Positions 1 through 64,000 of a DNA stretch of 64,000 bases are shown here, piece after piece; positions within the stretch are counted from its first letter, which is position 1; the number at the start of each line of letters is the position of its first letter. A program made the translations under genes and the position numbers. The DNA lies in NCBI GenBank assembly GCA_051530055.1, contig CM121342.1, positions 1,894,797 through 1,958,796 of the forward strand, in the 5' to 3' direction. The DNA is from Neoechinorhynchus agilis. Taxonomy: Eukaryota > Animalia > Acanthocephala. The notes beneath the pieces are model-generated. The model ran no database searches, was not told the origin of the DNA, and saw only the letters and a program-made list of their open reading frames with translations.

Positions 1-242
1 CAGCCCAGCGTTTGCAAAATATTTAAAATTATTCAAATACACTGTATTTCTCAGCACAAAAAAGGATGCAAATGAGCAAAATTCAAGAAATTATAAACAT
101 TCTCCTTGCTTTTATCTAAAGAATCATTCTGAGAAAAGCTAAGTCTAAGCGTCTAAAAAACATAAACGAAGTTCAATCTCTTCTGTTAACTACACAACGT
201 AAATTCGTTTCACATTTTTCAATGCCGCTTGAAACATGTCGT

Positions 243-1803
243 CTACAATCGGCTGATGGCTTCCATAAGCATGCTATGAGTGTTATCTTCAACGATCCAC
301 CATGGTGGTCGATTTTCATATTCGTCATAGGTGTCTTTTAAATACTCTGGAATTTGATGGGAGAACTTCTTACTTCGTCTGTATCTAAATTCATATCCAC
401 ATCGACGTTCCTTATCTGTTAGTCTGTTATAATCTAGCTGTTGAATGGCACGGGGATCCGTGCGTTGCTTCTCTCTCTTGGTCTCAACCTTCTTTGCTTC
501 TTTTATCAAATCAACTCCGAAATTGTTCAATAGATACTGAGCCTTTCGGTTTTCGACCTCAACGGGATCCATACCAAGAGAAACCATTTTGCGACTTCTT
601 CGATATCGGTGCTCATATCCGACGGATAAGACTTCCGATGGGTAAATTTCCGATAGAGGCACTTTAATATCAACCACAGGTTTCACCTCTTTTTTCTTCT
701 CAATAGCTTTTTGTTCGTCTTGAATCTTTCTACTCAATCTATATCGATGCGCGTATCCAATCGAGCCATGAGGAATCGAATTCTTTGGAGTTTGGATTTC
801 ATCTTCAACTTCGTCGTTGCTAATAGCTCTCTCAGCAGCAATCTTTCTACTCTTACGATAACGATAAGCATATCCAATTGAACCATGAGCGATTGCTTCT
901 CTAGGTTCCGGCAATTGTACTTCAGCCCATTCTACGCATTTATTAAAAACAAGAAGACTGTAAAGCCACGATCCAAGTACCTCTGAACCCGCTACCGGTG
1001 CTGCGTCACCCGCCTTCATCCTGCTTATTCGATACCGATACTCATAGCCAGCTCTTGGCTTCTCTTCCTTATTATCTATTAGACTCAAATTAACTTTGTA
1101 ACTTAATAAAACAAAAACCTTCCACGCATACGTGCTAATTTGAGTCTTTTTCAACACTTTCGATTCCTTCCCCCGTCGCAGCAGCCTTCTCTTGTGCTTT
1201 TAAGAAGTTGCTGATTCGGTAGCGGTAAGCGTACCCTACACTCCGGCTAACCAAATCTACGGAGTCTGGAGACGATGAAATACTCAGCAACTGGCGGGAA
1301 GTGGGAGCTCGTCTAATTGGAGGCTCAACTTCGTCCACACTATCTTTCACAAACAAATTACGAAACCATTGACGAACAAAAGCCAATGAGTAGAATCGGC
1401 TTGGTGCAGCCGTTGACGATAACACAACCGATTGTTCCTTCTTCCTAAATTTATCTTTAGCCGATCTTTTTAAATTGATCTTGGGTTCCTTCCTCACTTG
1501 CTCGACTTTTTTACTCCTCTTCTTTGTTGAGTCCTTCTTTTTCGCAACCTTGACAGATTCCTTTTTGCATTTTTTCTTCTTTTGTCTTTCTGAATCTTTA
1601 GTTTTTCGCTTTTTTCCTGCATCCTTTTTCTTCTTTTTTTGACACTTAGACTCAGAATCACGCTTCGTTGATCGTGTTAGTAATATTTCCTTTTTGATTG
1701 GTCGACTTAGATCGTCCAATGATAGATCGGTTGAAAGAGTCTTGTTTGATCGACGATGAGTGGAAAGCAAATTGAGACTTGACCAAGAAACTTGCCGGTA
1801 CAA
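243..1803 (-). CDS. Orphan basic protein with six GY[AE][YHF]RYRxS[RKN] repeats and a Lys-rich N-terminal region; at least two exons, 5' end unresolved
   Basis: ORFs 1135-1803 and 243-1157 share the repeat motif. Acceptor TAATAG at 1076-1077. In-frame joining needs either the weak donor GTGTTG (1157) or the donor GTATGC (1131) plus one extra A in the 1147-1151 homopolymer. Confidence 0.6.
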
Positions 1804-2248
1804 CTACAAGCATATTCAAAAAAAATTTCACCAAACGGATAACAAAATTGAGGCCAGTTCTATATCGTGCAACGGTCAACTTAGAAGAAATCTGTGTTTT
1901 TCTGAACAGTTTCGAATGCGTTTTCTTAAATTAGAACCTTTAAAATTTAACAAGTGTATTTTACGCATACACTTTTGGTATACACCCATTTGATGGATGC
2001 GGGAAATTTTGAAAATCTGCATTTCACGACGCAATCTGTAGTCCATAACGTTAAAAACAATTTTTTAAAAATGAAATATAATGGTTTAATGTTGTTGATT
2101 CAGTTACCGCCGATATAATTAGCGGGCGTGCATTACGGTGCAAGAACGTTTAGTTTTCCCACCCAAGGCGACCCTTCGTCACCTATTGTCCCTCTCGATT
2201 GACCAACAGAAAATTCATTATTTTTGGTACCTTCGTATTTCCCTTTTT

Positions 2249-4553
2249 TCATAGTTCGTCTTTGAGAGCCGCCTCTTCGGGAAACTTTATCTAACATGCG
2301 ATGGAAAAGAGGTCATGCACTACGACAAGCAGCTTGACACTCATCATACCTGTTCACTCAATTGTTCCTTAAAGCCCATTTTTTGTCCTACAAGTTCCTC
2401 GACTTTATCTGCGTACTGTTTCGTGTTTTCCACTTCGTATCCAGATCGAATAAGTGCAGTTTGAACTAGCATACGAGCGGCCTCTCTTAATTCCGGGTCC
2501 GATGGATCTTTCTAAATTACACGATAAAGAACAATTTAGATTATTTAATGATTTTTCGCCCCCCCCTAAAAAGCTGAAATACCTTAACGCGTTCAAGAAG
2601 TCCCTGGATGATTGGATGGTTCGGATTGATTTCCAATTTCCGCTTCATTGCTGCAAAATGAGTTGTAGCGACGTCTCCTCCAACCTTCTGATACGCCTGT
2701 GACATTGCAATTCTTTGCATGTTTCCATCATATCCCCATTGAGCAGCAACAAACACCATGCAAGCCGATACCAATCGATCACTGACGTGTGCACTAAGGA
2801 CCTTTTCTTTAAAATTATCGGTCAAATACCGAGTAAGTGGTTCAAATCGTTCTTCAACCTCTTTGAGATCTTCAGCTGTGGTGTTGGAAAGAAGAAGACC
2901 TTCTTTAGCGACATTCTGAAACTTCTTTCCTTCAAACTCGGGAATGGCTTGAAGAGCGAATTCATCGATGGCATCGACGAGATACAGAACCTCGTATCCC
3001 ATTGTACGGACACGTTCGGCAAACGCACTGCTTTCTGCTTCTTGAACGCTTCTGCCTGAAACGTAATAGATGAATGGCGGTTGTTCTGCTTTCATTCTCT
3101 CAACGTAATTTTGAAGACTTGTAAAGTTTTGTGGTGATTCAGATGAGTAGAAACGAAGGAGACGAGCAAGACGTAACCGATTACGACCGTCTTCAATGAG
3201 TCCATGTTTAATATTTGTACCATATTCTCGCCAAAAACTGTTGTACAATTCTGAACTGAGAGAAGCGAGAAGATCAAGGATTTTCCTGACGATTTTCCGT
3301 ACGATTACTTGAAGGATTTTAGAGTGTTGAATAGTTTCCCGACTTACATTAAGAGGCAGATCGTCACTATCGACAACGACATACACAAATCTCAGATATT
3401 CCGGCATCGTGGACGCATTAAAGTTCGAAATGAGAACACGTTTTACGTACAGTCGGAAATTGTTTTCCCTCACGCCACTCATTTGTTTCATTGGATCTAG
3501 TTTTCGTTGAAGAAAAAGAAGACATGTACATTGGACTTCGCTCTCCACCCCAAAATGACTATAAGCAAGCGGCGTATCATTTTTCTTACCGGTCAAAGCT
3601 TCATAAAATTCATTGTATTGCTCCTCTTTAACGTCCTTGGGATTTCGTCGCCATATCGCTTCAACTTCATTCACGCGAACCCACTCAGAATTCTTGTAGA
3701 GTAGAATTGGGAACACAACAAATTGGCTATATTGACGAATAACCTGTTCGAGTTTTCGTTCATCCAAATAATCGGAAGCATCATCACGAAGCTGAAGAAT
3801 AAGTTCGGTACCGCGACCAAGAGTGTTTCCACGTGGATCTTTAGCTACCTTAAACGATTTCCCATCTGATTCCCAGACGTGTTGTTCATGATCATCATTA
3901 TGTTTGGATACCACACGAACTTTGTCTGAAACAAGAAAAGCGGAATATAGACCAACACCGAATTGACCGATCATATCAGCGAATTGATTTTGCATTTCGC
4001 TTGCCTTCGTCTTATCTTTCTGTTCAGCGTATTCTTTAGCGAATCGGAAAGTACCGGACCTTGCAACTGTCCCAAGATAATCCCGTAAATGTTCCCGCGT
4101 CATTCCAATGCCCGTGTCCCTGATACTTAGAGTCTTCGCGTTTCTATCAATTCTAATTCTAATCTCAAGCTCCTTTGTTTCACCCAATACATTCGGATCA
4201 GTGATTGATTGAATTCGGAGCTTGTCAAGAGCGTCACTTCCGTTCGAAATGAGTTCACGAATGAAGATATCTCTATTTTGGTAAAGAGAATTGATTATCA
4301 ATTTCATTAAACGGTCGATTTCAGTATTAAATTCTTGCGAGTGAGTGTTCTCCAACTCAAGACCAAGAATGTCTTCTTCTTGACCATCATCATTCAAATC
4401 AGCTTCATCTTCACCATTTAAGTCTTCACCGTGATTTTCGCTCACTTCTTTTCCTGCAGTTGTATCTTCGGCAGCGTAATCAGCCGTCTCAATGGATGGA
4501 CTGGCCAGATTGCTCCAGAGGAGCAGAACTAACAAAACCAGCAAATGTCTCAT
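2249..4553 (-). CDS. HSP90B1: Endoplasmin / GRP94 (ER HSP90); exons 4553-2583, 2511-2350, 2290-2249
   Basis: Signal peptide MRHLLVLLVLLLW; HSP90 motifs IRELISNGSDALDK, DTGIGMT, IGQFGVGLYS, LPLNVSRE. Manual splicing across GT-AG introns of 71 and 59 nt gives a C-terminus AALKDEL-stop. Confidence 0.97.
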
Positions 4554-5104
4554 CTCCTCCAAGAATCTGAAATGGATGGTCGACGACGACAGTTAGAATC
4601 CACAAATGCGACGATAAAGGAGAATCCGTTCGCACTCGAGCAAGAGCGCAAGACGTCGCATGATGCCTTCAAAGAACCTAATATAGGATGAGATATTTGT
4701 GGAGGCAGATTCTGGCGCACGACGACGGTGCGCCGCATACAACGAGGTAACATCCGCTTGTTTCATTAGCGAATGAATGCGCTCGTACGCGAGGAGTAAG
4801 ATTACCAAAGACACTCGCAAGCATTTTCACGAGTGACTTTTAACCTCGGAAACCTCGCGCTTGGTTACAATATGTAAAAAACGAAAGATAGCTTGAAAAT
4901 AACACAAGCGGTGACATCAAAGGGATTTCGAGAAGATGAATTCTTCTTCCGTGGAATTTCGCGCGTTTTTCGGACAGCTCACAGACATTTCAAATCATAG
5001 ATAAGATCTTGTCTGTGCTCTTGTCACTGTCAAGGATCTGCACGGAGGTGTAAGATGGCGTTCTAAGGATTTATTCCTGCAGTTTCAAGTGTCAATTCTA
5101 TCAG

Positions 5105-5112
5105 TGACGTCA
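5105..5112. promoter_or_regulatory. Palindromic CRE/ATF-type site TGACGTCA about 550 bp upstream of HSP90B1
   Basis: Exact 8-mer seen. bZIP UPR factors bind ACGT-core sites, but function here is inference only. Confidence 0.25.
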
Positions 5113-5190
5113 TGTCACATTCCCTTCGGCCCAGAGATACTCAAGCGTAGTTTGGTACCGCAGTGAAGACCACTCCTATTGTCAAACGCC

Positions 5191-8100
5191 GTTTCTCAGT
5201 GTCAAAAGCGTTTACTTTCGTTCTAAGAATGTCTTAGCATCGGGCGACTCGTTTGGGTCAAACGATGACTCTGCATTCTACGGGATTTGTAAGTTCATTT
5301 TAGAGCCTGGAATGAGGCAGTTCGCAAAAACCCAGCTTTTAGTTTTGGATTAGTTTTTAAGACGGGAAAATACCGTCCGTATAACAACTAATCCAGACTA
5401 TTGATTACGGAACACATGTAATGATCCTGTTTTTGTTTTAAGAATAGTAAATAAAACTCTTAAAAAATAATTTTGCTCTGATTACCCTACTGAGTTTCTC
5501 AGTGTAAAAAGCGTTTACTTTCGTTCTGAGAATGTCTTAGCATCGGGAGACTCGTTTGGGTCACACGATGACTCTGCATTCTACGGGATTTGTTGGTTCA
5601 TTTTAGAGCCTGGAATGAGGCAGTTCGCAAAAACCCAGCTTTTAGTTTTGGATTAGTTTTTAAGACGGGAAAATACCGTCCGTATAACAACTAATCCAGA
5701 CTATTGATTACGGAACACATGTAATGATCCTGTTTTTGTTTTAAGAATAGTAAATAAAACTCTTAAAAAATAATTTTGCTCTGATTACCCTACTGAGTTT
5801 CTCAGTGTAAAAAGCGTTTACTTTCGTTCTGAGAATGTCTTAGCATCGGGAGACTCGTTTGGGTCACACGATGACTCTGCATTCTACGGGATTTGTTGGT
5901 TCATTTTAGAGCCTGGAATGAGGCAGTTCGCAAAAACCAAGCTTTCAGTTTTGGATTAGTTTTAGAGACGGGAGAATACCGTCCGTATAACAACTAATCC
6001 AGACAATTGATTACGGAACACATGTAATGATCCTGTTTTCGTTTTAAGAATCGTAAATAAAATTCTTAAAAAAAATTTTGTTCTGATTGCCCTACTGAGT
6101 TTCTCAGTGTAAAAAGCGTTTACTTTCGTTCTAAGAATGTCTTAGCATCGGGAGACTCGTTTGGGTCACACGATGACTCTGCATTCTACGGGATTTGTTG
6201 GTTCATTTTAGAGCCTGGAATGAGGCAGTTCGCAAAAACCCAGCTTTTAGTTTTGGATTAGTTTTTAAGACGGGAGAATACCGTCCGTATAACAACTAAT
6301 CCAGACAATTGATTACGGAACACATGTAATGATCCTGTTTTCGTTTTAAGAATCGTAAATAAAACTCTTAAAAAAGAATTTTGTTCTGATTGCCCTACTG
6401 AGTTTCTCAGTGTAAAAAGCGTTTACTTTCGTTCTAAGAATGTCTTAGCATCGGGAGACTCGTTTGGGTCACACGATGACTCTGCATTCTACGGGATTTG
6501 TTGGTTCATTTTAGAGCCTGGAATGAGGCAGTTCGCAAAAACCAAGCTTTCAGTTTTGGATTAGTTTTAGAGACGGGAGAATACCGTCCGTATAACAACT
6601 AATCCAGGCAATTGATTACGGAACACATGTAATGATCCTGTTTTCGTTTTAAGAATCGTAAATAAAATTCTTAAAAAAGAATTTTGTTCTGATTGCCCTA
6701 CTGAGTTTCTCAGTGTAAAAAGCGTTTACTTTCGTTCTAAGAATGTCTTAGCATCGGGAGACTCGTTTGGGTCACACGATGACTCTGCATTCTACGGGAT
6801 TTGTTGGTTCATTTAGAGCCTGGAATGAGACAGTTCGCAAAAACCAGCTTTAGTTTTGGATTAGTTTAAGACGGGAGAATACCGTCCGTATAACAACTAA
6901 TCCAGACTATTGATTACGGAACACATGTAATGATCCTGTTTTCGTTTTAAGAATCGTAAATAAAATTCTTAAAAAAAGAATTTTGTTCTGATTGCCCTAC
7001 TGAGTTTCTCAGTGTAAAAAGCGTTTACTTTCGTTCTAAGAATGTCTTAGCATCGGGAGACTCGTTTGGGTCACACGATGACTCTGCATTCTATGGGATT
7101 TGTTGGCACATTTCAGAGCTTGGAATGAGGCAGTTCGCAAAAACCCAGCTTTTAGTTTTGGATTAGTTTTTAAGACGGGAGAATACCGTCCGTATAACAA
7201 CTAATCCAGACAATTGATTACGGAACACATGTAATGATCCTGTTTTCGTTTTAAGAATCGTAAATAAAACTCTAAAAAAAGAATTTTGTTCTGATTGCCC
7301 TACTGAGTTTCTCAGTGTAAAAAGCGTTTACTTTCGTTCTAAGAATGTCTTAGCATCGGGAGACTCGTTTGGGTCACACGATGACTCTGCATTCTATGGG
7401 ATTTGTTGGCACATTTCAGAGCTTGGAATGAGGCAGTTCGCAAAAACCCAGCTTTAGTTTTGGATTAGTTTTTAAGACGGGAGAATACCGTCCATTTAAC
7501 AACTAATCCAGGCAACTGATTACGGAACACATGAAATGATCCTGTTTTCGTTTTAAGAATCGTGGGTAAAATTCTTAAAAAAAATTTGTTCTGATTGCTC
7601 TACTGAGTTTCTCAGTGTAAAAAGCGTTTACTTTCGTTCTAAGAATGTCTTAGCATCGGGCGACTTGTTTGGGTCACACGATGACTCTGCATTCTACGGG
7701 ATTTGTTGGTTCATTTTAGAGCCTGGAATGAGGCAGTTCGCAAAAACCCAGCTTTCAGTTTTGGATTAGTTTTCAAGACGGGAAAATACCGTCCGTTTAA
7801 CAACTAATCCAGACAATTGATTATGGAACACATGTAATGATCCTGTTTTCGTTTTAAGAATCGTAAATAAAACTCTTAAAAAAAGAATTTTGTTCTGATT
7901 GCCCTACTGAGTTTCTCAGTGTAAAAAGCGTTTACTTTCGTTCTAAGAATGTCTTAGCATCGGGAGACTCGTTTGGGTCACACGATGACTCTGCATTCTA
8001 TGGGATTGTTGGCACATTTCAGAGCTTGGAATGAGGCAGTTCGCAAAAACCCAGCTTTCAGTTTTGGATTAGTTTTCAAGACGGAAAATACCGTCCATTA

Positions 8101-11100
8101 ACAACTAATCCAGGCAACTGATTATGGAACACATGAAATGATCCAGTTTTCGTTTTAAGAATCGTGGGTAAAATTCTTAAAAAAATTGTTCTGATTGCTC
8201 TACTGAGTTTCTCAGTGTCAAAAGCGTTCACTTTCGTTCTAAGAATGTCTTAGCATCGGGCGACTTGTTTGGGTCACACGATGACTCTGCATTCTACGGG
8301 ATTTGTTGGTTCATTTTAGAGCCTGGAATGAGGCAGTTCGCAAAAACCCAGCTTTTAGTTTTGGATTAGTTTTTAAGACGGGAGAATACCGTCCATTTAA
8401 CAACTAATCCAGGCAACTGATTACGGAACACATGAAATGATCCTGTTTTCGTTTTAAGAATCGTGGGTAAAATTCTTAAAAATATTTTGTTCTGATTGCT
8501 CTACTGAGTTTCTCAGTGTCAAAAGCGTTCACTTTCGTTCTAAGAATGTCTTAGCATCGGGCGACTTGTTTGGGTCACACGATGACTCTGCATTCTACGG
8601 GATTTGTTGGTTCATTTTAGAGCCTGGAATGAGGCTGTTCGCAAAAACCAAGCTTTCAGTGTTGGATTAGTTTTCAAGACGGGAAAATACCGTCCGTTTA
8701 ACAACTAATCCAGACAATTGATTACGGAACACATGTAATGATCCTGTTTTCGTTTTAAGAATCGTAAATAAAATTCTTAAAAAAAGAATTTTGTTCTGAT
8801 TGCCCTACTGAGTTTCTCAGTGTAAAAAGCGTTTACTTTCGTTCTAAGAATGTCTTAGCATCGGGAGACTCGTTTGGGTCACACGATGACTGCATTCTAC
8901 GGGATTTGTTGGTTCATTTTAGAGCCTGGAATGAGGCAGTTCGCAAAAACCCAGCTTTTAGTTTTGGATTAGTTTTTAAGACGGGAGAATACCGTCCATT
9001 TAACAACTAATCCAGGCAACTGATTACGGAACACATGAAATGATCCTGTTTTCGTTTTAAGAATCGTGGGTAAAATTCTTAAAAATAATTTTGTTCTGAT
9101 TGCCCTACTGAGTTTCTCAGTGTAAAAAGCGTTCACTTTCGTTCTAAGAATGTCTTAGCATCGGGCGACTTGTTTGGGTCACACGATGACTCTGCATTCT
9201 ACGGGATTTGTTGGTTCATTTTAGAGCCTGGAATGAGGCAGTTCGCAAAAACCCAGCTTTTAGTTTTGGATTAGTTTTTAAGACGGGAGAATACCGTCCG
9301 TTTAACAACTAATCCAGGCAACTGATTACGGAACACATGTAATGATCCTGTTTTCGTTTTAAGAATCGTGGGTAAAATTCTTAAAAAAAATTTGTTCTGA
9401 TTGCTCTACTGAGTTTCTCAGTGTAAAAAGCGTTCACTTTCGTTCTAAGAATGTCTTAGCATCGGGCGACTTGTTTGGGTCACACGATGACTCTGCATTC
9501 TACGGGATTTGTTGGTTCATTTTAGAGCCTGGAATGAGGCAGTTCGCAAAAACCCAGCTTTCAGTTTTGGATTAGTTTTCAAGACGGGAAAATACCGTCC
9601 GTTTAACAACTAATCCAGACAATTGATTACGGAACACATGTAATGATCCTGTTTTCGTTTTAAGAATCGTAAATAAAACTCTTAAAAAAAGAATTTTGTT
9701 CTGATTGCCCTACTGAGTTTCTCAGTGTAAAAAGCGTTTACTTTCGTTCTAAGAATGTCTTAGCATCGGGAGACTCGTTTGGGTCACACGATGACTCTGC
9801 ATTCTATGGGATTTGTTGGCACATTTCAGAGCTTGGAATGAGGCAGTTCGCAAAAACCCAGCTTTCAGTTTTGGATTAGTTTTCAAGACGGGAAAATACC
9901 GTCCATGTAACAACTAATCCAGGCAACTGATTATGGAACACATGAAATGATCCAGTTTTCGTTTTAAGAATCGTGGGTAAAATTCTTAAAAAAAAATTGT
10001 TCTGATTGCTCTACTGAGTTTCTCAGTGTCAAAAGCGTTCACTTTCGTTCTAAGAATGTCTTAGCATCGGGCGACTTGTTTGGGTCACACGATGACTCTG
10101 CATTCTACGGGATTTGTTGGTTCATTTTAGAGCCTGGAATGAGGCAGTTCGCAAAAACCCAGCTTTTAGTTTTGGATTAGTTTTTAAGACGGGAGAATAC
10201 CGTCCATTTAACAACTAATCCAGGCAACTGATTACGGAACACATGAAATGATCCTGTTTTCGTTTTAAGAATCGTGGGTAAAATTCTTAAAAATTTTTTG
10301 TTCTGATTGCTCTACTGAGTTTCTCAGTGTCAAAAGCGTTCACTTTCGTTCTAAGAATGTCTTAGCATCGGGCGACTTGTTTGGGTCACACGATGACTCT
10401 GCATTCTACGGGATTTGTTGGTTCAGTTTAGAGCCTGGAATGAGGCTGTTCGCAAAAACCAAGCTTTCAGTGTTGGATTAGTTTTCAAGACGGGAAAATA
10501 CCGTCCGTTTAACAACTAATCCAGACAATTGATTACGGAACACATGTAATGATCCTGTTTTCGTTTTAAGAATCGTGGGTAAAATTCTTAAAAAATTTTG
10601 TTCTGATTGCCCTACTGAGTTTCTCAGTGTAAAAAGCGTTCACTTTCGTTCTAAGAATGTCTTAGCATCGGGAGACTCGTTTGGGTCACACGATGACTCT
10701 GCATTCTACGGGATTTGTTGGTTCATTTTAGAGCCTGGAATGAGGCAGTTCGCAAAAACCAAGCTTTCAGTTTTGGATTAGTTTTCAAGACGGGAAAATA
10801 CCGTCCGTTTAACAACTAATCCAGACAATTGATTACGGAACACATGTAATGATCCTGTTTTCGTTTTAAGAATCGGTAAAATTCTTAAAAAAATTTTGTT
10901 CTGATTGCCCTACTGAGTTTCTCAGTGTAAAAAGCGTTCACTTTCGTTCTAAGAATGTCTTAGCATCGGGCGACTTGTTTGGGTCACACGATGACTCTGC
11001 ATTCTACGGGATTTGTTGGTTCATTTTAGAGCCTGGAATGAGGCAGTTCGCAAAAACCAAGCTTTTAGTTTTGGATTAGTTTTTAAGACGGGAGAATACC

Positions 11101-14100
11101 GTCCGTTTAACAACTAATCCAGGCAACTGATTACGGAACACATGAAATGATCCTGTTTTCGTTTTAAGAATCGTGGGTAAAATTCTTAAAATATTTTTGT
11201 TCTGATTGCCCTACTGAGTTTCTCAGTGTAAAAAGCGTTCACTTTCGTTCTAAGAATGTCTTAGCATCGGGCGACTTGTTTGGGTCACACGATGACTCTG
11301 CATTCTACGGGATTTGTTGGTTCATTTTAGAGCCTGGAATGAGGCAGTTCGCAAAAACCCAGCTTTCAGTTTTGGATTAGTTTTCAAGACGGGAAAATAC
11401 CGTCCGTATAACAACTAATCCAGACGATTGATTACGGAACACATGTAATGATCCTGTTTTCGTTTTAAGAATCGTAAATAAAACTCTTAAAAAAAGAATT
11501 TTGTTCTGATTGCCCTACTGAGTTTCTCAGTGTAAAAAGCGTTTACTTTCGTTCTAAGAATGTCTTAGCATCGGGCGACTTGTTTGGGTCACACGATGAC
11601 TCTGCATTCTACGGGATTTGTTGGTTCATTTTAGAGCCTGGAATGAGGCAGTTCGCAAAAACCCAGCTTTCAGTTTTGGATTAGTTTTCAGGACGGGAAA
11701 ATACCGTCCGTATAACAACTAATCCAGACAATTGATTACGGAACACATGTAATGATCCTGTTTTCGTTTTAAGAATCGTAGATAAAATTCTTAAAAAAAG
11801 AATTTTGTTCTGATTGCCCTACTGAGTTTCTCAGTGTAAAAAGCGTTCACTTTCGTTCTAAGAATGTCTTAGCATCGGGCGACTTGTTTGGGTCACACGA
11901 TGACTCTGCATTCTACGGGATTTGTTGGTTCATTTTAGAGCCTGGAATGAGGCAGTTCGCAAAAACCCAGCTTTCAGTTTTGGATTAGTTTTCAAGACGG
12001 GAAAATACCGTCCATATAACAACTAATCCAGGCAACTGATTACGGAACACATGAAATGATCCTGTTTTCGTTTTAAGAATCGTGGGTAAAATTCTTAAAA
12101 AAAATTTGTTCTGATTGCTCTACTGAGTTTCTCAGTGTCAAAAGCGTTCACTTTCGTTCTAAGAATGTCTTAGCATCGGGCGACTTGTTTGGGTCACACG
12201 ATGACTCTGCATTCTACGGGATTTGTTAGTTCATTTTAGAGCCTGGAATGAGGCTGTTCGCAAAAACCAAGCTTTCAGTGTTGGATTAGTTTTCAAGACG
12301 GGAAAATACCGTCCGTTTAACAACTAATCCAGGCAACTGATTACGGAACACATGAAATGATCCTGTTTTCGTTTTAAGAATCGTGGGTAAAATTCTTAAA
12401 AAAAGAATTTTGTTCTGATTGCCCTACTGAGTTTCTCAGTGTAAAAAGCGTTCACTTTCGTTCTAAGAATGTCTTAGCATCGGGCGACTTGTTTGGGTCA
12501 CACGATGACTCTGCATTCTACGGGATTTGTTGGTTCATTTTAGAGCCTGGAATGAGGCAGTTCGCAAAAACCCAGCTTTTAGTTTTGGATTAGTTTTCAA
12601 GACGGGAAAATACCGTCCGTTTAACAACTAATCCAGACAATTGATTACGGAACACATGTAATGATCCTGTTTTCGTTTTAAGAATCGTAAATAAAACTCT
12701 TAAAAAAAGAATTTTGTTCTGATTGCCCTACTGAGTTTCTCAGTGTAAAAAGCGTTTACTTTCGTTCTAAGAATGTCTTAGCATCGGGAGACTCGTTTGG
12801 GTCACACGATGACTCTGCATTCTATTGGATTTGTTGGCACATTTCAGAGCTTGGAATGATGCAGTTCGCAAAAACCCAGCTTTCAGTTTTGGATTAGTTT
12901 TCAAGACGGGAAAATACCGTCCATGTAACAACTAATCCAGGCAACTGATTATGGAACACATGAAATGATCCTGTTTTCGTTTTAAGAATCGTGGGTAAAA
13001 TTCTTAAAAAAAATTGTTCTGATTGCTCTACTGAGTTTCTCAGTGTAAAAAGCGTTCACTTTCGTTCTAAGAATGTCTTAGCATCGGGCGACTTGTTTGG
13101 GTCACACGATGACTCTGCATTCTACGGGATTTGTTGGTTCATTTTAGAGCCTGGAATGAGGCAGTTCGCAAAAACCCAGCTTTTAGTTTTGGATTAGTTT
13201 TTAAGACGGGAGAATACCGTCCATTTAACAACTAATCCAGGCAACTGATTACGGAACACATGAAATGATCCTGTTTTCGTTTTAAGAATCGTAGGTAAAA
13301 TTCTTAAAAAAATTTTGTTCTGATTGCCCTACTGAGTTTCTCAGTGTAAAAAGCGTTCACTTTCGTTCTAAGAATGTCTTAGCATCGGGCGACTTGTTTG
13401 GGTCACACGATGACTCTGCATTCTACGGGATTTGTTGGTTCATTTTAGAGCCTGGAATGAGGCAGTTCGCAAAAACCCAGCTTTCAGTTTTGGATTAGTT
13501 TTCAAGACGGGAAAATACCGTCCGTTTAACAACTAATCCAGACAATTGATTACGGAACACATGTAATGATCCTGTTTTCGTTTTAAGAATCGTAAATAAA
13601 ATTCTTAAAAAAAGAATTTTGTTCTGATTGCCCTACTGAGTTTCTCAGTGTAAAAAGCGTTTACTTTCGTTCTAAGAATGTCTTAGCATCGGGAGACTCG
13701 TTTGGGTCACACGATGACTCTGCATTCTATGGGATTTGTTGGCACATTTCAGAGCTTGGAATGAGGCAGTTCGCAAAAACCCAGCTTTCAGTTTTGGATT
13801 AGTTTTCAAGACGGGAGAATACCGTCCATTTAACAACTAATCCAGGCAACTGATTACGGAACACATGTAATGATCCTGTTTTCGTTTTAAGAATCGTGGG
13901 TAAAATTCTTAAAAAAAATTTGTTCTGATTGCTCTACTGAGTTTCTCAGTGTAAAAAGCGTTCACTTTCGTTCTAAGAATGTCTTAGCATCGGGCGACTT
14001 GTTTGGGTCACACGATGACTCTGCATTCTACGGGATTTGTTGGTTCATTTTAGAGCCTGGAATGAGGCAGTTCGCAAAAACCCAGCTTTCAGTTTTGGAT

Positions 14101-14955
14101 TAGTTTTCAAGACGGGAAAATACCGTCCGTATAACAACTAATCCAGACAATTGATTACGGAACACATGTAATGATCCTGTTTTCGTTTTAAGAATCGTAA
14201 ATAAAACTCTTAAAAAAAATTTTGTTCTGATTGCCCTACTGAGTTTCTCAGTGTAAAAAGCGTTCACTTTCGTTCTAAGAATGTCTTAGCATCGGGCGAC
14301 TTGTTTGGGTCACACGATGACTCTGCATTCTACGGGATTTGTTGGTTCATTTTAGAGCCTGGAATGAGGCTGTTCGCAAAAACCCAGCTTTCAGTTTTGG
14401 ATTAGTTTTCAGGACGGGAATATACCGTCCGTATAACAACTAATCCAGACGATTGATTACGGAACACATGTAATGATCCTGTTTTTGTTTTAAGAATCGT
14501 AAATAAAACTCTTAAAAAAGAATTTTGTTCTGATTGCCCTACTGAGTTTCTCAGTGTAAAAAGCGTTTACTTTCGTTCTAAGAATGTCTTAGCATCGGGA
14601 GACTCGTTTTGGGTCACACGATGACTCTGCATTCTACGGGATTTGTTGGTTCAGTTTAGAGCCTGGAATGAGGCTGTTCGCAAAAACCCAGCTTTCAGTT
14701 TTGGATTAGTTTTCAGGACGGGAATATACCGTCCGTATAACAACTAATCCAGGCCACTGATTACGGAACACATGAAATGATCCCGTTTTCGTTTTAAGAA
14801 TCGTAAATAAAACTCTTAAAAAAAGAATTTTGTTCTGATTGCCCTACTGAGTTTCTCAGTGTAAAAAGCGTTCACTTTCGATCTGAGAATTTGATAGCAT
14901 CGGGAGACTCGTTTGAGTAACACGATGACTGCATTCTACGGGATTTGTTTGTTGA
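5191..14955. repeat. Tandem satellite, about 32-33 units of about 300-303 bp
   Basis: CTACTGAGTTTCTCAGTG recurs about every 302 bp from 5487 to 14841. Units are highly similar with no unique spacers, and the last unit is degenerate. Confidence 0.98.
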
Positions 14956-15183
14956 TATTAAGGCCTCCTTCTGTGCTCATCGGTAAGTTGATTTTGATCA
15001 AACGAAAGATTACTCATATCTAGAAAGTGGAGGTATTACGGCAACTGTGGGTTTATGGTTGAGCTCTTGTGAAAAGCTGTCTTCACGAACCCATCAATAA
15101 TTTAGGATTCGTAATGCCAGTGAGATATATTTCTCACTGCGAATGAATCCATTTAAAGGTGTAGCAATAAGCAGACAACCGAT

Positions 15184-15597
15184 TTACTTCTTCTTTTTGT
15201 CCGCAGTGGCCGTGGCTTTCTTTGTACCACGAATTTTCTTCTTAGCCTTTCTCAGCGTTTTTCTTTGTTTCCTGCTCTTTTTCTTTGGAACCGTCAAGCC
15301 CTGCCGAGCCAAACGGAAATTCGGTTCATACGATTTGGCATCTTTCATTGAGTCATAAATAAGGGCAAATCCACTAGACCGACCACCTCCAAAAGCAGTT
15401 CTCATTCCATAAACAAAACAGACATCAGGAGTTGTTTTGAATACAGTCGCCAAACGATCTCGAATATCTTTTTTGGATAAACAACATCGTCCGGGGTGTA
15501 GAACATCTACGACCATTTGACGACGAGCTAGCAGTCGATTCGTCATGAACTTCCTTGTTCGAATGGTAACCACACCTTTTAGGTCCGTTGAAGCCAT
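15184..15597 (-). CDS. RPS24: 40S ribosomal protein S24 (eS24), intronless
   Basis: [27 protein letters not shown] and [15 protein letters not shown] motifs; basic C-terminal tail. Confidence 0.97.
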
Positions 15598-15639
15598 TGC
15601 TCCAAATCGTTGCTTTTGTTATATGGAGAGCGCTCCTTC

Positions 15640-15649
15640 GGAAGGAAAA
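15640..15649 (-). promoter_or_regulatory. Polypyrimidine TCT/5'TOP-like start motif of RPS24
   Basis: TTTTCCTTCC on the minus strand about 45 nt upstream of the ATG; typical of animal ribosomal protein genes. Confidence 0.35.
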
Positions 15650-15859
15650 TGCACGAATGTGGGAGGACGCGGAAGAACGATGCATGACGTAATGACTTGG
15701 ATATTTGTTTTGATGCGATGATACTGATGAGCTTTTGCGCTTATGCTCAAATGATCGTTGCTGATGTTTTTCTTTTTGCGATTTGTTGTTAATCTCATTG
15801 AAACAGCTATATTTTATACCCTAGGACTTGTAAAGAAGTTCATTTCTTTATGTATTTTT

Positions 15860-16530
15860 GGTGAAAAGAAGAATAGGTATTGATGTATTTATTCAAAAAT
15901 ATTTCGTCCGTTTCGTCGGAATGTTTCAAGTTGTTTCGCAAATTTGTTGCTTCAACACATTACTTTTTGAAACAACCTGAAGAAGGTCGACGTAACGGAG
16001 GTAGTATTTTTGAATTAATAAAATCATTCGTTACTCTTCGCATCAACAAAGAACACAAAAATATATTTCATGGCAAATTCAATTTCTGTATTTTTATTAA
16101 ATAGGCTTTTATTGGACATAGAAAGATTTTTAATAATTCCTTAAAAGCAAAATATTTCCATGCCGGTTACTATTTTTAGTAACATTTCGTTAACTATTTC
16201 TCTATTTTATGCGTGTTTTTTGGTGAGATGAGAAGAATAGATATTTATTCATTCCCAATATTTCGTCCGTCTCATCGATCAGGTTGTTTGAAACTTATTA
16301 CAACGTCCGGACGATATATCGAGAATAACAAAATAAATATCATATCGGCAAAATCCATCGGGATGGTAAATTTTGGCTAGAGTATAAAACTTGTATTTTC
16401 CTCAGAAAACAATGATTGATAAGGCGAGGTTTCCTCTCTTTCGAAATATTTCATTACAATAAATGATTTCTAACCGGGTGATTATCTTCACCACAAGTCA
16501 AAATAAATCAATATCTATTCTTCTAATAAA
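15860..16530. mobile_element. Cluster of about four degenerate copies, in both orientations, of a dispersed repeat with a hammerhead-like core; probable Penelope-like relics
   Basis: ATATTTCGTCCGT(C/T)TC(G/A)TCG at about 15900 and 16260; inverted CTGAAGAAGGTCGACGTAACGGA at about 15978; AATAAATCAATATCTATTCTTCT at about 16502. The same motifs occur at 24.6 kb and 36.3 kb. Confidence 0.5.
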
Positions 16531-17297
16531 CAAAGATGTTAGATCTGTGGAATTTGTCCGGTGTCCTCCATATTTTAATTTTCTTCTATCGACACTCTCG
16601 TTCACGTAAGCTCAATTTGTTCAAAATTTAGGATGATTAGGATTATTGTTTACAAGTCTTCACCCGGTAAAGCATTTATTAAAAAATGTTCTGCGAACCT
16701 CGCCGAGTTCATCATCATGATCATCAGTTAGCCTTATTTAAACGAAAAAGCTTTCAGTGGCGATTTTTGATCAATTTTTTACTATGTGACTTTTCTATTT
16801 CTCTTAAAAATGTTGCGTAATTATCGGCCTTTTTGTGTGATTAATGCCAGTGGTTTCATAATCAATTTCACGTTTGGAATTTATTTAAATTTTCAGGATT
16901 AAAAATTCGTTACAAAAAGTACTTCGTTCTTTACCTTCCGATCTTAGGTTTAGTGGATCAAATTGATCGTAACATTTTACACTCTCATTTTCCGAGTTTT
17001 AGCGATCTTGAACACGATTAACAATTCGGTTTTTAATGCTATTTAGAAGCTCCGTAAAATTATTCTCTCGCCATTAAGATAGTTCGTGCCTTTGGACCAA
17101 GCACCGTAGAATTTTTAACCTTGGAAAATGGTTAGTAGTAGATTCAGAAAGGGAATCCTGGATCATCTGTCTGACCGTTCCCATCGAAACTTTTTTTTAA
17201 TTTCTTAGGAACAATATGTTAGTGCCTAACACATACAATTGTGCACTAGTGAGCTTGTGAGCTTCAAATGTTTTTTGAAACTCTATTATTGTTGCAG

Positions 17298-18588
17298 ATG
17301 TCTGACACTGAAGAGGCAAAGGAGCAAACGAAATCCGGAAAACTTGACAACCAACCTGATGAAGAGTTTAAACTGGAATCGAATGAACACAACGAAGACG
17401 ACGATTCGTTTAGAACGCCCCGTTTGGAGGATCAGATTTGTCCGAATTGTCACACGAGCAAGCACCACGACCCTCAGATGGTTCTGTACGTAGGGACGTG
17501 TTCCCATTCATTGTGTAAACGCTGCTTGGACTCTCAATTCAAACAAGATCAAGGAAAATGTCCCACTTGTAGTGTGGATTTGCGAAAACGGTATTTTAAA
17601 CCACAAATGTTTGATGATCCCCGTCTAGATCGCGCAACGGATATCCGAAGAATGTTGGTGAAACGATACTATTTAATTGAAGAAGATTTCGATACATGCG
17701 ATGAATATTACGAGTACGTCGATGAGTTTGAGGAGATTTACTATAATCTTGTGGAAAATATAGACAAGGAAGAGACCAAGAATCGATTGGACAATTTCAG
17801 GCTGAAATATGCGATCTTTATTGCTTTCATCGTGGTCTTTAATGTGAGAGTAAAAGGTCTAGTACAAGGATTTGTTCAATAAGTCTCAGGGTAGAATAGA
17901 TCCTGTGATTGCGCGGATTAATATGGCTTTAGAAGAAGAAAAGAATAAGGCTAAACCCGGCGAAATGGAACGCGAACAGAGAATCATGAAGGTGAAGGCA
18001 GGTGTGGAGATAAAGGAAGAGATGGTGCGGAAAATTTTGTCGAAGAAAGGAGTTTCAAAGGTGAAGCCTGAAATAAAGCGAAAACCAGAGGAACCACAGG
18101 ATTCGAAATGGGCTTATATCTATAGGCCAGTTAAACGGAGAGTGCAGCGAACCATAGGGACGAAACCAATGATGAATTGGCAAACAAAAGATAAGTTTTT
18201 ACCTCATGATGTTAGTAAGCGGTTTCTTGAAGTCGTTAAGGACGTCCGAAGTGCATCGTCCAGTTTGAAATCAACGAGTGAAGCGTTGAGTGACAGAAGT
18301 GCTTTATACGGAGAAGCAAAGCAATTATCTATCCAATCGGATGATCCTGGAGGATATTCGGTCGATGTGTACATCTCTCGGCTAATGGCTCTTGGATTTT
18401 CGAATCTAAAATACGGACGTAACACTCAGTTGATGCTAGCGAACAAACAATTAAAGCCTAATCAATTTGCTCGGAATCAGCGGCCTCGTACTTTTGCAAC
18501 GGCAATGAAGCGACGTGCTCGTAGTGGAAGTCTTTCCAAATCGAAAAAGATTCCGAGAACCACTTCCGCAAACTTAAAGCGGAATTAG
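17298..18588 (+). CDS. MNAT1: CDK-activating kinase assembly factor MAT1 (RING finger); intron 17844-17889
   Basis: C3HC4 RING CPNC...CSHSLCKRC...CPTC followed by KPQMFDDPRLDRATDIRR and acidic EEDFDTCDEYYEY. A 46-nt GT-AG intron joins the two ORFs in phase 0. Confidence 0.88.
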
Positions 18589-19317
18589 TAGGAAACAGTG
18601 AGCTGTGATCGTTTTAAATCACTCAACTGCAAAATATCGATTTATAGTACATATTATGAAATTTCTTAAATGCATTTGTAAAAAGTACTGTTTGCTAATT
18701 TTTGAGATTCCTATCCTTAGCTTATTTTAGGCTTTCTTATTTACTTTAAAGCTTTTGTATTCCTTATATACTAAACAAATTTTAATCCTGTTATTTTCAC
18801 GTTTACCACAAATCCCATATTTCCCCGTCCTTATCAATATTAACGTCTTTTAGATTCAACATTAACTGAGATAATCAAAACAAATAACGAAACTAGAATG
18901 CACTTTGTTGTTATATACGAAAAATAGGAATGCTTAAATGTTTCATATTACCTTAAATTTATGTAGTGGTTTTCGCCACCAACATTGATTGAATTTGTCT
19001 GCACTCAATTGCAGCCTCATTTCTTATTGCGGTCTCTTTGAATCACACTTGGTCGAGAATGCATTTCTACAGCGAAATCGTAAGTCTTAATTTAAACAAT
19101 TATTCCAACGTCAAAACAACCTATTTCGCAAGTTTTCGATGTTTAAAACTTATAAACCGTTATCAATAATTATAGCTTTTTTCACTTAGCTGACTCTTCA
19201 ACATGAAAATGTTTAGATGCGCTTGAGGCTTGCGTAACAATTCACCATGCTCCCGAAATTTTTAAAGAATCCAACGATTAAAGCCCCCATCTCCGAAAAT
19301 ACAAACCCCGTTTTTCA

Positions 19318-22300
19318 TTACTGACTTCGAGCAGTTCTCTTAACAGAAGAGATTCCGTCTTTAAAACAGGTTTTAAGTAGAACATTTGCGTTTTCGAACA
19401 TTCCATTTTTTAGACTGACCACAATGAATTGTGCATCTTTAAAGAAAGTCCTAATCATTTTCCCAATATTTTCAGTGTGCGCCAAATCGAGAGCTGCATC
19501 GATTTCATCAAGAAAGTACACCGGAGCAGGATTGTACCGCAGCATCGCGAGTATTAAAGAAAGTGCTGCTAATGATCGTTGGCCTCCACTAAGTTCCTGA
19601 AGAGAATCCTTCCATCTACCTTCGAATCCGACCCGGATACCAAGTCCGTCGTCCAAAAGGATCCCACGGCCTGGAATGTAGAGCTCAGCCGTAGCTCCTT
19701 TTAAGAGCGATGAAAATATTTTGCCAAAATCTTCATTTACCTTTCTCCAGCAGCGAGTAACGGCATCAACTCTATAGTAGTCCCAACTGCTCACCATCCC
19801 AGTGATTTTGTTACGGTCTGAAATCACCACGTCCTTACGAAAGGTCAGTTCGCGATATTCTCGCTCTCGATCTTCCAACAAGTGAATACTTTTTAGATCC
19901 ACGATCTTTTGCAGTTCACTGTGACGTCTAGATAAATCCTTTTCCAAATTAACCATTTCTCTAAAGGTGATTTTTATTTCATCTAAATCCGCTTTCTCTA
20001 ACTCTTCCAAGACCCACTTATTAGATTTCAAAAATCGTCTTACGAATTCCTTCTTCGCATCCAAATCCTCTTTTAAACGAACCAACTCAAGTTCGGTCTC
20101 ATGCTCAGCAGTTTCGCAATTTTTGCGCTTTTTCATCAAATTGTCAATGCAAACGATAAGACTTGAGAGTTTTTGATTCTGAGCAGTCTTTGTCGCTTCA
20201 ATCTCATCAACTTGCGATCTCGCCTGCTTGTAATATAGTTGCCTCTTTTCTAATTCCGCGATTGCCTCTTTTAATCCAACCTTGGCACATTCCATGGTCT
20301 CTTTAATTTTCTGTTTATCCGTCTCCATTGACTCCAACTGAATCCGATGAACTTCAATCTCTACACGAAGTGCATCACGGCTCGATCTAATTTGCTCCAA
20401 CTTCTCTCCAACTTTTGTTTTTTCGTTAATCAATCGCTTTAAATCAGCCTCCGATGATTCTCCAATAAGACCATTTTCCGCCTCTTGAACACGTTTAACC
20501 AGATCTAGCCGTCTATTGGTCACTTCGTCAAACTCATTCTTACACTCTTTTAGTTCTTTTTGTAAGCGTGCAATCACTTCTTCCTCAGAAAACTCAATTC
20601 GATTCCGAATGTCCGCTAACTCAACTTCTATGTCGCTCCTTTTCTTTTCCAATTCCATTCTCAATTGATCACATTGCTGGCGTTTAGACAAATCGTTATC
20701 TAGTTTTGCTATTCTATTTTGAACGTCACATAATCTTTTTCTCAATGGAAACCGTCGCATTTCGGCGTCTAAACACAATTCATGATTACGATTAACACTT
20801 CCACCACTCAATATCCCAGCTGGATTCGCTTCATCGCCATCAAGCGTAACTGCAAATGAACCAATCCGCCGGTCAAACGCGATCTTATTAGCCGTAGCCA
20901 AATCTGAACACACAAAAGAGCTTCCAAACACCCATTCCATCACACCTGCCAATCTAAGATCATCCACGTGAACCAATTGAACAGCCGGCCAAACTTGCCC
21001 TCCACATTCCTCCTCAGCTGTCTTAATAACTCGATCACTAAGACAACGCGGTTGAATTGTGTCCAATGGAACAAACGTAACTCGACCACGAAGACCGCCT
21101 CGCTTCAACAACAATTTTGCGGTTTCCATTCGATCGACAACGACATTGAACAACCGTGCTTTTGCAATTGTTTCAATCGCTCTAGCGAACTTATTGTGTT
21201 CCTTTACTTGGAAAAGAGAAATTATTGGACCATAGACACGTTGCGTACGGTCGAAACCAGGCTCTGGATTATCATATCGGAACTCGTATGATGAATCGAG
21301 TTTAGATTCCAGACTAGAAGCCTCGCGCCTCAATTCTCCCAATTCACATGTAAGTTCTTTAGCCGATAAAGGATTATCTCGATCAATCTGGTTTAATCGT
21401 TCGCTCACTTCCTTCAGACTAGACTCTAGTGCGACTAAACGGCCTCGAAGCTCCTCGGGCCTAAGAGAGGAACGTCGCTTTTTTGTCATGTTCACATCAA
21501 TATTTTCATTCAGCCTCTGCAATCGAGTTTGTAAACGAGCACGGATTTTCTCAATCTCGTTTAATTGGGTCTTGAGTTTTAAAAGATACGCGTTCAGAGT
21601 AACAATAGATCCGTCGTCCGAATCCACAACCTGACCCGTTTTCGCAGCTTTTCGCGCATTTTCACACCGTCTGACTTCTTCCATCAATTGATTATACACA
21701 GTTTCGGTCGCGTCAAGATCCGAGCAAACTTTCTCATAGGGCTTACTTTGAGCGTCCATTTTTCCACAAACGATTGCGCACTCTTCTTCAATAGACCGAA
21801 GATTCTCGAGTTCGGTCTCAATGGTATTCTTCAGAGACGAAACCTTACTCTCAGCTTGACATTGTGACTTTAAAGCTTTCCGAACAATTTCACTCGCTTC
21901 CTTGTACTTATCGTCATTCGTCTCTTTCATTCGCATTGATTCTTTTTCTCTCTTACACTTCTCAATCTCGTTCAAAATCCCAGGTTTCTCATCTCTAATA
22001 CTTTTTAACCGTTCATCAACCTTCTCTACTTCTATTTGAACATTCGATAACTCCTCATTTGCCGTCACATAACGACCCAACATTACTTTTCGTTCCACTT
22101 TCGCAATCTCACGTTCAACTTCTTGAAGTTCATCGAACACTTGTCTGTCCTTTTGAATACGTCCAAGTTCCGGACCAATATTCTCGCTCATCAACGTGGT
22201 GATTTCGCTCAATTTAGTGTCCTTTCTCTCAATAACGCGCATAACGATGTCTTTTTTGCTATTATAAACCGAAGTTCCAGCAGTTGTGTCGATCAATCGC

Positions 22301-22785
22301 AACACATCTAAGGGCTTCATCCCTAAGACCTTCACAATCTGTCCTTGCATAACTAGAAAGTGAGGATTATTGGTGTCCATTCCCTGACTGGCCAACGTCT
22401 CCCACAAAACCTTATTAGTAACCACTGATCCGGCGATTGTGAGTTTGGACTGGCCGCGAGTGTCCACCATCCTCGTGATTGAGAGTTCATTAAGGTGTTT
22501 GTAGGCAAATGGACGATCTTTAACTTCGCTCATATCGAACACTACGGTCACCGCGGCTGATTCAACTCCACCAGTGCCGTGTTTGTAGATAAGATCACGC
22601 AGGTTCTGGGCTCGCATTTGAGTTGTGCTAGCCATTCCTAGCGTAAAGCATATGCCGTCCAGAATATTCGATTTTCCCGTTCCGTTCAAACCAGTGATTG
22701 CGTTAAAATGCTCGTCAAATGGACCGATCTCAGTTCGCTGAGGATACGATTTGAAGCCGTCCAAGATAACCTTCTTTATATGCAT
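19318..22785 (-). CDS. SMC2: Condensin subunit SMC2, intronless, about 1155 aa
   Basis: MHIKKVILDGFKSY, FNAITGLNGTGKSNILD (Walker A), HFLVMQGQI, hinge region, LSGGQRSL signature, LDEIDAALD (Walker B). Confidence 0.97.
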   Translation of the reverse strand: MHIKKVILDGFKSYPQRTEIGPFDEHFNAITGLNGTGKSNILDGICFTLGMASTTQMRAQNLRDLIYKHGTGGVESAAVTVVFDMSEVKDRPFAYKHLNELSITRMVDTRGQSKLTIAGSVVTNKVLWETLASQGMDTNNPHFLVMQGQIVKVLGMKPLDVLRLIDTTAGTSVYNSKKDIVMRVIERKDTKLSEITTLMSENIGPELGRIQKDRQVFDELQEVEREIAKVERKVMLGRYVTANEELSNVQIEVEKVDERLKSIRDEKPGILNEIEKCKREKESMRMKETNDDKYKEASEIVRKALKSQCQAESKVSSLKNTIETELENLRSIEEECAIVCGKMDAQSKPYEKVCSDLDATETVYNQLMEEVRRCENARKAAKTGQVVDSDDGSIVTLNAYLLKLKTQLNEIEKIRARLQTRLQRLNENIDVNMTKKRRSSLRPEELRGRLVALESSLKEVSERLNQIDRDNPLSAKELTCELGELRREASSLESKLDSSYEFRYDNPEPGFDRTQRVYGPIISLFQVKEHNKFARAIETIAKARLFNVVVDRMETAKLLLKRGGLRGRVTFVPLDTIQPRCLSDRVIKTAEEECGGQVWPAVQLVHVDDLRLAGVMEWVFGSSFVCSDLATANKIAFDRRIGSFAVTLDGDEANPAGILSGGSVNRNHELCLDAEMRRFPLRKRLCDVQNRIAKLDNDLSKRQQCDQLRMELEKKRSDIEVELADIRNRIEFSEEEVIARLQKELKECKNEFDEVTNRRLDLVKRVQEAENGLIGESSEADLKRLINEKTKVGEKLEQIRSSRDALRVEIEVHRIQLESMETDKQKIKETMECAKVGLKEAIAELEKRQLYYKQARSQVDEIEATKTAQNQKLSSLIVCIDNLMKKRKNCETAEHETELELVRLKEDLDAKKEFVRRFLKSNKWVLEELEKADLDEIKITFREMVNLEKDLSRRHSELQKIVDLKSIHLLEDREREYRELTFRKDVVISDRNKITGMVSSWDYYRVDAVTRCWRKVNEDFGKIFSSLLKGATAELYIPGRGILLDDGLGIRVGFEGRWKDSLQELSGGQRSLAALSLILAMLRYNPAPVYFLDEIDAALDLAHTENIGKMIRTFFKDAQFIVVSLKNGMFENANVLLKTCFKDGISSVKRTARSQ

Positions 22786-23084
22786 TAAGATTACCAATTA
22801 AAAATCGAGGAGTCTATGAAAATCGCAAATGCCCAAAATTCTGACTGGTCACGACGAGTGACGTATATCGCACTCACAATAATTCTTTTTAGCTTAAGAG
22901 CGCTATCGTAAAGTATAAAATGTGATTATGTTGTTTTTAAGATGCTTTTACTCTTAAAATTCTGGTTTGGCTCCTCGTCAAAATCACCCTTTTTAGATTA
23001 CGAGCTACTAAAATGTTTTTGTTGAAGCCTCTTTTTTTTAATTGAGCGAAACTGCTTTATTTTTCCCTATGGAAACGATCATCC

Positions 23085-26000
23085 TTATTCCTTCTGTTCG
23101 TCGCTTCCTTTAAATACGTCCAACCAGATTTTCCGGATTGCCTGCTTTGCCTCCAGGTATGCTTCCTTGTATTGTTCTCCTGATGAGTCTTCATTTGCCA
23201 ACACTTTCTTCAAATCGCTTACAGTTTCGCCAAGACGATCCAACTCCTTTTCGGACTGTCTTAGATTTATCCTTTCAGAACGAAGCTCACCCTCCAGCTC
23301 CTGTACCTTAAGCTCAAGCTCTCCAATCAACTGATCTTTTATTTTCACAGATTCCAACGTGCGATCCATTTCAATAAGTTCGTTTTGGTATTCAATCGTG
23401 CAACCATTCACTAGAGCTCCTTCATTAGACGTCTTTGCGAGTGATGCCAATCTTTGTTCCATTTTCATGACAAATTGAGCAGGTTCCTCGCCTTCTCGAA
23501 ACTCACACATCTTCTTCTCCTCCTGGTCAGCCACATCCGTGACATTTCTATAATAGAACCTATCAGCGCCATTCGATTGAGCACAAACTCGTTTCACAGT
23601 CGCATCAATCTCTGCTCTGGTCATTGGGTACTCACTGATGGTCAAAATTGAACTAAGATCCGTTTGACTAAGGTATCGCTTCTTATGTCTGTCAAAGAAC
23701 GATATAGCGAATAAAACTTTCGGTAGCTTTGTGGAATACGTTGAAGCAGTCTCTATTACGTATCCGTATGGATTTAAGCGTCGTTTAAGTGGTGGTGAAG
23801 AATCAGTCTTTATCGATCCTGGACGTTTTCTATTTCCATCACCTTTGATACACTGAACTTTACTAAGAACTTGAGCGATCGATTGCGCATGACAGGTACC
23901 TAAAAGACCATTGAGACACTCAGCGAACAAGTAAAGCTCAAAAGTCTGCTCTCTTGTACATTCCTTTTGGCCAAGAAGATCCGCTAGTGACCGTGTTGTT
24001 AAAAAGAAATTGCCGGATTTGGCTAAGCGACTGGCGTGGACCACCAACGACGGAGGATGTTTACTTAAATCGTACGCTGAACGAAGACTACCGCTCGTGG
24101 AATCGTCAATAATGATTGCATCGTCGTCTTTGATTACAGGAGTCTGCTTATTCTTAAACTCCTCCGCGTACATGTCACGCACTTGTTGCCATTCAGCATC
24201 ATTCGCTGGCATCAGATTCCATACATCCGGGCACAAAAACGTCACCGTCTCCGGCCCTGAATCCCGTATGTACTCGAATTCTAGAAACTTTGTCCATCTT
24301 GAACAACGACTCAAGTCCAATCCACTCAAATCCTTATCACATGCGTCCGTCCTCCGTGTATTTGCGGGGGTAGTGGGTAAACGAAATGAAGGGCTTCGAT
24401 AAAGTTGTTTAAATGACATTTTTCCTAAATAGCTCAGATTGTTCTAAAAAAAGAGAGTTGCAATTTTTGTTTGGGTTTTCGATCCCAGAATTATCTTTGA
24501 TTAAATGCAACCAAAATCTCTCCAATATGCTGGACCTACAAAACGATGAACACCTACAAAAAATCTTTAAGTATATGTTCTTTGGTTACGAGAAAAATAG
24601 ATATTGATTTTTTAATTGAGAAATATTTCGTCCGTCTCGTCGGAGTTCTTCAGATTACTTGTAAGTTTTTTAAATAAGTGACTTCGACACGAAGATCAAT
24701 AAAAAAATTTTATAATCACCAAAGAACACATAATTGAACAACTTAACAAAAATCTTAAAATTGTGTTTGTGTGTGCGCTCGCGAGATCCGTAATGATCCA
24801 CATGATAAAAGGATTAAAAGATGAAATTTAAATATGATGAAAAATTTTAAGAAATGAAATTAAAAAAAAGAAGTTATATATCCCAAAATACTTGATTATG
24901 AGTAATTCTAAATCGTGAATTTACAAAAAAAGTGCGAGCTAGAGCACACCTTTTTCTAATTTGGGTGTGGTAAATTAATAGTGCTAACTATTCGATTTTT
25001 AATAAGTGAAATTTAAAAAGGGATGTGAACTCGATCTTATTTTCTCGTTCACAGATTGAGAATAATAATGATAACACATTTAAAAAGAACGTATTTTTAA
25101 TATCTCTCAAATATTTTATTTGAGGTCCGATGCGGTGAAACCTCACAAATACTTTTTTATTTTGTAAGTGAGAACTTACCTATGATGATAATATTCATTA
25201 AAAACGTTCCAAAGCGGTCGAAGACAAAAACAACAATATCCAATTTAATCAATAACCCCAGTAGACCTCCCATATCGACACAAGAAAGAAGGGCGATGCG
25301 ACATACTGCATCGCGTTCTGAATAAAATTACAAAATTACTCGGACACTCATGTCCTTACTTTTATATTAACGATTCGACTTCTCCAAATTAAAATTCAGA
25401 AAAAAATATATAAGCTAGAGCCTATTTACTCTTGACCAGAACACGATTGATCAATTATCATCAGGTTTGTTTATAAAATGTAGGATTTTCAGGCGTATTT
25501 CTCAATGCGAGTCCAAGTGGAAGATTAAAAGAAAAAAGTTATGGTGCATTTACCTAAAATAGGAGCACAATTGTTAGAATGCCGCCAAAAAGCAAAAAAA
25601 AAGTTTAGCTTCGTCTTCATAACACCCACCTTTTGCCTGATTGGAAAATATTCCCCCATGACGGACTCCTGTATCTACATGTCCTTATTGCAGTATTCAC
25701 TAAAGTTCCCAAATTAGCTGGATCTGCACCATCCAATTCTGGATCCCAGTATCCTCCAATGGCAACCACGTCCTCTCTAGCATTTTTAGATCTTCTATAG
25801 CCTAACAAATACTTGATCAAGTGGCTCTGGTGTATTTTTCCACTGGCACTGCTACCGGATCCATTTTCATGTTCGCATAAATCACAAACTTCTCGATGCA
25901 TTTGACAAACGTCTGGTATTTCCAAGAGCATCACCTTTACGTGGTGTCGAAGACACTTTGGTTCTTGAATATCCCCGGAAACCATGGAACAAGGTCGATC

Positions 26001-26270
26001 AACTAAATCACGATCCATAATATGATACCGACATGGACCTGTTAGTAGAGTAACTGCGGTCTTTTTACCCATTTGCTTATAGCTAAGGTTCATCCTGATG
26101 AACGTACTCGGTAAATATATCCTCGGGAACCGGAAACGAAGACTATTTGCGTTTAGATAGGTTTCGTCGTTTGTAACTATCAGACGCGGCAAACAGATTG
26201 AATCCTCTGCTGGATCAGCTCTTTGTCGTCGGCTTGAACTTCGACGTATCAAAGGTGAGCGACGTCTCAT
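23085..26270 (-). CDS. CCAR1: CCAR1/CCAR2 (DBC1) family protein, split by a 1.3-kb intron/insertion inside the DBC1 domain
   Basis: 5' part KVMLL...AIGGYWDPELDGADP...NTAIRTC; 3' part LSGLDLSRCSRW, ETVTFLCPDVW, FELYLFAE and EF-hand-like FFDRHKKRYL. These match my recollection of CCAR1 motifs. Candidate intron 25629-24352. Confidence 0.8.
24344..25671. mobile_element. AT-rich insertion in CCAR1 flanked by a near-direct repeat CATGT(A)GATA; contains a Penelope-like relic
   Basis: On the minus strand, CATGTAGATA at 25681-25672 and CATGTGATA at 24343-24335. Removing the insert plus the upstream repeat gives the continuous peptide TAIRTC-DKDLSGLDLS. Confidence 0.5.
24600..24653 (-). ncRNA. Hammerhead-ribozyme-like core, probably degenerate
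   Basis: CTGAAGA-AC-TCCG ACGAGA CGGA-C-GAAA-TATT...AATA-TC: core nucleotides, stem II and stem III with an AUC triplet are present. Stem I does not pair convincingly. Confidence 0.4.
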
Positions 26271-26317
26271 CTTAAAAAAATAGAAATGTGATCAACGAAC
26301 AAAGTGAAATAAAATGA
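26271..26317 (-). promoter_or_regulatory. 47-nt U-rich intercistronic spacer ending TTTTTTTAAG|ATG; candidate trans-splice acceptor
   Basis: Lies between the ANKZF1 stop (26320-26318) and the CCAR1 ATG (26270); no room for a promoter. Confidence 0.55.
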
Positions 26318-28090
26318 TCACTTTTTGCGATGAGCACTCACGCATTCTACGCCACAAAACGAAAGGTCATTCGAACCATAAAAGAACCATTCAGATTCGT
26401 CGTCACATAAACCTTTACCACATTGAGCACATAGATTCTTTGCTTTTTGTTCAATTTTCTTCTTCTTTTTTCGCCGAGGATTCGTTTTAGCCTTTTGCTT
26501 AGGAATAATAGAGATTTCGTCTTCAACACCCGCAACAACCTTAATAACGACACATTCTACTTTCTTAAGTTTTGAGGTTGACTTCATTTGTGGAATTTTT
26601 GTTGGCGGCGGTGGCGATGGTAATGGCGGCGGCGGCGGCGGCGGCGACGGTGTAAGTACAATGGCATCCAGCGGTGTGTTTACTACACGTTCGTCCAACT
26701 TGGCCTCTTGAATCCAAAACAGCGGGCATTTAACAATCCGATCAAAGCATTCCTTCAACGCAGATAGATTTGGATATCGTGATTTTGTGAACATTGGTGC
26801 TTTCCTCAATCTGTCATCTTTTCTTCCAATCCCTATTGATTCATATATCCAATCGTTTAAATGTGGTGGATGTCTTGTGAATATTAATTGACAACAAGCA
26901 ACATCATCCTGAATTGATGTAAGAAAAGTTCGAATTTTCTAAAAAAAGTTGTTTTACCAGAAATCAATAGAAGGTCATGTGAGCACATTACCTCTTTAAA
27001 ACGTTGAAGATTTGCACGTCTTAAGGTAGCTCCTGCACTTTTAATACCCCGTTTACGATTGTCAGCCACGTCTTGAGCAAATCCTTGCTTACGTCTTAAC
27101 TTCACATCGTCCTATACCGTCCTCCCCGCATACAAGGACTTGTGATTTACGACATAGCTATGGAAGGAGGCGTGTCGTGTGATTTGTCCACTAACAAAAT
27201 CCAATACACCACCGGCAAAATGGCCGCTTTGGGTAACCAACATGATTACGATTACCTGAATGGATTTGAGGTGCTCAACTTCAACCGACTGTTTTTTAGG
27301 AAATAGACATCGGTGAAGTCCAAAAGCAAGACGTTTATTGGTGAATTCACAAGGCGCCTCGATTAAATGGTCGCAGTGTTGAGGGAAAAAGTAGAAATAA
27401 TTGATTTGATCACATGGCCGTAAGTAGAAAGCGTAAACCTTATCATCATGGCAATCTCCAAGTCTTAATAGAAAGTTGTAAGTTCGGGGAAAAGTTTGAA
27501 ATCCGATTGGTTTCGGAGTATTTATTGTCAGTTTTTTTTAAATAACGTGAACAAGATTGTGCGCATCCGAAAAACCAATCGGATTTAAAATTTTTTAAGC
27601 GCCAGAACTTACAACCATCAATGAACAATTCAATCCCCGTCAAATTTAATATAGAAAAAATCAAAAAGAAAAAGGTAAGAGATTGCCACACGTGTACACA
27701 GCTCAAACCAAGTCAAAAAGTCCACTCTTCCACCTTTTTCTTTCGCTTTAAACACAGCTTTTGCACGAGAAACCAAATCATGTTCATCGTTCCGAAAATG
27801 TTCCCTCTAAAAAGAATTGATTTGCCTTCTTTTTAAATATTTGATGTAATGCTCACCAATTCATCTCTTGTTGAAAACTCTAAGTTACAATGAGAACAAA
27901 GAAACGAGTGGTCATAATCGAGCCATTCGTACGATGAAGTTCGACTTATGCACTGGCTCTTATTTGAACATTCTTGTTTTTCCTGATTATTGATGATTGA
28001 ATCCAAAATCTGTTGAGCTTCGACGTCATACAGATTAAAACATATCACGGATCGTTCCTCAGAAACACCCCTCTTATCAAATGACGTCAT
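26318..28090 (-). CDS. ANKZF1: ANKZF1/Vms1-like tRNA endonuclease (C2H2 finger, VLRF1 domain, C-terminal treble-clef finger), multi-exon
   Basis: Spliced reading gives CSHCNLEFSTRDEL-REHFRNDEH, IMLVTQSGHFAGGV, HASFHSYV-LRRKQGFAQD...SAGATLRRAN, DDRLRKAPMFTKSRYP and a terminal CAQCGKGL...FCGVECVSAHR. Confidence 0.88.
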
Positions 28091-28380
28091 CTGAACAACA
28101 TCGAAAAATGAATGCAATTGCCAAAATGTGCTTTGATCTACGCTTCTTTCGTATCTCTAGAGCATTTTTATGTATTTTTTGCGATAAGAAAATCAATCAC
28201 TCTTCTCAATATTCTGTCCGTTTCATGTCTTACATATTTTTTTACAAACTTACAAAGTGAAGAAGCTCGACGATACGGAAGAATTATAGAGCATTTTATT
28301 TCAGTAACATTGAAGCATATTCTCTCGTTTTTTAATTAGCTTTTGGCTCGTTCATTTTTTCATAAGTGAGCAAATTTCTA

Positions 28381-31300
28381 TGAATTATTCTATTTTTTTG
28401 AAGTCCGGTTTGCTTGTAACTTTTATTCTGTATTTTTTAAGTGTGGCCTTTTTTTACAGCTGATAATTTTCCTATTAGGCACAAAGCCCGTCACCGATAT
28501 CTTGGACGAGGGAAGTGCATGAAATCACACTTGATACCCTGCTGAACCATCACACGGTTACGAGTTTGTTCGCATCGTTCCGCATCGTCGGATATCTTCC
28601 CCAAGGAGGCGGGGTTCCCTTCGTCGAGGCATTTCGCCCCCTTGGTTGTTCGTCATTGGCGGAAATGGACATTGAACCCTTTAGACCAAACTGGGATCAG
28701 AGCTTTTAGTCCACTTGACCACCGCTAACACAACTACGAAATGTACAAACTCTACCATTTAATTTCTTAATTTTGGGCCAATTAAATTATTCTATTTTTG
28801 AACGGTTTGCTTGTAACTTTTATTCTGTATTTTAAGTGTGGCCTCTTTTTTACAGCTGATAATTTTCCTATTAGGCACAAAGCCCGTCACCGATATCTTG
28901 ACGAGGGAAGTGCATGAAATCACACTTGATACCCTGCTGAACCATCACACGGGTTACGAGTTTGTTCGCATCGTTCCGGATCGTCGGATATCTTCCCCCA
29001 AGGAGGCGGGGTTCCCCTCTGTCAACGCATTTCGCCCCTCTTGGTTGTCTTGGGTCATTGGCGGAAATGGACATTGAACCCTTTAGACCAAACTGGGACT
29101 GAGCTTTTAGTCCACTTGACCACCTCAACACAACTACGAAATGTACAAACTCTACCAATTTTAATTTTTTAATTTTGGGCCAATTGAATTATTCTATTTT
29201 TTTTGAAGTCCGGTTTGCTTGTAACTTTTATTCTGTATTTTTTAAGTGTGGCCTCTTTTTACAGCTGATAATTTTCCTATTAGGCACAAAGCCCGTCACC
29301 GATATCTTGGACGAGGGAAGTGTATAAAATTACACTTAATGCCCTGCTGAACCATCACACGGTTACGAGTTAGTTCGCATCGTTCCGGATCGTCGGATAT
29401 CTTCTCCAAGGAGGCGGGGTTCCCTTCGTCGAAGCATTTCGCCCCCTTGGTTGTTCGTCATTGGCGGAAATGGACATTGAACCCTTTAGACCAAACTGGG
29501 ATCAGGAGCTTTTAGTCCACTTGAACACCTCTACACAACCACGAAATGTACAAACTCAACCAATTTTAATTTTTTAATTTTGGGCCAATTGAATTATTCT
29601 ATTTTTTTGAAGTCCGGTTTGCTTGTAACTTTTATTCTGTATTTTAAGTGTGGCCTCTTTTTACAGCTGATAATTTTCCTTTTAGGCACAAAGCCCGTCA
29701 CCGATATCTTGGACGAGGGAAGTGCATAAAATTACACTTAATGCCCTGCTGAACCATCACACGGTTACGAGTTTGTTCGCATCGTTCCGGATCGTCGGAT
29801 ATCTTCCCCAAGGAGGCGGGGTTCCCTTCGTCGAAGCATTTCGCCCCCTTGCTTGTTCGTCATTGGCGGAAATGGACATTGAACCCTTTAGACCAAACTG
29901 GGATCAGGAGCTTTTAGTCCACTTGAACACCTCAACACAACTACGAAAATGTACAAACCTACCAATTTTAATTTTTTAATTTTGGGCCATTGAATTATTC
30001 TATTTTTTTGAAGTCCGGTTTGCTTGTAACTTTTATTCTGTATTTTTTAAGTGTGGCCTCTTTTACAGCTGATAATTTTCCTATTAGGCACAAAGCCCGT
30101 CACCGATATCTTGGACGAGGGAAGTGTATAAATACACTTAATGCCCTGCTGAACCATCAACGGTTACGAGTTTGTTCGCATCGTTCCGGATCGTCGGATA
30201 TCTTCCCCAAGGAGGCGGGGTTCCCTTCGTCGAAGCATTTCGCCCCCTTGCTTGTTCGTCATTGGCGGAAATGAACATTGAACCCTTTGGACCAAACTGG
30301 GATCAGGAGCTTTTAGTCCACTTGACCACCTCAACACAACTACGAAATGTACGAACTCTACCAATTTTAATTTTTTAATTTTGGGCCAATTGAATTATTC
30401 TATTTTTTTGAAGTCCGGTTTGCTTGTAACTTTTATTCTGTATTTTAAGTGTGGCCCCTTTTTACAGCTGATAATTTTCCTATTAGGCACAAAGCCCGTC
30501 ACCGATATCTTGGACGAGGGAAGTGTATAAAATTACACTTAATGCCCTGCTGAACCATCACACGGTTACGAGTTTGTTCGCATCGTTCCGGATCGTCGGA
30601 TATCTTCCCCAAGGAGGCGGGGTTCCCTTCGTCGAGGCATTTCGCCCCCTTGGTTGTTCGTCATTGGCGGAAATGGACATTGAACCTTGGACCAAACTGG
30701 ATCAGGAGCTTTTAGTCCACTTGACCACCTCAACACAACTACGAAATATACAAACTCTACCAATTTTAATTTTTAATTTTGGGCCAATTGAATTATTCTC
30801 TATTTTTTTGAAGTCCGGTTTGCTTGTAACTTTTATTCTGTATTTTTTAAGTGTGGCCTCTTTTTACAGCTGATAATTTTCCTATTAGGCACAAAGCCCG
30901 TCACCGATATCTTGGACGAGGGAAGTGTATAAAATTACACTTAATGCCCTGCTGAACCATCACACGGTTACGAGTTTGTTCGCATCGTTCCGGATCGTCG
31001 GATATCTTCCCCAAGGAAACGGGGTTCCCTTCGTCAAAGCATTTCGCCCCCTTGGTTGTTCGTCATTGGCGGAAATGGACATTGAAACCTTTAGACCAAA
31101 CTGTGATCAGGAGCTTTTAGTCCACTTGACCACCTCAACACAACTACGAAATGTACAAACTCTACCAATTTTAATTTTTTAATTTTGGGCCAATTGAATT
31201 ATTCTATTTTTTTGAAGTCCGGTTTGCTTGTAACTTTTATTCTGTATTTTTAAGTGTGGCTTCTTTTTACACAGCTGATAATTTTCCTATTAGGCACAAA

Positions 31301-33362
31301 GCCCGTCACCGATATCTTGGACGAGGGAAGTGCAATAGAAATCACACTTAATGCCCCGCTGAACCATCACAAGGTTACGAGTTTGTTCGCATCGTTCCGG
31401 ATCGTCGGATATCTTCCCCAAGGGAGGCGGGGTTCCCTTCGTCAACGCATTTCGCCCCCTTGGTTGTTCGTCATTGGCGGAAATGGACATTGAACCCTTT
31501 AGACCAAACTGGGATCAGGAGCTTTTAGTCCACTTGACCACCTCAACACAACTACGAAATATACAAACTCTACCAATTTTAATTTTTTAATTTTGGGCCA
31601 ATTGAATTATTCTATTTTTTGAAGTCCGGTTTGCTTGTAACTTTTATTCTGTATTTTAAGTGTGGCCTCTTTTACAGTTGATAATTTTCCTATTAGGTGT
31701 CAAAGCCCGTCACCGATATCTTGGACGAGGGAAGTGCATAAAATTACACTTAATGCCCTGCTGAACCATCACACGGTTACGAGTTAGTTCGCATCGTTCC
31801 GGATCGTCGGATATCTTCCCCGAGGAAACGGGGTTCCCTTCGTCAAAGCATTTCGCCCCCTTGGTTGTTCGTCATTGGCGGAAATGAACATTGAACCCTT
31901 TGGACCAAACTGGGATCAGGAGCTTTTAGTCCACTTGACCACCTCAACACAACTACGAAATGTACAAACTCTACCAATTTTAATTTTTTAATTTTGGGCC
32001 AATTGAATTATTCTATTTTTTTGAAGTCCGGTTTGCTTGTAACTTTTATTCTGTATTTTAAGTGTGGCCTTTTTTTACAGCTGATAATTTTCCTTTTAGG
32101 CACAAAGCCCGTCACCGATATCTTGGACGAGGGAAGTGCATAAAATTACACTTAATGCCCTGCTGAACCATCCGACGGTTACGAGTTTGTTCGCATCGTT
32201 CCGGATCGTCGGATATCTTCCCCAAGGAAACGGGATTCCCTTCGTCAACGCATTTCGCCCCCTTGGTTGTTCGTCATTGGCGGAAATGGACATTGAAACC
32301 TTTGGACCAAACTGTGATCAGGAGTTTTTAGTCCACTTGACCACCTCAACACAACTACGAAATGTACAAACTCTACCAATTTTAATTTTTTAATTTTTGG
32401 CCAATTGAATTATTCTATTTTTTTGAAGTCCGGTTTGCTTGTAACTTTTATTCTGTATTTTTTAAGTGTTGCCTCATTTTACAGCTGATAATTTTCCTTT
32501 TAGGCACAAAGACCGTCACCGATATCTTGGACGAGGGAAGTGCATAAAATTACACTTAATGCCCTGCTGAACCATCACACGGTTACGAGTTTGTTCGCAT
32601 CGTTCCGGATCGTCGGATATCTTCCCCAAGGAGGCGGGGTTCCCTTCGTCAAAGCATTTCGCCCCCTTGGTTGTTCGTCATTGGCGGAAATGGACATTGA
32701 ACCCTTTAGACCAAACTGGGATCAGGAGCTTTTAGTCCACTTGACCACCTCAACACAACTACGAAATGTACAAACTCTACCAATTTTAATTTTTTAATTT
32801 TGGGCCAATTGAATTATTCTATTTTTTTGAAGTCCGGTTTGCTTGTAACTTTTATTCTGTATTTTAAGTGTGGCCTCTTTTTACAGCTGATACTTTTCCT
32901 ATTAGGCACAAAGCCCGTCACCGATATCTTGGACGAGAGAAGTGCATAAAATTACACTTGATACCCTGCTGAACCATCACACGGTTACGAGTTTGTTCGC
33001 ATCGTTCCGGATCGTCGGATATCTTCCCCGAGGAAACGGGGTTCCCTTCGTCAAAGCATTTCGCCCCCTTGGTTGTTCGTCATTGGCGGAAATGGACATT
33101 GAAACCTTTAGACCAAACTGGGATCAGGAGCTTTTAGTCCACTTGACCACCTCAACACAACTACGAAATGTACAAACTCTACCAATTTTAATTTTTTAAT
33201 TTTGGGCCAATTGAATTATTCTATTTTTTTGAAGTCCGGTTTGCTTGTAACTTTTATTCTGTATTTTAAGTGTGGCCTCTTTTTACAGCTGATAATTTTC
33301 CTTTTAGGCACAAAGCCCGTCACCGATATCTTGGACGAGGGAAGTGCATAAAATTACACTTA
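28381..33362. repeat. Tandem satellite, about 12.3 units of about 396-409 bp, each with a GC-rich structured half and an AT-rich half
   Basis: AGGCACAAAGCCCGTCACCGATATC, or a close variant, recurs 13 times from 28477 to 33306. Confidence 0.98.
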
Positions 33363-33430
33363 ATTACCCTTCGCTTCCCAATAACAATGAATCGGTGGTG
33401 GGCTTTGTGCCTAAAAGGAAAATTATCAGC
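33288..33430. repeat. Inverted repeat closing the 404-bp array
   Basis: 33288-33318 is the exact reverse complement of 33400-33430 (31 bp); the arms extend to 40 bp with 2 mismatches. Confidence 0.9.
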
Positions 33431-33615
33431 AGTGAAAAAAAACACAAAAAGCAATTTTATTTTTGATATTTCGTCATCTAGGAGAAGTTCGAATATAAAG
33501 CACTTAATTCTGAACGTATCAGACGTGTAGAGTAAACAAAAAAATTATATTAGGATTGAATTACTTTTTTTCTTAGTTATACCACATGACCAAGAACTTC
33601 AGATTGCTGGCTTCG

Positions 33616-33955
33616 AGTGTCGCCACTTGTGTCGATACACTCGCAGCCAGCAATTTCAAGTTCTCGGTAGTTCAAACTGGAGGTGCAGTGAGCGCTGCGG
33701 AAGGACGGAAACGGCGAAATACCTCGATTGAACCCGGGCCATATGTTTGTGCCTTTTGGGGTTGAGACCTACGGATCTCTTGGTAACGAGGATCTTCAAC
33801 TCCTGAGGGATCTGAAGCGACGCCTTCAGGTTATAACCGGTGATGCAAGTTCAGGTCAATAACTGGCTCAAAATATCAGCATCGCCGTGTTGAGAGGCAA
33901 CACTGCAAGCATTCGGGCGACAATTGAGGACGAGGACGGCTAGGAATTTTTTGCC
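33616..33955 (+). mobile_element. 3' fragment of a CRE-like (RLE-type) non-LTR retrotransposon, decayed
   Basis: ATCVDTLAASN...(frameshift) FVPFGVETYGSLG...TGDASSGQ*LAQNISIAVLRGNTASI; typical RLE C-terminus. Confidence 0.85.
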
Positions 33956-34129
33956 GGATACAGTTTTCCTTCAAAATTTTGATAAGTTCAAATAATAAAC
34001 TAAGTTTTAAGATTGAAAAAGTTATACCATCGATCTTATTAAAGTTCACTAATTTATTTCCCCGATATTTCACCTCTCGGAAAATTCCGACATTATCAAG
34101 GTTTGTTATTGCTTGTAAGTTTTCAGGAA

Positions 34130-34400
34130 TTATTCGATGTGAAATACCGGAAATAAATCAGTGAATCTAAATCCGAGCGACGGTATAACTACCAAAATAA
34201 AATATCTTTTCCCCCGAAGATAATGAAGCAAAAAATTGAGTTACTTTTATTCATCTCGTTCTCATCAAAACAAACTATGGGCAACATCTTTACGGAAACT
34301 TTTATGTTCCGGAGTCCGATTTAAAAATTCTCCCGCAAGCACTCAGACAAAATGGCATTTCTAGTAAAGTTCGAGGAAAAAAATCGAGCGGTTCTATATT
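34130..34400 (+). mobile_element. Possible decayed Penelope-like RT thumb fragment
   Basis: Frameshifted pieces LFDVK, KLSYFYSSRSHQNK and ESDLKILPQALRQNGIS resemble the PLE FLDV / YL.Y.S.H / L..NGY series. Confidence 0.35.
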
Positions 34401-34638
34401 TATGAAAGACCTTTGGAAACTCGTCGGGTTCATTATCAGTTGCTTAAGATCGAGTGCTGAAATAAATTTTTATCAGTCATAAAAAAATACCATGAGCTTT
34501 TTGTGAGGCTAAAAGACAGGTTTCAAATTCCACAGTGTTCAGTTGACTAAAAAAGGGTGCTTGAAATTTCTGATCATAAAATATATTTGCAGATGATAGA
34601 CGATTCCGATATATAAATTGCCGCACAATCCTCTTTAG

Positions 34639-35001
34639 ATGTCCAGCCGACAAAAACAACTTGACCTTTTAGCCGAAGGTAAAATTCCGTTCGATTTATC
34701 CGAAACAAGAGAAGTGCAAGCATCCGAAGTCCGCTCAATCTACCGTTGTGCTTCCAATAAAATTAAACGGATTTTAAAAGAAGAATGTTCCATTCTTTTC
34801 GAATGTAAAATGTGCAAGCAAGTGCTGCGGAGCTTTGAAGGATTCCTTTATCATCGAAGTTGCGTTTGCGGTGATGCAGCTATTCGTGGTCGGGATAAAC
34901 TAGACGACAGGTCACAAAGGATTTTGAACTCTATGCTTCAGCCCATCATCATTGTTGAGTTTATGAATCTGGATACTCTTGATTTGAGTAATGGATACTA
35001 G
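34639..35001 (+). CDS. Small ZNF800-like N-terminal zinc-finger protein (120 aa)
   Basis: IKRILKEECSILFECKMCKQVLRSFEGFLYHRSCVC resembles the ZNF800 motif LKHILLKDVDTIFECKLC...HKKFYC (recalled); acceptor-like TTTAG immediately before the ATG. Confidence 0.6.
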   Translation: MSSRQKQLDLLAEGKIPFDLSETREVQASEVRSIYRCASNKIKRILKEECSILFECKMCKQVLRSFEGFLYHRSCVCGDAAIRGRDKLDDRSQRILNSMLQPIIIVEFMNLDTLDLSNGY

Positions 35002-35756
35002 CGGTTTTTGTTGATTAAATCGTTTCGTAGGTTTAAGACTAATATAGAAAAGAATTGAAATCAATTTCAGTTCAACAATTATCTTTCAAACTTTGAGATT
35101 AATTTTTATTGGATTGCATTCGGGTGCCTAGATATCTTATTATTTTTATCGGTCGGATCGTTAGTCTCTCGGTGTCGAGGACCGACCATAATAAGAAGAT
35201 TATTTATAAAACTTGGAGAAAATGTAGATGTTTCGATCACAATCTGAGTACCCTCACAGCTCCGTACTATAACAAGTAGGGAAATTTTAATTGATTAGAG
35301 AAATAGACTTGAATCGTATTTCCCGGTCGGTTTTAAAACTTTAGGAATGAATATGTTTCCATCGATTTCGAACAACTTTGATAAAGGCAAGATATTGTGC
35401 CTGCGAAATATCGGATTTAATAAATTATTTTAATTTTTCACCGTAATAAACAAGCATAAATTTTAATGTGATCGCTTGTCGGTACGTAGAAATTAACCTC
35501 ATTGAAAAAATCAAAAGCTTTTAATAAATCACGTAACGTCTATATAAAACGCAATGCTCTAGTTAATCTTCTTAAAATTCAGAGACGTTTTCCTTTGACG
35601 AATAACGTTTTACAAGATCAGACATAGAACCATAGAGAAATAGCGATACAAACAGTTCTTTTCTGAATATTAAAAACGCACACAAGCGCATGAATGATGA
35701 TAAGCTTAATGGGTCAGTGTCGCATTTTTGTCGCCTTTTTCACGTTTCTTTAAATG

Positions 35757-36150
35757 TTATATACGTCTTCGTCTTTTTTTAGGCATAAATCCTGAATTCC
35801 ACACTTGCATCCCATTGGCTTCCGATTTGAGCTCGTTTATGTGAACATACCGATCGCTCGGTATTTTGCCTAAGTTCGCTATATTTTTGGATAGATGTTC
35901 TGGCGACAAGAAGGACGACAGGACCTCATTGTAGTTTTGCCTCAAGGTACCCAAGAAGTTTATGTAATCTAATTAGGCGTCCACACTGGAATGCAGAGCC
36001 GCTTCAGCTTCATTGGAGCTACAAATGAGTATATAGAAACAGAAAACACAAACATTTAGAGTGTCTACTTTCCCTGCGAAACAGGTGTAGTTTCTTCTCT
36101 CAATTTCTATACGAACCATAGAAAATAGCCAGGACGTATGCCTTCAGGCT
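35757..36150 (-). pseudogene. Possible decayed coding fragment of unknown family
   Basis: Open stretch SNEAEAALHSSVDA*LDYINFLGTLRQNY...KKRRRRI with one in-frame stop and an upstream acceptor-like TTTGTAG. Confidence 0.25.
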
Positions 36151-36219
36151 AATGAACGCCGGAGATCCAGTTTAAAAAGGTAGATAGAACCTATTTCGCC
36201 TCATGAAATCAGTGGTATT

Positions 36220-36350
36220 CCTCATTGTAATCTAATTGAACAATTCAGAGCTCTAATATTATTGAAAATAAAAGATCAACATTATTGTAAAAAATTGTTC
36301 TTTGGTTATGAGAACAATAGATATTGATTTATTAATGTCTCGTCGGACTT
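36220..36350. mobile_element. Further copy of the hammerhead-associated dispersed repeat
   Basis: TGTTCTTTGGTTA(C/T)GAGAA(A/C)AATAGATATTGATTT is shared with 24577-24610 and followed by GTCTCGTCGGACTTCTTC. Confidence 0.45.
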
Positions 36351-37081
36351 CTTCGAGTCCAAAAGGTAGTTCAGGGTGGCTTTATCATGAGTTTTAGTCT
36401 ATAATCCGTCTTATTTAATTAGTCGATCATTCAACGGCTTTTCGCGAATTTTGAATAGTATGTCTCATGAGTCATTGGTAAAGACTCCTTGTTTATGATC
36501 TACACCTAGACCATTATTCATAAATACATAAGGAGAAATTCGTAGATGCCCACAACTGGAAATTTAGTAATCAGAAACTAATCTTAGCAGTCAGAAGCAT
36601 GGCTCTAAGCAGCTTTTTCACATCTTTAAGCTTTGAAAGGTACCCAATCGATCTTTTACGACAACGTGGAATCCATCTTCTCAACAAAAAAAGACACTTG
36701 AATTTCAAAAACTTGGTTTGAAAGGTTCTATAGAACTTCTAGAAACCAGCGTGGTACATTCCTACATTTCTCAAACTCTAAATTTTTTTATGAGCTCCTT
36801 ACACCGCAATCCTTAAGAGTGCATCTTTTCAAAACAAACATATTATCGTTGAAAATTCATAAAAACGCCATTTCAACCCCAATCTTTCGATCGACTTGGC
36901 AATTCGAGGTCGAAATAGCTGATTAAACTGGCCGTTGTCCTGTTATGGAAGAATTAAGAATTTATTCCTGCCATTTCCTTTCTTTGATTTGAGAAAAGTT
37001 GCAATGTACGCTATTTAGTTAGGACGCCTAGAAATCGGGACTTTTGGAGCATTAATTAACTTTTTTTGTGGTTTCAGACAA

Positions 37082-39792
37082 ATGACGACGGACGTGTTCA
37101 TTTCCGAAGACTGTATAAATACTGCCAGTTCGCTGACCGCTGGTCATTGTGATTGTCGAGAAAATGAATGCGTATTAACCAAAGCGAGCATTATACGCGA
37201 GAGAGATTTCGGTCTTTTACTTGATCAGCAGAAAGCTGCTGATAATGGACAGGGAATGTCAATTTTTGTGTGTTCGACAAATGACTTTGAACGGTTGGCT
37301 CGTGGCCGGAAAGCGTCAAGCATTGGAGCTTTGGTTCAGCTCGGTTTTCTTGAAGGCAACGATCGGTGTAAGAATTTGAATCGGTGCATGGAAGTTGCCC
37401 GTCGCCGAAGGACATTCATTTCAATTTGGAATCTGGCTCTTGTAGACAAGAGGGTTTGTGTGACTCTTTCTCAGGACAGAAAATTATCGTGGATACATAA
37501 ACAGATCCGTTGGATGGGTGGATTCGTTGAGCGTTCGATGAACGACAGTGTAACTCACCTCGTTTGTGATAGCAGTTCGTCGGAAGCCTACAAAGCTGCG
37601 GTGGCTCGTGGATTTCGTTCCATTCTAACCTACAATTGGCTTATAAAGTGCTGGATGACCGGGGATTCGAGCATTAATGAAACATGGACGTTCAAGGTGT
37701 TCAGTGGTCTTAGCTTCTGTCTTAGTGGTTATCCGGTTGAAGAACTCGTTGCAATGGAAAAACAAATTGCCAACAACGGGGGGCGCGTTGTTTCAAACTG
37801 CCACAAATGCACTCATCTTGTTCTCTACGATGCGAATGAAGTTCCTAGTTCAGTGCCGGACCATATTTTCGCTGTAAATCATACGTGGCTTAAGAGTTGC
37901 CTTACCTCACAAATCCGAGTTGACGAAAATCTTCATTATTTGAATGCAAACGTCTTGAATGCTTCTCTGGCTTCCTGTTCAAGTAGACGATCTACTGAAA
38001 CACCTAGAAAACGAGGATTCTTGACTGCTCTAAACACGGTTTTGTCCCCAAGACATTCTATACTCGTGCAGTCGGAAACCAAGCGGAGGAGAAGCTCAAG
38101 AAGATCCGTATCTGCTACCCACGAATTTTCCAGTCGGAAAATCGCTATTGCGGCACATTTTCTGCTGTGACCGAAGAGTCCACTATTCGTTATTTCAAAG
38201 CGTCGCGAGCTTTATGTGAAATTCGTTGACTTTTTAAGTCCTAACAATCGCAGTGACCCGTAACCCGTCTAATAAATTTTACTTCGCAATATTCAACACT
38301 TCAAAATCACCAGAATTTGTGCCATAAACGAATGCACCGGATCCAAGAACTCTATAACACAGAATGTAGCTACATTGGCACTTTAAACGTGATTTTGAAA
38401 CTACAGCGGAAATTGAGCGAACATGGCATTTTACCTCATTCAGAAATCAACAAAATATTTGGGAAAGTGGAACCGATCCGGGATGTTCATGAAATTATTC
38501 GAGAACGTCTTAAGGAAATAACGGCTAATCGTCGCCAGAACGCCATGATTGGTGAAATATTTCTGAACCTTGACGAGGATCTCATTAAGGCCTACACTCC
38601 ATACGTCAATATCCTGGACGAAATTCGTGAGAGGGTTGTTGATCTTCGGCAGCGAAACAGGAAGTTCGCCGAACTAGTGAAAGTGATTGAATCGGATAGT
38701 TGTCCTTCACGGCAAGGTTTCACGGATCTTCTTGTTAAACCGGTTCAGCGCATCGGTTCAATTATTCTCCTTTTGGACGCTCTATTGACCGTGACTCCTG
38801 TTGATCACCCAGATCGGAATGCACTCACTGACGCCGTGGGCAAAATTCGCAGGGTTGCTGAATCCATTAATAAAAGCAAAAGGCTTGTTGAGGATGGTCT
38901 TGTGCTCCTTTCTCTAATAAACGATATTCAAGAATGTCCGGTTGATCTTTATTCACGCGACCGCAGACTCTTACTCGAACTCACAGTTCGAGAATTATCC
39001 GATGAAGTTATTGGTACAAACCACGCTCTTACAGTCTTCGTTTTCAGTGATTGTATGGAAATTGTGAAGCTCAAAAGACACACCATGAGTAGGCTGAGTT
39101 CATTTCATGGTTCCATACTTTCTACGGTCAACCACAGACAACGCCATTCTTTTAAGCACGTCCTCATGATCAATATGATGTCCATTACCAATATCCATTT
39201 ATGTGATCCAGTGATTGAAAACGTTCAAAGTTCACCTCTGACTACAACACCAGCAGTTTCGATCACATTTCAAGATCCACCTGAGCCCATAGATGCCATC
39301 TTGATCAATCCATCGTCCATTATTGCTGGAAGCGAGAAGGAACTTTATCGTAAATCGAAAACGTTTGTGTTCCAGGTCGATCGCGTCCGAAGTCACATAA
39401 CTCAGCGACTTAGCTACTACATTCACAACAAAGGAGATGCAATAAAGAGCGTCGGAGACATGGTCGATGCTATCGTTGAACGCGTAGTCGCAATGAGAAG
39501 ATTAGAAGATCCGGAAACTATAAAAGTGCTGACCCGTGTCCCTGATGAACCTCCGATGATCGGAAAGCGCAATTGGAAGAGCTCTCTATCTCGAAAACTA
39601 AGTCGAGTCTTTTCAAACAGTGGAGTTGATTTACCAAAGCATCAAGGTTCGATCGATGGCACAACGATGAGCGAACCAGAATGTCCAAAACTTAAGTCTG
39701 GTATATTCTCGTTTTTGACAAGATCACAAAAGTCAACTTCTTCCCCAGAAAGGCTAAACCAACGTCGGTTTAGCTTTAAAAGTCAAAGATAA
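37082..39792 (+). CDS. ECT2: ECT2/pebble RhoGEF (tandem BRCT, DH, PH); intron near 38108-38313, boundaries uncertain
   Basis: BRCT motifs (IRWMGGFVERSMNDSVTHLVC, FSGLSFCLSG, CTHLV, W) and DH motifs (QELYNTECSYI, LLVKPVQRIGSIILLL, HPDR). Confidence 0.9.
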
Positions 39793-42333
39793 CAATTTGA
39801 TTATTTGTTCGAATGTAAGATGTCCACGTGTCTCCGATGTAAGTAATTCCTCCGAATTCGATCAACATACAAATCGCGTTTGTGAATGACGAGTAAAGCG
39901 ACTAGTAGCTTGTTTGTTAAAAAATTGAAAACAACGATTTATAAGATACATTTGACAGAGAAACATTTTTATGGGTTTGGATGTAAATTGGTTTGATGAC
40001 CTACCATGTTCAGTTTACGCAGTTTATATTCGAGGTTAAAAATATATATTTAGACTGATGTCAAAACGTAACGAAATCCAAGAGTTCAAATAGAATGATA
40101 TTGGATTTTCATTTCATTGGAATCAAATATACACATATCATCGTACTCCACTGAAGATCGCCAGTGATCCGGTAAGTGATTGTATCTTAATAATATCTCC
40201 TAAATCAATTATTTAGATGTAAATAGATTGAAGATGTACTGATTTGCGTATAAAGACATTGTTTTGGGTTAGGTCTGGAAAGCTTTTCAGCAACCTCGGT
40301 GAGTGTAAAAAATTGGAATTTATTCATGTAATGTTGATGCGCTAACATAATTGTCAACATGTTTTATCGAAGTCTCAAAACGGTAAACTTGGCCGGTTCA
40401 GGAAACAATCGGTATGAAGCAAAGCTTAGCAGGCAGTGCAATCGAGTCGCCGAGAAAATTCTACTTTCTCAACAAGTTGCATTTCATCTTTGAGTCTTAA
40501 GTTATAGTTTCGTAATTGTCTCTTTCCCAAGGTCAGCGTCAACGTAATCAGTTCAAAGTTCACAAAATTATTTGCAAGTGGAATTGTGGGGTTTCTGATA
40601 ATAAATCGCATACTTTGCGATGATATATCACTTGCAATGAAAACAAAATGATTATTTAAATCATAGATTATTTCAGTGTATTTTCTCGACGGCCCAAAAT
40701 GTCGCGACTCATTCAATGACGGCTATAGTTGCTCGCGTTAATATATCTTAAACAGTAGCCTGCGGAATCTTTTCTATCCGATTTTGTTCAGTTATATCGA
40801 ATTATTGTCTTTTAATTTTCTTACATTCATCATCCGATGTGCTCATACCTTTTACTGGTTAGTTTTAGATAAATATCGTAAAGATGTTCTAACCTGCTAC
40901 TGAAAATTAGACTCATAAAATTGAACGTAGACTGTTGTTGGATGGCACTTCGGATTTTGACAGCATTCCATCAAGAGCTCCTTATACTGTATGACGGTTT
41001 GTATATGACATCTAGATAAATCTGTCATTTTTTGTATATCATGAAAATGATTTGACTATGACCTAAAATTTAATTTTCCATGGTGTTCATAAGAGGCAAA
41101 AGGATACTATTGACCCGAATTTACTTTATCCAGTAACTAGAGAAAATAAGTGCATAAAAGGCAAAATGTTGATAATTTTCCTACAAAAGTGAATAAAGTT
41201 ACTATTTTTAACTTAGAAGTATGATAAAATTTATCTTACGCCTGGCTAGCTTATTGCAATTTTTCTCTAAGTGTTGTTAACATTCCTTGCCGTGTAAGAG
41301 ATGCTCACCTCAACACTTACAGAAAAAGTATGAATTCCTCACGTTCTGCCCGAAAAATATCGAGTGAAAACAAAAAATAAGTTTGTGAACTTATTATTGT
41401 GACAGATAATCGAAATTCAAGTCACAGAACTAGAATTTCGTCTGATTAATTTGTTTTAAAGCATGTTATGAATGGGGTTAAATAGCTAAGGCAATTCCTC
41501 CAATAGTGAATGGCGACAAAAGGCAAACAAGACCAAAGACTAAAAATCACAAAAGTGACAGATTTCTGCGGAAGCAATGGCAATAATGGAACAAATGCAA
41601 TTCCACAATTAAGGTGATTTCTTACGCAAATTCATACAAAATGTCTTTTGGAAATACCACGGTTTGTGAAAAAGAAGGTTAGACTCTTCCACGTAAATTC
41701 CACGGTCATCTACACAACCTCATCAATCCAATTTGATGATAGGTCGAAGGATTGCGCAAATGGTAGCGATGAATGATGTAAACGAGTTTTCTTGCATGGA
41801 CCATCTCTTAATGAGCACCTGATGTTGCGTATTTATCATGGACTGAAAATAGGCACACTTTCCGGATGGTGGTGGCACGGTTGAGAAGATTCACACCCGC
41901 ATTAGTGCCACATTTCCGGCTCTAATCTTTTAGCACCGGGTTTTTTTGTCAAAAGGAGGAGTATACCCCACCGGATGATATCCGAGATATCGTCGACACC
42001 AGGCGGAAAATCAGGGAACATCATCTGTTTATTTCGTTGGCACCGTCGCAAGGGTTAAGATGACGAACAAAAATAGCACCAAACGCACATTTACAGGATG
42101 CGCTTTTTCGCGGCGAATGTCTCTTTCTTGCTTCCAGTGCTGTAGCTCCCTTAGTAACTAATTATGGATAAACCTACACATAAAAGAAGAAGGGAGAAAT
42201 TCTGTGCTATAGACTAGCAGGAAAGCCTCAACTGATTCACACAACCAAACGAGCATATATCTTGGCGTCTTCATCGACAAAAGGTACTCTCTCTTTTCCA
42301 TCTACAACCGGTACTAACCGTCTCAACAACTAG

Positions 42334-45300
42334 ATGGAATTCATTGGGGCAACGTTCGATCCAAACGATTCGGAGGTCATCGATTCGCTTAAGTATTTAC
42401 AGGTCAGTCCTTTTGCCTTCGTAAATTTATTGACTTACCCGTCAATTCCGCACGTGAAAGGTGTCAAAAGAAGAGCGACTTAAAGATGCATCCACTTCTT
42501 TCGATGGAAAAAATAGCGTATGGATTCCTGATGCAAAGGAAGGATTTTTAGCTGCTACTATTAAAAGTACATCCGGAAATAAGACCACTGTAATCGTTGA
42601 TTTAACAAAGGAGGAAAAGACCGTGGATAAGGATAAACTAGAGATGATGAATCCACCGAAGTTCAACAAATGCGACGATATGGCCGACATGACTCACCTT
42701 AACGATGCTACTGTTCTTGCCAACCTTAGAACTAGATACGCTTCGTGGATGATTTACACTTATTCTGGACTTTTCTGTGTTACGATCAATCCGTACAAAA
42801 GATTGCCAATCTACACCGAAAAGATGGTTCTTATGTACCGAGGAAAAAAGAAGAATGAAGTCCCGCCTCATTTGTTCGCCGTTTCTGATATTTCCTACAG
42901 CAATATGTTGAGGGAACGTGAAAATCAATCTATTTTGATCACAGGAGAGTCTGGTGCAGGAAAGACAGAGAACACGAAAAAGGTTATTCAGTATTTCGCA
43001 ACCGTTGGTGCAACTTCCGATCGAAAAAAGGGAGGTCCAAAGGAGTCTAATTTGGAAGACAAAATAGTGTCCGCTAACCCGCTTATGGAATCTTATGGTA
43101 ACGCCAAAACCACGAGAAATAACAACTCTTCTCGATTCGGAAAATTCATTCGAATTCATTTCGGTGCGAATGGAAAAATCGCTGGGGCGGATATTGAGAC
43201 GTACTTGCTCGAGAAATCAAGGGTCATATTCCAACAGAAACAGGAGAGAAACTATCACATTTTCTATCAATTGACTTCCAGTACCTTCCCAGAATACCAC
43301 AAGGAGCTGCTGATTGAGCCTGATCCAATGAAGTATCACTATATCAGTCAAGGAGCTATCACTGTCGACACGATTGATGATTCCGAGGAGATGAAGTTAA
43401 CTGACGAGTCAATTGACATTTTGAATTTCACAAAGGAAGAAAAGATAAATATCTATCGATGCACGGCTGCCATTATGCACTTTGGTAACTCAAGGTGGAA
43501 GCAAAGGCCAAGGGAGGAGCAAGCTGAAAGCGATGGAACCGAAGAGTGTGAGAAGGTTGCCTATTTGCTTGGAGTCGAAGCAGCAGATTTGATTAAAGGT
43601 CTTCTTAAACCACGAATAAAGGTCGGAAGTGAGTATGTGAATAAAGGACAGAACAAAGATCAAGTGACAAATGCCGTTGGCGCCTTGTCCAAATCGGTAT
43701 ATGAGAGAATGTTCAAATGGATGGTCGGGAAGATCAATGAAACTTTGGATATTAAAGTTAAACGTCAACACTTTATCGGTGTACTGGATATTGCTGGATT
43801 TGAGATTTTTGACTATAACGGCATTGATCAAATATTGATCAATTTTACAAATGAAAAACTGCAACAGTTCTTTAACCACCATATGTTCATTCTCGAACAA
43901 GAAGAGTATAAGAAAGAAGGAATTCCATGGGACTTTATTGATTTCGGAATGGATTTGGCAGCTTGTATTGATTTGATCGAGAAGCCAATGGGTATTTTGT
44001 CTATACTCGAAGAGGAATGCATCGTACCGAAGGCTAGCGACCAAACGTTTGTTGCGAAGTTGATGAACAATCATCTTGGGAAGCACCCGAATTTCGGAAA
44101 ACCTAAGCCGCAAAAGAACAAACCTGAAGCACATTTCGAATTGAGGCATTATGCCGGAGCCGTGCAGTACTCGGTCCATGGATGGTTGGAGAAGAATAAG
44201 GATCCAATCAACAACACGGTTGCAGCTTTGTTCAAGAACTCTAAAAACACTCTTCTTGCCAATCTTTATTCGGATATTGGCGACGAGGAGTCCGATAAGA
44301 AAGGAGGTGGTCGATCAAGAAAAGGCGGTAGCATGCAAACAATTTCATCTTTCCATAAAGTGAGTAACTTGTTTCCTGAATTTTTCGCAAAACGCATTAT
44401 TTCCCTTCTTTATAGGACCAATTGAACCGACTGATGACTAACTTAAAAACGACCCATCCTCATTTCGTCCGCTGTATCATTCCGAACGAAGTCAAGACTG
44501 GAGGAATTTTGGACGCTGAACTAGTACTCCATCAGCTACATTGTAACGGTGTACTTGAAGGAATCAGAATTTGTAGAAAAGGATTCCCAAATAGGATGAT
44601 TTATTCAGAATTTAAACAACGGTACTCCATTTTGGCTCCAAATGTGATCCCTAAAGGATTCGTTGATGCAAATAAGGCCACTAAAAACATATTGGAGGAT
44701 GTTAAGCTCTCAGATGAACTGTTCCGACTTGGTCACACAAAAGTGTTCTTTAAATCAGGAGTCCTTGGTCAATTGGAGGACATGCGTGATGCCGCTCTTA
44801 GCAAGATTATCAGCATGTTGCAAGGACGTATTCGTTCGTATGTTCTGAAGATTCATTACAGGAGGATGCTTAATCAGAAATTGGCGTTGGAAGTTCTTCA
44901 GAGAAACATTAAGAGGTACATTTCATTCAGGAACTGGCCATGGTGGAAGTTGTACACTAAAGTGAAACCTCTTTTGTCTGTAGCAAAACAGGAGGAAGAA
45001 GCCAAAAAAATGAAGGAAGAGTTCGATAAGCTAAAGGAAGCGTTTGAGAAGGAAGAGAAGTTGAGGAAGGAATACGAAGAACAAAATTCTAAATTGATCA
45101 AGGATCAAAATGAAATGTTCCAACAACTTGAGAGTGAACGTGCGAGCACCGCTGAAGCTTTGGAACGTGTTGAGAAGTTGGTTGTTCAAAAGGCAGATCT
45201 TGAAGGACAAGTAAAGGAGATGGAAGATCATCTTCAAGAAGAAGAGGAAAATGTATCTGATATGAGCGCAAAGAAACGAAAAGTTGAAGCTGAGCTGGAC

Positions 45301-48300
45301 ACAAAATTGAAAGAAATGGAAGATTTGAGGGTGAAGCTACAGAAAGCGGAATCTGATATCAAAGCGAAACATACTCAGATTCAAACCCAACAGGAGGAGA
45401 TTGCTCGCAACCAGGAGCTTCAGGCTAAATTGCAAAAGGAGAAAAAACGATTGGAGGAAACCAACATGAAGACCAGTGAAGATCTTCAATCTCAAGAGGA
45501 TAAAGCGAACAATCTTACTAAGACGAAGGCAAAACTTGAACAAGCACTCGATGAATTAGAAGACAATCTTGAGCGGGAGAAGAAGGTCAAGGCTGATTTA
45601 GATAAGGCGAAACGCAAGCTGGAAGGTGATTTGAGGATGGCTCAATCATCATTGGAAGACATTGAGCGTGTCAAATCTGAGTTGGAAGATTCATTGAAAA
45701 AGAAAGAGCAGGAGATTATGCAGGCGAATAGTCGACTTGAAGATCAACAAGCCACGCAAAATTCCTTACAAAAACGCCTTAAGGATAATCAAGCTAAATT
45801 GGAAGAAGCTGAGGAGGAGCTTGAAACTGAGAAACAACTGAGAGCTAAGGTGGAGAAGCAAAAGAATGAATTGGCTCGTGAGATGGAGGATATGGGTGAT
45901 CGTCTCCAAGAATCTGGTGGTGCAACCGTGGCACAGGTTGAACTTAACAAGAAACGTGAATCTGAATTGGCAAAATTAAGACGTGATTTGGACGAGGCTA
46001 ATCTTCAACATGAAGCAACCACTACTCAATTGCGCAAGAAACACCAGGATGCGGTTAATGAGATGGGTGAACAAATCGATCAGCTAAGTCGAATGAAATC
46101 GAAACTGGAGAAGGAAAGAGCTGATTTGAAGTCAAAGATAGAAGATTTGCATACTCAATACGAACATGCCATTAAGGGCAAGTTAGCTTCGGATAAGCTT
46201 TCGAAGCAGCTCGAGTCTCAGTTGCAGGAAGGCAACGTTAAGCTAGACGACTTAAATTCGAAACTTAATGAAGCAAATAGTCAGAAGTCTCGATTGACTC
46301 AAGAGAATGCAACATTTGAACAACATATCGAGGATCTTGAAGGACAGCTTTCATCTTTCACAAAGGTATTTATTCTTTTAAGAATTAACAATTAAATGCA
46401 TTTCCTGTGCGAAAAGGTTAAACAAACATTGTCAGCCCAAGTACAAGACCTCCAAAGACAAGTGGATGAAGAAGTTCGAAGTAGAAATGCAATGTCAGCT
46501 CAGCTTCGTAATGTCACTGCTGATTTCGAATCTACTAAAGATCAATTGGACGAGGAACAAGAAGCTAAGCTTGAGATGCAAAAGAATGTCGCCAAATTGA
46601 ATGCTGAGGTTTGTAGTCTTGCCAACAAACTAAAATTCACCGCATCATGTCGTGCAGATTCAACAATGGAGAACTCGTTATGAGACCGAAGGACTTGCAC
46701 GTGCGGAAGAGCTCGAGGAAGCCAAGCGAAAATTGGCAGCTAAACTCAGTGAGGCCGAAGAGCAAGTCGAGTCGGCTCTTAGTAAATGCATTCAACTTGA
46801 GAAAGTCAAGCAGCGTCTTCAGGGAGAAGTTGAGGATCTCATGGTCGATGTTGAACGAGCAAATGCAAATGCCGCTGTCATGGAAAAGAAACAAAAACAA
46901 TTCGATAAGCTCATTGGAGAATGGAAGCAGAAATGCGAAGATGTTACAGTTGAACTTGAGGCTTCACAAAAGGAGGCTCGGCAATACTCTACTGAATTGT
47001 TCAAACTCAAGACTCAATATGAGGAAGTGCTTGATCAACTCGAGTCGGTTAAACGGGATAATAAAAACTTGAGTGAGGAAATCAGTGATGTTGTGCAACA
47101 AATGTCTGAAGAAGCTAAGAATATTCATGAGGTTGAAAAGGCTAGGAAGCGCGCTGAAATGGAGAAGGACGAACTTCAATCTGCACTTGAAGAAGCCGAA
47201 GGTGCATTAGAACAAGAGGAAGCAAAGGTATTGCGAACTCAAATGGAATTGAGTACGGTTAGACAAGAGATTGATAGACGTCTTCAGGAGAAAGAGGAGG
47301 AGTTTGACGCCACACGTCGTAATCACCAGAGAGCTATGGAATCAATGGCCGCTAGTCTTGAAGCAGAAAATAGAGCTAAACAAGAAGCATTGCGGCAGAA
47401 GAAGAAATTGGAAGCTGATATTAATGAACTCGAAGTTAGTCTTGACCAAGCTAACCGCACAATTGCAGACGCACAAAAGACTATTGCTCGTAACCAAGAA
47501 TATATCCAGGAACTTGAGATCAGACTTGAAGATGAACAGATCAAAGCACAACGTGCTCGCGATGCAGCTGCTAATGCTGAACGACGGGCTAATCTTTTGC
47601 TTGGAGAACTCGATGAACTCAGGACCAGTTTGTCACAGACCGAGAAGGCACGACGCGCAACTGAGATGCACTTGGCTGAAGCAGTTGAGCATGCAGGTGA
47701 ATTGAGTTCACTTAATGCCAACTTGGCAAGCCAGAAGAGTCAACTTGAAAATTCAATCGCTTCTATGCAAGCTGATCTTGACGAAGCAGTCAGTGAACTT
47801 AAGACAAGTGAAGAGAACTGCAGGAAGGCTGCAGCCGACGCAGCCAGATTGGCTGAAGAATTGCGACATGAGCAAGATCATGCTGCGAACCTTGATAGAA
47901 TCAGAAGTGGTCTCGAACAACAACTTAAAGATTTCCACTTGAGACTTGAGGAAGCTGAAGCCAACGCCATGAAGGCGAGCAAGAGAATCATACAGAAATT
48001 AGAAGAGAAGGTGAGTAGTGCGGTTGAGCGCTTTAGCACCGCAGTACAAACAATCCCTTGTCCTTAACCTAGATAATATCCCTTGAATCTGAACTTGAGA
48101 CGGTTAATCACAATTTCGAAGAAGCTTCAAAGAATTTCAGAAAGGCTGAACGTCGGGTGAAGGAAATGATCTTCCAAGCTGAGGAAGACAAAAAGACTCA
48201 ACAACGCCTGCAGGAACTAGTTGAGAAGCTCAATTCTAAGGTTAAGGTATACAAGAGACAGGTTGAAGAGGCTGAGGAAGTTGCAACAATGAATCTGGCC

Positions 48301-48450
48301 AAATACCGCAAAGCTGCTGTTGATTTGGAGGACGCTGAAGAACGTGCCGATACTGCTGAAACACAATTAAACAAGTTCCGTGTGATTGGACGAAGTGCTA
48401 CTGTGATGCGATCATCACCAACGGTAAGAGCTCAAGTTAAGACATCCTAA
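42334..48450 (+). CDS. Mhc: Muscle myosin II heavy chain, about 1946 aa; coding exons 42334-42402, 42461-44359, 44416-46365, 46417-46608, 46658-48010, 48073-48450
   Basis: GESGAGKT P-loop, [39 protein letters not shown], long coiled coil. Five GT-AG introns of 49-62 nt restore the frame. A 5'UTR intron 42284-42333 contains TACTAAC. Confidence 0.98.
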
Positions 48451-49369
48451 TAATTTAAATTGCTCTCTTAAGCGTGAACATTCGATTGCACCAAGAGACG
48501 CCAGATCGGTATCTAGATTCAGGTAAATACTTATCATTATCAAACGAATTGACGGTAGCATCGCGATAACAATCTGGTAATTTGCCAAGACAGTTGACTG
48601 CAGATTAGAACGTACTTTCATTCTCACTTAAATAAAATGTACGAGTTACGAGCTCAAGGAAAGATTGAAGGTTAAGGATTAATATTTTGTAAACGTGAGA
48701 TTAATTTTTCAATTTTTTAAATTTAGGTCAACATTAACATGTTTTTAAATACAATTGTTATGTTTTAGTTTAGTATCCTATAAATTATTCACCAATCACT
48801 TTTACATGGGAAACATTTCCCATCGATTAATATTGATTGTATATCTTAAGAATCTTAATTTTAAGTAAAACCACCTTACTGGCTTTCAAGCTTTTTTGCC
48901 AAAGAAAATTCTCTTCGATGTACACCACGATCTTTAAGCAGGTCAAATTCCATTTTCATTGGTTGTCTTAGCAATCTTAATTTTTAAAAGCAGTAAAAAA
49001 AATAAGAAAATTCAAATCTGTTTTAAATTATTTTTGATTCTCGAATTTCTATTATGTACCTGCTTTACCAAACTTATTTTCGTCATCTTTTGCAGAACAA
49101 GTTGTTTCTCATTTTAATTGACTTCTTTGGAGACCTTAATTTTTCAAAGAACTGACCAAATCTTAATAGCTTGTTTTTTCGCCGGCCTAAATTCGCATTC
49201 GATTCTAACTGTATGCCTAAACGATTCTTGTTTAAAAAAGAGGCTAATTCCTCCAGTTGTTGAAATAATGGTTTCCATCTACAACACAAATTTTTAAGGA
49301 ATCAAATTCTGTTTTATTTGGTGCTCTTTGTAATTTTAATTAATATTGAAGAACATTTTTGAGAGTCCG

Positions 49370-49918
49370 ATATTTCCATGGTTCTTGTGTCGACCCCAAA
49401 GAACGAACACTTCTACTCGCGGCTGCAACCAAATGGTCCGGTAGTTTTCTTAACGCTTTATCAATCCCGTCGACTGGTACTAAAATCGATGACCGCTCCT
49501 TTGGTCTCGCTTAAGCACAACGCTTATTCGTGGCTTCCTCCGGCGCCAAGACGGGCAGCACACGAAACTTACGGATTCGATTGGCCCAAAACCCAAGCCA
49601 TGCATTTAATACACAGGGCATTGGTCTTTCTTTGAGCCGATCGGTTTAAACAGGGATGACGGGAAAGGACCGGACGGCGTATCAACATTTCCGTGGGAAA
49701 GAGGTCGTCTCCTTGGGACTTCACCTGCGCGATACCATTGCAAAGACCAACTTGTCCCCTGCAGTCTCCGGAGTCGGTGAAGTAGCGAAAAGGGCACAGA
49801 AAATGATAGAAGTACAAATGCTTCGATCCGTCGATTCTACATTTTCCAACCTCTCGCCATTGAGACATATTTTGCATAAGAAGAGGGGGTGGAATAAGAC
49901 CGTTTAGGAATTTTTTTT
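49370..49918 (+). mobile_element. Decayed CRE-like non-LTR retrotransposon fragment (post-RT region and RLE)
   Basis: Frameshifted LLLAAATKWSGSFLNAL, FEPIGLNRDDGKGPDGVSTFPWERG, WDFTC, DTIA and FQPLAIET. Confidence 0.85.
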
Positions 49919-49919
49919 G

Positions 49920-50520
49920 AAGAATGAGAGAGAACAGCCCTTGGGGGACCCTCGTTGATTGCTGAGGTGTTCGAGGCTATGCTCCCTATTTCGATAAATT
50001 GCAATCTATTGTTTAGAAAGGATTTCAAACATTTGATTTGCCAGGCGGCAAGACCAAATTTAAAGCAAGTATCAAGTAGAAGATTGTGATCAACGCAATC
50101 AAAAGCGTTATGAATTTCGATTAGAATGAGTCGAGCGATAAATAAAGGTTGTGCATAGATGTTATGAAGAAGAGAATCGTAGAAGCCAACCATGAAATCG
50201 AACTGAATGGGTGAAATTTTTCGATTGAAGATTGGCAGAAGGTGTGCTTTAAAACATCACTTTAAGACATTAGAGAAGGTAAGATAGAGACGGGTCGAAA
50301 ACTTGAGGTGGATATAAGTTAACCTGCATTCGGGAACAGGGTTACCTGAGCTGTTTCAAGGCAATTAGGGAAGATTACGGTCTTGAAACTTTGGTTGATT
50401 GTGTGGGTAAGTTGATCGATTAAATCTGGGATGATAAAGCGTAGAGCCCAGTTGGGAATAAGAGAAAATTTGCGTGGTAGTTTCCGAAGAAGCATGAGGA
50501 TATCATACGTGGAAATCATG
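49920..50520 (-). mobile_element. Decayed LINE reverse-transcriptase fragment (CR1/L2/Jockey-like)
   Basis: LTHTINQSFKTVIFP, FRPVSILP, NAFDCVDH, LKSFLNNRLQF, NEGPPRAVLS; contains stops. Confidence 0.85.
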
Positions 50521-50599
50521 GGAGGTGAAAACAGCAGAAGCAGAGACCAGTTGCTTAATTCTGGAAGGAGATGACGGTTTGTAGGGGGGTATAGGCGTC

Positions 50600-53500
50600 G
50601 TCAGTACATCCGCGTTCGTCGTCAGTTTTTAAAACGGTCAGAAAATCCAACAAACTAAACACAAAACGTATTTCGTGTTCAAGCCCGGACTGTACAATAA
50701 TCACCCTCCTCTCCGGCACAATCCCACAGGATACTACTGCAGACTTCATGTGTGGGTTCTGTTGCGCACGGATCCTCTCGAAATTAACCCCTAAACACTC
50801 AATCACTGAAATATGCATGTACCAACAACTTCGAACTCAAGCCGAATCCGACACTACCATTACTGTACCGGACGCTGGATCGGCCCCTCCCCCCGAACAA
50901 AATTCGCCACGAACAATCGAATCAGCTTCATCCTTCATCCAATTGACCATGGCAAAGGATGACACTCTTGACGTGCTCTCAATGTCCGGACACTCAAAAT
51001 CCTCGAGCCGAAATAGGAAAAATCCTCCGGTTCAGAGATGTATCACGCCTCCCTCAGCCCTGACTCGCCCACCGCGCTCGCCTCGAAATGCCCCACTTCA
51101 TCACTCCCCTGCCCATTCACAAGACTGCAGCGTCTTCATTTCTGGAATCCCAGAATGCCTACATACTGATCATGCCTCGAGCAATCTACACCACTTCCAA
51201 GAAATCATGAAATAACCCCAACCCTCTTTCTGGAATTTTCCACAAACATACCAACTCCAGTAGCATTTTACCGGATACTTACGAAACATCCAGCCCTTAA
51301 ACGCCCTCGATTGCTAAAGGTCACTTTCTCCTCTCCGCTCAGAGCCTCTTTATTTGTGGGAAAGGAGCGGTAATGCACTCATCATCGTTTCCTTATCGCA
51401 TTTCCGCCCCAAGGAGAAGCTCAACCTTACAATCACAAAAAAACATCCTCAAGCTCTGGGGGGAACTCATCAACAAAAGCAAAAATTACGCTCACGACCC
51501 CCCCAAGAAAACTCAGCCCAGCCAAATGGATCCAACGCCGTAAATTTTTGGAATGTGCCCAAAGAACCCGCCGTAGCTTGGTCGGCACAGCAATGGGCGT
51601 CTCCGTATCTTCTACAACGACCATCACCGCAACAGCAACCCCTAATGTATCCGACAAATCAATTCTCATGCCCACTCCCTGCGATATACGCTCCACATCT
51701 ATTTTCGCACCCACTAATCCATCCCATGAACGCTCCTTATGCGCCACCGAGTTAAGCGTATCTGACGCCAAGTCGGTCTCAACAAATCATCGCCTCAATC
51801 CTAGAAGAAAGAAAATATACTTTCCTAGGATACTTTACTCAAATGCTCGCAGCCTCCTTCCCAAACTCGATGAGGTTATAAGTATGTCGGTAAGAACCAA
51901 TGCGGATATCATAATAATTTCCGAAACATGGCTTACCCTTATAAACAAGGACTCCGCAATCCTGCCCGGGTTCTCAGCGTTTCACTCTTATCGCGAAGAC
52001 AAAACAGGGGGAGGAATCTCAATATTAGTTCGCACTCTACTGCCTTATTCAGTATCCCGCATAGGTTCCCTACAACATCCCGACCTTGATTTCATCGCCA
52101 TTCATCTCTCCACCCATTTAAGAAACGGCTTTCGAGAGTTCTCTATCGCGGGCGTCTACCGTCCTCCCGATTCTCGCCCCTCGGCCGCAGATGCCCAAAT
52201 AGAAACACCGATGGATCTGTTCAACAGCAACAATTCACACCACTTCCTCATTGCAGGCGACTTTAACAACCTTTTTCAACTTACGCCACTCTCTGACCTG
52301 CATCAACTCGTCAAATTTCCTACACGGTAAAAATCCCGCCTCGACAAAGTGTTCTCCAATATACAAGCCTGCACAACCGCTATTAAACTACCGCCACTCG
52401 CCAACTCAGATCACTCCTGCGTCCTCGTCGCCACTTCTAGCCCATATCCTTGTATCAAACATCCAGCAGTTCCCGTTTGGGACAAACGGGATCATCACAT
52501 CTTCAAATTCGTAGGAATGTTCAAATCTGTGGTTCCCTTTATCTTTTCGCCCCATCTCTACCCTTCCCGTGCTCTCCAAGTCTTTGAAAAATGCTTTAAA
52601 GCGAGCCTTCTCCCCAAGCTCCTAACTAAGCGGTCACCCTATAATTTGGATTTCGCCCTAAATATTCAGCCACAGATGCTCTACTCTGCATTTATGACGC
52701 GCTCATCCAAAATATTGATTCCAAACCTTCCCTCGTCTCACGCCTTATCCAACTTGATCTATCGAAAGCGTTCGACTCTGTGGAAGATCACAAACTTATC
52801 GAAGTTTGTTCCGATTTCGGACTGAATGCTTGGCAAATTCGATGGCTCTTTTCATATTTGACAAATCGAGCACAATACATAAAATACAACGCCGCCACCT
52901 CAAAGACCATGCTTCTATCAAAAGGTGTCCCTCAAGGAGCCATCCTTTCCCCACTCCTCTTCAACATCTTTCTTAACAGACTCAAACTCCTCTCGAGCGA
53001 AACCCGTCTATTCCCGTATGCCGACGATATAACCCTAGTCACCATTGCACCGGCAAACAGGTAACTGTCTGTTACCCTGGCTGAAATCTCAAACATTACA
53101 GATTTCTGCAACGGCATGAAATTATCGATCAATTTCTCGAAATCGTTTGAGATGATCCCGGCTCTTAAAGGAAACCCGTCATCCTACACACAGCCATATC
53201 TACCAAATGCGATAAAACGCGTCGCTAACCTTCGAATTTTGGGCCTCCAGTTCCAACAAGACCTAAAATGGCATTCCCACGTCTCTTTAGCCCTCAGAAA
53301 TCATAATTTCAAAATCTACCACTTAAAACGCCTTCGTATTTTCAGGGTGATCCCGGCAGATCTAGCGAAATGTTATCTAGCTTACATTCTCCCATCCATA
53401 ACGTACGGCTACCCCACATTCTGCAATATCTTCAAATCACAGCTACGCAAGCTAGAAGTTTTCCATAAGAGAGCTGCCAAAATTTGCTCCGGCGATTTTC

Positions 53501-53800
53501 TGTCCATGAAAGACACTCTCCTAACAATTTTCACAAAGCAGAGCAAACGCCTGATGTCCCATCCGCCGCAATTCGCTCCCCATATTACCCACCCTCATAG
53601 AAAGCGCAATCCATCCTCCTTCAAACCGCACAAATCGCGAACCAAAACCCACCTTCATTCCTTCCTTCCTGCTGCTCAGTCATATTTAAATAGTAACTGA
53701 ATCGAAGGAAAGAGCACAACCAACTATACTTCGGCAACCAAAGATACATGGAACGGGTAGCTATAGTTGTTTACTTTCAAAGTAAAAATAAATAAATAAA
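50600..53800 (+). mobile_element. Near full-length but decayed APE-RT LINE (CR1/L2 group): Cys-rich ORF1, ORF2 with frameshifts and a probable internal deletion, (AATA)n tail
   Basis: ORF1 CSSPDC...CGFC; endonuclease YSNARSL, ISETWL, GGGISI, GVYRPP, AGDFN; RT LDLSKAFDSV, GVPQGAILSPLLFNIF, YADD, LGLQFQQDLKW; tail AAAATAAATAAATAAAA at about 53785. Confidence 0.9.
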
Positions 53801-54702
53801 ACGTGTTTGGAACATAGCAAAATATCGGAGTTTCATAGGTTAGAGAAAGGTTTTTGTCCTTCTATACCTCTGGCGTTTTTCCGCCCGAGACGAGTGGGAG
53901 CAGATGCGAGTTTATGTGCAAGAACGGTCTTGCGCCAAATAAGAGTTTGATCAGCAAGTTAGGATTGCAGACGGGGAAAATCTCGACTGCATGTGTGGTA
54001 TGCTTTATTAATATATTTTTAGAAGGCAATACCACTCATGCCCCAAAAATTTCGAATGGCGGTTTATAAAATGCTCACGGAATCGAAGTTGAAGGATGGG
54101 AACCCTTAAAATTGATGGGAAATCCACGAATTCTTTGCAACTTCTAATTGTCAACGTCCTGCTTCCATCTTGCCAATGATTTTTTCGACGATTCAGAACC
54201 CCCCCGTGATTTTTTGGGGGAGATTAAGGTTGACGCGAGGTTTTTCATAGCCAATATGGGTCACTCCGATTCCAGTGCAGTGTCCTAGATTTTAAAGCTG
54301 AAAGGTTTAAGGGGTTTCCAGGAAGTTGTTGAACAAGTACTTTATTCTTCGTAGGATTTGTTTTCTCCCCAAAATCTTCGTACGTAGATTTAAAAGTATT
54401 GGTGAATTATTGCAGTTGATCCGGATATGTGGAAGGCACTCCATGGTTGTCAGCTTGCTGTATTTCTGTAACAGTGATCTCGAAAATACAGGGATTTCCT
54501 TTCCATTCGGTTGAAGTTGAGCACGCCGCTTTCATATCAGTAGCGAATCTTGATGATACAATCTATGAAGTCTTTGGTGTTGTCCAGGAGAGAAACTAGA
54601 TAGATTGAGTATGGCGGATCGGCACCGCTTTTGGGTCACATAGTAGTCCCTTGTACTGTCCTCTGGCGTACATTCCATCGGATTAAGGATGACGCGCTCG
54701 AG

Positions 54703-55118
54703 ATGAAATGATGAAATGATGAAATGCCCTCTTTAAATTAAGAAATCAAAGGATGAAAAATAATTTAATATTTCGAATTTTAAGCCATAAGATCATTCAC
54801 ACCACCGCTCTGGATCACTCAGCTGCCGTCCTGGTGTAGCGGTCGAAAGTACGGATGCAGCGTTCCCTCGTTGCACAGCCAGACGAATGTTTTGTAGGAG
54901 GAATGCTCCTGATCTCGGATCGCCAGTGATTCGTCTCAATCGCTTGACCAGGTCCTGCGCTGCGGGACCAAACGACCCGAGCGTCTCGACGCCAAAGGGA
55001 ATGAAATAATGATTTTGTCCTTCTGCGTTCCACAGCGGCGGTTGCTGCCCCCTGGTTTAATGGTGGCGAATTTTATGTTGTTGGCTGCGAACGCGTCCAC
55101 GCACGTAGCGTCCTACGT
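54703..55118 (-). mobile_element. 5'-truncated CRE-like element with (CATTTCAT)3 3' tail
   Basis: *DATCVDAFAAN...FIPFGVETLGSFGPAA...TGDPRSGAFLLQNIRLAVQRGNAASVL; stop at 54793; 8-mer tandem tail at 54703-54726. Confidence 0.85.
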
Positions 55119-55401
55119 TAAACTAAGATCAAATCAATCACAGAAGCTTATATTTTGAAGAAATGAAGGCAATGATAATTTTTGCTTCGCTGAATTTTAG
55201 AATGTTGACACTTTTATCGTTTAGTAGCATGATAATTATTTACATGCAAAATTTCGATAACAATTTTTCTAAAGTGCAACAAATTACTTTTCGATATTAT
55301 TTGTGATTATGATAGAAAATAACAAGCCAATAAAATCGACCCCTTTTCTTTCAAAAAATTGATACTGTAAGTACTAGTTTTAGCCGCAATATAACCTCAC
55401 T

Positions 55402-55789
55402 ATGCCAATTCCGTGCCTCAGTCAATTCTCTTTCGCTGTTGTTCAATCTTACGTTTTTGAACTTCACAACAGAATTTGCGATGAACTTAGACGTCAAAGA
55501 TCGGTCAGTCTTGAGTTGCGGAATTATAATGTAGGATTCCCCATCAATAGAGAAAAAGTTCCAATCGTTGTTCGGGTAAGTTTAAAAACTTTTAAATTTT
55601 ATGACCGACTTCTTCGATTAGCTATTCGTTGAAAGATGGGAATATGTTGATGCTCACATCGAAGCTGTTCTTCAACCAGACAGATTGTTCGAGCCTCGTT
55701 TTGTCAGGATTCTGGCACGTCAATTTCATCCATCTGCTAATCTTCCAACTCCAACGGAAAATGGATACATTGTCCAGATGAGGCGATAA
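55402..55789 (+). CDS. Orphan two-exon protein, 113 aa (exons 55402-55575 and 55622-55789)
   Basis: Strong GTAAGT donor and a 46-nt intron in phase 0; exon 2 is open to TAA (LFVERWEYVDAHIEAVLQPD...). Confidence 0.6.
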
Positions 55790-56089
55790 AATTATTTATG
55801 AAAATTATTTTATCAACATATTAAGCTTATTTAACCAAATAAAATATTTAATCAAATTAATTTATGTTACGATGTAAAATATTTTTTTGATTTAAAAATT
55901 TACGATCGCTTCGAACACAAAGAACTGATATGCTTTTATGACAAAATTTGAATCTACGCGGTCATCTGATTATCCGTTGATTAATCAAATATTAACATTT
56001 TGTTTCTGTTTTCGTATTAACCCCAGGTCGAGATTTTCTGATGATATCATTTTTTATATTTAATATTTCAACGGCCGTTTTGTTTCAAA

Positions 56090-56412
56090 GAATAAGAGAG
56101 AAAACAGCTCCTTGGGGGACCCTCGTTGATTGCTAAGGTGTTCGAGGCGATGCTCCCTATTTCGATAAATTGTAATCTATTGTTTAGAACGGATTTCAAC
56201 CCTCAAAATTTAAGCATGCATCGAAAAGATTGGGTTTTGACCGACCGAATCAAAAACTTTCTGAATGTCGATTTGGATGAGTCGAGAGATAAATAAAGGT
56301 TGTGCGTCGAGATTACAAAAAAAATCTTAGATGCATAGAAGAGCATCCGTCCACGAAAAGAATAGATGAAATTATTCGATTGAACATTGACAGAAGGTGT
56401 GCTTTAAAGCAT
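56090..56412 (-). mobile_element. LINE RT fragment, same family as 49920-50260
   Basis: CTTGGGGGACCCTCGTTGATTGCT...ATGCTCCCTATTTCGATAAATTG and CAGAAGGTGTGCTTTAAA are shared with the 49.9-kb copy. Confidence 0.8.
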
Positions 56413-56584
56413 CCCTCGATTATATAAGCACGTATTTGTTATTTTAAAACACGACATCAGTCGACGACGAAAAGTAAATCTACATGATATCTGGGCATTT
56501 AGCCATTAGAAAGTTTGCATTATTATACGTCTTTGTGAAAATATTCAACATTATATCGTGTATTTGGCAAAACTTGAGGTAAAA

Positions 56585-57004
56585 CTATCTATAGCATTTT
56601 TCAAGTAAGCAGTTAAAACAAAAATGACGAGAAATCATGGATACAATTATCTCAAAAAATTTAACGCGCAACATTAGCATTGATATGTGATGTTTAGAAC
56701 TCGCAATCAGCCGACGAGGAAACTGATATCTGCTTGAAATGTACGCATTTCGCTGTACAATCCAAACATTTAAAAGCTTTACTGGAAATTCCCAACATGA
56801 TTTCTGACATTTTTCAAGAAATGCAGTTAAATCATCTATAACTTGTGTCATATCTCGAAAAAATATTAAAGGGTGATATAAGCTTGGATTTGTGATTTGC
56901 GCAATTAATGATTCCTTAATTTGCAGATAGATTGTTAACTTTTCTTTGCTGATCAGCGTAATATTCAGCATTGTTTCGAACAATAGTAGTGCTTTGTTCC
57001 ACAA
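56585..57004 (-). CDS. Hypothetical helical protein (ORF of 139 codons, start uncertain)
   Basis: Open frame in AT-rich DNA immediately downstream of the REXO5-like gene; no recognised motif. Confidence 0.4.
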   Translation of the reverse strand: MWNKALLLFETMLNITLISKEKLTIYLQIKESLIAQITNPSLYHPLIFFRDMTQVIDDLTAFLEKCQKSCWEFPVKLLNVWIVQRNAYISSRYQFPRRLIASSKHHISMLMLRVKFFEIIVSMISRHFCFNCLLEKCYR

Positions 57005-57124
57005 CTTGACGAGGAATATATTTTGTTTGGTGATGAGGAATTATAAATTAGAATCCTGAATAAAATATAAATTTAGATAAAATGGCGGTAGAATAGTTTT
57101 ATTTACTCCAAATGCTGCATGCAA

Positions 57125-59119
57125 TCAAAGCCTAATTCCATCCTCCACTTCGATACCGTCAATCACATGTTTACGACGAGTGTATAAATTCTTTACGGTC
57201 GCAAAACACAATCCGGATGCAGTTTCATCTCTAACAAATAGACTTACCAAAAGTTCATTATCGTTCATTGCTGAGTAACATCGCTTTATATACCTCATAA
57301 TTTTTTTCATATTCGTTTCTTTCCAGCAATCACTATTGAGTTTTCCATAAAATTGGCAAATCGTGAACTCTTTACGTTTGTCTGGTTTTTTGACAATATC
57401 GCAGAATGATTCACAGACTTGTCTATTGCTCTCACAAAGTAAGGATTCAATTGATCCATAAGCACGGTCACCTCGGTTTGATTGACCGATAAATACGCAT
57501 TTGAGAGAACGAAGGAAGGAAAAGAATTGCGATGAAACCCCCGTGCCTGTATTATAAACAAATCGTTCCACTTCTGCTCTATCATTCACATTACGCAAAG
57601 TTCCTTCAGGTTTGTCAACGTGTTCTAGACAAGCATCCCCCGATCGAATACCGTTCTTCATTTTCCATTGAGCTAACTCCATGGCCGCTCGAGCGTCCTC
57701 AACTGGGTTGTGTGCCCCGTCTTGTCGTTGAATCGTAATTCCAAGGTGGTAAGCAGCTAGGTTTCTTAAACTCGGTCTGGATTGACGGAGGCCATTTAGG
57801 CTAAAAATTAGACTCGTATCGATGATATACGGGTGGTATAGGGCAATTAATCATCGAAAAAGTGTTTATCATTTAAAGCAAATGGAATATATAAAATCGT
57901 TAATACTTTGAATAGTAACTTAAATTTGAATTGATGGAATTTTGTTAAATTTTAAGCGTCCATTAAATCGATTATTTATAAAAATTGGTCGATTAACTGA
58001 CTAGAATGAATATAAATAATGCCTTAAATTCCCCGTATCCTTAACATTGAGTGAACGACATTTAAATCGAGGATTAATGCCATAATTTAAGGACTTTTAA
58101 ATCAACGGATATAGAATGACCGACTAAAATGGTATCTTCAGTCAAGAGACTACATAGATTGTCCTGGACATGCTTCAAAGTTACGACACATTCTCGAAGC
58201 GTATAAGCATTAACTCCACTGATCATTGAGTTGTAAGACCTTACAGTTTCTGGTGCTTGATAAACATAAGTTTCATATATACACTCAAGTTGTTCATTGA
58301 TAACAGCCAACCAGACAGCTGCAAATTCTCCTGATCTTAAAACACACATCTCACAGTCGATTGATAGTAAAGGACTCGCGTTAGTCACGGGTTTATATTG
58401 GTCTTTAGTATGCCTGAATTGATCTGCTTGATGGGGCTTATAACCAGGATGATTTTTATCAAGAGGCAGATTAAATTGATAATCAATCATTTGATTAAGA
58501 CTTAGAAGGAGATCGAACCGTTCACAGCCTGGACTCAAATCCGCCTTAATCTTTTGTTCTTTTGTTAACATTAATCTCTCAACAGCTTCTTTCATTTGTT
58601 GACGCATCGCACCTCGTGACCTCTTCCAATTGGTTAAACTTAAAGGAACCATTACTGCAGATCTTTAAAAGGCAACCTTAAAGAATCCGCTTCTAAAAGA
58701 CTATCAAGGAATCGATTATTTGTGTCGCTTTTGAACTGAATATACGGTTCACAACGCTGACCTTCACCAAACAAACTAGACAATTCGTTGATCTGTTCAC
58801 TTTTTTGTAAAATCGATCCATCGATTCCATTTACAACTATGACCCGAACTGCTTGTAAATACTTTTTGCGAAGAAAAGCACACCAGCGAGGGAGGTAAGC
58901 TTCGGTTGGAACGGCTGCATGAAGGATCATCCGTCGAACGTCGTCAATGTTTCCTTCTTGACCTTCAAGGCCCTTCAAAAGTTCGTGTTTGAACAAGATC
59001 TTTGGAACTTTGCACCTTTCCTGTCGCCTAGCATGTATACTTTTTATCAACTTTTGCCTGAAGCTATCATCTCGGAGATGTTCAACCAACGATCTATCGC
59101 ACGATGCTTTGCGTTTCAT
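57125..59119 (-). CDS. REXO5: REXO5/REXO1-like DEDDh RNA exonuclease; 35-nt intron near 58660-58626 and a 242-bp non-GT-AG insert
   Basis: YLPRWC, SIDCEMC (Exo I), VGHSISVDLKVLK (Exo II), YHPYIIDTS, HNPVEDARAAMEL (Exo III). The 5' end may extend further upstream. Confidence 0.8.
57841..58082. mobile_element. MITE-like insert with TA duplication and imperfect 17-bp terminal inverted repeats
   Basis: TA at 57839-57840 and 58083-58084; ends GGGCAATTAATCATCGA versus TGGCATTAATCCTCGA (14/17). Confidence 0.7.
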
Positions 59120-59779
59120 TTGCGTTTATGAAACCTCGGGACAAAATGAATATACTTCTTACAAACGAAAGAAAGTCTCAACTGAGAAATCTCGAATTTG
59201 GAACCGCTTGCATGGCGTCAATCACCGGCTCTTATTCAAAGTTAAATGTTGTTAGTGCTTTTTCACCTATTTTTACCTGTAAGTTCAAATTCGTAATCAA
59301 TTTTATCCGCTGTTTTTTTATGTTTCCATAGATCCATTGACGTTTTAAACTTTTAAATTTAAAAATATTCGTCTTTTCATAACCAGAGTTCATCTAATGC
59401 TTCATTTGAACTTCTATGTTTGCACAAGTTGATTGTTTTGTTAAAAAGAGAATATTATAACATTTTCGCATTATAAAAACATGAACAATTCAATTTTCAA
59501 ACAAATATTATAAATTTTGAACATTGCATTCGAGTGTTTTTACAAGCGCTCCTGCAAGCAATAACCACCAATTCCGACCAGAACGGACCTTCCAACCCAA
59601 CCAAATATTCTCAAACGGACGAAACTCTCCAGACTGGATAGTTCCACCCGAATATGCATCCCTCTGCTGGATATTCCCATCCTAACCGGTAAGGTTTTCT
59701 TTTGAACTACTCTGAACTCGAGTGCTTATGAGGACCCAAAGGTTTCCGTATTTTTTACCAATAAACGTGCTTTACTATA

Positions 59780-60720
59780 GGTCGTTTGTCGACACCCGCG
59801 GGAGATCGTTGAAGACAAACTCATTGATAAATCCCGCTTCCTCGGAGAAGATATCTGAGGATCCGGAACGATGCTGGGAGCAATACGTGCACTCAAAAAG
59901 CGGTCGAATAAGAACAAAGAGAACTTAAACCTATTCGGAATGCTACCGACGGGCGTGATTCGACCCATTAGAATGTTTTTAGAGTGCAATCTCTTTGTTA
60001 AACAGTCTTTTTTTCGTTTTGGCAAAGATTTTCCTCGATGATATGTGGAAAAGCAGCCCATGTTCCCACATTTATCGTCTAGCCAAATTTATCTCCACTA
60101 TTTTTGGATGAGTTGCGGTTCACTTAAAGAGAGGATTTTGAAGTCGGTGACATGGAGAGGGGATTGAATTATATGCATCATACTCATAGGATTCACATGA
60201 CACAAGACAAACCATCGGATTATCGGCTATTTTTCCATTTATGTTTCAAAGTTAATCGGGTCACTGATTTCAGTTGGTATCACATCGAGATTCCCATTAT
60301 CCTCAGAGATGCACAGAACATCACTGGTTTGCATATCGTCATTATCCGAGAAACGATTGGCTTCAAAAGGAGTGAACGCAATTTTCGCTAATAATGGATA
60401 TACTCTTAACGAAATCATGCGGTCCCAGTAGCGGTATTATCCAAGAGTGTAGAAACGGAAAGATGATCGCGAGGTTAGGTCAAATAGACCCAACAAAACG
60501 CGAGTAGTGTTCTCATGAAAATCTGGGTAGATAAAAAGTGATTTTTCTAGAAAAATAAAACTAAAAAAGATTTGATAAATTTCCGGAAAAGATCATTGAT
60601 CTCTTGCGGACCATGTTGGGCAGTACTTCTTTAGAATATCATTATGTTCTAAATCCCGTTCACTCGGACGGGTTACACAGTAAATGATTCCATTCCTGTA
60701 AACTCAGGTGATTCTGTAGT
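59780..60720 (+). mobile_element. Possible heavily decayed Penelope-like RT relic
   Basis: Broken pieces FVKQSFFRFGK, IYRLAKFISTI, LRFT*RE and HRTSLVC...IFANNGYTLNEI resemble PLE RT and thumb motifs; their order is not fully consistent. Confidence 0.35.
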
Positions 60721-60817
60721 GATCGCTTTATTGTGAAATTAAAAAGGACCATGTTAAACGGGGAAAACGGCGTTTACGATTAAAGGAGGAATTTCCCGAT
60801 ATATCCCAAATTACCAA

Positions 60818-61950
60818 TCATATCGCGGAAACAGGTTTCTGATAGATGAATTCGTTTCGCGACGGAAACACTCCCTGGTAGATCAGAGGGTACAAAACAT
60901 CCGGCCAACCAAGAGTGCAGATTGCTTGACAAACGATAGAAGGTAGATCCCAGAGGTGTGAAGAATTCGTGTAGCTATGACGTTCGTCCACTTGCCCGAA
61001 TGGTGTCAAATCGCTGAATAGATCAATTTTGCATAAACTTAAAAGGTTGCTCACATTGTTCTTGGTAGCCTTTTTGTGAATAAAATTAGAGCGTACACAA
61101 ATGTTGCCCGCCAACATATAATCCAGTGCCCCATAATTGATTTGGCGAATCGAGAATGAAAGCTTTTCACGGTTAGAGAAAGGTTTTTGTCCTTCTATAC
61201 CTCTGGCGTTTTTCCGCCCGAGACGAGTGGGAGCAGATGCGAGTTTATGTGCAAGAACGGTCTTGCGCCAAATAAGAGTTTGATCAGCAAGTTAGGATTG
61301 CAGACGGGGAAAATCTCGACTGCATGTGTGGTATGCTTTATTAATATATTTTTAGAAGGCAATACCACTCATGCCCCAAAAATTTCGAATGGCGGTTTAT
61401 AAAATGCTCACGGAATCGAAGTTGAAGGATGGGAACCCTTAAAATTGATGGGAAATCCACGAATTCTTTGCAACTTCTAATTGTCAACGTCCTGCTTCCA
61501 TCTTGCCAATGATTTTTTCGACGATTCAGAACCCCCCGTGATTTTTTGGGGGAGATTAAGGTTGACGCGAGGTTTTTCATAGCCAATATGGGTCACTCCG
61601 ATTCCAGTGCAGTGTCCTAGATTTTAAAGCTGAAAGGTTTAAGGGGTTTCCAGGAAGTTGTTGAACAAGTACTTTATTCTTCGTAGGATTTGTTTTCTCC
61701 CCAAAATCTTCGTACGTAGATTTAAAAGTATTGGTGAATTATTGCAGTTGATCCGGATATGTGGAAGGCACTCCATGGTTGTCAGCTTGCTGTATTTCTG
61801 TAACAGTGATCTCGAAAATACAGGGATTTCCTTTCCATTCGGTTGAAGTTGAGCACGCCGCTTTCATATCAGTAGCGAATCTTGATGATACAATCTATGA
61901 AGTCTTTGGTGTTGTCCAGGAGAGAAACTAGATAGATTGAGTATGGCGGA
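60818..61950 (-). pseudogene. Decayed coding sequence of about 1.1 kb, unidentified family; partly duplicated at 53838-54620
   Basis: Successive long open stretches interrupted by isolated stops and frameshifts (KEFVDFPSILRVPILQLRF; RPFLHINSHLLPLVSGGKTPEV*; LWDLPSIVCQAICTLGWPD). Confidence 0.35.
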
Positions 61951-62034
61951 TCGGCACCGCTTTTGGGTCACATAGTAGTCCCTTGTACTGTCCTCTGGCG
62001 TACATTCCATCGGATTAAGGATGACGCGCTCGAG

Positions 62035-62450
62035 ATGAAATGATGAAATGATGAAATGCCCTCTTTAAATTAAGAAATCAAAGGATGAAAAATAATTTAA
62101 TATTTCGAATTTTAAGCCATAAGATCATTCACACCACCGCTCTGGATCACTCAGCTGCCGTCCTGGTGTAGCGGTCGAAAGTACGGATGCAGCGTTCCCT
62201 CGTTGCACAGCCAGACGAATGTTTTGTAGGAGGAATGCTCCTGATCTCGGATCGCCAGTGATTCGTCTCAATCGCTTGACCAGGTCCTGCGCTGCGGGAC
62301 CAAACGACCCGAGCGTCTCGACGCCAAAGGGAATGAAATAATGATTTTGTCCTTCTGCGTTCCTCAGCGGCGGTTGCTGCCCCCTGGTTTAATGGTGGCG
62401 AATTTTATGTTGTTGGCTGCGAACGCGTCCACGCACGTAGCGTCCTACGT
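62035..62450 (-). mobile_element. Duplicate of the truncated CRE-like element
   Basis: Same sequence as 54703-55118, with one substitution seen. Confidence 0.85.
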
Positions 62451-62733
62451 TAAACTAAGATCAAATCAATCACAGAAGCTTATATTTTGAAGAAATGAAG
62501 GCAATGATAATTTTTGCTTCGCTGAATTTTAGAATGTTGACACTTTTATCGTTTAGTAGCATGATAATTATTTACATGCAAAATTTCGATAACAATTTTT
62601 CTAAAGTGCAACAAATTACTTTTCGATATTATTTGTGATTATGATAGAAAATAACAAGCCAATAAAATCGACCCCTTTTCTTTCAAAAAATTGATACTGT
62701 AAGTACTAGTTTTAGCCGCAATATAACCTCACT

Positions 62734-63121
62734 ATGCCAATTCCGTGCCTCAGTCAATTCTCTTTCGCTGTTGTTCAATCTTACGTTTTTGAACTTCACA
62801 ACAGAATTTGCGATGAACTTAGACGTCAAAGATCGGTCAGTCTTGAGTTGCGGAATTATAATGTAGGATTCCCCATCAATAGAGAAAAAGTTCCAATCGT
62901 TGTTCGGGTAAGTTTAAAAACTTTTAAATTTTATGACCGACTTCTTCGATTAGCTATTCGTTGAAAGATGGGAATATGTTGATGCTCACATCGAAGCTGT
63001 TCTTCAACCAGACAGATTGTTCGAGCCTCGTTTTGTCAGGATTCTGGCACGTCAATTTCATCCATCTGCTAATCTTCCAACTCCAACGGAAAATGGATAC
63101 ATTGTCCAGATGAGGCGATAA
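62734..63121 (+). CDS. Duplicate of the orphan two-exon 113-aa gene
   Basis: Appears identical to 55402-55789. Confidence 0.6.
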
Positions 63122-63421
63122 AATTATTTATGAAAATTATTTTATCAACATATTAAGCTTATTTAACCAAATAAAATATTTAATCAAATTAATTTATGTT
63201 ACGATGTAAAATATTTTTTTGATTTAAAAATTTACGATCGCTTCGAACACAAAGAACTGATATGCTTTTATGACAAAATTTGAATCTACGCGGTCATCTG
63301 ATTATCCGTTGATTAATCAAATATTAACATTTTGTTTCTGTTTTCGTATTAACCCCAGGTCGAGATTTTCTGATGATATCATTTTTTATATTTAATATTT
63401 CAACGGCCGCTTTGTTTCAAA

Positions 63422-63744
63422 GAATAAGAGAGAAAACAGCTCCTTGGGGGACCCTCGTTGATTGCTAAGGTGTTCGAGGCGATGCTCCCTATTTCGATAA
63501 ATTGTAATCTATTGTTTAGAACGGATTTCAACCCTCAAAATTTAAGCATGCATCGAAAAGATTGGGTTTTGACCGACCGAATCAAAAACTTTCTGAATGT
63601 CGATTTGGATGAGTCGAGAGATAAATAAAGGTTGTGCGTCGAGATTACAAAAAAAATCTTAGATGCATAGAAGAGCATCCGTCCACGAAAAGAATAGATG
63701 AAATTATTCGATTGAACATTGACAGAAGGTGTGCTTTAAAGCAT
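63422..63744 (-). mobile_element. Duplicate LINE RT fragment
   Basis: Appears identical to 56090-56412. Confidence 0.8.
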
Positions 63745-64000
63745 CCCTCGATTATATAAGCACGTATTTGTTATTTTAAAACACGACATCAGTCGACGAC
63801 GAAAAGTAAATCTACATGATATCTGGGCATTTAGCCATTAGAAAGTTTGCATTATTATACGTCTTTGTGAAAATATTCAACATTATATCGTGTATTTGGC
63901 AAAACTTGAGGTAAAACTATCTATAGCATTTTTCAAGTAAGCAGTTAAAACAAAAATGACGAGAAATCATGGATACAATTATCTCAAAAAATTTAACGCG

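What the first reader, a model, noticed from the sequence alone, without database searches (positions are those of the whole stretch)
26271..26317. ANKZF1-CCAR1 looks like an operon: 47-nt U-rich spacer ending AG|ATG
Seen: two conserved, co-directional genes. The upstream stop is followed by TCATTTTATTTCACTTTGTTCGTTGATCACATTTCTATTTTTTTAAG and then the downstream ATG. The spacer has no AATAAA on the sense strand and no space for a promoter. SMC2 follows about 300 bp after CCAR1 on the same strand. Established: this layout is typical of polycistronic units resolved by spliced-leader trans-splicing (nematodes, Oikopleura, flatworms). Inference: an operon of two or three genes.
Basis: partly seen in the sequence, partly recalled or inferred. 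Interest (0 to 1): 0.75.

Follow-up and report, generated by a model that had tools for sequence, protein, structure and literature searches.

The report
Tight ANKZF1-CCAR1 junction: operon unproven
In the thorny-headed worm Neoechinorhynchus agilis two unrelated conserved genes lie 47 bases apart, and a splice acceptor ends exactly at the second gene's start codon; this fits an operon resolved by leader trans-splicing, but a consensus in-frame splice donor 71 bases upstream fits ordinary splicing just as well, and no RNA data could be reached to decide.

Summary
On the minus strand an ANKZF1/Vms1-like gene ends at TGA 26320-26318. A 47-nt spacer (57% T, no poly(A) hexamer) ends in T7-AAG. The ATG of a CCAR1/DBC1-family gene follows at 26270, and intronless SMC2 starts 299 nt after the CCAR1 stop. 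The genome is Neoechinorhynchus agilis (Acanthocephala), for which no paper found here reports a spliced leader or operons.

New points:
- The CCAR1 homology to full-length relatives begins exactly at the acceptor. The usual S1-like N-terminal part was not found anywhere in the genome, so Met 26270 is a credible start.
- A consensus donor TGC|GTGAGT lies 24 nt before the ANKZF1 stop. With AAG|ATG it bounds a 71-nt intron-like unit in phase 0/0 (chance about 2%, or 0.8% in phase).
- SMC2 has AATAAA upstream and its own donor/acceptor pair, so a third operon gene is poorly supported.

I found no leader gene and could reach no transcript. The scan has noted the same acceptor-at-ATG and short-gap pattern on other DNA of this genome. 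Verdict: a plausible two-gene co-transcription unit whose mode of resolution is undecided.

The parts
28088..28090 (-). Start codon of the ANKZF1/Vms1-like gene, itself directly preceded by an acceptor-like GTTGTTCAG
   Evidence: the N-terminal C2H2 finger continues across a 50-nt intron 27856-27807
26318..26914 (-). Last exon (open frame) of the ANKZF1/Vms1-like gene: end of the VLRF1 domain, a Pro-rich and a Lys-rich stretch, and the VATC treble clef. Stop TGA at 26320-26318
   Evidence: Pfam bVLRF1 80-140 and VATC 6-38 of 43 up to the last residue
26336..26341 (-). Consensus 5' splice site GTGAGT after codon TGC (exon would end at 26342), 24 nt before the ANKZF1 stop, phase 0
   Evidence: GT[AG]AGT occurs 0.256 times per kb per strand; the chance of one 40-120 nt upstream of a given AG is 2.0%, or 0.8% in one given phase
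26271..26341 (-). 71-nt intron-like unit (GTGAGT ... T7-AAG) that spans the ANKZF1 stop codon and the whole spacer; removing it would join the two ORFs in frame
   Evidence: phase 0, 199 open codons upstream, 217 downstream; homology- or frame-supported introns in the window are 46-62 nt, one candidate 107 nt
26271..26317 (-). The 47-nt T-rich spacer of the finding; no poly(A) hexamer; contains the palindrome-forming GTGATCA/TGATCAC
26271..26286 (-). Polypyrimidine tract and 3' splice site TTTCTATTTTTTTAAG, ending exactly at the ATG
25630..26270 (-). CCAR1/DBC1-family exon 1 from ATG 26270 to the inferred donor AAAAG|GTGGGT (25630|25629); residues 2-200 are homologous to residues about 225-590 of full-length CCAR1 proteins
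23085..24432 (-). CCAR1/DBC1-family exon 2 (rest of DBC1, LAIKA, coiled coil). The exact acceptor is inferred. NCBI model ACOME3_005027 covers only this part
23037..23061 (-). AATAAA (23061-23056) and ATTAAA (23042-23037) after the CCAR1 stop
22814..22877 (-). GTGAGT ... TTTTCATAG, a 64-nt intron-like unit ending 28 nt upstream of the SMC2 ATG; single copy, not an SL RNA gene
19318..22785 (-). Intronless SMC2 gene (1155 aa)

Best explanation
ANKZF1 and CCAR1 form one co-transcribed, operon-like unit driven from the ANKZF1 side. The T-rich tract plus AAG at 26286-26271 is a working 3' splice site that creates the 5' end of the CCAR1 message exactly at its AUG. The most likely mechanism is trans-splicing of a short leader RNA encoded elsewhere. 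ANKZF1 mRNA would then end inside the 47-nt spacer without a canonical poly(A) hexamer, as in Ciona- or Oikopleura-type operons. Shown: the layout, the gene identities, the acceptor, the absence of AATAAA, and that CCAR1 homology starts at the acceptor. Inferred: co-transcription, use of the acceptor, and addition of a leader. SMC2 is probably not part of the same unit.
For: The 47-nt same-strand spacing of two unrelated conserved genes leaves no room for a promoter in the spacer. The spacer is the most T-rich of about 80 short same-strand gaps in 264 kb. No poly(A) hexamer follows the ANKZF1 stop, whereas CCAR1 and the ORF at 34639 have one. AG abuts the ATG in 5 of 9 gene starts of the window (p = 7e-5). 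In 264 kb, 30 of 38 strong acceptors that sit within 30 nt of the first ATG of an ORF of at least 80 codons have no GT[AG]AG donor 40-160 nt upstream. CCAR1 exon 1 aligns from residue 2 to internal positions of 900-1400-aa homologues that carry an S1-like domain upstream. A full-length homologue finds nothing for its first 224 residues anywhere in this genome (PF14444 none). No upstream coding exon is therefore expected, and an ATG exactly at the acceptor is what a start-type acceptor needs; it would be about a 1-in-64 coincidence for an internal exon. A non-coding cis leader exon would carry out-of-frame AUGs: 7 in the last 91 nt before the donor, the nearest 4 nt from the exon end.
Against: No transcript of this locus was available and no leader RNA gene was identified. 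The bdelloid leader gives 0 hits. The donor-plus-Sm-site pattern finds mainly a degenerate 112-bp satellite. The acceptor is not unpaired: a consensus GTGAGT lies 71 nt upstream in the same phase, and in nematodes an upstream donor turns trans- into cis-splicing (established knowledge, not tested here). The 79% of acceptors without a donor does not differ from the control sites (88%). Spliced leaders and operons are not reported for Acanthocephala in the papers searched. SMC2 is not next to CCAR1 or ANKZF1 in the bdelloid Rotaria.
Confidence: 0.4

Rival explanations
1. CCAR1 has its own transcription start inside the last exon of ANKZF1. A short first exon ends at TGC|GTGAGT (26342|26341) and is cis-spliced over a 71-nt 5' intron to AAG|ATG. 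The genes overlap but are not an operon.
For: There is a consensus donor, a length of 71 nt close to the genome's 46-62-nt (up to 107-nt) introns, and a strong T tract. Similar donor/acceptor pairs lie just upstream of other start codons in the window: MAT1 GTGAGC 49 nt, SMC2 GTGAGT 64 nt, ANKZF1 GTAAGT about 163 nt, myosin GTACTC 50 nt with a TACTAAC. Four of 8 starts have GT[AG]AG, p about 0.01. This reading explains both the donor and the ATG without a coincidence.
Against: The would-be leader exon is coding DNA with 7 out-of-frame AUGs in its last 91 nt, one of them 4 nt from the exon end. The putative leader exons of SMC2 and myosin have none in 45 nt or more. In the larger 264-kb sample, donors upstream of start-proximal acceptors are not clearly enriched (21% against 12% in controls). 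GTRAGT also occurs unspliced inside exons: myosin 43629, CCAR1 23635 and 23506, HSP90-like gene 3347.
Confidence: 0.22
2. Read-through transcripts are cis-spliced across the ANKZF1 stop codon (26342^26270), giving an in-frame ANKZF1-CCAR1 conjoined mRNA and protein, either as the main product or alongside separate mRNAs.
For: Donor and acceptor are both phase 0, with 199 and 217 open codons on either side. The four cysteines of the VATC finger (CxxC ... CxxxC) lie upstream of the donor, so only VSAHRKK would be lost. CCAR1 has lost its ancestral N-terminal module. The RNA fold pairs the donor region with the acceptor/AUG region, bringing the two sites together (z = -2.5).
Against: An internal exon starting exactly with ATG is about a 1-in-64 coincidence. 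The VATC match runs to the last residue before the stop, so the unspliced reading looks like the conserved protein end. No functional link between the two proteins is known, and the fusion is not seen among the 110 homologues found. No protein containing exon 1 joined to anything else is on record.
Confidence: 0.2
3. There is no splicing at all. CCAR1 is transcribed from a compact promoter inside the 3' end of ANKZF1, with a start site in or just before the spacer, and AAG|ATG and GTGAGT are both chance matches.
For: Donor-like and acceptor-like pairs do occur by chance, for example GTAAGT plus a strong acceptor 92 nt on inside the HSP90-like exon. RPS24 in the same window has a pyrimidine-rich start region and no acceptor, so not every gene uses one.
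Against: It needs two independent coincidences: AG at the ATG behind a T7 tract, and a consensus donor at intron distance. AG|ATG is strongly enriched at gene starts here.
Confidence: 0.1

Closest known systems
Ciona intestinalis and Oikopleura dioica operons (one spliced leader, minimal intercistronic regions)
   Same: Same-strand unrelated genes lie less than 100 bp (Ciona) or at most 60 bp (Oikopleura) apart, the acceptor sits at or next to the downstream start, there is no SL2-type specialisation, and a canonical poly(A) signal is often absent (PMC7986045; the last point is from general knowledge).
   Different: Neither a leader nor a polycistronic RNA is shown here, the phylum is different, and a consensus cis donor lies 71 nt upstream of the acceptor.
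C. elegans operons (SL2 type, about 100-nt intercistronic region with a U-rich element; rare SL1 type without a spacer)
   Same: There is a U-rich stretch between the upstream 3' end and the trans-splice site, and the downstream AUG is close to the acceptor.
   Different: There is no AAUAAA for the upstream gene, and only 47 nt must hold both the 3' UTR and the spacer. The nematode SL models were not searched.
Bdelloid rotifer SL trans-splicing (23-nt leader GGCTTATTACAACTTACCAAGAG; PMC3795323 Table 1, PMC1925144)
   Same: It is the closest related group in which a spliced leader is documented; acanthocephalans belong to the same clade (Syndermata).
   Different: That leader is absent from this genome at up to 3 mismatches, and monogonont Brachionus showed no leader (PMC1925144), so inheritance is not assured.
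Conjoined / read-through fusion genes with an intron spanning the upstream stop codon
   Same: There is a GT...AG unit of normal intron size across the stop codon, the reading frame is preserved, and the two genes are otherwise independent.
   Different: The downstream exon begins exactly with a credible start codon, and the upstream protein ends with a complete conserved domain.

Membership tests
SL-resolved eukaryotic operon | Two or more same-strand genes with a very short intercistronic distance | tested here: met
   47 nt from stop to ATG. The CCAR1-SMC2 distance is 299 nt, which is not short.
SL-resolved eukaryotic operon | 3' splice site just upstream of the downstream cistron | tested here: met
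   T7-AAG ends at the ATG.
SL-resolved eukaryotic operon | The acceptor is unpaired (no usable 5' splice site upstream on the same pre-mRNA) | tested here: not met
   Consensus TGC|GTGAGT lies 71 nt upstream in phase 0. Whether it is used is unknown.
SL-resolved eukaryotic operon | The genome encodes an SL RNA (leader exon, donor, Sm site) | tested here: inconclusive
   The bdelloid leader gives 0 hits. The pattern of donor plus Sm site gives 61 hits against 11 in the control, 51 of them in a degenerate 112-bp array at C1:528237-540697. A second pattern stays at control level. The look-alike upstream of SMC2 is single copy and unstructured.
SL-resolved eukaryotic operon | The downstream mRNA carries the leader, and a polycistronic precursor exists | not testable with these tools
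   No transcript-derived protein or contig of this locus is in the collections. RNA-seq exists as PRJNA1223661 (PMC12690905).
Ordinary spliceosomal intron (5' UTR intron or conjoined gene) | GT...AG boundaries with consensus donor, pyrimidine tract and a length typical of the genome | tested here: met
   GTGAGT ... TTTCTATTTTTTTAAG, 71 nt; supported introns are 46-62 nt, one candidate 107 nt. An AAG acceptor is also inferred for myosin intron 1.
Ordinary spliceosomal intron (5' UTR intron or conjoined gene) | Exon junction seen in RNA | not testable with these tools
   No RNA data could be reached.
CCAR1/DBC1 family (downstream gene) | DBC1 (inactive Nudix) and LAIKA domains; S1-like and SAP domains in canonical members | tested here: met
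   DBC1 and LAIKA are present. S1-like and SAP are not detected in the gene or, for S1-like, in the genome, so this is a shortened family member.
ANKZF1/Vms1 family (upstream gene) | VLRF1 release-factor-like domain, with a C-terminal VATC finger in animal members | tested here: met
   bVLRF1 matches in three exons. The VATC match is 17.9 bits, below the 26.6 cut-off, but sits at the expected C-terminal position. Ankyrin repeats were not seen.

The most novel reading that the evidence does not exclude
A dual-use splice acceptor in an acanthocephalan operon. On one ANKZF1-CCAR1 precursor, the same AAG|AUG site receives either a trans-spliced leader, giving a separate CCAR1 mRNA that starts at its AUG, or the in-frame donor 71 nt upstream, giving an ANKZF1-CCAR1 fusion. 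A hairpin that pairs the donor with the first CCAR1 codons and the acceptor/AUG with the last ANKZF1 codons sets the balance. This would also be a well-defined operon junction in a phylum where neither spliced leaders nor operons are published.
Probability: 0.12. Interest if true: 0.75.

Novelty: new member of a known kind. Interest (0 to 1): 0.45.

Why it matters
Spliced-leader trans-splicing and operons have a patchy distribution in animals. Within the rotifer-acanthocephalan clade, a leader is documented only for bdelloids and was not found in a monogonont. A proven operon junction in an acanthocephalan would extend both phenomena to a parasitic lineage with a 46-Mb genome. It would bear on whether the leader is ancestral to the clade, and it would require trans-splicing-aware re-annotation; here the public model covers only half of CCAR1. 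This junction is a good test case because public RNA-seq can separate three outcomes: leader at 26270, junction 26342^26270, or capped ends inside ANKZF1. If only cis-splicing is found, it warns that acceptor-at-ATG signatures noted across this genome are not by themselves evidence for trans-splicing.

Tried and rejected
1. Transcript evidence. Word-based protein searches with SMC2 and both CCAR1 exons returned only the genome's own ORFs or models. Exact look-ups found no other contig. There are no RNA contigs for this locus.

2. Bdelloid leader in the genome: none at up to 3 mismatches.

3. Leader as a cap on retroelements. The LINE-like element in the window (5' end about 50607) shares its 5' end with only 5 other copies, so that end is not a common tag. 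A k-mer screen of 264 kb for short isolated repeats found nothing leader-like.

4. Generic SL RNA gene patterns. These gave one degenerate 112-bp satellite and single-copy chance hits. The look-alike upstream of SMC2 is single copy with no structure and was rejected.

5. Idea that acceptor-at-ATG is generally the end of a cis 5' UTR intron. This is suggestive in the window (4 of 8 starts, p about 0.01) but not borne out in 264 kb (21% against 12% in controls), so it is not adopted as a general rule.

6. Synteny. Rotaria SMC2 has other neighbours. The Logan contig L037 looked like a shared N-terminus, but it carries a normal S1-like exon upstream.

7. A solved structure for the ANKZF1 C-terminus: nothing useful.

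I did not try to read further genome sequence through other tools.

9. Spliced models were searched exon by exon by reference.

Full report
**What is there.** The finding lies on the minus strand. Read in that direction, an ORF ends with TGA at 26320-26318.

Pfam identifies the upstream gene as ANKZF1/Vms1-like:
- VLRF1 release-factor domain in three exons: 27112-27243, 26884-27105 and 26318-26914.
- A C-terminal VATC treble clef running to the last residue.

The downstream gene belongs to the CCAR1/DBC1 family:
- DBC1 profile 2-51 in ORF 25617-26270, and 50-119 in ORF 23085-24419.
- A LAIKA domain after that.

SMC2 is a single 1155-codon ORF (22785-19318) whose best named hits are SMC2. The CCAR1 stop (23085) and the SMC2 ATG (22785) are 299 nt apart. 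The spacer is 57% T, the highest of about 80 same-strand ORF gaps of 200 nt or less in 264 kb. It contains none of eleven poly(A) hexamers.

**Organism.** The public protein identical to CCAR1 exon 2 is KAL7670089.1, a hypothetical protein ACOME3_005027 of Neoechinorhynchus agilis. The assembly (46.2 Mb, 102 contigs) matches the published draft (PMC12690905). That paper does not contain the words operon, polycistron, leader or intron. Full-text searches for Acanthocephala with spliced leader or trans-splicing gave nothing relevant. In related groups, bdelloid rotifers have a 23-nt leader (PMC3795323), and a monogonont EST study found none (PMC1925144).

**Is Met 26270 the start of CCAR1?** An in-frame TGA lies 24 nt upstream. 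A phmmer search of 1.84 billion representatives with exon 1 gave 110 hits. I ran it because the word search had left the N-terminal 146 residues without any relative. Residues 2-200 align to internal positions (about 225-590) of 900-1400-aa CCAR1 proteins. Those proteins carry an S1-like domain upstream, then SAP and LAIKA downstream. The N. agilis ORF begins inside the Arg/Ser-rich linker that follows the S1-like domain in relatives.

A full-length homologue searched against the whole N. agilis genome hits only the window's exons. Its residues 225-418 map to 25671-26270, and nothing matches its first 224 residues. The S1-like Pfam model finds nothing either, although its controls were silent, so that test alone is weak. 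The gene is therefore a shortened CCAR1 whose homology starts exactly at the acceptor, and Met 26270 is a credible start. The public annotation covers only exon 2.

**The acceptor.** TTTCTATTTTTTTAAG|ATG is a strong 3' splice site. AG abuts the start codon in 5 of 9 recognisable gene starts in the window (ANKZF1, CCAR1, MAT1, myosin, the ORF at 34639) against 5.8% of all ATGs, p = 7e-5. I read the window plus the next 200 kb, 264 kb in all. There, 38 strong acceptors sit within 30 nt of the first ATG of an ORF of at least 80 codons. Thirty of them have no GT[AG]AG 40-160 nt upstream. This fits leader trans-splicing, but control sites show 88%, so it is not a discriminating result.

**The new complication.** Twenty-four nt before the ANKZF1 stop the coding sequence reads TGC|GTGAGT. 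With AAG|ATG this bounds a 71-nt unit that has every sequence mark of an intron and is phase 0 at both ends. Splicing it would fuse ANKZF1, minus its last seven residues, in frame to Met1 of CCAR1.
- Introns that homology or frame continuity support in this window are 46-62 nt (myosin 44360-44415, 46609-46657, 48011-48072; ANKZF1 27856-27807; MAT1 17844-17889). One candidate is 107 nt.
- GT[AG]AGT occurs 0.256 times per kb per strand. The chance of one 40-120 nt upstream of a given AG is 2.0%, or 0.8% in one phase.
- On the other side, such hexamers also sit unspliced within exons: myosin 43629, CCAR1 23635 and 23506, and HSP90-like gene 3347 with a good acceptor 92 nt on. A chance donor is therefore possible.
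- A non-coding leader exon ending at this donor would carry seven out-of-frame AUGs in its last 91 nt, one of them 4 nt from its end. This argues against a simple 5' UTR exon.
- An internal exon beginning exactly with ATG would be a 1-in-64 coincidence. This argues against a pure fusion gene.
- The region folds so that GUGAGUG pairs with codons 4-6 of CCAR1 and the last ANKZF1 codons pair with the acceptor/AUG. An inner GUGAUCA/UGAUCAC hairpin sits between them (z = -2.5, 2 of 200 shuffles). This could juxtapose the splice sites or mask the donor.

**The third gene.** CCAR1 has AATAAA and ATTAAA 24 and 43 nt after its stop. SMC2 has an acceptor 28 nt before its ATG and a GTGAGT 64 nt upstream of that acceptor. 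This looks like a separate start with a short 5' intron rather than the same kind of junction. The segment also resembles an Sm-type RNA (donor, hairpin, AAUUUUGG), but it is single copy and unstructured.

**Search for a leader.**
- The bdelloid leader is absent.
- A donor-plus-Sm-site pattern gave 61 hits against 11 for the control. Fifty-one lie in a 112-bp tandem array at C1:528237-540697, whose copies differ at many positions without compensation. A variant pattern was at control level.
- The LINE-like element in the window is not leader-capped.
- Earlier notes of the scan state that RNA data show a leader on two other genes of this genome. I could not check this and do not count it as support.

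**Weighing.**
- A co-transcribed unit resolved at the AAG|AUG site by a leader explains the spacing, the T tract, the missing poly(A) signal and the ATG at the acceptor. It leaves the in-phase donor as a 1-2% coincidence.
- An own promoter with a cis 5' intron explains both donor and ATG, but it needs a start site and an AUG-laden leader inside coding DNA.
- A conjoined mRNA explains donor and phase, but not the ATG or the complete ANKZF1 end.

My estimates are 0.40, 0.22 and 0.20, with 0.10 for no splicing at all. The first and third readings both imply co-transcription (about 0.6 together) and are not exclusive. The same acceptor-at-ATG and short-gap pattern has been noted by this scan on other DNA of this genome, so this is one more instance: the tightest one between two well-identified genes, and one that public RNA-seq can resolve.

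Noticed in passing
window 28381-33364: Tandem array of a 402-bp unit, 12.4 copies, 95% matches, directly upstream of the ANKZF1 start region. Its relation to the ANKZF1 promoter is unknown.
   Followed up: partly
window 23085-26270 (-): CCAR1 is split by an intron of about 1.2 kb (25629-24433, boundaries inferred), far longer than the 46-62-nt introns nearby. A YRSPS[W/F] motif occurs on both sides of it. The public model ACOME3_005027 (450 aa) covers only exon 2 plus an unexplained MGEKGK start that I could not place in the window. The gene also lacks S1-like and SAP domains.
   Followed up: partly
window 50607-53700 (+) and 50404-50583: LINE-like element with an AP-endonuclease domain. Six copies in the genome share its exact 5' end. 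It is inserted next to a roughly 180-bp dispersed repeat that has at least 30 copies at 76-85% identity.
   Followed up: partly
G000:C1:528237-540697: 112-bp tandem array in which about half the units keep AG|GTGAGC ... AATTTTGG (a donor plus an Sm-site-like motif 51 nt on). It gave 51 of 61 genome hits of the pattern against 11 control hits. The copies are degenerate, and the putative exon part was not read.
   Followed up: partly
window 15184-15720 (-): RPS24 is an intronless 137-codon ORF with a pyrimidine-rich (TOP-like) upstream region and no acceptor before the ATG. It is a likely non-trans-spliced gene in the same window.
   Followed up: no
window 42284-42333 (+) and 17249-17297 (+): Myosin heavy chain and MAT1 each have an intron-like unit of about 50 nt ending exactly at the start codon. 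Myosin has GTACTC ... TACTAAC ... CTAG|ATG. MAT1 has GTGAGC ... TTGCAG|ATG.
   Followed up: partly
window 55367-57247 vs 62699-64579; L-loci about 161.5-178 kb vs 190-206.6 kb of the 264-kb stretch: There are two tandem segmental duplications: a 7.3-kb offset at the end of the window and a 28.6-kb offset further downstream. Both show identical ORF and splice-site contexts.
   Followed up: no
window 3256-3347 (-): Inside the HSP90/GRP94-like exon, a consensus GTAAGT is followed 92 nt later by a strong acceptor. The Pfam match runs through it uninterrupted. This is an example of an apparently unused splice-site pair.
   Followed up: no
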